A stretch of 64,000 bases of DNA, taken from assembly GCA_047495785.1 (NCBI GenBank), contig JBLDXI010000029.1:806001-870000 (forward strand). Reading direction: 5' to 3'. Shown here piece by piece: positions 1 through 64,000 of this stretch (positions are counted from its first letter, which is position 1; each line of letters starts with the position of its first letter). Origin of the DNA: Lepidodermella squamata. Its lineage: Eukaryota > Animalia > Gastrotricha. The position numbers were made by a program, and so were the translations under genes. Below the pieces are notes generated by a model. That model saw only the letters and a list, made by a program, of their open reading frames with translations. It was not told the DNA's origin and made no database searches.

Positions 1-237
1 CCCGAGCGGACTGGATACGCCAACCTCCGATCTACCCAGTGAGATAGCTAGGCACGTATGTTTACAATCTCATCTGCGTGGATGCTGAAACCTTTGGGCT
101 AATGCCATCGGAAGGCTTTCAACTGAGTGCTCAGCGGAAGGAATTCCTGTTTCGTCAGGGTTTCAGACATTACGTCTGGGTTGCATTATAAAGCAAGCTG
201 CGAGTCCATAAGCGCTTTGTATATTACACAATAAAAA

Positions 238-2601
238 ATGAGGATCGACGTTGTAATTGGAATTTTTTTCGCCCTGAAATACTGTGGAGCTAAACAAAAG
301 CCATACATGCTCCGTATGTTGAATTTTCGTAATCAGCCAGCAGGTAGTTCTTGTGCTATCGGCCAAGACATCGCCGTGGATTTGATCAACAATCGCAGCG
401 ACATATTGTCAAATTACCACGTAATTCTCACAACTGTTAACGAGGGCCCGAATGGCGTGCTTGCGCCGAAAGCTCTGGCTGACTTCGATCGACGTTATGA
501 ATCACAACAAGCAGATTTTCAGGCTCCGCTTATCTCAGGTGTTTCATTGACTCCGGGTTGCAAAGCCGTCGGTTCGATGGTTCACTATTTTGGAATGATT
601 TTATTAGCATCAGCTTGTCTCAATCCACGATTTACGGCTAACAGGAGGCTGTATCCTGGTATGTACCGTGAGCGAGCGTCAGCCGAGGTCGCAAACTATC
701 CCGTCGTCGCTTTTATCAAGCGCATCGGATTTTGGCTAAAGTTTGGCATCATTGCAAATTCAGAGAATGAGTACAATATTGCTGTAGCCTCGCATCTTCA
801 GCAAACAGCTAAAGCAGAAGGCCTTGTTGTCAGCTGGTTCGAAGCGACACCATCGCCAGATGAAAACTCTATGAGGACGCTAAAGGACAGTGGTTCTCGA
901 GTGATCTTCGTCCAAGCCATTGAATTTCCCTTCTTCTCAAATTTTCTCTGTCAAGCATATGATGCAGGAATTTACGGGCCGAGGTACATTTTCTTGACAT
1001 CATACTCCTTAGCGGTTAGGGATCCGAGTTTGACAACATCAGATTCTTGTACCGCCCAGGTAATAAGGCAACAAATGAGCAGCATCTACTACGTTGGATC
1101 CACCACTTTCGCCCTCGAAAATAATGGTCCCGTCCAGTTGGGTTACAACGTTTCAGGATTTGATTCCATTTTTTTTACATACACGAATGGAACCAAAAAG
1201 GAGGACCACCCCGATCGGATATTTTGCCACGACCGAATTCTTCACAGCCTGTTAGTCCTAGATGAAACTGAGAAACGTCTAGCCAGACAAAACATGTCAT
1301 TGAGACACTTTAAGAATGACCGTATAGCTGTGATACGCGTGTTGAACCAAACAGTACCATCTCTACGGTTCACTGGTCTTCGCATGGGCTCTTTCGGTTA
1401 CAGCGAAAGGCTTGAGATCGAGGAAGATCTTTGCTATGTCTCAAGCCAATCTGCAGCCCTGGCGCTAACCTATAGCATGAAAATTGAAGTCGGAGATGGA
1501 ACTTCGTTGGGTAATTCAACGAACGTTTCAGCCAGCATCAAATTCACCCAATCACCCGTCCAGCCATTAAAGTGGATTACCCAAGATGGGAAGCCGCCGA
1601 AAGATAGTGCCCAGCTTGTTGTCTCAATGGAAAAGATATCACCTGAAATTCTCTACGTTATCGCATCGATCGCTTCGATAGCTTTTGGCTTAAAAGTAGC
1701 CGGACTTGTCACAATTTACTTTACCGGTAAGTTGGTACTGCTCGCGTCATCAAAACGTGAATGGGTTTTTCTTTCACTTGGATGTATTTCGCTCGACATT
1801 GCCTCGGTCCTTTTTGTTGCGGGGTTGGAGATAAACGGAGAGCTTACGTGCACTATTCGAATCATACTCTCTGTGGCTGGACTAACAGTTATTCACGGCT
1901 TCCTGTTGATCAGCGTTATGCAGAGATACAATTTTCCGGAATCTTCAGGTAAATTATATGGAACTAGCGTTTTCTCCACAGTTCAATCGGCGGGGTTGCG
2001 TAATTCTAATTTGAGAGGATTTCGGTCTACGTTGAATACAATAAACCCAAAGCAAACTGCTCACCAACAGAAACCAAAACGAAAACTGACTGCCTCATTT
2101 ACAAAAAAATTCATTGGTTCTGTGGCGATTCTGATCGCCATTGTAAATATTGCCGGACTTGCTGTATTGTTCTCGGCGGGAGCTCAAAAGGTATTGCCGG
2201 TTAGATTGGACGAGGAATCAATTTACGATGACGATATAGACACTGTCAACGAAGTTTTCGAACTTCACTGCTACTCGGAATCTACGACTGTTTTCTACGC
2301 GCTGACTGTCGGTTGCCATGGTTTGATCATGTTCACTTCGGCTTTCATGTCGTACCAGCTACGATCAAAGGCTGATATGAAGTATCTGCGTCTCGCCATA
2401 GTAGGCGAATTGACGCTTTTCATCGCCATGTGTCTCATCTTATTGGTTTTGTCTTCAGACTCGGCTACGTCGCAATACCTGGCAATGTCAATTGGTCTTC
2501 TGATTATCGCAGTGGCAATGCCAGCCTTAGTTTTCCACCGTCTGTACCATTTGGGAACGTCCGAAGAACGAAGCAATTCAGCTATACGCGACACCCTGTG
2601 A
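238..2601 (+). CDS. Class C GPCR, GABA-B-receptor-like (Venus-flytrap domain + 7TM), paralogue 1, intronless
   Basis: 787-aa ORF with signal peptide and VFT-type N-terminus (AVDLINNRSDILSNY; YPGMYRE; CQAYDAGIYGPRYIFL). W...GKPPKD leads directly into seven hydrophobic helices with no cysteine-rich domain, and the ELHC motif precedes TM5. Confidence 0.88.
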   Translation: MRIDVVIGIFFALKYCGAKQKPYMLRMLNFRNQPAGSSCAIGQDIAVDLINNRSDILSNYHVILTTVNEGPNGVLAPKALADFDRRYESQQADFQAPLISGVSLTPGCKAVGSMVHYFGMILLASACLNPRFTANRRLYPGMYRERASAEVANYPVVAFIKRIGFWLKFGIIANSENEYNIAVASHLQQTAKAEGLVVSWFEATPSPDENSMRTLKDSGSRVIFVQAIEFPFFSNFLCQAYDAGIYGPRYIFLTSYSLAVRDPSLTTSDSCTAQVIRQQMSSIYYVGSTTFALENNGPVQLGYNVSGFDSIFFTYTNGTKKEDHPDRIFCHDRILHSLLVLDETEKRLARQNMSLRHFKNDRIAVIRVLNQTVPSLRFTGLRMGSFGYSERLEIEEDLCYVSSQSAALALTYSMKIEVGDGTSLGNSTNVSASIKFTQSPVQPLKWITQDGKPPKDSAQLVVSMEKISPEILYVIASIASIAFGLKVAGLVTIYFTGKLVLLASSKREWVFLSLGCISLDIASVLFVAGLEINGELTCTIRIILSVAGLTVIHGFLLISVMQRYNFPESSGKLYGTSVFSTVQSAGLRNSNLRGFRSTLNTINPKQTAHQQKPKRKLTASFTKKFIGSVAILIAIVNIAGLAVLFSAGAQKVLPVRLDEESIYDDDIDTVNEVFELHCYSESTTVFYALTVGCHGLIMFTSAFMSYQLRSKADMKYLRLAIVGELTLFIAMCLILLVLSSDSATSQYLAMSIGLLIIAVAMPALVFHRLYHLGTSEERSNSAIRDTL

Positions 2602-2645
2602 CGAAAGAAAAGACTTGATATAAAACTCATCTTCACTTGTAATTA

Positions 2646-3226
2646 CCGTAAATTCCGTATTAGCTTCAGGGGGCATTGTAATTTCAAAGCCTCGAAAAAG
2701 GGGGTTGTAAACGGGACGTGTTACAATTGCGAGCATGCGACTTTATTGTTTCAAAGCAAGTTTTCAAGTGTTAGAATTGAGTAAAAATAAGAATAAATTG
2801 ATAATTTTTGAACTACAGCTTGTAAAGTCAACAGCTTTTCATCAAAATCGAGAACGTCATCGTTCGATTGCGAGTTTTCAGCCATTTTTATGCAAATTAT
2901 TGAAATTTTAAAATGTTAGTTTTCTTCAAATCATGAATGCTAGGAAATCGACAGCTACTTTGGCTATTTTCGTTGCTGAACTTCTCTCACTCGGCTATGT
3001 TTCGCCATTTTCTATCAAACAAGCCCATCAAACGCCTTAGAAATGGAATTTCAAAACGATAGGCGCTATTATTTTAGAATGCGATTTTCAAAGTTTGAAT
3101 TTGAATTTAGGTCCCGGGTAGCTATTGCGAGTATGAGGCTTTAATTTTTCAAAGGGCTTGAAAAGGGGGGTTGTAAAGGGGACGGGCGGTAATAACGGGT
3201 ATATGAAGCTATTACGGAATATACGG
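2646..3226. mobile_element. Non-autonomous Tc1/mariner-superfamily (Tc2/pogo-like) MITE
   Basis: TA-flanked ~23-bp TIRs: left TA|CCGTAAATTCCGTATTAGCTTCA, right TGAAGCTATTACGGAATATACGG|TA (2 mismatches). The subterminal motif AAAAGGGGGTTGTAAA.GGGACG occurs twice, and a related end lies at 33926-34032. Confidence 0.75.
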
Positions 3227-4900
3227 TATGTGTATGTGTTCAAACTTGTAGATTTTAAAAGAGAGAACGAATCAAGGGGCAGTTGCGTTAAGATAAAGGG
3301 TTTCCACATTGTAGGTGGTGTTCTGCATAGTGAACTCAGAATCAGAGTGAATCAGAGCCGTGTTTTTTCTTCTCTTGCTATGTTGTGATGGTGGGCGCGG
3401 TCGTGAGGTCAGTTATTTTTTGCTGATTTATTAGATGGAGATGATGAAAAATATTTGCAAAAACTACTACCACAACAAAATTCACCACCTCACCACCGCA
3501 ACATCGACGCAGTAAATAAAAATGGACTTCGACCCTGCAAACTGCAAACACCGCTTGCAATTATTATTACTATTCAGGGTGGCGCCTCCTCCAACCACGG
3601 TCGTCGTCGAAAAAGAAAATATAGCAGTTAAAAGTTAACGGTTCAAGGAGAAAACAAGATTTCGGCATTATTTTTATTTCCGAATGTACAAAAAATATTG
3701 GCTGTATTTGGGTTTGGCGGTGGCTTCGGCTTTGGCAAAAACCATAGCGAATCGCGAATTTCAGCATTCTGCGATGATAATATAATGAACTCGAAAATTA
3801 AGATCTGATCCCGAGAGTAGATGAGATGAGACGCTATTTTTCACGCCGAATAAAATGAGAAAGGAGAATAGCACAATAATAAACAATAATAATACCTTTG
3901 CTTTTTGCTTGACTTGCGTCTGAGATGATGGGATTCTCGTATTCTCACCTCGAAAAGCTATTCGCAAAGCTGCGCAAATAAAATGCGACGTCCAAAGTAT
4001 CGGCGTAAGCCTTCAGCCTTCATTACAACGGCCTGTTTAAGCTTTACGTTTAGTAGTTGGTATTGAAAAAATGGAAAAACTAGGGTCTTTATTACAGATC
4101 GATTGCTACCGAATTTTGACACTCTGTCGCGGAATTGGTAGTCTGTGGAATTCGGACTTCTCCCTGTGAGTTTTATAGCCCTATCTTTTCTTCAACTAGA
4201 TCGACCCACAGTCCTTCCGCCTTACGCCACATACAGTGTGATTCAGAAAGGCCGCGCTAACCACGATTGTATATTTTTCCTCTTGTCTTTTCCCCAAAAT
4301 TTTTTCTAAGTCCGCGCGTGCCGACTCGAAATTTTTTTTCGCAAACAAATAATAATAGCCAACACAAACTAGTTTTGTAATTTCACTGTAACGCCGTCAA
4401 TTCCCTTTATCATTTCGTCTCTTCTACGCCCCAAGTGTTCTTCTGTTACTGTTTCATTTGTCTGAAATATAAAACAGCAGAGCGACAGAGGGTGTTAAAG
4501 TCCAAACAAGACAAAGAATGCTGTATTGCAAACCTTTTTCGTTCGCCTACCTTCCTGTCGAATATTAGCGTTTACATTTCCCAGGAAGGGCTGCAGATGC
4601 GTGGCTTAAGCTTCGACTTTGAAAGCATATTTATTAGGGCTGGAAGCGGCAACTCCCGAATCGAAGATGTCTAAGCACGCACCACGCACGTTTCTCTCAC
4701 CTGTGTGGGCGCTGATTCAATTTGATAGACACAATCTGGCTTTCCTTCAAAACGATAATACGTTGTTGCTGTAAATCTATAGTTTTGTTAAGGAAAAGTA
4801 ATATTCCGGGAGCATGTCTGGGCTTGGGTATAAATGACCGTTATGAGAGTTTGGATTATTCATAATGTCAATTGAGCGTGATTTTACTGAGCAGGGAAAA

Positions 4901-7231
4901 ATGCGTATTGATTTCGGGATTATACTACGTTTTGCCCTGCTGCTTTCTTCAGCTGAAGCAGCACCATACGTGCTACGTTTATTAAATTTTCGCAATCAGC
5001 CACCAGGTAGTTCTTGCGCCATTGGCCAAGACATTGCCGTGGACTTGGTCAACAATCGAAGCGACATATTGCCAAATTACCATGTTGTCCTCACAACGGT
5101 CAGCGAGGGTCCGAATGCCATGCTTGCGCCCAAGGCTTTGGCGGACTTTGATCGGCGTTTCGAATCTCAGCAATTTACCGATTTTCAAGCTCCTCTCATC
5201 TCAGGTGTGTCGTTTACGCCTGGCTGCAGAGCCGTCGGCTCAATGGTTCATCATTTCGGCATGATCATTCTGACGGGAAATTGTCTCAATCCAAGGTTCA
5301 CTGCTGACAGAAAGTTGTATCCTGGCATGTATCTCGAGCGGGCATCGGCTGAGGTAGCCAACTATCCAGTTATCGCTTTTATAAAACGTATCGGCATGTG
5401 GCAGAAATTTGGGATCATTGCTAATTCAGAAAATGAATTCAACATTGCTGTAGCCTCCCATCTTCAGCAAACAGCTAAAGCAGAAGGCCTTGTTGTCAGC
5501 TGGTTCGAAGCGACACCGTTGCCAGATGAGAACACAATGCGTTTGTTAAAAGAGAGTGGTGCTAGAATTATCTTCATTCAAGCAATAGAGTATCCCTTTT
5601 TCTCAAACTTTCTCTGTCTAGCGTATGAAGCTGGAATTTACGGGACGAGGTACGTTTTCATTACATCGTATTCCTTGGCTTTGAGAGATCCGAGTTTGAC
5701 AACTTCGGATTCTTGTTCGGCTCCAGTAATAAGAAAGCAAATGAGTAGCGTCTACTACGCTGGATCAGCTACTTTCGCCTTCGAAAATAATGGGGCTGTT
5801 CAGTTAGGATATGACATCTCAGGATTCGACGCGTTGTTTTCGATGTATACTAACGGCACTAAAAAAGAGGACTATCTGGAACGTTTGCTATGTCACGATC
5901 GAATTCTTCACAGCCTACTAGTCTTAGACGAAACTGAGAAACGTTTAACGAGACTGAATATGTCGTTGCGAGATTTTAGGAATAATCGGTCAACTGTCAT
6001 GGATGTCCTAAACCAAACCGTTCCATCACTGCCTTTCACTGGGCTACGTATCGGGAGATTCGGATACAGTGAAAGGCTTGAAATTGAGGAAGATCTTTGC
6101 TATGTCTCTAGCCAATCGGCAGCACTTTCACTCAACTACAACTTGAAAATTGCAGTTGGCAATGGAAACACTACGAACGTTTCAGCCATCATCAAATTTT
6201 CGCAATCTCCATTCCAGCCGCTGCGTTGGAATACATTGGACGGGAAGCCGCCAAAAGACAGTGCTCTGATTTTTGTTACAACGAAAAAGATAACACCAGA
6301 AACTCTCTACGTGATCGCCTCAATTGCTTTGGTGACTTTCATTTTAAAAATTGCTGCCATTATCGCAATATATTTCGCTCGAAGATTGAAACAGCTCGCA
6401 CCTTCAAAAGTCGAATGGATTGTGCTATCGCTTGGCTGCATTTCGCTCGAAATTGCTGCGGTTCTTTTTGCATCTGGACTGGAGACAAATGGCGAACTTA
6501 CGTGTACTACTCGCATCATACTCTCCGTTATTGGACTAACGGTTATTCACGGCTTATTGTTGATAAGAGTTATGCAGAGATACAGTTTTCTCGATTCATC
6601 GGGCAAATCATATGGGAGTAGCGCCAATTCCAGTGCTCAATCAGGATTTAGAGGATTGAGGCAACAATCAAACGCGAAGCCCTCTGGCCGCCAAAAGAAG
6701 AGACACCGAAGCCTGACAGCAGTATTTACGCTCAAATTCATTATCTCCATGGCAGGCTTGATTGCGATACTCAACCTTCTGGGGCTTGCTATAATATTCT
6801 TATCGGGGCCTCAACAAGTTTTGGTGGTAAGAATTGACGAGGAATCAATTTATGACACCGATAGTGACACTGTCAATGAGGTTTTCGAACTTCACTGCCA
6901 CTCAGAATCTGCGACCGTTTTTTACGCGTTGACTGTTAGCATTCATGGTTTGATCTTGTTCGCTTCGGCTTTCATATCGTACCAATTACGATCAAAAGCC
7001 GATATGAAACATCTGCGTCTCGCAATCGTAGGCGAATTGACCCTTTTCATCGGCTTTTGCCTCATAGTGTTAGTGTTGTCCTCAGACTCGGCCACGTCAC
7101 AATACCTGGCTACATCCATAGGGCTTCTAATTGTTTCTGCATTGATACCATCAATATTTTTTCATCGGCTGAAGTCCCTGGGATCTTCCGAATATCGGAC
7201 TAATTCAGCTGCGGGAAAAGCGCTATGTTAA
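4901..7231 (+). CDS. Class C GPCR, GABA-B-receptor-like, paralogue 2, intronless
   Basis: ORF 4865-7231. The ATG at 4901 (MRIDFG...) aligns with the MRI start of paralogues 1 and 3, and the protein is collinear with them. Confidence 0.88.
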   Translation: MRIDFGIILRFALLLSSAEAAPYVLRLLNFRNQPPGSSCAIGQDIAVDLVNNRSDILPNYHVVLTTVSEGPNAMLAPKALADFDRRFESQQFTDFQAPLISGVSFTPGCRAVGSMVHHFGMIILTGNCLNPRFTADRKLYPGMYLERASAEVANYPVIAFIKRIGMWQKFGIIANSENEFNIAVASHLQQTAKAEGLVVSWFEATPLPDENTMRLLKESGARIIFIQAIEYPFFSNFLCLAYEAGIYGTRYVFITSYSLALRDPSLTTSDSCSAPVIRKQMSSVYYAGSATFAFENNGAVQLGYDISGFDALFSMYTNGTKKEDYLERLLCHDRILHSLLVLDETEKRLTRLNMSLRDFRNNRSTVMDVLNQTVPSLPFTGLRIGRFGYSERLEIEEDLCYVSSQSAALSLNYNLKIAVGNGNTTNVSAIIKFSQSPFQPLRWNTLDGKPPKDSALIFVTTKKITPETLYVIASIALVTFILKIAAIIAIYFARRLKQLAPSKVEWIVLSLGCISLEIAAVLFASGLETNGELTCTTRIILSVIGLTVIHGLLLIRVMQRYSFLDSSGKSYGSSANSSAQSGFRGLRQQSNAKPSGRQKKRHRSLTAVFTLKFIISMAGLIAILNLLGLAIIFLSGPQQVLVVRIDEESIYDTDSDTVNEVFELHCHSESATVFYALTVSIHGLILFASAFISYQLRSKADMKHLRLAIVGELTLFIGFCLIVLVLSSDSATSQYLATSIGLLIVSALIPSIFFHRLKSLGSSEYRTNSAAGKALC

Positions 7232-7261
7232 GTAATCAACTGTTATTGCCATTATCAAGCT

Positions 7262-7468
7262 TCTGCGTCTCGCCTATTGTAGGCCGATTAACGCTTTAGC
7301 TTTTCGTCATCACGTGTCTCATATTATAGGTATTATTGTCAACCTTGGCCATGTCGTATTATCCATTGGACTCTTGCTGTCGATACCGTCAATACCAGTT
7401 ATGTCTTTTTATCGTTTAAGGACCACGAATTCGATTATATTTCAGCTATACCTGAAACCATCGCTTAA
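7262..7468 (+). pseudogene. Decayed copy of the TM6-TM7/C-terminal coding end of the class C GPCR family
   Basis: TCTGCGTCTCGCC..TGTAGGC..ATTAACGCTTT...TGTCTCATATTA...TTCAGCTATACC matches 2385-2601 with indels and stops. Confidence 0.65.
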
Positions 7469-7611
7469 AAGGGATAGACTAATTAAATGACGGTATGAAT
7501 TACTTGAGTCAATGAATTAAAGACAGTGAATCGCACTTTTTTCAAAAAATCAACTTTATCTACTTTGCATCAGAGTAAAAGGTTGTAAGACAGTTCCCCA
7601 ACGTCCAACGT

Positions 7612-8045
7612 CACTTCAGCAGTGATATTTGAGCAGGCGAGACTTCAGCAGAACTTATTTCAGCAGTTGCTCAGCAAACAGCACTTAAGCAATCGAGTGT
7701 TCAACGTATAGAGTCTCTTTATCCGCTGAAGTGTCGTTATGACAAAATGTCTTATGCTCAAATATGCATCTGCTAGAATGTGAAACGTTTATTCTACTAA
7801 TCTGCTGACCTGGCGTCTGTTTAAATTGTGTTTTGCTCAAATTCACACTGAGTAAATGTCGTATGCTGAAATGACTTCTGCTAAAATATATCATTGCTCA
7901 CAAGACTTCTGCTGAAGAGACGTTTGCTTATATTACAGCTGCTAAAGTGTGAGTTGCTGAAGTTTCGATCGCTTAGGTGCTGTTTGTTGAGATAGCGAAT
8001 GCTAAACTATGTTCTGCTGAAGTGTCTGCTGAAGTCAGCGGATTT
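7612..8045. mobile_element. Foldback-type non-autonomous element built from ~15-bp subrepeats (core CTGCTGAA / TTCAGCAG)
   Basis: The first ~90 bp carry the core inverted (TTCAGCAG) and the rest carry it forward. CTCAGCAAACAGCACTTAAGCAATCGA (~7670-7696) is an imperfect inverted copy of TCGATCGCTTAGGTGCTGTTTGTTGAG (~7965-7991). Confidence 0.55.
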
Positions 8046-8487
8046 CGGCTGAATTCAGACAAAATATGCGCAAGAGCGAGTCTCGTTCCGTGAGGTTATT
8101 TTCCTGTTTACACATTCAGGTTTAAATTTTCCCAGGATGGACTGCGGAATGCGTGGCTCAGCTTTCGTCTTCTCGAGACCTCTATGTATCACAGAGGAAG
8201 CGTAGTGGCGCAAAACACGATCGAGTGGACTTGAAACTCCGACGTTCGACCCACTCAGTTACTGTTTCTGAGCACGATTGTTTGCTATCCTATCCGCGTA
8301 GATGCTTGAGAGCATGAGCTCATGCCATCGGAGGCTTTCAACTGACTAATCCGGAGCAGGAAATCCTGCAGCGCCAAATTTATCAACTTTCCTTGAGAAC
8401 GCCTAAGCTGGGGTGCAAATGAATGTTATAAGGTCTATTTAACATCATTCAGAGACTCAATTATAAGAAAAAAATTATTAGAGGGAT

Positions 8488-10854
8488 ATGCGGATTATTT
8501 TTGTGATTGGCTTTTTCGTTGTCTTGAAATGCTGTGAAGCTAAACCAAAGCCATACGTGCTCCGTTTGTTAAATTTTCGTAATCAGCAGGTTGGAGGTTC
8601 TTGCGCGATCGCTCAAGACATCGCTGTGGACTTGATCAACAATCGAAGCGACATATTGCCAAATTACCACATTATTCTCATAACGACCAGCGAGGGCCCG
8701 AATGGCATGCTAGCGCCGAAAGCTTTGGCTGATTTTGATCGGCGTTTCGAACCTCCACAGGTTACCGAATTTCAAGCTCCTCTCATCTCTGGTATGTCAC
8801 TAACCCCTGGTTGCAGAGCGGTAGGCTCGATGGTACATCATTTTGGAATGATACTATTAGCTGGAGGATGCCTCAATCCAAGATTTACGGCTAATAGGAG
8901 GCTGTATCCTGGTATGTACCGTGAGCGAGCGTCAGCCGAGGTCGCAAACTATCCAGTCGTCGCTTTTATAAAGCGCATCGGATTTTGGCTGAAGTTTGGC
9001 ATAATTGCAAATTCAGAGAATGAGTACAATATTGCTGTAGCCTCGCATCTTCAGCAAACAGCTAAAGCAGAAGGCCTTGTTGTCAGCTGGTTCGAAGCGA
9101 CACCGTCGCCAGATGAGAACTCTATGCGGACGTTAAACGACAGTGGCGTTCGCATAATTTTTATTCAAGCAGTAGAATTCGCCTTTTTCTCCAATTTTCT
9201 CTGCCAAGCCTACGATGCTGGAATTTACGGGACGAGGTACGTTTTTCTAGCATCTTATGGCTTGGCTCTTAGGGATCCGAGTTTGACAACATCAGATTCT
9301 TGTTCAGCCCAGGTGATAAGAAAGCAGATGCGTAGTATCTACTATGTGGGATCCACTCCATTCGCCCTCGAAAATAATGGCCCCGTTCAGCTAGGTTATG
9401 ATGTGCAAGGATTCGATGCCATTTTTTCTACACTCTCAAATGGAACTAAGCGGGAGGATTACCCCGAGCGAGTTTTTTGCCACGATCGAATTCTTCACAG
9501 CCTGCTGGTCTTAGACGAAACTGAGAAACGTTTAACGGGACTGAATATGTCGTTGCGAGATTTTAGGAATAATCGGTCAACAGTTATGCATGCACTTAAC
9601 CAGACAGTTCCATCCTTGTCATTTATTGGGCTTCGCATGGGAAAGTTCGGATACAGTGAAAGGCTTGAAGTTGAGGAAGATATATGTTACGTTTCCAGCC
9701 AATCGGCAGCACTTTCACTTGACTTCAACTTGAAGATTGATTTTGACAACGAACCGTCATCAGGCAACTCTAAAAACACTTCAGCAAGTATTAAATTTGC
9801 TCCGTCACCTTCACAACCATTAAAGTGGATTACCCAAGACGGGATGCCGCCAAAAGACAGTGCCCAACTTGTCATTTCAACGGAAAAGGTACCACCAGAA
9901 GTTCTCTATGTGATCGCATCACTAGCTTCCTTGGCGTTTATTTCAAAGCTTGTTGTCATGGTTGCAATTCACTTTGCTCGCGGGCTAGAGCAGTTTACGT
10001 CATCCAAACGTGAATGGATCTTGCTATCGCTTGGCTGCATTTTGCTCGACATTGCTGCTGTCCTTTTCGTTGCCGGATTAGAAACCAACGGCGAAATTTT
10101 ATGTGCCATTCGAATTAGTCTCGCTGTTTTTGGATTAACAGTTACACACGGCTTTTTGTTGATAAATGCCATGCGTAAATACAGTTTTCCAGGGCAAACA
10201 TCGCGAAAATTATATGGGACGACCAGCCCACATTCCACGGTCCAATCGGGAATGAGCAATTCGACCGTTAAAGAAATAAGGTCCAAGTTATATTCAGTGC
10301 GGTCTGGTACTTCTCAACGAAAACGAAAGCTGAAGACGACAGTTGCTTTTTCGAAGTCGTTCACTACTTTCGTGGTGATCCTGATCGTCATCGTCAATAT
10401 TGCAGGACTTGTAATATTGCACTCGACGGGAGCTCAAAAGGTATTGAAGGTGAGATTGGACGAGGAATCGTTCTATAACGAATTCAGCGACACTGTAAAC
10501 GAGGTTTTTGAGTTACAATGCTACTCAGAAACCGCGACTGTTTTCTACGTGTTGACTGCCAGCTGTCACGGTTTGGTCATGTTCGCTTCGGCTTTTATGT
10601 CCTACCAACTGAGATCGAAGGCTGACATGAAGCACCTGCGCCTCGCTATCGTAGGTGAATCGACCCTTCTTATCGGCATAATTCTCGTAGTAATGGTGCT
10701 ATCCTCAGACTCGGCCACGTCGCAATACCTGACAACATCCATTGGGCTTTTTATTGTCGCCGCGTCGATACCAGCTATATTTTTTCATCGTCTTTACTCT
10801 CTGGCAATCTCTGGAGAGCGGAGTAGCTCAGCTATCGGAAACAATAAACGCTAG
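8488..10854 (+). CDS. Class C GPCR, GABA-B-receptor-like, paralogue 3, intronless
   Basis: 788-aa ORF collinear with paralogues 1 and 2. Confidence 0.88.
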   Translation: MRIIFVIGFFVVLKCCEAKPKPYVLRLLNFRNQQVGGSCAIAQDIAVDLINNRSDILPNYHIILITTSEGPNGMLAPKALADFDRRFEPPQVTEFQAPLISGMSLTPGCRAVGSMVHHFGMILLAGGCLNPRFTANRRLYPGMYRERASAEVANYPVVAFIKRIGFWLKFGIIANSENEYNIAVASHLQQTAKAEGLVVSWFEATPSPDENSMRTLNDSGVRIIFIQAVEFAFFSNFLCQAYDAGIYGTRYVFLASYGLALRDPSLTTSDSCSAQVIRKQMRSIYYVGSTPFALENNGPVQLGYDVQGFDAIFSTLSNGTKREDYPERVFCHDRILHSLLVLDETEKRLTGLNMSLRDFRNNRSTVMHALNQTVPSLSFIGLRMGKFGYSERLEVEEDICYVSSQSAALSLDFNLKIDFDNEPSSGNSKNTSASIKFAPSPSQPLKWITQDGMPPKDSAQLVISTEKVPPEVLYVIASLASLAFISKLVVMVAIHFARGLEQFTSSKREWILLSLGCILLDIAAVLFVAGLETNGEILCAIRISLAVFGLTVTHGFLLINAMRKYSFPGQTSRKLYGTTSPHSTVQSGMSNSTVKEIRSKLYSVRSGTSQRKRKLKTTVAFSKSFTTFVVILIVIVNIAGLVILHSTGAQKVLKVRLDEESFYNEFSDTVNEVFELQCYSETATVFYVLTASCHGLVMFASAFMSYQLRSKADMKHLRLAIVGESTLLIGIILVVMVLSSDSATSQYLTTSIGLFIVAASIPAIFFHRLYSLAISGERSSSAIGNNKR

Positions 10855-11526
10855 ATTAAAAGCGATACGAGTATATTCAGTCATCTGGTTGACTGAATCA
10901 AACCCCACATTTGCTTGCGCTATTCATTTCGTCATGTCGAGGCTCGAGTTTTTCGCCGTTGAAACTGATTCATGCACTAAAACAATAACCTTCAATTGTT
11001 GAAGTTCATATTCGGCGTTGTAGCAGCAATCCGGAATTTGAGTAGGATCAGCCTCAGGCCCATTTACAATCGGGTAGCAGCCATCGCCAACAGACACTTT
11101 TGTGCCACCAAAAGGGGCGTTATTTTTGCAAATATCGCGAATGGTTACGGGTTTGCGAATGGTAATCATGTTTTAAATTACTTCAATTGTTATTTCAATT
11201 GTGGACAAATAAAAATGTGTTCGAATTTTCCACCGTCTGACCCAGTAGTTTTTCATCTTTTCGATGTACTCTAGTGTAAGTTTCCGTGTGTAAAAGAAAT
11301 CGGGTGAAAAACATGTCATTGATGCTAAACCGGATATTTAGTTTTAAGGAGTTTTAAGAGCTCTATCTAACACATTAGAGTGCTCAACAATCGGAAACCA
11401 TGTAAAAACTTGAGGGGGAAGATCGAGTTAGGCCTAGGAAGTTGGATGCAGGCATGTGACATGCGTAACCTCAAGGCACTCAAGTCATTTTCTTCTCATT
11501 ACAAGCTCATTTTTCGTTAAGCTATA

Positions 11527-13839
11527 ATGATTTTTACGTTTATTATTTCAACTTTGCTGGCTAATCAGGGCGCAGTGGTTGGAAGTAAGCCCAAAACGCT
11601 TCGCATGCTGAATTTAAGAATACAATCGCCGGGGAGCGCATGTGCCATTGGGCAAGATATCGTTGTAGATATCATCAATAATCGAAACGACATTCTACCG
11701 AATTACCAAGTCGTCCTTCACAGTGTTACTGAAGGCGCAAATGGCATGCTAGCTCCCAAAGCAGTTGCTGATTTCGACCTGAGCTTCGACGGGCAGCAAT
11801 CGACATACCAAGCCCCTTTGCTGTCAGGGCCATCTCTTACACCTGGTTGCAAGGCTGTTGGCTCTATTGTGCATCACTTCGGAATGATCGCACTAGCTGC
11901 AGCGTGTCTCAACCCTAAATTCACAGCAAATAGACGTCTCTACCCAGGTCTGTTTCGCGAACGGGCATCGGCTGAGATATCCAACTATCCTTTGGTCTCA
12001 TTCATAAAGCGAATAGGACGCTGGCAGAAGTTCGCCATTATCGCAAATTCGGACAATGAATACAACACTGCAGTTGCAACTCATCTCCACCAAACCGCTA
12101 AATCAGAAGGTCTGATGGTTAGCTGGTTCGAGGCAACTCCTTCGCCGGATACTAACTCGCTGAGCTTGCTAAAAGATAGTGGTGTTCGGGTGATCTTTAT
12201 TCAATCTGTGGAAAGCCCTTTCCTGTCCAACTTTCTTTGCCTGGCGTATGAAGCGGGAATTTACGGGCCGAAATACGTTTTTATAACTACCTATTCCTTG
12301 GCTTATCGAGATCCAAGTTTGACAACCACAGATACCTGCACGGCCCAAGTAATCAGGAAACAGATGGGTAGCATCTACTACGCCGGTACTGCAACATTTA
12401 CCCTCGAGAACAACGGCTTCCTCCAGCTAGGTTACGATCTTTCTGGGTTCGATGCTATGTTTCTGAATTACAGTAATGGCACGAAACGAGAAGATTTTTC
12501 TGACCGAATTTTTTGCCACGATCGCATCTTGCATTCTCTGTTAGTTTTAGACGAAACGGAAAAACGCCTGCAAATGCAAAACATTTCGTTAAGTGATTTC
12601 CGCGAAAATCGAGCCTTTGTTATGAACGTTTTAAACGAAACTTTGCCGTCACTTCCGTTCACCGGACTACGTATGGGCCTGTTCAAGTACAGCGAGAGGC
12701 TTGAAATCGAGGAAGACTTGTTTTACGTGTCTAGCCAAGCTGCATCGCTTGCTTCGGCTTTCAATTTGAAAATAATAGCAGGTAGTGCTAATACTTCCAG
12801 AGATTTCGTGAAGCCGAGCTCTGGCATCCAACCACTCAAATGGAACACTGTTGACGGAGAACCGCCAAAGGATAGCGCCCGAGTAATCGAAACACTGAAA
12901 TTTGTACCCCAAGAAGTTGTCTATCTGATTATAATTGCCGCAACAATCGTTTTGACGATAAAGATAGTTGCGCTCGGCGTTATTTTCTATTTGAAAAGAA
13001 AGAAAAAACTTCCCACATCGATTCAAAGCAACTTCGAACCGATAATTCTGGTATTTGGCTGCACAATTGTGGATGTTTCTTCAATTCTCTATGTAAAAGG
13101 GCTGAATCAATACGGCGTGTTAATATGTGATTTGAGACTGATCTTAGGCGTAATTGGTATGACTATCGTCCATGCATGCCTCTTCACAAGTATTCTGACG
13201 CGTTACAAGTTCAGTGAACCTACCGGTAGCTGTAATGTGTCCGATAATGGGGATCCGCGAACGAAAGGTACCGTACTCCGAGCGCATTCAAGAACTTATC
13301 CGGCCCGTCATCAAAGGAAGATCCATAGAACAACGCCTTCTTCCACCAGAAATGTTGCTATTGCTTTAGCTCTAGCCTTTGCGGCTATTAATTTCATCGC
13401 GTTGATCGTCGCGTTCTCCGACGGATCTTTCAGGGTGGTTTCGGTCGCCGTGGTTACAGAATCTGGGTACGATGATGATTCTGATGCGATATACGAAGTG
13501 TTTGAGTATCAGTGTCAGTCGGTGGCCATCAATACATTCTATGCGATGACATTTGGAAGCCATGGTCTTGTCATTTTCACGACAGCTTTCATGGCATATC
13601 AACTTCGAGCTAAGACTGATGTAAATCATTTACGTCTTGCTGTCGCTAGCGAGATGACGCTTTTCACTGCAATGTGTCTCATTGTGACTGTTCTATCGTC
13701 ATCCTCTGCTACATCCCAGCATTTGGCCGTCTCAATTGGATTGTTCATTGCTGCTAGCTGCACCCCATTCTTAGTTTTTTATCGTCTGTTTAGTAAGGTA
13801 AAAACGACAGCCCTTCGCCAGTCCAGTGTTCCGGCCTAA
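11527..13839 (+). CDS. Class C GPCR, GABA-B-receptor-like, paralogue 4, intronless
   Basis: 770-aa ORF with the same VFT motifs (DIINNRNDILPNY, ERASAE, GEPPKD) and a more diverged 7TM region. Confidence 0.88.
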   Translation: MIFTFIISTLLANQGAVVGSKPKTLRMLNLRIQSPGSACAIGQDIVVDIINNRNDILPNYQVVLHSVTEGANGMLAPKAVADFDLSFDGQQSTYQAPLLSGPSLTPGCKAVGSIVHHFGMIALAAACLNPKFTANRRLYPGLFRERASAEISNYPLVSFIKRIGRWQKFAIIANSDNEYNTAVATHLHQTAKSEGLMVSWFEATPSPDTNSLSLLKDSGVRVIFIQSVESPFLSNFLCLAYEAGIYGPKYVFITTYSLAYRDPSLTTTDTCTAQVIRKQMGSIYYAGTATFTLENNGFLQLGYDLSGFDAMFLNYSNGTKREDFSDRIFCHDRILHSLLVLDETEKRLQMQNISLSDFRENRAFVMNVLNETLPSLPFTGLRMGLFKYSERLEIEEDLFYVSSQAASLASAFNLKIIAGSANTSRDFVKPSSGIQPLKWNTVDGEPPKDSARVIETLKFVPQEVVYLIIIAATIVLTIKIVALGVIFYLKRKKKLPTSIQSNFEPIILVFGCTIVDVSSILYVKGLNQYGVLICDLRLILGVIGMTIVHACLFTSILTRYKFSEPTGSCNVSDNGDPRTKGTVLRAHSRTYPARHQRKIHRTTPSSTRNVAIALALAFAAINFIALIVAFSDGSFRVVSVAVVTESGYDDDSDAIYEVFEYQCQSVAINTFYAMTFGSHGLVIFTTAFMAYQLRAKTDVNHLRLAVASEMTLFTAMCLIVTVLSSSSATSQHLAVSIGLFIAASCTPFLVFYRLFSKVKTTALRQSSVPA

Positions 13840-14011
13840 TTCTTTACTAATTCATAGCCAGTTGAATTGAATGCGTCAAACCACATACATATTTTGCTGC
13901 TCTTTGTCAAACACTAAAGCATTTGTCGTGAACGCTTTAAAATGACGTTATTCCAGTTTTCTGAAAATAAAAAAAAAACAAAAAACAAAAAATAATAAAA
14001 GCAAAATATTG

Positions 14012-14084
14012 CGCCCTCCGGGGGACTCGAACCCCCGACCCTGTGATTAAAAGTCACATGCTCTACCGACTGAGCTAGGAAGGC
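14012..14084 (-). tRNA. tRNA-Lys(UUU)
   Basis: Reverse complement GCCTTCCTAGCTCAGTCGGTAGAGCATGTGACTTTTAATCACAGGGTCGGGGGTTCGAGTCCCCCGGAGGGCG forms a cloverleaf with TTT anticodon and is followed by T-runs. Confidence 0.95.
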
Positions 14085-14762
14085 CGTTGATAATGGGTGT
14101 CATGACGACTCCTTAATTTCAGCACGCTGCAATAAAGCAGCAAAAGTCTGGTGATAACAACAACAAAATACCATAATTACGCAGTTCGTACCTATTTTAC
14201 TGTTGTGCATTACATATAACGGTTCGAGCGCATTACTTCTTCAAACTTCATCATTCGGAAGATGAATACTTAATGTTGCAAAAATAATACCAAGAAATAT
14301 CAAGAAAATTTTCTGTCGAATTTCAATTTATCCCAATGCTATATTTCTTGTTAGCTTTTTAATTCCGAAAGTGAGTAATTTGAAGGATCTGCACAAATTC
14401 AATGGGATCTCAGGGTTCTCAGTCCAAAAATATATAACTGGTGGCAAGAATGTGACATCGTGAACAGTTAATTTCGAATATATGTCCCAAAATATATAAC
14501 TTTTTCAAATTCAGTTCATAAAACAATGAAAGACCTATCGATGCTGCTAACTGCTGCATACAAAATCCATTACGGTTGCGGAAAAGTAGGAAAATGCGAG
14601 CAGAAACGATACTTTACTTTGCAATAGTTGAAACAATTATACGATTTGAATATGCATTAGAAGCCCAACACCCTGATTCAAGCGGTCTTCCGCGGTAACA
14701 TCTTCAGGGTCAGTTTTGAGCGGCGCCTTGTATGGATCGAAATAATGAACCGAAATAATGGA

Positions 14763-16226
14763 TTACCCAATCAGCTCTTCTTGATGCTCGTTAATGTTAT
14801 CCATTTGAACTGTTCGGGTTGAAGGTAAATTCGCCCTCGCCCTACGGAAATTGTTACATATTTTGCAAGCGGCAAAACAATAACTACCCAAGCCGATGAA
14901 GATCAACAGAGCAAGAATACTCATAAAAACCGATGCAGCTTCAAAATTATGTAGCCTGCCATTTGCCATCGAACAGCCGAGTGCAACAGCATCAGATTCA
15001 TTTAAATATGCAAGATTCTTCATGTTGACCACCTCCGGTGTACTGCAAGTACCTGCCACAGCTCTTCTAGCGTGATGATTACTAACGATCAAAAAGACTA
15101 AAGGGCAATCGCAGTTCAGAGGATTATCATGTAGGTCCAGTAGATTTATGTAACTCCAATCATCACAAGCTTTCTCATCAAGGCTATCTATTTTGTTGCC
15201 ACGCAAAAGGATGGTAACGTTCTTTGTCGAATTTGCAATCCGTCCGAAATTCAACGCGCCTTGTTCAATTCGAGTCAGGGTATTATTGCTGGCGTCCAAC
15301 AAAATTAATGACGGCGGTACATGTTTGATGGATCGAATTTTGCAATTTGCCATGTGAAGTTTCTTGATGTTTGGTAGGTGATCTAGCATTTCCGGAATCG
15401 ACAGATCGAGCTTACTGTTATGCGATAACTCAAGAACTTCCAATTGCGTGAAATCGCTTGAAAATTTCACTTCAGTCAAGTTGTTGAAACTCAAGTTCAG
15501 CGAGACGATACTTTCCGGCAATGTTGAATTCGAGATGTTGACTTCTGTAATAGCGCAACCATGCATATCGATATGCTTCAGTGATCCCAATTTCGTAAAA
15601 ACGTCGTTAGGAATATACTTGAAATGTAAGTCTTCTACCAAGTTGAGTGAATTCAACCTCGGAAAGCAATTAAAAGTGTCGCGACTAATATTCCTTATTC
15701 CACATTGTTTGAAAGTTAGTTCTTTCAAATTTCCTACTTTTGCTTCTGCATTAACCAAGGAACAGGTGATATTTCGATGCGTTAAGATGCGGACATCCGA
15801 AATCTCGATGAGCAGCGATTTCAGGCTCAGTTGCGTAAAGGGAAGTTTGAAGTAACTCCGATCAGCTTGATTCGAGCCGAGTAATAGGTGCTTCAGTGTG
15901 GATTCGACATCCTTGAACGCATTGTCAGCTATCTCGATTAAGGTATTCCCACGAAGATCAATTGTCTCAACACCCAAAGGCTTGAAATCACCTTCGTCGA
16001 TGTAATTTATTGAGTTGTTTGCCAAATCAAGCTTTGTAAATTGAATCGCTTCCGACGTATTCAAAATGGCGAATTCAGGCATGTATTCGAGACCGCGATT
16101 GCTGCAATCGATCAGGCGAAATTGTGGGAAGAAATTGCATTGATCGAGTGGCTCTTTTATGCCATCAAAATAAGAGCGAGCAGATGTAAAAAATGAAAGG
16201 CTCATAATTATTTCCAGCATTTCCAT
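14763..16226 (-). CDS. Single-pass type I membrane leucine-rich-repeat protein (LRRNT-LRRs-LRRCT-TM-short tail)
   Basis: LRRNT (C...IDCSNRGL), repeated LxxLxLxxN units, LRRCT (NPLNCDC...CSTP), TM SVFMSILALLIFIGLGSYCF and a short tail with no TIR domain. The first in-frame ATG is at 16226. Confidence 0.85.
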   Translation of the reverse strand: MEMLEIIMSLSFFTSARSYFDGIKEPLDQCNFFPQFRLIDCSNRGLEYMPEFAILNTSEAIQFTKLDLANNSINYIDEGDFKPLGVETIDLRGNTLIEIADNAFKDVESTLKHLLLGSNQADRSYFKLPFTQLSLKSLLIEISDVRILTHRNITCSLVNAEAKVGNLKELTFKQCGIRNISRDTFNCFPRLNSLNLVEDLHFKYIPNDVFTKLGSLKHIDMHGCAITEVNISNSTLPESIVSLNLSFNNLTEVKFSSDFTQLEVLELSHNSKLDLSIPEMLDHLPNIKKLHMANCKIRSIKHVPPSLILLDASNNTLTRIEQGALNFGRIANSTKNVTILLRGNKIDSLDEKACDDWSYINLLDLHDNPLNCDCPLVFLIVSNHHARRAVAGTCSTPEVVNMKNLAYLNESDAVALGCSMANGRLHNFEAASVFMSILALLIFIGLGSYCFAACKICNNFRRARANLPSTRTVQMDNINEHQEELIG

Positions 16227-16978
16227 TTTATATTTTTGTTTCTGCAATTTCCAAACAACCAAGCTTCTTCCATATGCCTTCTGCTATCTGACAAAGATCA
16301 AGACCAACCAACCATCACAAATTAGCCTACGTATTCGCAGACTGCTGAGCTAATAGCTTCAAGACTTGCTATTTAACTCAGCATATCGCGAAGCACTCTC
16401 TGGAACCCAAGGATTTGTTTTGCTGCGCTAAAATCACTCGGGGTTCCAGATCGGGGGAAATTGTATTTGTCCATGGTTATCCATAGAGTATTCCCTTATT
16501 ATCACGTGGAAGGTTAGCTTCAATTATGATTGTGAAAATACCACATGTTTCCAAAACAAAATAAAGGAGCGAAAATGTTGCAATCCTTACGGAAAAACCG
16601 ACCACACACAGAGAGTAGGGTTTAGGATTAAAAAAACGCTTAAAAATAACAACGAGAAAAATGTAACAAACATCAAGCTACAAAATTGCAAGCAATCGCA
16701 TTTTCTCTAAAGCGCAAAACTAACAATGGTTGTATGTATTCTATTTAATATTGAGCGACTACCATAAGGTAAATACAGCTGCAGTACGCTCATCTATCAC
16801 GTTTTTCGTTATTTACGCTGAATTGGCTTCTTGAACGTTTTTGAAGATGATGCGCAAGAAACGATCGATTTTTCTCGCCTCGCATTACTAGTAATACTCT
16901 GATAATAGAAACTGCAACCGAGAATCCTCAGTTTTAAAAGCAAAAACCTAAACGCTGCCGATTTCTATAAAATCTAAA

Positions 16979-19470
16979 ATGGACTATGAGCACAAGAACC
17001 CTCTAACCTATTTTCAATTGCCGGAGGTCTGTTCTCGCAATGAATCATTCAACAATGCGTGGATCGATTTCAGGACTAAGAATGACATTGATGCTGCGAG
17101 ACTGCCGAACAACTGTAGAGCTTTCTTAGAAAACTGTACGATAGAAGAGACTGTTCATTGCATTTCGCGAAATATCGAGTACTGGTCGTATTTTATATAT
17201 TGGTTGCCGTTTGGCATTCTCGGAAGTATGATGGCCAGTTTTCTGAATTTTTTCGTAACTTACCTCATTTCCGGCTTACCTTTCAAACCGGTAAGTTGCT
17301 ACGCGTACAAACCAAATCCTTACTAATGTCATTTAATATATTTCTACATTATTTCTAGCGCCATGTTATTTTGATCAGCTTGTCCATATCTGACGCGTCC
17401 CTTGGCAATGCGTCCTTCATATCATTCTTGTGTGATTACTATCCACCAGTCTTCGATCGCCAACCTCTCGTGAATTTTATGGCGAATGTTGTTACTATGG
17501 TATTGACAAGGTTTATATTTCTAGTGCACTTGTTGAAGAAGCACTTGTTTGCAGATGTGTTGGTATGTCTCAACAACAAGCTTACTTTTGCTAGCAGTAG
17601 ACAGCTTCTTAGCAACCCGGTTCGCCTTCAGATACGCTGAGGTTTGGTGTTTAAATGCGACCAAAGCCACGATCGTTATTCAATGGATCGGCTGTACGTT
17701 CTTAGCCGTCCACGTGAATGTTAAGCCTCACGATAACATCATTATGCACTCCATGCTTTTTGGCACGCTTGTCGCTATTCAAATCGTTATTTTCACTCTT
17801 TCCATCGATATTTTCGGCCTTACAGAGCGGATAAGGTCAGGATAGATCCTGCAATAGCTTTCAAATCTATTTCAGAATTTATTAGGCGTCTTAGGAAGGC
17901 TTCGACGCGAGAGAGCGAGCAGTCGAAACGCACTTTGAGGTATATTTTAGGCTTCATGTGTAAAGTTGATCCGTGCTTTGTCGTTGGCAGGGAAAGCCGC
18001 GTCAAGTCCTTGGTGACGATCGTCATTATCATAGTCTGCTCCTACATTTTCTGGATACCGTTATTTGTGAATTTATTCTTCAGCCAAAAGCTTCAGGAAA
18101 AAAGCGACCCTTCGCTGTTATAGTAAGCAATTTTGAATTACTAGCATATAATTATTTTATATTAGTATTTTATAAAGCACTCAAAAATATAGGTCGTGTA
18201 AACGTGCCAATTCGATATTTTTGATACAACACTCGTAAATCGTTATATATTGAACTCGCCGTACTCGATTCACTCGTCTTCACTCGCATTCGACTCGCTC
18301 TGATTAGTAAATCTCGACCAGCGCAGTTCAGATATATAGACTTTGTACATGTGTTTGCTAAAGTTGATTAAGGAGGATTAAGCGCACTTGCTTACGAGAA
18401 ATCGTTCCTTGTCCCTTATTTCCGGTTCTTGCCTTATAATTCATAAAATACGGTTATAAAAACTAATATTCTCTGTCTGTTGGTCTATTTCATTTTTGAT
18501 AGCCTTATCTGCTTTGTCGTCAGCTGCCTTCAGCTGAACTCGATAATAAACCCGGTCATTTACGCATTCCGATTCTGGCTTCGACGCGAGAGAGCGAGCA
18601 GTCGAAACGCACTTTGAGGTATATTTTAGGCTTCATGTGTAAAGTTGATCCGTGCTTTGTCGTTGGCAGGGAAAGCCGCGTCAAGTCCTTGGTGACGATC
18701 GTCATTATCATAGTCTGCTCCTACATTTTCTGGATACCGTTATTTGTGAATTTATTCTTCAGCCAAAAGCTTCAGGAAAAAAGCGACCCTTCGCTGTTAT
18801 AGTAAGCAATTTTGAATTACTAGCATATAATTATTTTATATTAGTATTTTATAAAGCACTCAAAAATATAGGTCGTGTAAACGTGCCAATTCGATATTTT
18901 TGATACAACACTCGTAAATCGTTATATATTGAACTCGCCGTACTCGATTCACTCGTCTTCACTCGCATTCGACTCGCTCTGATTAGTAAATCTCGACCAG
19001 CGCAGTTCAGATATATAGACTTTGTACATGTGTTTGCTAAAGTTGATTAAGGAGGATTAAGCGCACTTGCTTACGAGAAATCGTTCCTTGTCCCTTATTT
19101 CCGGTTCTTGCCTTATAATTCATAAAATACGGTTATAAAAACTAATATTCTCTGTCTGTTGGTCTATTTCATTTTTGATAGCCTTATCTGCTTTGTCGTC
19201 AGCTGCCTTCAGCTGAACTCGATAATAAACCCGGTCATTTACGCATTCCGATTCTGCGACGTTCGAGCTCGGCTTGCGACCTTTTTGCGCCGTTTCGATG
19301 GACTTCGGCAGCTTAGCAGCTTTTTGTCTGGACGGAGCGGAGAATCGAAAGAAAACGGTCAAAAATACACTTCTAACAGCCATCGTTCACTGAATGCACA
19401 TGTTCCCGTGGAAAAAGAACAAAATGCTACTGCTCATGACAAAACCATAGAATCTCAGATGCTGGAATGA
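16979..19470 (+). CDS. Orphan class A (rhodopsin-like) GPCR, paralogue A, multi-exon, containing a 679-bp internal tandem duplication
   Basis: Spliced reading gives 7 TM: LISLSISD (TM2), LLAVDSF (DRY position), CSYIFWIP (TM6), NSIINPVIYAFR (NPxxY). GT-AG introns (e.g. 17291-17358) sit at the same positions as in paralogues B and C. Confidence 0.8.
17898..19255 (+). repeat. Perfect 679-bp tandem duplication (17898-18576 / 18577-19255)
   Basis: Identical ORFs recur 679 bp apart (17935/18614, 17973/18652). The junction reads ...CGATTCT|GGCTTCGACG. Confidence 0.95.
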
Positions 19471-20333
19471 AGTCCCATTTCTGTGAAATCTGGAAATCGG
19501 AATCTGCCTGTTTCTGACCTAATGCCGCTCAGTGGGATAGAGCAATAAATTGAAATGAATTTCCGTTGATCTATCCGCTCTTTCGTTCTATCGGGTTTAA
19601 TTCAGAGCAGCTATTACTTAGCTCATGAATTCGGAAGCTCATCGCAACGAAAACAGGGCGACAAGCATCTGAGCAACTTTTATAATGTAAGCATAATTGT
19701 AATGTAAGTAGGAATAGTAGGAACCGGCAACCTAAAGCAACGGATCAATCCTAGCCTTTAAGAACGAACGAATAGGAATCGTGAACTTAGGTTGAAAGGT
19801 AAATGTGGTATTAGGCTTCAATAATCAGTCCAAACAGCCCAGCCAGATCGCATCGATCCAATCTTTGACGTTGTGGAAATAACTGTGAACGAATGAGTAA
19901 ATGAAAATCATAAGTATTCATACTTTTAGCATTCCGATGATAGCTGTCATAAATAAAGCCTCGTGTATTTTGATTTTATTATTTTCAGCCTGGATTTTAG
20001 CACAAGGCTGAGACGAACTGAAATAGAATAGAATTTCCGGAATGAACAAATTGCGTCGGCTGCGAATTTGCTGAGAGAGCCAATCGTCTTCACGCTCCAT
20101 TTATTGATCATCAGATTTCAAATGACATGCCTTGCGAATGCCGCAAAGTACTTACTCATCTTTTTTGCAAGTAAATTGGCTTCTTCAACACGTGCGATCT
20201 TGCAAAAGTGATGCGCAAGTAAGGAGCAAATCGATTCCCATCGATTTTTCTCGCTACGCATGAGCTCAATTATGCGGGACCGCGTATCACAACATTGGCA
20301 TTTGAAAAACCAGCAGTTTCCGATTCCGCCAGA

Positions 20334-21821
20334 ATGAATTACGAGCGTGAATTTCTGTTCACCTATTCGAAATGGCCTGAAGTTTGTTTGCGAAATAAGA
20401 CGTTCAGAAGAACATGGCTCAATTTCACCAAAAAAATGTACCTTGATGCCTCGACCCTTCCTATCAATTGCCGACCATACTTGGAAAACTGTTCACTACC
20501 AGAGGGTATTCACTGCATTGAAAACAACATTGATTACTGGTCCAATTTCAAATATTGGCTACCGTTCGGCGTTCTTGGATGTTTGGCCTCAATTTTCTTC
20601 AATTTATTTGTAACTTATCTCATCTTCCGCCTGCATTCGAAACCGGTAAAATTGTATTCCGAATATTTCTTCGCTCTAATCGGAAATATTTTTTCAGCGC
20701 CATATTGTTTTGATCAGCATATCTATTTCGGACGCAACACTCGGCAATGCATCTTTCATGTCGTTCTTGTCTGATAACTACCCACCGGTTTTCACTCAGC
20801 AGCCGCTAGTGCAGTTCATTTCAAACGTTATTGTCATCGTAATAACAAAACTTTCAATGCTTAACCCCCAGTCAATGATTTAATTTTACAGTCCTGTTGG
20901 TTCATTTCTACATCCAGCCTACTTCTTTTGGCGATAGACTGCTACCTGGCCACCCGCTTCGTTTTCAGATACGCCGAGGTTTGGGTTTTCAATGCTACCA
21001 AAGCTCTGGTAATCATACAATGGCTCGGATGCACAAGCTTTGCTGTCTATGTGAAAGCTAAGCCTCGAGATAATGTCATTACCCACTTGACGCTTTTCGG
21101 AATGCTAGTCGCTATCCAAATTGTAGTGTTAGTCCTTTCAATCGACGCGTTCAATCTTACTGAACGGATAAGGTACATAATATCAAACTCAAATAAGGTT
21201 AGCTGAATTTGTGATTATAGACGCCAAAGAAAAGCTTCGACACTCCCGAGCGACCATTCGAAACAAATATCCAGGTAGGAGCAACATTCGTTGATTTTTC
21301 ACTTTTATAAGGATTTTGCTTATCAGGGACAGCCGTGTTAAATCTTTGGTGACCATATTGGTGCTGATAGCCTGCTCTTACATCCTTTGGATTCCGCTGT
21401 TCGCAAATTTAGCCGTCAGCCAGATGGTTCAGAAAACCAATGATCGTTTGCTGCTTTAGTGAGTGGACCAAGCAGAAAAATTACCCAATTTTAATTGTAA
21501 TCTTTGCTTCTTTACAGCATCGCCGCCCTTGTCGTCAGCTGCCTTCAGTTGAACTCCGTCGTGAATCCGATAATTTACGCTCTACGATTCTCAGACGTTC
21601 GGGCTCAACTGGCGACATTTTTCGGCCGTTTCGGCGATTCACGACGGCAGAGCAGTTTCCTGAATAGAGAAGGCAGTAAAATTTCTGAGAGTGGTCGAAG
21701 ACTCACGGCCAACTTCATGAATTCGTCGAAAGTATGTGTTACGTTAGAAATGAAACCGGTGCAGGTTTCTGCTCGTGATGATGAACAAACATGGGAACCC
21801 AGTGCTACACCCTTGGAATAA
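20334..21821 (+). CDS. Orphan class A GPCR, paralogue B, six exons
   Basis: MNYERE start; motifs LISISISD, LAIDCY, CSYILWIP, NSVVNPIIYALRF; five short GT-AG introns at conserved positions. Confidence 0.82.
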
Positions 21822-23466
21822 AGCAACAAGAATGAGACCATTGTTTCTTCGATGGTAAGAAAGAGGAGAAAGGGTGCTGAATTTCTGAAAATTTCAAAGT
21901 CATGCATGCAGACAAAAATCAGACATTGCCAAGTTTGGAATTCTGGACTTTCGCGGTTGGAGAGGGCTGTTTTTTACCACCTCGACGTTATCTTGTGACG
22001 TTATCTTCGCTTCGACCTGAAGCCAACCACAGCAACTCGACCATGTGATGCTTTACTCGAGCTTCTCAGACATCTTAACATTAGCCGAGGCGAGGAGGTA
22101 CCAGCATACAACGATCTCTTACTTCGCCTTCATCTAGGCCTTAGGGATTGCTTCGTTCACCGGAAGTGAGTATAAAAACTAAAAATGCCGCCGAGTTTCA
22201 AGATAATTCTCTTTTAATTACAAATTGTCATTATTGTGTGAGTCCTTTTCCTTTTGTATGTGCTGAGACTGCAAGCAATATTTTGATTATCGCTATTCCA
22301 TACTGGGCATTCGATAGTTTCTTAATCTTGTTTGTAAATATCAGATTTCTGAATACAATTAGCTCAGTTCTATTTTTCAATTAAATAAGTGGTTTTTGGC
22401 AAAACTGCCTAGGATTTCGGGATCTGTCAATGTCTACTGTAAAGCACCTCGCAAAACATTATTTCCAGGGAAATAATTAATTATGATTTCGGTAGCATGT
22501 GTTATTTGGTATTTATATACCGAAAGTTACTATTAGTCTTTTCCAGAATATTTCCAGCTTGAATTTCACAGAAAAATATGTGCGCAAGTAATAGAAGTTT
22601 TTTAGCGGAGCCCTTATAAGCTGAATAAAAACGTTCACTCACGCGATGTCTCTGTAAGTGGTAGCTTGCAAATGGATTTGCCACTTACAGGGCTGTGTAA
22701 AAGTCACACTTTTACTTAGACGTGGTTTTTGTCGATTTATAATTCTATTATATTTGTCCACACATGTAAGAGTTGTTTTATTGTGCATGTGCGTCAAACC
22801 ATCATTTCCACAAACGCTGAATAGCAAATAATCGAAATCGCGAACTAGAGCTACATGTTATAGGGAATAAGGACTGCATGGTTTTTAAGGCTGCCTGAAC
22901 ACTTGATTCAGGCCAAAAGAAAAGCCCCACCGCTTGCCATTTTCTGAATTTTATGAATTTTATGAATATCTGACTTGCTAGGTTTTTTCGCTAATTTCCG
23001 CAGCTTAAAGCTGGGCTTTGAAGAAGAACTTGGTATTTTACGCTTTAACGGATAACGCTGCGTGATGTGTTTCAACTTTCACAGAGAGTTCTATGACCTT
23101 TGCGTCCTATTTCTATCAGGGCTTTTTAGCCAAACGAATATGGGTTAGGAGTTTGGGTTCGGCTTAGGTCAATTTTTGAGTTTTTACAAAGTTAGATTTT
23201 AGAGTCATTGCGCTGCGAAAAAATGCATTTTCAAGCGGGAAAACTGGCTACGGTTTCGGAACCGCGTTTTATTTTTTATAAACTTTTTTATATATTCCTA
23301 AAAACCTCTCATTAACAATAGCATTTCGGCTCAAATTAAATAAAGAAATATGTATGGGAGACTGTACCCTTAAAATTCTGAAGCTATGCATTTTATTTGA
23401 GAATAAATGTTCAAATTAGCATGTTTCGATTAATAAGGCATAACTTTATTGAAAGCGCTTTTATTC

Positions 23467-23540
23467 TTCTATCTTTAAATTTCTTTTGCAACGTTTCGAC
23501 GTTATTCTCAACGTCATCTTCAGGCATCTATCAAGACAAA
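23467..23540 (-). ncRNA. Minimal type I hammerhead ribozyme motif (inverted pLTR copy)
   Basis: Exact reverse complement of the motif at 24448-24522. Confidence 0.75.
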
Positions 23541-23703
23541 ACAAATAACGATTAAAAGTAGAAGTCATCAACAAAGGTCTGTTAGACATAAATAAGAATT
23601 AGGATATAGGCGGATGAAGTGGAAAGAGATGAAGACACAACAAGGATTTTAGGTATTTTGAGAGAGGTAAGTAGTAAATAGTAAGATTGTTGAGTCGACT
23701 AGA

Positions 23704-24258
23704 TTGTCAGGTCACCCTGACAATCTAGTCGACTCAACAATCGCCGACTTCGTGGAAAAAACCTTTCTCCAACAAAAGAAGCTGAAGGATCCAAACCAAC
23801 AACCAGTCGGAGTCATCATACCCTTCAAGGACCAGAAATCAACAGACTCACTGAGAAGGCAATTCAAGGAGCTTAGCAACAAGATCTCCCTCAACGTCGA
23901 ACCGGTTTTCACCAGCCGTAAAATTGGCGATAAATTCCCTGCCAAGGAGAAGAAGCTGCCGATTGTCAATACCCAATGTGTTGTGTACTACTTCAAATGT
24001 AGTCGGTGCGACGCCGACTATGTGGGGATGACCACCAAACACCTACACCAAAGAATCGACCAGCACCGGTATACCGACGTCGGCAAGCACGTTAAAGACC
24101 ACGGAGACAACGTTGACTGCCTTGAATCTAAGTTTACCGTCCTTGCGAAGTGCAGGTCGAAGTTTGACTGCCTCGTCTACGAAATGCTGTTCATCCGCGA
24201 GAAAAAACCAAAAATCAACAAACAAACAGACTCAATAAAGGCTAAATTGTTTACATAA
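23704..24258 (+). pseudogene. C-terminal linker + GIY-YIG endonuclease of a Penelope-like element ORF (reverse transcriptase domain missing)
   Basis: CVVYYFKCSRCDADYVGMTTKHLHQRIDQH...EMLFIREKKPKINKQ shows the VVY-YVG motif, CxxC and the conserved R, E and N residues. The frame lacks an ATG start and begins at a hairpin junction. Confidence 0.85.
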
Positions 24259-24447
24259 CACACATGTTACACCCTTATCGTGTACTTCTAAATTGTAAAT
24301 ATTCTTACTATTTACTACTTACCTCTCTCAAAATACCTAAAATCCTTGTTGTGTCTTCATCTCTTTCCACTTCATCCGCCTATATCCTAATTCTTATTTA
24401 TGTCTAACAGACCTTTGTTGATGACTTCTACTTTTAATCGTTATTTG

Positions 24448-24522
24448 TTTTGTCTTGATAGATGCCTGAAGATGACGTTGAGAATAACGTCGAAACGTTG
24501 CAAAAGAAATTTAAAGATAGAA
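24448..24522 (+). ncRNA. Minimal type I hammerhead ribozyme motif in the Penelope pLTR
   Basis: TGC-CTGAAGA-T-GACGTT(GAGAAT)AACGTC-GAAA-CGTT-GCA gives a CUGANGA core, stem II, GAAA, a palindromic AACGTT stem III and a GUU cleavage triplet. Distal stem I is TTTGTCTT/AAGATAGA. Confidence 0.8.
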
Positions 24523-25818
24523 GAATAAAAGCGCTTTCAATAAAGTTATGCCTTAATAAATGTTCAGCAAACAAAATCGACGTGGGCAAGTTCGCTTATA
24601 CGGCATTTATCCATTTCATAGATGTTGCAGTAATGGAGGGAGCACTGTAGTACCAAAAGATAAAGCTACTCTATAATCGATCTACCCGGTGTTCTGGTTA
24701 AATCGGGGGCTATATGAAATTCGTTTAGAGCCTGTTGCATCAAGTCCCACCACAGCAGAGGGCTTCCCATAAACAAGCATGACATATAAAGTCTATGATT
24801 GAATAGAAAAGCTAATGGCTTTTTTGTATTATGGGGCTATTTTCACGATTTCAGGATTCAGCTGGTTATTAGCTCTGCGCTATCGATACTTTAATGTGTA
24901 CCAGAAAAAATAACTCTTTTGCTTTTGAGCACGAATTTAGGTGTATTTTGAAAATCCTCTGATTGGGATTTATCCGTTTCGATCCAAGCCGCATTTCAAA
25001 TGTTAGAAACGCTGCTGGCTTAGCCAGCACTACTAATGAGGCTATTATTTCGACCTCAATTAAGATTATCCTTTAATTAATTGTTTCTTTCATGAAAAAA
25101 ACACATTTTATTGCTTTATTTTATTGTTGAGGAGCTGTAAAGGTGTGGCACTTATCGAGGGAAACGCACATAGCTATGGTGTACTTGAGAGCAGGGAGCA
25201 CTGTAATTTGTAGAAAGAATTAGGGAATCAGAACGAGGCGAGCGAAAATTTTAAGAATTTGTATAACTTTCATTATTTAGGACCACAGTCCTTTAAGTTA
25301 AGAGCTCAGCGTAAGAGAGCTTTTGAAGCAGGAGTAAGTCTTCTTAATAAAAAAGGTAATTCACCGCTGCCCCTAGTTACCTGTTGCAAGCAAGGCCGGG
25401 CTTCTTGTGTACAACTGCGTAAGCACTGCAGCAAATTCCAACAGCTGTTTACCAAGTCAATGGAAACAGTTTAAATTATTCATATTTTCGAATTCCCTAC
25501 AAGAGGGCCGACTAAATCCTCCCGGCCGGCTAAATGGCTTCAGCTAAGTAGGATTTCGGAAGAGACGGAGTGAAAAATGAAAAAGCATCCAATTAGGCAT
25601 GAATTTGTAGAATTTGTGGAGAGCCCATAATCTTCGTATTCAATATATTGATTAGCACTCGCCTTTACCACTAAGATGAACTCATTTTTCCCGCTAGATT
25701 GCCTTTTAAATTGCTTACGATCTTATACGATTTTAATCGATTGTCGTGGTTTTCTAGGCGATTTTTCTTCTTTGAAAATGCGATCATCATTTGGAAAGCA
25801 GACCCGCTGTTTCTCGAA

Positions 25819-27311
25819 ATGAACTACGAGCGCGATAATTTTCACTTCTATGTTGAATGGCCTGAATCTTGCTATCGCAATGAAAATTTCAGCAACGTTT
25901 GGTATAATTTCACAGCGAAAACAAACTTTGACGCCTCGAGACTGCCATTCAATTGCCGGGAATACCTGGAAAACTGTTCGTTACCAGGAGCAATTAATTG
26001 CATCGAGCGAAACGTCGATTACTGGTCAAATTTCATGTATTGGTTGCCATTTGGTATCATCGGTTGCGTGCTATCAACTTCTTTGAATCTGTTCGGAACT
26101 TACCTACTACTTCGATTACACTCGAAACCGGTTAATTTTCATTCGAAAGACTCTTTCTAAATGGCAAGAACCTTGATTTTTCAGCGCCATGTTATCTTGA
26201 TCAGCTTGTCGATGTCGGATGCTTCCCTTGGAAATGCGGCGGTCACTTCCTTCTCGACTGATCAGTATCCACCGTTTTTGGATCAACAGCCTCTCGTGCA
26301 CCTCATCTCGAACATTGTGCTCATCGTAATGAAGAGATTTTTGATTGATTACTCTATATTTTCCTATGCTGAACGTTTTTCACAGACGTCTTGGCTCGTC
26401 TCAACATCATGCTTACTTCTGTTAGCCCTAGACTGCTATTTAACAACTCGGTTCGTATTCAAATACACACAGCACTGGATTCTCAATGCTACTAGAGTGG
26501 TGATTCTCATTCAATGGATTGGCTGTGCTAGCCTTGCCGTCTCCCTGAAAATCAATCCTCGCGATAATATGGTCACTCATCTGACATTTCTCGGGTTATT
26601 TTTCGCTGTTCAGGTCGTAGTTCTTGCGCTTTCAATCGACGCCTTCAAACTTACTGAGAGGATAAGGTTCGATTAATTTTGTATGAGAATTTTACGTTGC
26701 ATTTTTCTTCAAGGCGTCTGAGAAACGCATCGACACTCTCTAACGAGCGTGTAAAGAAAATGTCCAGGTATGAATTGTTTCCTTGGTTAATAATTAGTAA
26801 TTAGTATATCTCGACAAATATCAGTAAGAGCCGCTTCAAATCTTTGGTGACAATCTTGGCACTCGTGGCCTGCTCTTACATCCTCTGGATACCCCTATTT
26901 GCGAATCTAGCCGTTAGTCCCAAGATTCAGGAGGCGAATAACAGCTTTCTGGTTTTGTAAGATATCTTTAAGATGCGAGAAGACCTTATCTATTTGCTTT
27001 GCAACAGTGTTGTCGCCTTTGCTGTCAGCTCCCTTCAAATGAACTCTATCGTAAATCCTATAATCTACACGCTAAGATTCTCCGACGTTCGAGAGCAGTT
27101 GGCGATAATTTTCGGCCGTTATCGTGGTACTCGCCGACTGAGCAGATTGTTGACTAAAGAGGATATCAAGTCATTTGAAAGCAGGCGAAAGCTGGCAGTT
27201 GACGTTCTCGCTTCATCAGCTGCACACGGACTTCAACTGGAGATGAGTGAAGTAGCTGTTGGGCTAGACCAATCTTCAGAACAAGATTGCGATGCAGTGT
27301 CTCAGAATTGA
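25819..27311 (+). CDS. Orphan class A GPCR, paralogue C, six exons
   Basis: MNYERD start; motifs LISLSMSD, LALDCY, CSYILWIP, NSIVNPIIYTLRF; same intron positions as paralogues A and B. Confidence 0.82.
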
Positions 27312-27436
27312 AAAGACCAATGACCATGAGAAAGAACGATCAGTTTCTAGTCCAATTCTATCAATACCCTATGAATTTTACTGATTTGTTTCCATTAAAA
27401 AATCTGTTAACGTTTATTATTCGAATGGAAAATTGC

Positions 27437-27808
27437 AAAAGAAGGGCGCCGCCTCAAAGCTCCTGGGAGCCAAGGCCCACGGCACCGCTGGTGGAGGCGT
27501 TATGGAAGGGAGAGAGAGAGGAGGTCTGGAGCTAAACTACCGCTAGGCACTGATGGCGTTGGTAGCCTAGAAGACACAGCATACACCCATGAGTTAGAGC
27601 CAAAGCTTACTGGTCGCCGAGCGTTCGGTCGTTCGATCGATCGGTGGATCGTCGCGCGACGTGCTGCGGCACCGCTACTCGATTGAGCGACAGCGCGAAG
27701 AGACCTACAACGACAAGACACACAAAGGCTGGGGGATCGGCCGGTCGGAGGAGACAGCGATCAACTCGCAGCTAATCTTGAAAGGGTACTCACGCGTTGT
27801 CCGCCTCC
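27437..27808 (-). ncRNA. Candidate 7SK snRNA (Pol III transcript, ~372 nt)
   Basis: On the minus strand, 5' GGAGGCG pairs with CGCCTCC just before a terminal hairpin (GGTGCCG/CGGCGCC) that ends in TTCTTTT. The 5' hairpin GCTG..GTT-GATC...GATC-CCCCAGC carries the paired GAUC motifs with preceding Us. The region is a GC-rich island without a credible ORF, with TATA-like TTCATAAG about 30 nt upstream. Confidence 0.7.
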
Positions 27809-28152
27809 ACACATGCTCACCAGCAAATTCCGACTTATGAACCCGACCCGAAGTTGGATGCTTAAAACACGATTAATTAGCAAATTTGTACGTTGGTTTT
27901 GATTGAATTGGATACCTTAACATGGTAATGCAACATCTTGAGATTGAGTCATAATGGTGAATGACATTATTATGGCTAAAAAACTATGTGGGTACAATTA
28001 AACGCTTAGAAGAACGCGATGAAAATGTGCATATTCAAATTAAGCATGCATTAGCTCTAAGAAAATGAAGTCAAGTTTTGCCGCCACAATCAACTAATTC
28101 TCAACTGTATATAATACAAATACAAGGAGTTGATCGCCCTGTTTGTTCAACT

Positions 28153-28225
28153 GCCTTCCTAGCTCAGTCGGTAGAGCATGTGACTTTTAATCACAGGGTC
28201 GGGGGTTCGAGTCCCCCGGAGGGCG
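28153..28225 (+). tRNA. tRNA-Lys(UUU)
   Basis: Identical to the minus-strand copy at 14012-14084 and followed by a T8 terminator. Confidence 0.95.
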
Positions 28226-28299
28226 CATCATTTTTTTTAATCGTTTCATTTGCGATTGCATCATTCTGTAGTCATGCAATGCAGTTGCTAAACATGCAC

Positions 28300-28371
28300 T
28301 CCCTGATGGTCTAGTGGTTAGGATTCCGCGCTTTCACCGCGGCGGCCCGGGTTCGATTCCCGGTCAGGGAA
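28300..28371 (+). tRNA. tRNA-Glu(UUC)
   Basis: TCCCTGATGGTCTAGTGGTTAGGATTCCGCGCTTTCACCGCGGCGGCCCGGGTTCGATTCCCGGTCAGGGAA, with anticodon arm CCGCG-CT-TTC-AC-CGCGG and a T6 terminator. Confidence 0.95.
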
Positions 28372-28543
28372 CATTTTTTATTCATTGATTTCATTTTTTA
28401 GTTGTCTTTGTACTTTTGGCATTAAGTTTGGAGTAGAAGAGGGAGGTTCCATTATTACGCCATTCCATTGTTAACCAATGGTTTCTTTTTTAATTAAATT
28501 AACAATAAACAATTATCAATGACGCCAGAATTCGCCTAACGCC

Positions 28544-28568
28544 TAACCAATTAGTCATCCCTATAAAA
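28544..28568 (+). promoter_or_regulatory. CCAAT + TATA promoter of the cationic secreted-protein gene
   Basis: AACCAATT at ~28545 and CTATAAAA at 28561-28568, ~80 bp before the ATG at 28647. AATAAA lies at ~29284, downstream of the stop. Confidence 0.55.
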
Positions 28569-28646
28569 TCCTGCCCCATCCCGCGATCATCTTCAATATT
28601 CGATTTCCATTTGATATTCGCTTAAATCTTTAATAACATCTCCAAA

Positions 28647-29209
28647 ATGCGTTTTGCTTGTGCCATTGCTGTTGCTGTCCTTATGGCTCTTGGTAATACA
28701 TTGAAGTTAGTGCTTTCGGCAAATATTCATTGTTTCTTCTTTTTTTAGCCTTCACCGAGACCGAAGCCGGTCGTGGCAAGCCGAATAAGGAAGTTTCCCG
28801 AAGCTTCTCGTACAGCGTCTCGAAGAGCGGCTCGTACCAGAAGAACAAGCGGCCGGCGAAGAACTTCGGCAAGAAGTTTGTCTCGAAGCGCAACAAGCGC
28901 CGCGGCTCGTACTCGAAGTCGGTGTCTGCGTCGGTGTCCGCCCGCACCAACAAGCACACCCGCAAGGTGTCCACCAAGAAGTTCAAGCGCGTGCAACAGC
29001 GCATGTCCAAGTCTGGCTCGTACTCGCGATCCGGCTCTTTCGGCGGCCGCAAAAGCAAGCGTCACGGCAAGTTCAACAAGAAGGCTGGCCACAAGAAGTT
29101 CGGCGGCAAGCGCAACAAGAGTCGCAAGGGCCACAAGAGCGGCAGCTACTCCGCCTCCAACAACTTCTCGTACAGCGTCGCCGTCGAGACTGGCGCCGCT
29201 CCGCAGTAA
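28647..29209 (+). CDS. Secreted, cysteine-free (mature part) Lys/Arg/Ser-rich protein with (Ser-X)n blocks; 168 aa, 2 exons (28647-28692, 28749-29209)
   Basis: Exon 1 encodes MRFACAIAVAVLMAL, and a 56-nt phase-1 GT-AG intron joins it to AFTETEA-GRGKPNK..., completing a signal peptide. Strong C/G-ending codon bias; TATA box and polyA signal present. Confidence 0.85.
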
Positions 29210-30237
29210 ATTGCAAAATGCAAAAACTTTATAAAATATGTTAAAGTTACGATTAATGGATGAATTTCTGTAACTTGCAACTGAATAAAAATATTTTCAC
29301 ATTTATGCCTCGCTTTTTTTCATACATTTTGACATTTTTTTCATACAACTTTTACGGTCACAAAACCGGCTACAAAACAAAACAATCGAAAGGCCAACAC
29401 TCCAACCGATATGAGCCGCAGGCCTAAAAGATGCTTTCCGTATGGCAGCTGTTTTTATTTCAATTGTTGCTGTTGATTTTTTGAAATTGCTCTATGTCTT
29501 GGTCATAATTTTTTTGCGAATGGTCATTATTAATTGCAAAATTCTCTCTTGTTTTTCCATCCGCAGCCTCTCGCTGTATTTTTTGTTTGTGAACACATGG
29601 CTAGGTAAAACTCACCCGGGGAAGCGTTGTTGCATTGTCCAAAAAAGTTGTGTAATCTGAAACCAAGAAACAAAGACAATTTGCAAGCAGCAGCAGCAGG
29701 TTTTGTTTTAAATTTTAAACATGAGCTTGAAAAGAAATTTTTCGAAAAATTCACGCACTCACATCATCATCTGACCCTCGACAAAGTGTCATAATATTGA
29801 CAACATACTCGCTTAACACATCACTGAAGAGAGTAAAATTCACAAAAGGAGAAGAGAGAAGTGCAATAATAACAAAGCCTGTGGGATACATTTGCAATTC
29901 GAAACCATTCCCTGACTGTCGGAGATGTTAACGCACTGCTTTTTGAGAACATACAATATATGTATATAAATCGGGTCATGTGGACTGCGGGCGGATGTGC
30001 GCTGTTCGACTCATCAACGGAAAGGGGAATTCCAGCGATGAGCTATAGTGTTAGTCAAATATTATCAAGCTATCAGCTTGAAACCCCTAAATCGCGTGCC
30101 AAACGTAGCGAGCCTATCATTTCTTGGACAGTCTGCACTTCGTGCTTCCTGTTTCCGGCTCTTTCATCTTGAGTTCGGTATAAATACGTACAATGCGTGC
30201 AAATTCGCGAAAAAATCGCAAGTGACATTTAAAAGCA

Positions 30238-32550
30238 ATGAATCATCTATCACTGACCATTTTATTACTACTTCTAGTTTCAGCAAAGCTTAGATGCTCC
30301 CCTAAACCAATTCGGCTTAGAATGCTGTCGATTCTACCAGTCAACTCGGGCATTCCCGGAGTAGAATTCAACCGCTGCTCTCTGGCGCAAGACCTGGCTG
30401 TTGAGCTGGTCAATAACAGAAGCGACATCTTGCCCGAGTACCACATCGAGCTGGACCATCGTGATGAAATCGCGAATACTGCCGGGTCAGCTCAGCAGGC
30501 TGTTCGTTTCACATGGGACTATTTCGACTCGACGAATGCTACAAACGTCATCCCGTCACCAGTGGCATTGGGCCCCATCTTCACTGCAGGGTGCAAAACT
30601 TTGGGATCTATCGCGAATCACTTGAATATGGTGGTGATTGCAACATCTTGTCCAGCGCCTGGTCTCACGCAACGCCGTGACTTGTATCCTAACCTCTACC
30701 GTGTCCGAGCATCAGCAGAAATCGCTCTGATATCCCGTGTTCAGTTCTTGAAGACCTTCACCAAGATTCGAAAAATCGCAGTCATCGCAGTACTTAACGG
30801 CAATGCTTTCAACACAGAGTCGGCCATCTTCCTTCACAGCGCTTTGGTTCGAACCGGCTTTGACGTGTTAAAGTTTGAGGCAGTTACTGATTTCACTGAT
30901 GAATTCATCCAAACGTTGAAAGACGCAGATATTCGTGTTTTTTCAATGGACGCCGGTGATTGGCGGTCAATCGCAATCTTCCTGTGCCAACTCTACAAAT
31001 TTGGCATGAAAGGCGACAGATATTTGTTCTTTGTAGCTGGTATTGGCTACATTGACCCGTACGGCATTGCTGTCTATCCGCCTGGCTGCACTAGAGGCAT
31101 CTACATAGAACAACTCACCAGAACAATAGTGTCTGGTGCAGCTGATCCGCAAGTCCTCCCTAACACTGGCGTTGATGAGATGGGCATCAGTTACAGCGAT
31201 TTCGAGCGTATTTGGGCAGAAAAGGCCACTACAAAGGAAGCTGGTGACACTTTCCGCCATTTGTGCTACGACGCTGCTATGACAGCACTGAGAACACTGG
31301 ATGTAATCGAAAACAGACTTAAATCCTTGAAGAAGACCTTGGCTGACTATCAAAATGACCGAAATTTGATAGGTTCCATCGCTAACAGAAGTATGGCTGA
31401 TATTTCTTTCAAAAACCTGAGAACAGGCCATTTCTACTACTCGAAGCGAATGGAATGGGACGGAGAACCTCAAATACTAACGACTTACCAAATCGGAGTG
31501 GGCCAAGTTGTAAGATACGTCGTATCGTTGAAAGAGAACTCTACTAATCTTCTCGACTCAAACTCTTTTGTCATAACAGCGAAGAAGCCTTTTTCATCAA
31601 GTTTCATGCCTAAAGATTCGGCTGATGAAATAGAAGTGATCGCCGGGAATTCGATCATTGGATTTGTTGTCATCTTGGTAGCATCAGGTTCACACATTTT
31701 GGCCTTGGGGCTATTCCTCGTGCGAAGCATCCTGAAATCGCTGAAATCTTTCGGGAAGCTACTTAAGCAAGACGCAGCCTTCCTTCTCAGCTTTGTTCTT
31801 CTCAATGTTTCTTCTGCCCTTGTATCGACGAATGTTGAGATGAAGTCAGCAAAGCTGTGCGCTGCGAGTTTGTTCTTCATCTTAACGGGAGTTACTCTGC
31901 TCTTTGCGTCCCTCAGCGTTGAAGCACACGAATTGGTTAAAGCTTTGCGGCCAATTTCAAGCAAAATCAAACAACATCGCCGGCTTCCTGAGATCAAGAC
32001 GGTCCGAATGTTAGTCTCAGTCAAAACAGGGATCATAGTGAGTATAGCTATCATCTTCTACGCCGTCTGGATTGCTGTAGATCCCCTTCATGTTGTGGCA
32101 GAAGTCCGAGGCCACAAATATTCTGAGCCTGTCGATGCTTATGTGACAACAATTGACGTAACTTGCCACTCCAAATTTGGCTCAGCTTGGGTTGGGGCGT
32201 CTTTGGTCTACAATTTTGTCGTTCTTATGTCAGGGCTTCTGTTCGTTATGAGGTTGCGGGCTAAAAAGGGCATCAAACTCTTCCCTGAAATGAGAAGAAT
32301 TGCCATGTCAACAATTCTTTGCATTTCTATATTCGTTGCTACAACAGCTATTGGTTTCATGAATTCGCCTGGCGCAGCCCAGGATTTGTCGATCGCCGTC
32401 GGGCTCCTGGTGACGTCGTTGGCAGTCAGTGCAATATTCTATTTTTTATCATGGAAACGTCAGAATTCAAGGGCCATCACTGTTGTTGATACGTCAATTC
32501 TTCAATCGGTAAACGGAAGGCCAACCTTCGCAAACGCCGCAGTGTTTTAG
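30238..32550 (+). CDS. Class C GPCR, GABA-B-receptor-like, divergent paralogue 5, intronless
   Basis: 770 aa; signal peptide, LAVELVNNRSDILPEY, YPNLYRVRASAE, CQLYKFGMKGDRYLFF, MPKD followed by 7TM. Confidence 0.87.
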   Translation: MNHLSLTILLLLLVSAKLRCSPKPIRLRMLSILPVNSGIPGVEFNRCSLAQDLAVELVNNRSDILPEYHIELDHRDEIANTAGSAQQAVRFTWDYFDSTNATNVIPSPVALGPIFTAGCKTLGSIANHLNMVVIATSCPAPGLTQRRDLYPNLYRVRASAEIALISRVQFLKTFTKIRKIAVIAVLNGNAFNTESAIFLHSALVRTGFDVLKFEAVTDFTDEFIQTLKDADIRVFSMDAGDWRSIAIFLCQLYKFGMKGDRYLFFVAGIGYIDPYGIAVYPPGCTRGIYIEQLTRTIVSGAADPQVLPNTGVDEMGISYSDFERIWAEKATTKEAGDTFRHLCYDAAMTALRTLDVIENRLKSLKKTLADYQNDRNLIGSIANRSMADISFKNLRTGHFYYSKRMEWDGEPQILTTYQIGVGQVVRYVVSLKENSTNLLDSNSFVITAKKPFSSSFMPKDSADEIEVIAGNSIIGFVVILVASGSHILALGLFLVRSILKSLKSFGKLLKQDAAFLLSFVLLNVSSALVSTNVEMKSAKLCAASLFFILTGVTLLFASLSVEAHELVKALRPISSKIKQHRRLPEIKTVRMLVSVKTGIIVSIAIIFYAVWIAVDPLHVVAEVRGHKYSEPVDAYVTTIDVTCHSKFGSAWVGASLVYNFVVLMSGLLFVMRLRAKKGIKLFPEMRRIAMSTILCISIFVATTAIGFMNSPGAAQDLSIAVGLLVTSLAVSAIFYFLSWKRQNSRAITVVDTSILQSVNGRPTFANAAVF

Positions 32551-33925
32551 CGATCATTTTCTACTTCGATTACGTAAAGAAATCAAATCATGACAGCAGA
32601 TATCAAAACTATAAAATCGTAGCTCCAAGCTAATATACCATCGAAATCGACAGAAAACACTAAAATTACTGACTAGATTCGTTTTCTTGATATAATAAAC
32701 TGAGCGGAGAAAAGAGCATTTTTCTTCATGATATTCCTTGTAACCATAGAGATTATACTATTTTGGACGCGTGCAGGCATATTAATCTCTGACGCCAGAA
32801 TAGAAACACTCCTCACGCCAGGTACTTTTGAATCAACGCGTCGGAATTTAGACGTCAGATATTTATTAAAAAATCATCCCATTTCGTAATTATTATAAGT
32901 AACGCATGCAGACGATTAAAATTCATAATTTTCCCGCACGTGATCGAGTTTCAAAAAATTGACCAAAAGAATTCACCGATGCGTGAATAAATTTGTTAAG
33001 TTCAGTCTGTTCAGCCCTCAGTTCTAACACGGCAGAGGTCGCGAGGCCGAGATTTTCCCGAATTTTAGTCACTTCATAGTCTACAAACGGCAATCGCGCC
33101 AACTAGCGCTGTTCAGCACAGAAACGGATGATTATTAGCGATAAAGTTGGATGGCTGAAGCCTCAAGTTTTGAGGCACAAAAAGTGTGGACGGCTACTGG
33201 CATCCAATTTCTAAGCGAGTATGGGTATAAGAAGTAACAGACATGTTTTCGCCCAAGTTGAAATGCATAGGTTGTGCACGATTATGAGCTCAAGCTGGAA
33301 ATATCTCGCACACGCTTGAACTAATTTTAACTCCACGCTTGGGTTCGAATGGAACAAAAATAGAAAATACAACTCGCACAGACTCGGACATTTTAAGAGG
33401 GTAAAAATAAGGAATATTCGTAAAATGCTAATTAACATACATACTAAGTTTGAACTAACTAACGAACTAAGTTTGAAGAAATATGTTGGACGAATTTGTT
33501 ATGTTTCATCCTATCTTGTTTTGAATGCTCACTTCATGTATAATTTTTCGGTGCTGTTATTAGGATGTCCTAGTTTCAAGACACCTCATACCTTCATGTT
33601 CTTCAACCTATTCTACTTTCATCCCAGCTATTTTTACGGCCTGCATTATTTTGGCGCATCATTTTGGAACGTTTTTGAACCAAAATATAATTTTCGAAAG
33701 CTCACACTTAAAGTCAAGCCATAGACAAATAATAAGAGACTGGACACTCACGCTTATTTAACACTTTAACTGCCAAAAATAGACTGCGAGGTCCGATATT
33801 GTTCGTCTACTGGGTTCGTCGTTTCACGAGGCCATTTTGCGACGGGCTAAGTCCACACAAAAAACGAATGCTCACATACAAAAAGATAAGTTTTATTAAT
33901 AATAGGCCCTCCAGGCAGCGATATA

Positions 33926-34032
33926 CCGTATTTTCCGAATTAAGGAACCCTACCCGTTATTATAGCACGTCCCGTATACAACCCCCCTTTTTCGACTGTT
34001 TGAAAATATAAAGCCCCATACTCGCAATAGCC
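33926..34032 (-). mobile_element. Terminal fragment of the MITE family at 2646-3226
   Basis: TA|CCGTATTTTCCGAATTA...ACCCGTTATTA...CGTCCCGTATACAACCCCCCTTTTTCGA...CATACTCGCAATAGC is a diverged reverse complement of ~3120-3228. No matching opposite TIR was found. Confidence 0.65.
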
Positions 34033-34405
34033 AACCATGATTCAATTACGGAATAAAAATTGGGAAATCTCTTCAGAAAAATTATCTGCGCCTCATTGTG
34101 AAATCTCAATCTGCGTGGCATTCATTTGATTAAACAAATCGTTGCAATGTGGGTTGGCTTTTCGACTTCGGATGTTTCTCGAGAGCTGCCCTTCTGGAAT
34201 CAGCTCAGGTGAGCTCAGTTCGCAGAAAGTACCAGCTCGACTGAACATGAGAATCTTTGAATAATTCCCACCACCTTGACACACTTTTATTTGAAACAAT
34301 AATTGGACTTATTATAGTACTATATACGTGGTTATTATACATGGAGATTAATGAATTGGCATGATTTCACATTATTCCCCGTCAATCAGGAGAAGCTCCC
34401 ATTGT

Positions 34406-35196
34406 TTAATTTCGGGCATGCTTTTCCGCCGGTTCGTGAAATTTAATAAAGACACTGCTATTTTTTGGGTTTGTGGTGCACGTGGCGTTGCAGGCTTCAA
34501 AAGTGGTACAGGTTTCAAAATTGGAATTGTATTCGATGGCGAAACAATTTCCAACTGCTGCACACTTTTGCATGCAGGTTTGCAGCTCTGTGGGTCTAAA
34601 TCGTTTGACCGGCAATTCCTTGCACACGTAATGGACCTGTTTCCAACCAAGGTACTGTGCATCACCTGTAGACACGGTAGTCACACTAAGACAGTTTGCA
34701 TCCACTGGAGGAAAAGTTAATATAATTAACAGTTGTTAATAGGCATAAGATTAAGACTTACACACAGCATCAGATATCTTGCAGGATATGGAACCGTTCC
34801 CGAAAAAAGTATAAATGCCGGAGCCACTTTCAGTTTTGCATGGCTGACCAACGGTGTTAGACCAGCTAGACGTCACCCTATCATTAACTTTGACGATGCA
34901 GTTTAAAAAATTGCGACAATTTATTTGGCTGGAATTGTAAACAGCGAAACAACGTCCATCACCTGCACAGGTTTGCATGCAGGGTTGCAGCTTTCTGGTT
35001 TTGGTAGTCTTCTGGTAATCCGGCCCTTCCCTGCACACGTACACTATAGTCGTACCAAGGTAGTTTTCATCCCCTGGAGGAAAGTTAATATAATTAACAG
35101 TTGTTAATAGGCATAAGATTAAGACTTACCGCGCACATCAGCCGCAGCAACGAAGCAGGATAGAACTACGATGAAAGAAATAGCTAGGGTCTGCAT
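34406..35196 (-). CDS. Secreted cysteine-rich protein with two PAN/Apple-like repeats; 3 exons (35196-35130, 35073-34762, 34704-34406)
   Basis: Signal peptide MQTLAISFIVVLSCFVAAA, and two phase-1 GT-AG introns keep the frame. Repeats are YVC...LQPCMQTCAGDGRCFAVYN...C...C and YVC...LQTCMQKCAAVGNCFAIEYN...C...C. Confidence 0.75.
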
Positions 35197-36466
35197 AATA
35201 GATAAGATACTCGAAGTGAAAGGTGAAACAAAAATTGATGAAGTGAGCTGGTAGCGCTTCAGGCACTGAGCGAATGATATCAGCTGTCGCGATCCTAGAC
35301 ATAGGCGACGTGTTTCGCGCCATCATTTAAGGTTGCCAAAAAAACAACCTCTTATTCGCCCCAGTTCATCTTAAAGAAAATATGCAAAACACGTCTAGCC
35401 GCACGGTAAATAAGCACCCTCGAATGATGGGCGCCAATTAGTGGCGTCAGCAATTTAGAGGTTGGAGTTTTAGGTCGAAAGGGCGGTTCGCGAGGAAACT
35501 GGAGATGCGGAGAACAAAATGCCGCTGCAGGAGAAGACCAGCATTAAACCTCGTCAGCCGGCAACGTTTAAAACAGACTCGAAAGGAGGGAAATGAAAAA
35601 AATTGAAAAACTTGAAATCATTACGATAACAGACCTTCGATCAATTGACCTAATACGATTACAATTGGTCAATTTACCGCAGGTTTTTTTCAGCATATTT
35701 TTTCTATGCCGACTACAGTCGATGATATTTCTGCATATAGCAGTCCTGATCAAAGAATTCAGATGACAATTTTGCACCGTCAAAGTGACTACGTCGTCAA
35801 TGAAATTTGTATCCTCTAATATCGGGGTTTTCTGATGTGAATTTCACGAGCTCATTCGAGAATTTGTAAGGTTTTTTTGGCGTATTTGCGACGCAGTTCT
35901 TGAAAATGCGCATTTTCAAGGCGATAATCGCCCAATGGAAAAACAATTGAGACGTCTTCACTCACAGCCGTCGATCGCTTTTCGTGCTTCCTAGGTGGCG
36001 CTTTGCTGGCGCGGGAGGCAAGGCTCGAACCGCATCGCGATTATTCACCACTGTCTCGTCGTTCGTCGCCTGATATATTAGGAACAAAAAGCATAAGTAA
36101 GCATGTTTTTGTACGTTTTTCCGCGCTTTTTCCGCGCTTCGAAATTTGTAATAATTTCAAAAAAAAATGTCATTATTTTACAACTTTTTTTGACAGATGG
36201 GGGTTGAAAATCTACATGCTGAGCGACTCTGAAAATAGCATGGCTTTGCGATTGGCCGTTTATTCTGGTGCTGACTCGCCCAAAGACTTCATCGATGCGA
36301 AAAAAGGCCACACAACTTCTGTGGTTTTAGCGCTTATACGAAATTTTCTGCAAAAATTTCACTCGCTTTTCATGTAGTTTGAACCTAATTTGCATAAAAT
36401 TGCACGAATTTTCATCACTTTTCATTTTTTATTTCAAATTTGTCGAGTTAATTTTTACTTGAATAA

Positions 36467-37288
36467 TCAGTATTTAGTATCAGCAACAACGTCGTGAAGA
36501 GGAACGTGGCGCAAAAACGGCGGGCATTCTTCGGAGCCGAAAAACTTGACATGCGGATTGCGATGCAGGGTGAAAATCGCCGTCATCATCAGCACCGTGA
36601 TAGCCGTCAACGCCTCGAAAATGTAGCTGATTTGAAACGCAGCATGGCGACGCCGGTTGCCGCAAAATATCAACACAGCAAAGCCGAGCAGGAAAAACCA
36701 GGCCGCTGCTACAATCGTCACCAGCAGAATGAAATGATCGTCACTAGTCTGACCTAGCCTGATGACTGATCTAGTGCAGGAGATCGGGTTCCAGACGAAA
36801 AATACAAACAGGCCGAAATAGTGGAGAAAGGTGCTGTATTGAACTGGCAGGCAATGGCACCCGGTGAAGTGCGTTAATTTCATTGAATTCTCGTAACCAG
36901 CCGTGTGGTACGTGCCGATTAGGGTGATTAAAGCCGCGCTGGCCACATCGCCGCTGAAGAAGATCCACTCCTCGACGCTGGGGTGTTTAACGTGGCTCCA
37001 CAGCTCATGCGAGGCGAAAAATTCTTCGACATGAAGCGTTATTAGGGTGATTGCGGCGAACCATGAGCCGATGACGAATAGGAAGCGCCGTGCGGAGTTG
37101 TCCGGGTCAGGGTGCGCGCAAAACGCGCTCGCTGTTCGGAAGGGCACGGCCACTTCGCGGGCGTGGCGGAGCGCGGAGAGCAGCAGGCGGAACAGGCCGA
37201 TGCAGATGACGACGAGGAAGCCGAGCAACACGTAGGCTGAGCTGAAATCAGGCGCCAGGGCGCAGGCGGGTGACGATATGAAAGTCAT
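36467..37288 (-). CDS. Multi-pass membrane protein, possibly Frag1/DRAM/Sfk1 (TMEM150)-like, intronless
   Basis: 273-aa ORF with about six hydrophobic segments. LHYFGLFVFF and IFEAL resemble the H..GA...F and EW motifs of the family. Coding status is clear; the family call is tentative. Confidence 0.5.
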   Translation of the reverse strand: MTFISSPACALAPDFSSAYVLLGFLVVICIGLFRLLLSALRHAREVAVPFRTASAFCAHPDPDNSARRFLFVIGSWFAAITLITLHVEEFFASHELWSHVKHPSVEEWIFFSGDVASAALITLIGTYHTAGYENSMKLTHFTGCHCLPVQYSTFLHYFGLFVFFVWNPISCTRSVIRLGQTSDDHFILLVTIVAAAWFFLLGFAVLIFCGNRRRHAAFQISYIFEALTAITVLMMTAIFTLHRNPHVKFFGSEECPPFLRHVPLHDVVADTKY

Positions 37289-39653
37289 TAGCAGCTCTTG
37301 AAAAATTGTACAGCAAAATTTAAGAAAAGTAGTTGTTCTTCTGGCTTTAGTTTATAGAATGCAGTAATCCCGTCTTGAGGTCACAGATATATTGCGTAAC
37401 AGAAAGATAGAATCTCGCAACAATGAAACCTTGAGATTTTTTTCTCCGTGTCCATTTGAAATGAGCACTTTTTCGTTAGAATATCATCCGCTTGTTCATT
37501 TTTCACCTAAAAATGGGAAAATAATCAGAATAATATTAACTTTAGCCTAGGTCTCACCTTTTCTGGTGGGCATAGGGCTTAAGGATTCCAGGGCTAAATT
37601 CAGCCCCAGAATTCATTTTTTTCGTTTTTTTCGTAGAAAAGGTGAAAACTTTAATAGGCTAAATGTCATACTACGTCAACCTACAGAGTCGATACAATTT
37701 CAATGAAATAGGTAATTGATTTAAAAATCAGCGAATTCTTTGATATCAGCCGTGAGGGAAGCTTATTTTGCAAACTTTAGGGTACCAACCGTCTCAAATA
37801 CAAAATTCTAGGGCGGCATCACTTTCGATCGGGATAAGAACAATTCTAAATCTTGTAACATATCGGAAATGAAATTCATCGAGAAAATGCTCGAATTTAG
37901 TGCTGGATCTTCAATGTTATTGGCCGAAAGCCCTGACCCGAATTTCTCACATTTTATTCCAGTGATTTCGGACAATCCAAATCGAAGTATGATATATTTT
38001 TATTTTGGATTTCTCAGATATTCGATTTTTGGGGAAATTATTGCTAAACATCCCTAATTGCAGATCCCGAACTTTCAGCAACGTGATTGAGGTCAGAATT
38101 GTAGAAAAGAAAAGCACTGAAGTCTGCGTTCGAAATGTCCCGTTTTATTCTAAAAAGCTATCGTTAAATAAATATTATCGCGATGAATCCTACGAAATGA
38201 TTGCACGTCAAGCCTAAAGAGGGTTCAATGTATCTAATTGTTTCGAAAATTTTCAATTTCAGGCATTGTATTGAGTTCGCGGCATGGTTTTTGACCGTCA
38301 GTAGCTCATATCGCAGCCTCGAACGTCCATTTCATTCATAAGCCTTCAGAAAAATTGCAAAGCAGTTTTCAAAAATTAAAATGAGAGAAAACTGCTCACC
38401 GGCAGCTCATGCATAAGCCGCAGTATAACCATAAAAAGCCCTCTTTACACATGTCCTAGAAAAAATTTGGCATAATTGCTCCAGCTAACTGAAAAGACAT
38501 TTTTTACCATTCTTATTCGGTAGAGTGTTCTAAAGCGAGTCGACAGTCCTCGGCTACCGAAAACGAGAGGATAGCAGCAGTGCTCCCCTGAAAGGTCGAG
38601 TTACAAAATTGTAAATTCTCGCAAAAATATATCCGCTGTTATACCTAATCGCGTGGAAATTTGGCACATCATGCACCATGGGCAGAATAATCCATAAGCC
38701 GCTAGAACATTTTCTCTAAAAACGAGTAATTTTTGAAAAAATTCGATGTACTATACCGACTCGTGGGTTTCGGCAACAGTCGCAAAGTTCGACCTCCCAA
38801 TCGGTTTCGCGGTCGAAACTCATCTCATGCCGGCCGCCACCGCCAGAACCCGGCTGCGTTGTCACCACAGGTCCAACGTGACTCATTTCAACAAAGATTA
38901 CCTGAGCGGAGTAATGACTCGAGGTATACAGCTAAATTTGTCCAACTTTTCGAAGACAATCCCATTTTATTGAGTGCAACTATTTTTTTGTATTCCCCAG
39001 CCGTTCCTTTCGCTTCTTTCAGAATTATTGGTATTACCATCTTGTAATGCGGGGTTGAAAAAAGTCGATGCATAGGCTCATGTTTTATTGAGTCGAAAAA
39101 TCGCAAAATCAGTAGAAAAATTAGGATAAAATTAATTGTAATTATTTGAGCAGCCCGGCCATTTACAGACTTGTCATTTCTCAAGGCTCCAAACGCCCGT
39201 CGCGGCGGATTGCCCCGCCTCAGGCTGACTACACCGGTTCCAATCGGGTACAGATCGAGAGAGATATAAAACAAAAAATCCAGGTAAAATATACACAAGC
39301 CCGAAACAATAACGCAGTTCGTTCAACAGAAATAGGCTTCGAATATTTTTTCAATCAAATAATAATAATAACAATGCATATAGCACACGCTAAAAAATGT
39401 GGGAAGTTCAAGCACGCATTTTTTGTGAGTATAAATCGAAGAAAACAAATCAGTATAGTGCATATTTAACGTAGATATAATTTTGCGATTTTTGCGATAT
39501 TATTTGCATTTCACACTGATGACGAAATCGGTCGGATTTTTTCGACATAGTATCAACAATACAACGTATGACTGTTTAAGAGACTTGAGAACATTCATAC
39601 GGAGTATGAAATCATTGACAGATATAGCAGAGAGAGGCTCTGTGGACAAGCAG

Positions 39654-41029
39654 CTACTGTGGAGTCTGCAAAAAAGGCGGTGAACCGGTGGCTTCTTCGT
39701 TGATAAGGCGCTCCATAACATCGAAAACGCGCGATCCACCTTCGGGGAGTATGTAACCGTCGTAGTTGGGGTCGGTTGCCTCGTTGAAAGCGTGAAAAGT
39801 TATGCCTTGCGCGTATCGAGCGATAACACACGGCTGAATTTAAAAAAAAAAAATTTTAAATGAATAAAAACTTAAATATTTCCATAAATTTCAGATTTTT
39901 AAATAATAATCTGAAAATGTTAGAAAATATTCAATAATTCAATAAATTCAATAATTTTGAAGCTGAACTACCCCGATTTTTATTAATTTAATTTTTTTCC
40001 GATTATAAGCAATTTTTGAGTAAAATTTACCCGAAGCAGCTGCATTTCTAGCACCGTGAGTTTAACAATTGAAAGATAAGCGTCGAGAAAGGCTTTCGCA
40101 CATTCGACCGTGCCCTTAGCTAGCAGAGACGCGATGATAACCGCCGGCTCGTAGACTCGACACGTTCGCCTCGAATCGGCAAAATCGATAACGCCCAACG
40201 CTGGCTGACCATCCGCCTCAATGTTATCGAAATCAACAACAATATTGTCGTAATCAAGATCTCCGTGAATTTGTTCTGAAAGAAAATTTTTGACTGCATA
40301 AAATTTTCAAATTCGATCTAGAAACTAACGAATAGGAAGGTCGCCGATATTTGTCCAAATTTGTTGCTCGAAAATTTGAAATCCTTTCAAAGCGAGGCCG
40401 TGAATTCTCTCGTCTTTGATGTAAGGCAAGATAGCACTGAGTCGCTCATTTTCGTTGTAATTGACTAGAAAATCCAACTCGGTCATTAGGTGATAGAAAT
40501 CACTCTGAAAATTCTCCAAACGAGCGTCCATTTTGCCAGCTAAAAGGCCAATTTTTCGACTCAGATCAACTGTCAATGGGACATGGTGTAACAGCTTCCC
40601 ATTCAGATATCTTTGCATGCGAGTGAAAGAAGGTCGACCACAACAAAAGTCTGAAATGAAATATTAATAAAATAATTTCAAGATTTATTTAATGAATTTC
40701 ATACCAATTTCGCTGTAAAGTCCTCGATCTTTCGAAGCCACGATATTCGGGACAGGAATTTTGTTGTTGTAAAGAAATTGCATCAACGCAATTTCTGCCT
40801 CGACTTGCGGCCGTTTCGACGTGTAAGGGTCGACGAAAATCTTAAAGATGAACTCATTTCGAGTCGATCCACCCTGGACTACATGGTAAGTCAGATCACA
40901 AAAACCGTGCATTCGCACGATTTTGTCGACGACAAAGCCGAAACGACGTTCGATAGCATCAAGAACAGCGCTTGTTTCAAGCTGTACCTTTTTGTAAATA
41001 TTCGCTCGAGGTGTTAGAGCCGTTGCCAT
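39654..41029 (-). CDS. HYKK: Hydroxylysine kinase-like (aminoglycoside phosphotransferase fold), 4 exons
   Basis: Spliced motifs: GFCDLTYHV, EFIFKI, PVPNIVAS, IGLLAGKMD, IHGDLDYDNIVV, GVIDFAD, and C-terminal PCVIARYAQ...DPNYDGYIL ending in TAG at 39654-39656. Confidence 0.72.
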
Positions 41030-41194
41030 GTTATTAAGACAAACAACACATTTAACACGAATTTATCTATCAGAAATGTAGTATGATAGCAGCTGCGTAA
41101 GTCTGGAACTTGATCTCTGAATTAATCACGAAAATTGCTTTTATTCAGAACTTCCAGTGTTATCACAGAATACACGTAAATTGAGAAAGAAAGC

Positions 41195-42576
41195 CTAATT
41201 TTTCAACAGGTGGTTTTCAAGACCGATTCCGGTTGCTTCCAATATGTAGCTACCAGTACCGTCATCAGCAGGTTCGTGACTGAATTTCACCTGCGAATCC
41301 GTCATCAATTCCGCCATTAAAATAGCAGTTTGGGTGTGTAGAGTCGGAGGGCCTGTGCGGAATTTGGAATGGCCCTGAGCTAACGCCATGAGAATAATAA
41401 TCTGTATTGTGAATAGGCTTGATGCAAAAAACGAGAACGCAGCTAGTAATAGCACTCACTTGATCTTGCATATACTCATCTACGCACTCCCCATGCTTTG
41501 TATTTGCTATAAGTTGCTCTGCTGCGTCACGTCCCATCTCCTCCGCTGAATAGCCTTTACGACCGAGAACGGAACTCGAGAGTATGCATCCTGTGCTTGT
41601 AGTTGCGTATAAGTCGACCGCATTTGCGGTCCCGGTGGGCGCGATCTTAGGAGATTCGTGGACAGATTCGATATCTATCTCGACGTTTGACAGCTGTTTC
41701 CTCAAGACTCGTTTAGCTGCTTCACGTGCTTCATCAGCCAACTGTCAAAAACGTTTACATATTCATAGTTATTTATGAATATGTTAGAGTACTTTATTTG
41801 GCAAGTTACCAGCTATCCACGATCGTCCGAACACACGCGTAATTTTACCTTGATCCACCATTTGCACTTTCTTCAAATTTTTCACGGGGCTTGAAGTAAG
41901 AGCGACCAAGCCGCCACCTCGAGGATAGAACCCTCTGCCAACACATAAGTTGAACGATAAACAAAAGCTAGAGCGTCAGACAGAAAATACCTTCGCAATA
42001 ACTCTATTTCGAAATTCAGCCCAAACCTCTCAGCATACGGTTTGAACACATTAACCATGAAATCAATGGGAGGAGCATGCTCTGCATTTGTTCCACCGAT
42101 CAGCTCGATTCTAGTTTTAGCCTCGGCAAATGCTAAACATGGTATCGAGCTCTGAAGTAACAATGAAACCGATCTGTTAAATAAAACTTTGAATTCAATC
42201 GTTGCAGCTTAATTCATTACCCTGCTGTCTTTGTATCTACGCGCAACGATTCTTTGGGAGTTAATGAGTCGCCAGGATTTAATGAGATAGTAACAGAACC
42301 GACTTTACCGCCTTCAAGGGTTCCGTTGGATATGTCTGTGACAAGTTGCAGCCCACATAGATGTTGTGGTCTGAGACCAGGCTTGTCTCGCCCTGCTCTG
42401 ATGTTCTCAACTCGGACTGGCGTTTTAAACAAGCATGAATACGCTGAAACGTTTCGAAGAATCTGCCCACCCTGCTCGAAATAAGCAGTAGACAAGACAT
42501 TAGACTTCTATTTAGAGCGATATTTACTTACACCCTCCAACACGCTGCCGTCAATAAGTTTTAATGGCTTTTGCAT
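41195..42576 (-). CDS. RTCA: RNA 3'-terminal phosphate cyclase, multi-exon
   Basis: MQKPLKLIDGSVLEG|GGQILR, IRAGRDKPGLRPQH, DTKTAGS, GGTNAEHAPPID, YPRGGG, CVDEYMQDQ, TLHTQTA. Confidence 0.92.
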
Positions 42577-43366
42577 CGAAGCTTATCGTTTTACACCAAA
42601 TCTCGCTTGAAATCAATTGACAGGAAACTATATAATCTAGAACTCTTGATTTTGCAGAAAAGCTGTTAATGCTCAAACTAGTATGAGACGTCTGACTCGA
42701 GAGAAACTTATATTCGCTATTTAACTCAAAATATGATTCAATGAAATGATGTAAAATGACGCAACATTAAAGATTGAAGATAGCACTCAAATAAGGGCAG
42801 GGCTTAAGAATGCGGGGTAACTCAAGAGGGTGAGAACCATGATAACAAGTTGAGAGTAACATAGCAACTGAAAAAGCAGAAACTTGCATGCTGTAGTTAA
42901 ACGCAAACTGCAAACTGCAAGTTAACTAGCAAGTTAAAGTGCAATTGTTGAGATTCGGTCTGAGCCCCTAGAAACCGCAATCGATAGATCCCATCAAAAA
43001 AATATTATTAAAAAAATACCGCGCAATTTTCAATTTCACATTTAATATGTACTAATATATGCTTATCTTTATAAAAGAAATTTTAAAATTTTTGTAATTT
43101 TCTTAAAACAAGGTTTTCAAATTTTCCGCGCGCTCGTGATCTTCGTGATCTTCGTCGCTGACATTTTAGCTCTAGGTTCCAAGTTCCGCTTCTGGTTCAG
43201 CTTTACTTTATTTATGCCAAGAACAAGGTTTAGGTTTCCGACCTCAGTTATTGGTTCCCACCTTCAGTTCTTTAGTATTTAGTAGCCAAATCGTTTCATA
43301 TCATCGTTGGATTAATCGTTGGAAATGATACGATGTTTGTGTTAACTTTTTCAGACGCCTCTAATA

Positions 43367-46300
43367 ATGGCATATTTGAAGGGCGCTTCTTCAAATAGCC
43401 ATGACATTCTGCATCGTTACGAGAATGTATCAGAGTAAGTACATCTTTCGCTCCGGTTTTCGGATTCACAATAATCTTGTGCTATCCTATACTTTTTTAC
43501 AGATGCTTTGAAGCGGCGCCATTAACCCGGCATCCGAGTTTCTCGGCGAGGAAGATGACTAACACGAGTTCATCATCGTATAACAAATCGAATAGTGTGC
43601 TTGCATCAGGTCAACCGATCGAATCGTCTTTTCGGCTTTCAGGAGCAGCGCGGAAGTCATCTGAAACTTTCATTTCTGCTGGCAAAATGAAAAGTGGCAT
43701 CACGCCGCCTCTTCGTCAACGCTCTGATACTTCCCAAATCTACTTTCCGCAGATGGAGACTGACAATTACATAAACGGGGAATGCTTTGACGAATACGGC
43801 GATGGAATTCCGTTTCACGGCGATGAAGATTCCGACCCGTTTATTCGCGACAATGGTATCGATCCCTTCCATGAAGGTGATTATGATCAAATGTACGAAG
43901 AGAGTGAAGAAATCAGGCCCGTGTCGATCAGCTCCAGCACCATCCCAGGTTGGTTCAACCATGTGACGTGAAGACGACAACTTGAATCTCTCATCTTTCA
44001 TCTCAGGTCTATCGAGTCATGCCAAATCCTTCAAAGATAGCTTGGCGGATAAATCTGCTTTCATTCGTAATATTTTTCAAATCGACTTGCAAAATCATTG
44101 ACTTCTTATTCTCTAGCCGTCAAATTTCAGTCGATTTTTCCTTATCCCTCTTTCAACAAAATGCAGAATATTGTGATGAAAGATGTGAGTTTGCTCAATA
44201 CTGACATATTTCATTTGTTTGCTTAATAACTAAATGTGATAGTTGTTGGAGTCCGATAGTCATGTTGTTATCTGCTCACCAACTGGCAGTGGTAAAACCG
44301 TCATGCTTGAATTTGCGATCATTCGTGTCCTGAATCCGGTCTCGTCAAACCAAGGGAAGCCGAAAATTCTCTATCTATGTCCACTGAAGTCGCTGTGTGC
44401 CGAGCGTCTATCTGACTGGACTAAAAAGTTCTCAGCGATAGGCTTCAAGGTCAGCGAACTTACAGGTGATAACAGCGAATCTAACGACGCGGCCGAGGCT
44501 GAGGTACTGAAAACTAGCGACATTATTTGCTCGACCCCTGAGAAATGGGACTGGGTAACAAGACGATGGCGTGATATTACCACGAGCATCCAACTGATTC
44601 TAATTGACGAAGTTCATGGAATTGGCGCTGAAAATCGCGGCCCTACCCTAGAAGCTGTGATAACTCGAATGAAGATGTTAAATTCCAACAATAAATCTCC
44701 CTGCCGATTCGTCGCGATTTCAGCTACAGCACCGAATATTGCTGATATCGGGCTTTGGCTTGGATCTCGTGATAAATCGAACTCGAATAATCGGTTCGTC
44801 GATTCGAAGTTGAAAGAAGCGAAAGTTTTCAAATTTGACGAAACCTATCGACCCGTTCCGCTTGAGAAAATTGTCATTGGATACAGCGTGGGCGAAAAAC
44901 ACAACGCGTTCAGTTTTGATACAATGTTGAACTACAAATTACCGGCTGTTATTGAAGTGAGTTAGATTGCTGGTGTAAAAATTTTCAATTTTTTATTGTA
45001 TTTTTTCAGCAATATTCCTCTGGGAAACCGACGTTGGTCTTCTGCATGTCTCGCAAATCGACCGAATCCGCGGCGGCTTATGTAGCGAAAAATATGCAAA
45101 GATTAGCAAATCAACCGCAGAATTTCATCAATGCCACTCGAAATTTGAATGATCCTAAACTTCGCCAGTTGGTTCTTCAAGGCGTCGCGTATCACCACGC
45201 TGGACTGTCGCAGCCAGATCGTCAGCTGATTGAGCAGTTCTTCATTTCGGGGCATTTGCCTGTGCTTTGTAAGTCGAAAAATATTTGCCTATAATACTTG
45301 AAATATCTGAACTGCCCATTCAATAATGAACCCTGAGATTTCTTTGAAATTTATTTGAACCTGTCGGAAAATCAACAAGCAGATTAATTTTCGAATTTTA
45401 TGATTTTTAACAAATTTTGAAATACGAATCACCGCAATCTTTGGCGGCAACAGCCTCATCAGCCGCTAAGCCACGGCCAGACGATGTTTAATATTGCTGG
45501 ACTTCGAAATTGAAAATCGAGCTTAGAATATCCTAAATTATTGTAAAAATTAAAAAAATTATTTGTTGGTTAAGAAATTGGGCTAATTTTGTATAATTTC
45601 AGTTTCAACTAGTACCTTGGCGGTTGGAGTGAATCTACCCGCTCATCTAGTAATCATCAAATCAACATGGCACTGCACCGGTCCAATGGGCACCCCGGAC
45701 GAGCTAAACGACGCTGATCTGCTGCAAATGATCGGCCGAGCCGGTCGGCCCCAGTTCGACACGATGGGAAAAGCCGTAGTTATGACTCGCCAAGTCACGA
45801 AATCACGCTACGAGTCCTTACTATCAGGCACTGCCGTAATCGAGTCGTACCTTCACCGCAGATTGGTCGAGCATCTGAACGCTGAACTGGTTCTCGGGAC
45901 TTTTGGAACGGTTTCTTTAGCCCTTGAATGGATTAAGGAGACGTTTTTGTTTGTCCGCCTGTCGAAAAATCCGAATTTCTACCATTTCGAACACGAGAAA
46001 TCGCTGGCGAAGAAACCGAGTTCGCCCGATGAATTTTTGACGGCTTTGATTTTGAACGCCCTGGAAGAGTTGGAAAACATCGGCCTAGTCACTGTGAATC
46101 GAAATGTTGACGATCATAAATTGATCCCGACCTACTACGGCCGTCTAATGGCTCGACACTGCATTGCGGTGAACACCATGAAGTTGATAATGGAGGCGAA
46201 TAACGCGGAGAATGACTCGCTGAACACGTTTCTATCGCTCCTATCGCGAAGTTCCGAACTCGAAGACATCGCGCTGCGTTGGAATGAGCGAGCAGTGTTG

Positions 46301-49134
46301 AATTCGCTGAATAAAAAGTGCAAATTTCCACTCGATGGCGGGGTGAAGGCGTCTCAGGCTAAAACTAGCGTGTTGATTCAAGCCACTCTGGGCTGCTTGC
46401 CTATCGAACACGCCGCCTTGTTGCAGGATACGTATCGCATTTTTCGGGTCGGCTTTCGAGTCGTCAATTGCTTGCTCGAGGCGATTTGGAACCGGGCTGA
46501 TGTTGGGCAGGTTTCTTTCGGTGTCCTGCAGAGTGTTTGCCAGTTCGCCAAAATCATGCGGGCACAATTATGGCATGGTAAATTTTCGAAATTTTATTTG
46601 CAGATATTTTATACATAATTATTATTTATCTGAGGCTAATAGAAAATTTTGCAACTTTTGCTACATTTTTCCGGATTTTGTCTGAACCTTTATCTGGAAT
46701 AATCATAGAATTTCATTTTGAACAGACATTTTCGAGTTATTTCTAAAAATGGGAACCTTTTATATGATTAATTTTAAACCAATTATTCGATTTCACTATT
46801 ATCAGGACGAATGGTTGCATAAAAAGCTAAAAAGTGGAAAAAGTAAAAAAAAAACCTTGGCCCAAATTCACTTCGAGTATATCAAATGTTTCTGATTGAA
46901 TAAGCTGCTTTTCTTTTTTAGATTCGCAGTTTTGCTCGAAACAATTGCCTGGCGTTGGAGTGACAATTTCCGGCCTTCTAGCCCGTGCTGGGCTGGACAC
47001 GTTCGACAAAATCGCGGATACGAACGTGACAAAAATTGACGCAATCTGCGGCAGAAACGTGCCTTTCGGCATCAATCTACTCAACGCAGTCGCTGGAATT
47101 CCGAAATACCGCGTCGAACTCACCCAACTCGAACCAAACAGCGAAACTACGGCGAAAATTTCAGTTCGCGTTGAAATTTTGAACGCTGCGACTGTGAGCA
47201 AACGAGCGCAATTTGGCTTGGATCACAAGATCACTCTTTTGATTGGTAAATTTCGATTAAATTGCAAATGCAAGGCGTTATTTTCGCCGTGTTTAAGGTG
47301 ATTCGCGAAATGCTGTCCTTGGCCATTTTCGGCTAACCGACCGAAATTTGTTGGAGAAAAATGGCAATTGGGAGAGGCAATTTACCGCTGATCAGTTTTC
47401 GCAGAATGAGCAGAAATCGAATTTAACATCCCGCCCGGTTTTGAAAGTTTTCGCTCGCCTAATCAGCCTTGAATATTGCGGGTGTGACGTAACTGCCGAG
47501 TTGGAGCCGAAATTTCAACCGCCAACCGGAAAGAAAGTTCGCTTTTCAACGTCTGTAACCCGCAGTGTTGTAGTCGACCCATTCGAGGCGCCGAATTCCG
47601 CCGTTCGGCCGTCGACATCTTTCACCGGAAAACCGTCTCAGGATCATCATTTCGAGAAATTGAAAATGTTCAGTGCGAGAATTTCGAAGAAGCCGATGCT
47701 GATTGGCGACATCGATGAAGTTTCCGATGAATTGCCGCCTATTGAGCCGGAGAATGGCTACTGCGAGGAGGGCGCGGATGAACAGGTGAATCACTCAGTC
47801 GGAGTACCCGATGCTCCGAATCCGTCGCCTAAGAAAAAGCCGCGAACTACGGTGGCGAAGCGAGAGCCGAAAAAGCAGCGACAGGTACATTTTTATTATT
47901 TGCTGGAGTATTTGTTTGCTTCCAATGGAACCCGGGATTAGTCCGAGTTTACTAATCGAGAAATCGAGAAGCAAAGGAATTTCTTGAATCAGTGGCTTTT
48001 CAAAATCGGTATTGATTTTTTCGATTGAAAAAAGCGCCGCGATTCTGATGATGCAGTCGGCTTCAAAAAACAACCAAAATCGAATCTTATTTACGGATAA
48101 ATACGGAAAGAGAGTAGATGAAAGCAACTTTCGCCTCGCAGTATACTTCGATTGCTTCAAAACTGAGTTTTCTTTAAGTCATAGGCTAAAATAATCGAAT
48201 TGGATTATTAGACCCGGGTCTTTTACTTAACTCGTGGAAACTGTTGAATCAAGCAATCTATACTCGAAGATTTTATTGTCTTTCTTCCTCTTGCCCACCT
48301 TAAATAAGTAATCCGCCAAATGCGCCTGTGCTTCAGTAGAAGAAAACGAGATTGAAATCCAGCCGCGAAATCTAGCAAAATTGTAGCATTTTTTATTTTG
48401 TTGTTGTTTTAGTTTTAATCTTGTTTACAAATAATTTTTAGGTCAAAATTGATGAATTTCTGGTGCCTAAAACAAGTTCGTCCAACTCAAGTGCGACCTC
48501 AGACGATTCAAATCAAGCTAGCGATGAACTAGCCTCGCCGCCCGAATTTCCGTCTCGCTATTCGAAAATGATGTCTAGTGCCCAGTATTTTTCGAATGCA
48601 AACCCGGAGAAGACGCCGGCCGAAGATTTCCAGACGCTGCAATCGTCAGTCTCCAGCAGCAAGTACACGTTCAAGCCACGTGGCGCGATTGGAACGGTTG
48701 GAACGAAACCTGCGCCGCGTAACGTACAGCCAAAGCCTGATGCGGTTAAAATGAGCGATCGACTGCTTTCAAATATCAACAATTCCAGGCAGGAAGCACC
48801 TAAACCGGCTGTAAAAGCAGCACCTGCCGTCAAAAATTTGGTAATTTCTAAATTTATCCAAAAACCAAAAATATGTTTCTCAAATGTTTTCCAGGATGTC
48901 GAATTATCTTCTTTGCCTGAACCAAAGCCCGCAAAATTTCCCGCGATGAACGTTGCGAAGCCTCAAGTTGCGCCGAAATCTAGTCCTGCAAATTATTTTG
49001 GAGATTTCGATAGCAGAATTTCGAAGCAAAATGTTGAGAAATTTCAACCTTTCCGCCAACTTACTGCGCCAAAACCCGTTGTCGACTCTGAACCAATGGA
49101 CCTTTTCGATGTTTTTAATTCTCAATTGTTTTGA
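43367..49134 (+). CDS. HFM1: Meiotic DEXH helicase HFM1/MER3, multi-exon (5' end approximate)
   Basis: FQSIFPYPSFNKMQ, SPTGSGKT, TPEKWD, DEVH, RGPTLEAVITRMK, GVAYHHAGL, STSTLAVGVNLPAHLVIIKST, QMIGRAGRPQFD, Sec63-like region and a disordered C-terminal tail. Confidence 0.9.
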
Positions 49135-49328
49135 CTTTCAATCATCTCGGTGCCTCAAGGACAGATCTGTTGATTTTTTCGCTCATTTTCACCAAATTTT
49201 ATGCCAAAAAATATTTACTCTGGGTACTTGAACCTCGTTGTTGCTGTTGACAAATAAACTCTGATCACACTTGCAAAACAATGGTTTATTGTTCAACAAT
49301 AATTGAAAAAATATATAAGATTTTTCAG

Positions 49329-51350
49329 CTAAAGCTTGTCGATGACTTTATCACTAAGGCCTTTCGTCCAGTGTAGCAGTGATTCCGCTTCATTTTCGTG
49401 AATTCTCGGCGTGTTATTGGTATATTTATCGAAAATCGGCTCGTCAGTTCTGAATCGGAATTTGTTCTCCTGAGACGAAGGCAGCGAAGGCACTTGACTG
49501 TTGAAGTCCTTAGTTTCCCGGCTGGCGGCCGATTTTTGAGCCGTGCTCAAGGTAACTCCGAAAGACGAACGTTGGCCGCTGGTTGCGGACGACTTATTGT
49601 CAAAAGTAGTAGTGGAATCCGTCATGGTTGGCATAAAAACTACGGTTTTTCTATGGCTGGCGGGTGGCACAGGTGACTCCTCGCGGTTCGGCGTGTTTGT
49701 ACTGACTCCTGGTGCTGAAGGAGCTAGCGAGGGAGCCCGTCCTATAAATCAAGACATCAATAATCTTAGCATATTTCAAAATAGCTAGCTGCATTCCAAG
49801 CAATTTTCGTGATAAATGAAAGATAAGCCATATTCAGACCAACGGCAAGCGAATTTACCAGTATGTCTCAGTAATCATATGTAGCGGCATCATCTTCATC
49901 TTGAAATAATGACAAGCCAGGTATTTAAAATATTATTTAAGGAGGATTCGGGAAACACTCAAAGAAAACGGGAAAATGAAATAAGCAGAAAACCCAGAAC
50001 CAATCTAATAATAATTGAACCTTTCTCATCCAACGATGCCTGTGCCACATCACTTTCCATGGCACTATCCGTTTCCTCTTTCTCAAAAGACTTAGTTTTC
50101 TCTTTACACATCAAAACGTTACAGAATTTTTTCAGTATTTGTGAAATTTTTACCTGGTGACATCAAGGTGTCCAGTTTCAGCTTCAAAGCCGTTCTAATG
50201 ACGTTGGATGGCTCCTCGCCTGGGTCAGCTTGGGGTATGATTCTATTAAATTTAATTCGAATATCAAACAAAAATATGCTCAACGTTCATTAACTTACGC
50301 AGCTGGGTTCGGAATGTTCAAAAGCGGCACTTTAGGTTTAACACGGCGAGGTTTATCGTAGGTTTTTCCGGAAAACCGAGTAGTGCCGATCTGATTCCAT
50401 GTTTTCTGATATTCTTCGAAAGCAACCTGCCTGACAATGTCTTTGTTGAGGCTTGAATCACTTCTTGACCCTGTTGCTGATTGCAAAATAGCATCTCCGG
50501 CTTTGATAAACGCTTTCGCTCTGTCTTTCGAATATCTCAAGTCGTATTTTGACATAGGTTCCGTTGATGATAATAAGTCGCCTGTTAATGCATCGTTACA
50601 GTAGCGCTTAGATATCGCTTAAACCAACCTAGGTTTTGACTGTTACTAGCACATTTTTTGGCGAGAGCGTAGTATAAATCGGGTGACGATATCAGCAACT
50701 CTTTAGCTTCCCAATTTAATACAAAACTTTCTATATTAAGAATCGGATCTGCCAGCACCTGAAATAGTTCTTGAATCAATTCTGTGACGTGACATCGTGA
50801 GTTCCAATTGACGATTTTTGGCAGACAGCAATCGCCGCTGACTGGGTGAACTGAAATTGAATGAACAAGTAATGATAAAAGCTTGAAGTTTCGTCTCTCA
50901 CCGTTTGGATGAAACGGTATAGTGAAGAAACGAAATTGAGGGGCAGCGAAAGGATAATTCTGCGGAAATCTGATGTCGAGGTAGAAGCGCCCGCCTTGTT
51001 GGGAAACCTTAAATTAGGATATGAAGAAATAAATTGACGTATTTGTACCTCTCCAGTTGTCATCGCTCTGCGGAGGAAAGACTAGGCATAATATGCGGAT
51101 AGGTAACTCCACATTAACTATTTGTAAGTCCTGAATAATAGAACAAATAACATTGGTGCTTCAATTCTTTCAAGGTGTTCATTTTTACCTTCACATTCTC
51201 TTGAAGCATCGTCAGCTCCTGCTGAACCAAAAGGTAACTTCTAGTATGTACCTCCATTTATCTATCGGATAATAAAACAGTTTAGGTTGAGGTATTCAAG
51301 TTACTTATTGAAGAATGACTTGATTCGTGCGTTTTTTCGTGGAATAGTAC
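49329..51350 (-). CDS. UBE2U: Ubiquitin-conjugating enzyme E2 U-like with long C-terminal extension, multi-exon (start codon unresolved)
   Basis: Spliced reading: SYLLVQQELTMLQENVK|DLQIV...NWRG|GRFYLDIRFPQNYPFAAPQFRFFTIPFHPN|VHPVSGDCCL...VLADPIL...NWEAKELL. The downstream AFEEYQKTWNQIGT matches the UBE2U post-UBC motif as I recall it. The UBC core is split across small exons and is largely missed by the ORF track. Confidence 0.75.
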
Positions 51351-52174
51351 TGTATTTTCTTATCAGGAAATCCAGTTTAGTTTACAACTTGGTTTATCTA
51401 ATTTTAATCCACTGCCTTTCAAACATGTATGGCCATGAGAGGATTGAGTCGACCCAATATGATTTTAAATTTTAAGTCCTGTCAATTATCGATATGAGCA
51501 ATAGGTAGTTCTGGCGCCCTCCATCCTCTGCTGATGAGGTAGGAAAATAGGCATAAAAAATTTATGAAATATCACACGAGATGCAGGATAGCGGCTAACG
51601 GTTTTGAGTTTTGAGACTTGAGCCTAATACTCTATTGTGTTAATCTCGAGCTTTGGGGTAGCACTTTACGCACCGGCGGGCCTCAAAGCCGGCCAGTGTC
51701 CTCACACCCAAACCGCATGCGCGGAAGACAGCGTCATTGGTTACAAAAAACACTAAGAAATGCAAAATTGGAAAAATGCATACTTGAAAGATATCCATAA
51801 TATTAAGCTTATTTTATGTAAAGGTGTTATTTTCAAATTTACCCGTTAACGATGTTCGCGTCCTTAGATTTCACAGTGTGTAACGATCTAGGTTTGCCTC
51901 TGCTTTCTGTTTTAGTGATCAATCTCGAGTCTTGGACGTTGCGGTCTAAATTTCTTATCAACCCCTATGCCCCATAACTAATTCTGACACCGCAATCCGT
52001 TACAAACTCGCATGAATGCAACAGAATCTGTCCTTGAATTTCACAGCCCCTTGTACACTTACCATTTTGTTTCAACATCCTCTGTTTAAGAAACGGCGTT
52101 ATTCTATGTTGTGTGATGTATCGTTATTTCTAGGATTGATTGGTAAATAGCAGTCAATCAACTGGATACAGTCG

Positions 52175-55100
52175 ATGGCGAAATCAGGTCATGTGCCGTT
52201 GATAGAGATAGTCATTGAAGACGTCCCCCTCCCTGCCGAGTTCAGCAACACAATCCAGTCTCAGTTTATTTCAGTAAGCAGCAAAGACTACAGTACTGTT
52301 GCCAATACTTGGAGTTTCACCGCGTTAAAGCATAACGATTCTAGTCTCATTGATGTGATTCGTGAAGAGTTTGCTGATGGTGTATCTTTTCAAACGATTC
52401 GCCTGGCTACTAACATTGTTAGCTTTGCGCAATCTCATGATGGACAAGCGCTATTAGTTGTCGATAAATCTCAGACTGCATCGATTATTCGGAGAAACAA
52501 AGAAAGCTCGCACAATATTGAACTGATACCTCAGCTTTCAGGGATCCTGGAGCTCAACCCTCAAGCCTTATCGCCATCACATGGTGGATTTTTGTCGATA
52601 TCTAATGATGCAAGGCAATGCATCTTTTATGCCGGCTCGAGTGAAATTTACTATTACATACAACGCTCCCGTCGCCTGCCTTCTTGGATGACTTTGAAAT
52701 TAGAAGTTCCGTCAACATCGACTGCCCAGCTGAAGGACTCAGGTCGTTCAATCGCCTGCCGATTCATTGCAACCGAAAATGGCTCTACGATCTGCTCGTT
52801 AGCTGTATGTTTCTTCGGCGCAATGAGCAAATCTGGGCTGCCGAATCTGACTTTGAGCTCATACCTTGTGCGGCCCTTGCTCGACCAGGCGCATATCCTC
52901 AGCCGGCCTCAATGCAGTGAAGTGAAGCCATTCAGATTCGTCTTTCCTCTGAAAGCTTTCGGAGCATCAATTGCCCCGAATTATCAGCAAGGTTCTCTTG
53001 TTTCATGCGTTTCTAATTCCGGTAATATTCTAGCGCTCGTTATCAATCAGCACCAAGCGGGACTTTCAGCTTCGAATTCACGATTGTTATTTCTTGGCTT
53101 GCAAATGCGGGCGTTGGTAGTTTGTCGACTGAACAAAGTTCTAGACGGTCAAACTGATTTCATCACATCAGTCGAATGGCTGCGGTCCGACTTACTCTGC
53201 GCAGTGTGTTCAGCAAGAGGCCGTTTCGCCATTTTCGCGGCCGCATCTGGTGCTATTCACCTAGTACTTTCATCAAGCGAAGTTCTGCCTGCTATTGTCT
53301 CTCAGCTGCAAGCCGGTAAAGATGATTCCAATTACTCAATCCAGCTGCTAAAGCCAAATACAGCAAATGTTGCAAACAAAATAAAACTCGCAATTCACGT
53401 AGCAGAGCCGGTTTATCTGTGCTATTCACTTGCTCAAGCCAGTCACGTTATTTTACGCAACGTCCCTCAACGCATCAAAATTATTCGCGACTTCTTACAC
53501 GCAGCAACCGAATCAATGAAGACTACAGATTTCATGAACGCAGGCCGGCTGAATCTTTCAGCGTGGGGTCTAATCGCGACATACTTAGATTCGTTCCAAG
53601 AACGCCAGTTAGCAATAATTCGCCAAGTTGCTGTTCAAACTTTCCAAATCTGTTCGTATTTCATCGCAAGCGGCGAGGCGGTTCTTTTTGATCGTTTCGC
53701 TGCTTTTCTCGCCGAACTTCGCAGTCTACTTGGATTTTGCATTTTCAACGAAGACTCGTTCTCGTTGTTGGCTGAAACTGTTACCTTATGCCTGTTACTA
53801 GCAGTCGATCACCTGCTTCCACCTGTGAGCAATTCCATGCCGATTTCCCCGGCTAAAATACCGTCTTCCGATATTGTGGTCAGTCTTTACAAACTGGTCA
53901 GCTATTTAGACGCCGATATACGCCAGTGCCATCGTCATTTAGATACGACAACAGGCGATGTTCGAAATATCGATATTGCGAGTGCATTCGAAAAATCGAA
54001 AACCGGAATTTTGCTTCGAAAAAATTCGAGCGGCGAATCATTTCCTTCGCTCTCGTGGGCGTTGAATTTTTACGAACGCTTGTACCTGGAGTGTTGCCGG
54101 CAAATTGTAACGGCTGGGAAGGAAGAACAACCGGTCATGTTAGCGAAATATCGCCCACTTTTGCAGAAAATTCAAGCGTCCTGCGCACTTGTTTGCCCGG
54201 TTGGACAATGTGTGGCAGCGTTGGCCGATTTTAAAGTGGCACCAGGAGTTGGTAAGTTCGTTTGTAATTTAGAAAAATCTCGCAAAAATTGGAAAAATTG
54301 ACAAAACGACCAGATTTTAGCATAAAATTCACCCAGCTGAATGATGATAGCTGAAATATTTCGAATATTAATTTTTAGTTTACTCGAATGTTTGATACTA
54401 CATGTACTTGACTAAATAAGTTGTGTTACTAATTCATGCTCGAAATTTTGCTTTTAGATTCATACCTCGATGGGAACATTGAGGTTGCCCTTCGAACCTG
54501 GGCGACTACCTTGATCGAGCAGCGTCAAAATCCGGAAACCGTCGAAAAACAGCGGAATATCGTGTTAACATGCCTTTTCGGTCTGTTATCGTCAAATCGA
54601 GTCGCAGAAGCGATTCTGCTAAGCGATTTCATTACTCTCAACATAATTTGCCCGGTGAGGCGAAAAATCGATTTCCCAGCCGAAGATCAATCAAACCTAG
54701 TTCACATTGCTCAATTGTCGGAAATTATTGCGACTTCGACGCGTAAAGAGTTACTCCTTGGGCCTTTTCAAAGCTTTGTTGGAAGCCTTGCAGCTGCTGT
54801 TTCGCGCTGGGTCCTCGAAGAGCCGGTTTGCATACCGCCAGCTCTTCAACCTCGAGAAGTTGAATTCGACAAAATATCCCAGAAAAATACAAGTAATTAA
54901 TTTTTTCAAGATTTTACGATGAAATTTAATAAATTTTCCACAGATTCTCAGCGATTTATTTGCGTTGATCCAGAATTTGTAGCTGGAGCTGATGGTTTGG
55001 CCTTAATCAACCCATCAAAGCTTCTCATTGGTAAGTTTCAGCGAAAAACTCCAATTTCTTTATATTTTCTTCAACTTTTTAGAACTCCTGATATCAGGCC

Positions 55101-58100
55101 GTTACAACGATGCGATTCGATTGGCGCAAAAAATCGGAAATTACACAATTTCTATCGTCATTTCCCTGGCAGTTCATTTTATTTCAACGTCGATTCCTGA
55201 TAAAGGAGCAAATTTAGTACTGAAGGCTGAATTCAGCCCAGCTAAACAAACCCGAGCTATATTGGAATCGTTCTCGAAACCAATTGATTCAATACTCGAT
55301 TTCATTTTCCTAATTTCTACGGTGAAAAATGGCCATGGGACTAATTTCAATATGTCAACCCTGAAAGACCACCCGGCTATGATATCCGGAGCTGTTGATT
55401 TGCCCTTGGATCAATTACCGAAAATTCCAGCCTCGACTTTGTATGGAACTTTTTTGCTATCAGCGATTTGTAAACGCCCAGCAATTTCTCGTTGGAGTCG
55501 AAGTATTCGAGATTTAATGCACAAAAGCTGCTACCCACTGATGTCGCTGTTTTTCTCGTATTTGCTCGACGGAGGGCGAGAGATTAAGGCCGAATTCCCG
55601 CCGCCTATCTACTGCACGCAGGTTTTCGATGGAATTCAAGCTAATGAGACGGTTCTATCGATGGCTGAAACGCGGCTTGCGGATCTGCATCGAAAAGTGG
55701 CGGCTGATTTGGTTGATTCTTTTGTCGAAAGTTTGAAATGCTCCAGAACTCTTCACGGCATTGTTGCGAAATGGAAGGCTTACTTATCGCGGCTGTACTC
55801 AGCGTTTGACGCGATTGAGCCGGAATTTCGGTCGATTTTTGACGTTGAAGATCCGAAATTGCGTGTTTCCAGCAATGATTTGGGCAATTTTGACGAAAAC
55901 TTTGCAAATTCGGATAAGCTGTCGATGAAGGCTTTGTTTGCGGATTTTAATTCGATGTTAGCTGCCCTCGCTCTATGGCACATTGTCGATGCCATAACTG
56001 GCCAGTGGAGCAGTTATCGACAAATTATTGAAAATGTAAGAAAAAATTTAGTATAAAATTAGGAATAATAACATATTATTTTATGCTGCATGCTTCAAAA
56101 AATTTAAATGTCAAAGTTTCAAATTAAAAAAATCGAAAAGGCTAAACAACAAAAGAAATAAAAGCGGAAATTGGGAATGAAAGGAAAGGAAAGGAAAGGA
56201 AAGGAATTGAAGTAAAATCGCCTTTTTCCGAATATTTTGAACTTTCATTCTTTCATAAAATAATTTTTTCAAAATTTCATTTTTTCATAGGATCCTCAAA
56301 ATGCTGGCCTAATTACTACAAAAGAAAAAGAGCTGATCGAAAGCTTTTTCTGCCTCCTACCCCTCTCGCTGTTATTCAACTCAGCCCAGACCGGCAAAAG
56401 TCTATGCTTCGACGTTATCGTCAAAATCACCGCAAAATTCACGCCCTGCGAGTTACTCGCCAAATTATACGGCTATTCCGCCGCCTTGATCGTCCAGTCA
56501 CACGGCGAAGAACTTTACGACACTTTCATCAACCCTCGCCTCGAGCCTATCCTCGACTCATGGAAGGGCATGACCGATATGCAAACAGACGCGTCGCTGA
56601 TTTTCGTCTACGCAACTCAGCTGAAGCGATCAAAGCAGTTTTTCGCTGAATTTACGTCGAAATTAGGCGAAAATTCGATTTTTCTCACCGATTTTACGTC
56701 GATTTTGCTGACTTCTCAACTCTTACTGCCTTTTACCGTAAATTTCTTCAGCGTGAGGCTGAGCCCAATTTCGCAGCTGGCTTCATGCAAATCTATGAGC
56801 GAAATGTTAATCCCGGAAAATTGGTCGAGCGTTATGAACAAATTGCTGCGAGATTCGAAGGCGGAATCTGTCAATTTAATGCTGAGCCCAAAAACGCTGA
56901 TAACCAGTGTTTTAGACTCATTCCAGTCAAGCTACCCGGAAAATTCGTCGTTTTCAGGCAACGTAGCTGTCGGCAATGTTGCGACGTTGTTCAAACACAT
57001 CAGCGCTGTTATTAGAGAAAGTTCCGTCTGGAAAGCAGGGGTGGGCGGTCGGGCTTTGGCCGAGTTGGAAAAACGCCGCGGCGACTCGAGCATGGCCGAT
57101 TTTTACCAACTCATGAGATCAGCCGATTACCCGCAGTTCGTCGACGAAATTCGTGCGATTTGCACGTATATTTCCACCATGAATTTCACGCCATTTCACA
57201 CGAAGAAAAGATCGGAAAAATTCGATCAAATCGTGATTAATCCTAATTTGATCGTCCATGTGCTGTGGATGCGGGAGATTAGATCAAATCAAGATCAAAC
57301 GTCAGATGCGGCTGATCTGCTGGCGGGATTGCCAAATTTTACTGAGGATGAAGATGGGAATTTGCACCCGGTCGCGCCGGTTGTTCAACACCCGGTTCAA
57401 CCCGAGGAAAGCAGCGAAAATTCCGATGAAAACCAACCGCCGGGTCCCGGTAATGTCAACGAGTTCTGGCAGATTTTGAACCCGAAACATGAGACTGTTT
57501 CATCTGAATCATCCTCGGCCTCGCACTCAATCTCAACCGATCTATCATCAGCCGGTCCGTTACCAGTCTTACCCCCGCGAAATCAGGAGAAAAAACCGAT
57601 GAAACCGAAATCTAAGTCAACTTCGTCATCGAAAAGTACTTCAGTAACGTCGGAAAATCAAACTGAGATCAACAATTTGCCGCCGAGTGATCAAAATCAG
57701 ATTTTGACGAGTAGCATTTCCCAAGTCCTGCAACACCAAGCCGCTTCGATGGAAACAATTTTGTCCCATTTTTCGGACCAGCAAACGGCCTTAATCACCG
57801 AAATGGTGTCGTTAGTCACCGCGACTCAACACCAGAATCAATTAGCCATTGTGAAACCAGGCGGTCGGAAAAATTCAGATCCGCCTTCATCCTCGTCTTC
57901 GTCGTCAACCTCGACGAAAGACACGTCGTTCTCGTTAGGGACAGTCACGGCGATGGAGCCGCAAAATTACCGATTCCCGCGACTTTTAACCCTATCCTGC
58001 CCGCCTAGAACTTCAATTTCGCGGCCAAATTTGCCTCAAAACGAAGACATTTTACCACCCAGACGAGATTCTATGCCTCGGATGTTGACTCTAAGCGAGC

Positions 58101-61100
58101 CTGATCCGTCTCTGATCGACGAAAATTTTCTGACCGAAGAACGTCTGCAGTACGTTTTCAGATCAGCGGCTAATTTTTCGATGGGATCAAATCGGGATCA
58201 ATTTTTGATCGGTAATTTGATCCAACCTGGTCAAGACATGCCGCCGTTGATCGGAGTTGGAATGTTACGCCGGTTCAGGGTGAGAAATCGCCAACCGAAA
58301 CCAGTTGTGGAGGAAGTTCCGATCCAGGTGGAGAAAGTTACCGAAAAATTACCCGAAAAACCAGTTTTTCACCAAACCCCGGTCGCAGAACCGGTGAATC
58401 AAACGATTTATAAATCGACGACTGGCGTCAATACGAATCGGTTACGGATGGTCTCGGTGGGTGTCTCAGCCTCGACCGTCACCCAAAAGGTCACCCAGGG
58501 TGCCGAGGATGAGGGTGTTTTCGATTCGATCCTTCGGCAGAGTGAAAACGCGGCGAAATCTCGCCAGCAAGAATTTGGCATGTTTTTAGGCCACGACGTC
58601 ATCAATGCCCCGCATGCCGATATTGGCCTGCTCAACTACTTCAACCGCCGTCCTATGCCGGCTTTCGTCCCCGCCCCGCCACCGATTATCAAAATTCAAC
58701 CCCAAAAGGTGATGGTAAATACCGGAACAGGGCCGGATAAGAAGTCGGAAGTTCGCGACTCGCATGAAACTTACACAACTCACCGGTCTGGTTTGGACGA
58801 AAATTTGAGACTGATCAACGCGGAAAGTTTTGCGAAGATTGAGGAGCAGTTAGGCCTGAGTCAAATCAGGCCAATGTCGACTGATTTCATATCGGTGAAT
58901 GACGTTGCGAAGAAGGAAGCTGTGCAGCGTAGCGTTCAAGACGCCGAGGCTGAGTTGGATAAATTGTTGGAAAACGCGAGGAAAACAATCGGTTGGAGGT
59001 CGGATCAGAAGAATGAAGGCACTCAAACTGAGCAGGAGAAGCCGAAACCAGCCGTTCCTGATAGCTGGGACATACCTAGGTCTCAGTACTACTACAGCGG
59101 GTTGAATTTGATTCAACAAGAGTCGAATTCAAATCAAAATCCTAACGATTTGATTAGGAATAATGCGAAATTTCAGGAATTGAGCGATTTGTTGTATGAA
59201 GCTGAAGTTAAGGCTCGATCTGCGATGGATCGAACGGCTGGAACGAGGCCGGACGAGGCGAAATTTGAGGATTTCTTGCATCAAGCTGAGCAAAAAGCTC
59301 GGGATGAAATGCAGCGTAAACCTGTACCTGGCTTTGAAATCAGTGAGGAAATGGCGACTGAGGACGAGTTAGGTGATACTATGCAGTTTCTATCGAGTAT
59401 GCCGCCGATTTTAAAGAAATCGGTCTCGTTCAGTGGAGGAAGTTTCGGCGATTCAACGCTGAAAAGCACCCTGCAACACCCAACAGAGCCGCAAACTACA
59501 TCGAAAGCAAAGGTAAACTCAGTTTTTTCACGAATTATACCTAAGGATTTTTTCAAGTTTCAAACAACATTCAGAGAGGTTTAGAAATCCATTAAGTTCA
59601 TCGAAGCTGCTATGCCCGAGTGGTTAAGGGGTCTGACTTGAAATCAGATGCGGTCTCCGCGCGTAGGTTCAAATCCTACTGGCAGCGAATTCTTTTTAAA
59701 CAAATACTTCATAAAATTGAAGTTTGGAATTTTCGAGGTCTGATTCCGAATTATCACCAAAAAAGATTTCGCTGCCAGTAGGATTTGAACCTACGCGCGG
59801 AGACCGCATCTGATTTCAAGTCAGACCCCTTAACCACTCGGGCATAGCAGCTTCGATGAACTTAATGGATTTCTAAACCTCTCTGAATGTTGTTTGAAAC
59901 TTGAAAAAATCCTTAGGTATAATTCGTGAAAAAAGGATTTCTAAACCTCTCTGAATGTTGTTGAAAAAATTGACAGAATTATCCTAGATATTCTTCTTTT
60001 TTACCGTTGTTACTCGTCTTTCAGTGGAAAATTGAATTCTTGCGTTGACTTCTCGATTTTTCGAAACCTGGATAAATTAATTTAAAAACCGTGAATGAAA
60101 TAAGCTACTTGTCAATTTCTCAATTTTTTCATTTTCTATTATCTCCCTAATATCCTATTGTCTCAATTTTACTTGGACTTCAAAAATTTACAATTTAAAT
60201 TTATTTTTGAAATTTACGTCTCGATTCACTGAGATCATAAGTTAATTTTTGTCGAGTTGCCTCAGCTTGGTCGGTGGGTTCATTTTAGCCCGATATTATG
60301 TGGTTTCAATAAAATTAAACTTTTTTCATCAAATTCATCGAAACTAATTTTCGACAGGTGTTTCAACTTTTTTAATTTTCCCATTTTTTGCCCTTTCAGA
60401 AATCAAGCAGTTCTCCAACTTCGCCTTCTACGCCTCATTTGGACGTCGTCCAACTTTTCGACACTGGCAGTTTAATTCCGAAATCAGCCGCTGCCAGTCG
60501 AACCCCGCGTCAATCGCCCTCGAAATCCGCTGTTCGAGCCAGTGCCGACAAAACAAAGCAACGACCCGCTCTGATGGACAACGTCGAACTGTCGAATTCA
60601 GCCGGCGTTGGCTCATCAACAACGACAACAACGCCGACCGAGATGAAAAACACGGGCAGTCGAGTTGGCAAAGCGCCGAATCGCAACACAGCTCGGCAGA
60701 TGCAGAAACGGCTGGAGGATGCTTCGAAATTGGTCGCGGAACTCGTCACAGAGCAGGAGAAGTTGCGAAGCCGGTCAAAGGAGAGGTGGCTGCAATCGAG
60801 TGACCTAGCGAGTTCGGCGAGGCGGCCGCAAACTCTGACGAAAAAGCAAACGAGTAGCCAGCGACCGGGCACTTTGACTCGAGGCACGCTGTCTGAAACC
60901 GATCGTAGGGAAGCGTTGGTGCTCGAGTCGCAATTCCGCGATGTTCTCCTCGGCTTCGACACGGCTAAACAGGCAAGTGTTAGAAATATTGTGCAACAGC
61001 GTCGGAGGGGTGAAACTCGGCGTGATAAGGAGAAGCATTTGGAGTATTTGTTGGAAAGGGAGGCTGATCTAGCGAAACCGCCGTCTGAGCCGTCGGAGAA

Positions 61101-61260
61101 TGGCGAGGAAGCGGCGATGCGGGACGATTTGAGGCAGGTCGATCCGGCTATGGCTGATTTGATGGATAAATACTCGGTCCACTCGGGCAGTGTGTTTTCA
61201 ATCGTCGATTGGGGCGCTGTTGATAAAATGCTCGCTGATGAGGGTGGCGCAGAATCGTGA
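52175..61260 (+). CDS. CPLANE1: CPLANE1/JBTS17-like ciliogenesis and planar polarity effector, large multi-exon gene
   Basis: Same-strand ORFs at 52175, 54436, 55028, 56486 and 60388 are joined by GT-AG introns (last intron 59513-60399, phase 0). The N-terminus is beta-rich and propeller-like. The C-terminal SGSVFSIVDWGAVDKML resembles the CPLANE1 terminal motif (GSILSKLDWNAIEDMV as I recall it). Confidence 0.68.
56179..56206 (+). repeat. (GAAAG)n microsatellite in a CPLANE1-like intron
   Basis: GAAAGGAAAGGAAAGGAAAGGAAAGGAA. Confidence 0.85.
59606..59687 (+). tRNA. tRNA-Ser(UGA)
   Basis: 82-nt class II cloverleaf with anticodon arm TCTGA-CT-TGA-AA-TCAGA, variable arm GCGG-TCT-CCGC and a T5 terminator. 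Confidence 0.93.
59770..59851 (-). tRNA. tRNA-Ser(UGA), convergent identical copy
   Basis: Exact reverse complement of 59606-59687 with its own T6 terminator. Confidence 0.93.
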
Positions 61261-61924
61261 TTCGTCATTTTTTCATTTTTATTACGATCTTTCCGTTGAG
61301 TTTTTACTCAGTACCTATTTACAATAATTATTTATGATAATATGATATGCATTCCGAAATTTCCGTGCAAATAATTTTGACGTGAGCTTTTGTGCACTTT
61401 TACACGACCCAGTTGTTATCGCTTTTGGTATTAATAAAATGGCAATTTTTTGTAATTTTTGTATTCAATTTCAACCGAAGTAGTTGAGTTGGTTTCGGCT
61501 AAGTAAGCGATGAAAAGTGGTCACATAATGGTTGCTGAAGGAACGAGCAATTTCTAGATCAAGGAACGTTGAGTCTGCACACATTTACATTCAGAAATCC
61601 GGCATTTTCAGCAAAATATTGGACTCTTTTTGCAAATTTCTACATTTCGGACCTGATAAAACCACAGTAGATTCATCAGCTGCCCGTCCGAAATGTCACT
61701 TGCCCTGTCCGCAATTGCGGTAGAAATAATTTTTCAATTAATGTGAACGACCATCGGATTTTCTGTACTGCTCCGTGAATTTCCATATCCAATCCATTCA
61801 ATAAATGAGAATAAATCGTTATATCACTAAGTTTTACTTATCTCAATACTTTAAACCATAAGAAAGACGGCTGCTGCTGCAACAATTCGAATTATTTTAT
61901 TTTAATAATTGAGCATTGATTTCA

Positions 61925-62745
<821 letters not shown>

Positions 62746-63339
62746 ACTTTCAGTTAATAAGTCTAAGATAAAATTAGCAATTTAGATTTATAATATAATT
62801 TGATTGATACTAATTTCAAATTTCAAATTCAGTTTTACGGAAAATTTTCATCACTTCAATTCTACGATTGGTAAGTTGGAAATTGAGTTGTGTGAATTTC
62901 TCCTGAATGAGTCAGTACTTGTTGTCGGTGATGATTAAGTTGCTAGCTCACTGATTGAGTCTCTTTCATTCAATTGTTCACCTGCTTTTGCAACAAATCT
63001 GAAGATGTAAACTCGATATTCTAACTCAAGACGGCTCCGAAAGTCACACCGAAAACCCAAATGGCGGTCAATGCAAATCACGTAAAGTTCGACGATATCC
63101 CAGTGGAAGACATTGTCTTCCTTGCAGGGGGCCAGCTACGAGCTCATTGCCAGAAACATGGTGGGGGCCAACATCAATGCCAGAAACGTGGCAGCAAAGG
63201 CAGCCTTGCTGGCAGCCGTCGGGGGGGGGCTTGAGGCACTGAGGACAGGAGCCTTGCCTGCAGCCAGATAGAGACCTGCAGCCTTGGGGGTTGCCTCTGC
63301 CAATCAAAATGCCAACTCCTCAAACGAACTGTGTATTGA

Positions 63340-63810
63340 GGAATTGAGATTGATGCGGTTGAAATGGCAGTGAAGCGGAAGTTGAAGAGTTTTCTCGGCT
63401 ACGTTCCAGCTCATGAGCTTGACGCCACATCCTTGGCTAATTACCTTCACAATTTCATCAATAAAATGAGCTGGAATATTCAGACGTTAATAGGCCAATG
63501 CTACGATGGTGCAAGCGTTGTGAGCGGGTCGCAGGGAGGATTACAGGCTTTGATAAGGAAAGTTGTTGCCCATCCAATCTACATTCATCGTTACGTACAG
63601 GCCGTCAAACGAAAGCTTACTATTACTATTTCAACAAAAGGAGGTTGTCAACTTCAATCCGATCACCAGCTCAACTGAGCACTGAACTGCCACCTGAATG
63701 TCTGAATGGCGATGTCCAGGGCTTCTAAGGCAGATTGCATCGCCACTGAGGAGGCGTTGCCTTCGAGACAAGCATTCGCTTTATAGCAATTATGCAAGTG
63801 CTGAAGGTAA
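63340..63810 (+). pseudogene. hAT-superfamily transposase relic (ZMYM1-like)
   Basis: FLGYV...DATSLANYL...IGQCYDGASVVSGSQGGLQALI...IYIH is the typical hAT GQxYDGA block. The frame breaks down shortly afterwards. Confidence 0.75.
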
Positions 63811-64000
63811 CTACTTATCTGCTTGATCAGGCACGTACAATGTGAAAGACCGCATAATGACGCTCATTTACGTTCATGGTGACCGACAACCACGGCACAG
63901 ACCAGGCTACGTTCCTTGCACTGTTCGTTCATGAAACGCTCAACGTTTTCGACAAGACTTTCGCTGTGTTCTTCAAAAGGAATCCTTCAGGCAAAACCAA

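Follow-up and report, generated by a model that had tools for sequence, protein, structure and literature searches.

The minus strand of the 64-kb window (the whole stretch of DNA that was analysed) contains at positions 27437-27808 a candidate RNA gene of 372 nt, which is probably a member of this animal's 7SK snRNA gene family, because both the architecture of the RNA and the expression data fit this assignment. 7SK provides the main restraint on P-TEFb in animals. It evolves so rapidly that, beyond vertebrates and arthropods, it goes unnoticed in standard annotation. Public data show that an abundant RNA of near-identical sequence exists, which is non-coding, is derived from the minus strand, and has its 5' end at about 27808. 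The status of this RNA as a lineage-specific 7SK is suggested by its modelled architecture. The RNA is numbered such that nt 1 corresponds to 27808 and nt 372 to 27437. Its features, with the evidence for each of them in parentheses, are as follows.

27437-27808, minus strand: whole predicted RNA gene (sequence, GC island, cDNA contig 27514-27810, metatranscriptome contig 27496-27757, lone U4 at the 3' end)
27834-27841, minus strand: weak TATA-like element TTCATAAG (-33 to -26) with a putative function (sequence)
27802-27808, minus strand: GGAGGCG, the 5' half of the terminal closure (M1/SL0-like), with the mapped 5' end (pair probabilities, primer junction of the cDNA contig)
27689-27801, minus strand: predicted 5' hairpin domain (SL1-like), RNA nt 8-120 (MFE, lower-stem probabilities of 0.81-0.96, z = -1.86)
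27759-27764, minus strand: UU-GAUC (nt 45-50), 5' half of the predicted helix resembling the HEXIM site (fold; layout compared with that of human HP1, PMC2995076)
27735-27740, minus strand: CC-GAUC (nt 69-74), with the second GAUC (27735-27738) following a one-nt pyrimidine bulge (pair probabilities, descriptor statistics)
27500-27688, minus strand: variable central domain, nt 121-309 (folding z = -0.59, no special stability)
27543-27570, minus strand: CUAGGC/GCCUAG hairpin within the central domain (MFE)
27502-27522, minus strand: CU-rich linker within the central domain (sequence)
27493-27499, minus strand: CGCCUCC, the 3' half of the terminal closure, separated from the terminal hairpin by 3-4 nt (pair probabilities)
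27443-27489, minus strand: predicted terminal hairpin at the 3' end (nt 320-366), whose 3' strand contains a UU bulge (pair probabilities of 0.63-0.99, z = -0.8)
27437-27442, minus strand: single-stranded tail UCUUUU, the T4 run of which is the likely Pol III terminator (sequence; 3' end placed by prediction)

The GC content of the 372-nt stretch is 0.59, as compared with 0.36 in its upstream flank and 0.39 in its downstream flank. The candidate RNA starts with GGAGGCGG, the first seven letters of which are GGAGGCG, and ends with CUUCUUUU at 27437. A GC-rich island of the minus strand that extends from GGAGGCG to TTCTTTT had been reported in a preliminary description of this DNA, and it is present as reported there, as is the element claimed near -30. 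This element, TTCATAAG, is the only promoter-like one found in the AT-rich region upstream of 27808, and is at most a weak TATA box. A PSE is not recognisable upstream of the RNA gene when it is sought without a U6 reference sequence, and an Rfam scan detects no U6 gene in the 64-kb window. The candidate RNA contains a single U4 run, which is located at its 3' end, and no internal one. Additional T runs, at 27429-27432 (5 nt downstream) and about 35 nt downstream, follow the likely terminator as a back-up. The T run alone would place the 3' end at 27437. In contrast to Drosophila snRNA:7SK:94F, the candidate has no internal T runs, so that its transcription by Pol III stays plausible. No long ORF supports a coding function of the stretch, and the stop-free frames within it (86 aa and 82 aa) give no match in the protein collection. 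On the left side, the gene is neighboured by an ORF for a rhodopsin-type receptor with its 3' end at 27311 (plus strand). On the right side, it is neighboured by a tRNA-Lys(UUU)/tRNA-Glu(UUC) pair at 28153-28372, which is divergent to the RNA gene and located 345 bp upstream of it. The proteins of the neighbouring genes have no exact match on record. The adjoining position of these tRNA genes, which are themselves Pol III genes, is counted in support of the 7SK reading.

Expression was searched for in a word index of public runs with a query of 386 nt and then with a query of 701 nt, and four runs were aligned to a stretch of the locus from which the tRNA genes were excluded. Of the words sampled from the 386-nt query, 25-58% are present in each of at least seven metatranscriptomes, which come from different studies (wetland, freshwater, plant-associated, sediment and lake). 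The absolute count of matching words in the metatranscriptomes is unchanged when the query is widened from 386 to 701 nt, indicating that the matching words are all located inside the RNA and none of them in the sampled flanks. Two further runs carry the same species label. One is DNA-like (X1) and also contains words of the flanks, and the other is cDNA-like and contains words of the RNA part but no sampled words from the flanks. Two contigs correspond to the RNA. One of them, a metatranscriptome contig of 266 nt, is located entirely within the RNA (27496-27757). The other, a cDNA contig of 319 nt with a depth of 40, is from a small (21-Mb) run of 2014 with the same species label, and covers 27514-27810. 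Both contigs end in or beside the CU-repeat linker, at 27496 and 27514 respectively, and the predicted 3' hairpin and tail (27437-27495) are outside both of them. Raw reads of polyA type from a related species do not map to the RNA (0 reads), as is expected for a Pol III RNA, and are therefore uninformative.

The cDNA contig extends beyond 27810 by 16 nt of non-genomic sequence, the reverse complement of which is GTGGTATCAACGCAGA. With the two letters that come next (GT), GTGGTATCAACGCAGA constitutes the 3' part of a cDNA-amplification primer that is widely used (1,147 papers). The primer sequence is joined straight to GGAGGCGG, and a T run is not present at the junction. We take this primer to be the SMART/ISPCR (template-switch) cDNA primer. 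The lack of a T run between the primer and GGAGGCGG indicates that the junction represents the template-switch end, that is the 5' end, of the RNA. The location of this end at GGAGGCGG indicates in turn that the RNA strand is the minus strand and that its 5' end is within about 2 nt of 27808. Thus, a minus-strand transcript with the 5' end that had been predicted from the DNA is found among public RNA contigs.

The two contigs are not identical to the copy of the gene in the window. Both of them have a 6-nt insertion behind 27557 and an A>G change at 27553, and one of them also lacks 2 nt at 27510. These differences indicate that the assembled RNA is the product of an allele or a paralogue that is almost identical to the window copy. 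The RNA may come mainly from a paralogue, and the window copy itself may be silent. According to this reading, the window copy would be a pseudogene, silent or decaying, with an expressed 7SK-like gene as its paralogue, and the public RNA would come only from copies elsewhere. This reading concerns the window copy only and is compatible with the assignment to the 7SK family. It is favoured by the contig differences and is nevertheless somewhat unlikely, since the window copy equals the expressed form over about 297 nt apart from loop changes, and since its helices, its terminator and its AT-rich upstream region with the -30 element are all intact. In addition, rarer variants get lost in contigs, so that the absence of the window copy from the contigs is no evidence of its silence. 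All three differences are located in regions that are predicted to be unpaired, namely the loop of the hairpin of nt 239-266 and the CU linker. This distribution is weakly consistent with structural constraint, with a chance of roughly 1 in 10 in the modelled fold.

Drosophila provides a precedent for more than one 7SK-type gene per genome, and specialised 7SK particles have been proposed for its 7SK and 7SK:94F. It is conceivable by analogy, and quite doubtful, that the window copy belongs to a small family of distinct 7SK-type RNAs that are encoded in repeated Pol III gene cassettes and form at least two specialised 7SK particles, instead of representing one gene and its copies.

The reading as a copy of the 7SK gene of this animal is based on the fold of the RNA as well as on its expression. 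The ends of the RNA are predicted to be closed by 7 base pairs, as nt 1-7 and nt 310-316 are paired both in the fold of minimum free energy and in the ensemble (probabilities of 0.98-1.0). The following 113 nt (nt 8-120) are predicted to form one long 5' hairpin, with stem probabilities of 0.81-0.96 and a z-score of about -1.9. The distal part of this hairpin contains the GAUC helix, in which G47, A48, U49 and C50 pair with C74, U73, A72 and G71 respectively, with probabilities of 0.90-0.98. This helix lies between U45U46 and a single bulged C, which is followed by a helix of G-C, C-G, U-G and G-C pairs and a 6-nt loop. Downstream of the second M1 strand come 3-4 unpaired nucleotides, a predicted hairpin of 47 nt whose 3' strand contains a UU bulge, and finally UCUUUU. 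The folding energy of the whole RNA is ordinary as compared with that of shuffled sequences (z = -0.32), and the z-scores of the sub-domains range from -0.6 to -2.1. Thermodynamic stability adds nothing to the case for 7SK.

Of the pairings proposed in the preliminary description, that of the 5' end with CGCCTCC at 27493-27499 before the terminal hairpin and that of UU-GAUC with a second GAUC in the 5' hairpin (27759-27764 and 27735-27738) are both present at the high probabilities given above. The pairings proposed for the central part fare less well. A CTAGGC/GCCTAG hairpin is present in the fold of minimum free energy (nt 239-244/261-266), but its probability in the ensemble is only 0.09. 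The AGGTCT and AGACCT sequences, which were thought to close a central domain, are present at nt 103-108 and 282-287, but they pair only in a sub-optimal alternative with a probability of 0.016. When the AGGUCU/AGACCU pairing is forced, the energy of the fold is -125.7 kcal/mol, which is 3.8 kcal/mol higher than that of the optimum (-129.5 kcal/mol).

The frequency of the GAUC arrangement was estimated with a descriptor, which consists of UU-GAUC, a spacer of 10-30 nt, and GAUC with a distal helix of 3 bp and at most one bulged nucleotide. When the candidate RNA is shuffled, 0.015% of the versions contain this descriptor within their first 120 nt, corresponding to a chance of about 1.5e-4. On both strands of the window (128 kb), it is found three times, as compared with 0.28 times expected, and the two other occurrences are inside long ORFs. 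The descriptor is not unique in the window, and alone it does not make a 7SK. The strength of the case is provided by its combination with the 7-bp terminal closure directly before the terminal hairpin and T run, and by the expression data.

The arrangement in the candidate can be compared with the HEXIM site of human 7SK. In the human site, as determined by NMR, G42-C45/G64-C67 is located between the bulged U40U41 and U63, and is followed by G46-C48/G60-C62 (PMC2995076). Either a change of GAUC to GGCC or the loss of either bulge compromises the binding of HEXIM to human 7SK (PMC2995076). The candidate repeats the layout of human HP1 almost letter for letter with UUGAUCGC ... GGC-Y-GAUC, and may bind HEXIM by analogy. 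The spacing from GAUC to GAUC is 24 nt in the candidate and 22 nt in human 7SK, and the position equivalent to U63 is occupied by C in the candidate. The third GAUC, which is located near the 5' end of human 7SK, is missing from the candidate, and the alternative pairing GAUUAGC/GUUGAUC has a probability of only 0.003.

The elements that are conserved between vertebrate and invertebrate 7SK RNAs are SL1, SL4, the GAUC motif and the 5'-3' closure (SL0/M1), and the centre is not conserved (PMC10083321). In work on Drosophila, the marks of a divergent 7SK are M1, the GAUC hairpin (M3) and the 3' hairpin (M8), and not its sequence (PMC8406779). Like vertebrate 7SK, the candidate starts with GGA, and its 5' end is predicted to form 7 bp with a site that immediately precedes the 3' hairpin (M1/SL0). 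Its 5' hairpin is likewise about 110 nt long and contains UU-GAUC-GC ... GGC-Y-GAUC in the distal part. Its predicted 3' hairpin likewise contains a pyrimidine bulge on the 3' strand and is followed by a tail of the UUCUUUU type. Both RNAs are abundant, and neither of them has an internal U4 run. In contrast, the candidate is 41 nt longer than human RN7SK (331 nt), its central domain is unrelated to that of the human RNA, and its predicted 3' hairpin is about twice as long. Overall sequence similarity to vertebrate 7SK (RF00100) is not detectable, as no covariance-model match is obtained at E<=10. As judged from M1, M3 and the predicted M8, the candidate would belong to the same divergent class as the invertebrate and arthropod 7SK RNAs (RF01052; Drosophila 7SK of 444 nt, snRNA:7SK:94F), but it does not match the arthropod model.

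If the candidate functions like the known 7SK RNAs, RNA polymerase III would start at G 27808 from an upstream external promoter and stop in the T run at 27437-27440. The ends of the RNA would be joined by the predicted 7-bp helix between nt 1-7 and nt 310-316. The distal UU-GAUC/GAUC helix of the 5' hairpin would bind a HEXIM dimer, so that P-TEFb is sequestered. The 3' hairpin and the U tail would be offered to a protein of the LARP7 type, and an enzyme of the MePCE type would cap the 5' end. The binding of these proteins and the P-TEFb function are thus attributed to the candidate RNA by analogy.

Neither the 7SK model of Rfam (RF00100) nor the Arthropod_7SK model (RF01052) matches the window at the gathering score, and neither of them matches queries of 701, 381 and 113 nt at E<=10 with lax filters. 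A match to these models, which had been proposed as a check, is thus not obtained even at this threshold. The Rfam matches overall are tRNAs and two chance matches (snoZ5 and SOX2OT), and no other Rfam family fits the candidate RNA better in either the gathering-score or the E<=10 scan. When metagenome contigs are scanned with a pattern of the GAUC hairpin, 107 loci are obtained. All of them are chance matches, with no blastn homology beyond the pattern. A scan of viral contigs with a looser pattern gives at least 120 chance matches and no homologue. The lineage-specific 7SK identity proposed in the preliminary description is favoured by the M1/SL0 closure, the GAUC/GAUC hairpin, the predicted 3' hairpin with its U tail and the abundance of the RNA, whereas the Rfam models do not recognise it.

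The lack of a match to the Rfam 7SK models at any threshold tried, together with the occurrence of the GAUC descriptor at two other places of the window inside long ORFs, would be consistent with an abundant lineage-specific small RNA of Pol III type other than 7SK, in which the GAUC hairpin and the end pairing arose by convergence or chance. We regard such an RNA as unlikely. A UU-GAUC/GAUC helix with its bulges is rightly placed in the 5' hairpin, at a chance of 1.5e-4, and the very 5' end is closed by 7 bp immediately upstream of a predicted terminal hairpin with a U tail. The size and abundance of the RNA are typical of 7SK. Furthermore, invertebrate 7SK is known to evade homology searches (PMC2770079).

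It is very improbable that the candidate is another housekeeping RNA missed by the detection (RNase MRP, RNase P, telomerase RNA or SRP RNA) or a SINE: the MRP and telomerase RNAs are likewise hard to find in invertebrates (PMC2770079), but the CR-I/CR-V (P4), CR-IV and GARAR motifs of RNase P/MRP (searched as regular expressions of the consensus) and an Rfam match are absent, the RNA contains no 6-8-mer of any CCCUAA permutation (TTAGGG telomeres being assumed), and the gene has neither tRNA-type A/B boxes nor an A tail, is not flanked by target-site duplications (the longest word common to the flanks is 6 nt), and is present in a single copy in the 64-kb window. The consensus motifs of Sm-class snRNAs and of C/D and H/ACA RNAs are also absent from the candidate RNA.

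If the assignment of the candidate to 7SK is correct, the mapped range of the HEXIM/LARP7/MePCE system would be extended. A literature search reveals no paper that connects 7SK with rotifer taxa. A sequence so divergent that only UU-GAUC/GAUC, M1 and the 3' hairpin are retained would sharpen the definition of the minimal functional core of 7SK, and would allow better covariance models for 7SK to be built. The gain lies in annotation and is not a conceptual surprise.

Several other features are found in the window. Five intron-less genes for class C GPCRs (ANF_receptor and 7tm_3-like domains) of about 770-790 aa, four of which are arranged in tandem, are located at 238-13839 and 30238-32550 on the plus strand. 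One of these receptors has no relative at E<=1e-20 in a word-based search of 5.8 billion proteins. A spliced-leader sequence of bdelloid type is absent from the window. An ORF fragment at 45617-46618 (plus strand) contains the SNRNP200/Brr2 winged-helix and Sec63 domains, indicating that a spliceosomal helicase gene is present in the window. Near the end of the rhodopsin-type receptor ORF, a segment of 34 nt at 27304-27337, outside the RNA gene, is matched by eight and two raw RNA reads of related species with less than 90% identity and four fixed differences. These reads run into unrelated sequence on both sides, and the segment is therefore a short one common to another transcript.

The tRNA-Lys(UUU) and tRNA-Glu(UUC) genes form a cassette at 28153-29209 (plus strand) with a two-exon gene for a secreted, very basic protein rich in Ser, Lys and Arg, the ATG codon of which is at 28648 and the intron of which is at about 28694-28749. 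Upstream of the tRNA-Lys gene by 16 nt, GAGTTGATCGC at 28127-28137 (plus strand) is the same 11-mer as RNA nt 42-52 on the UU-GAUC side. It is on the strand opposite to the RNA gene, and the identity is probably due to chance. Two tRNA-Ser(UGA) genes at 59606-59687 (plus strand) and 59770-59851 (minus strand) are convergent, tail-to-tail and 82 nt apart, and have equal covariance-model scores. A second tRNA-Lys(UUU) gene at 14011-14084 is 95% identical to the copy at 28153 over 95 nt including short flanks.
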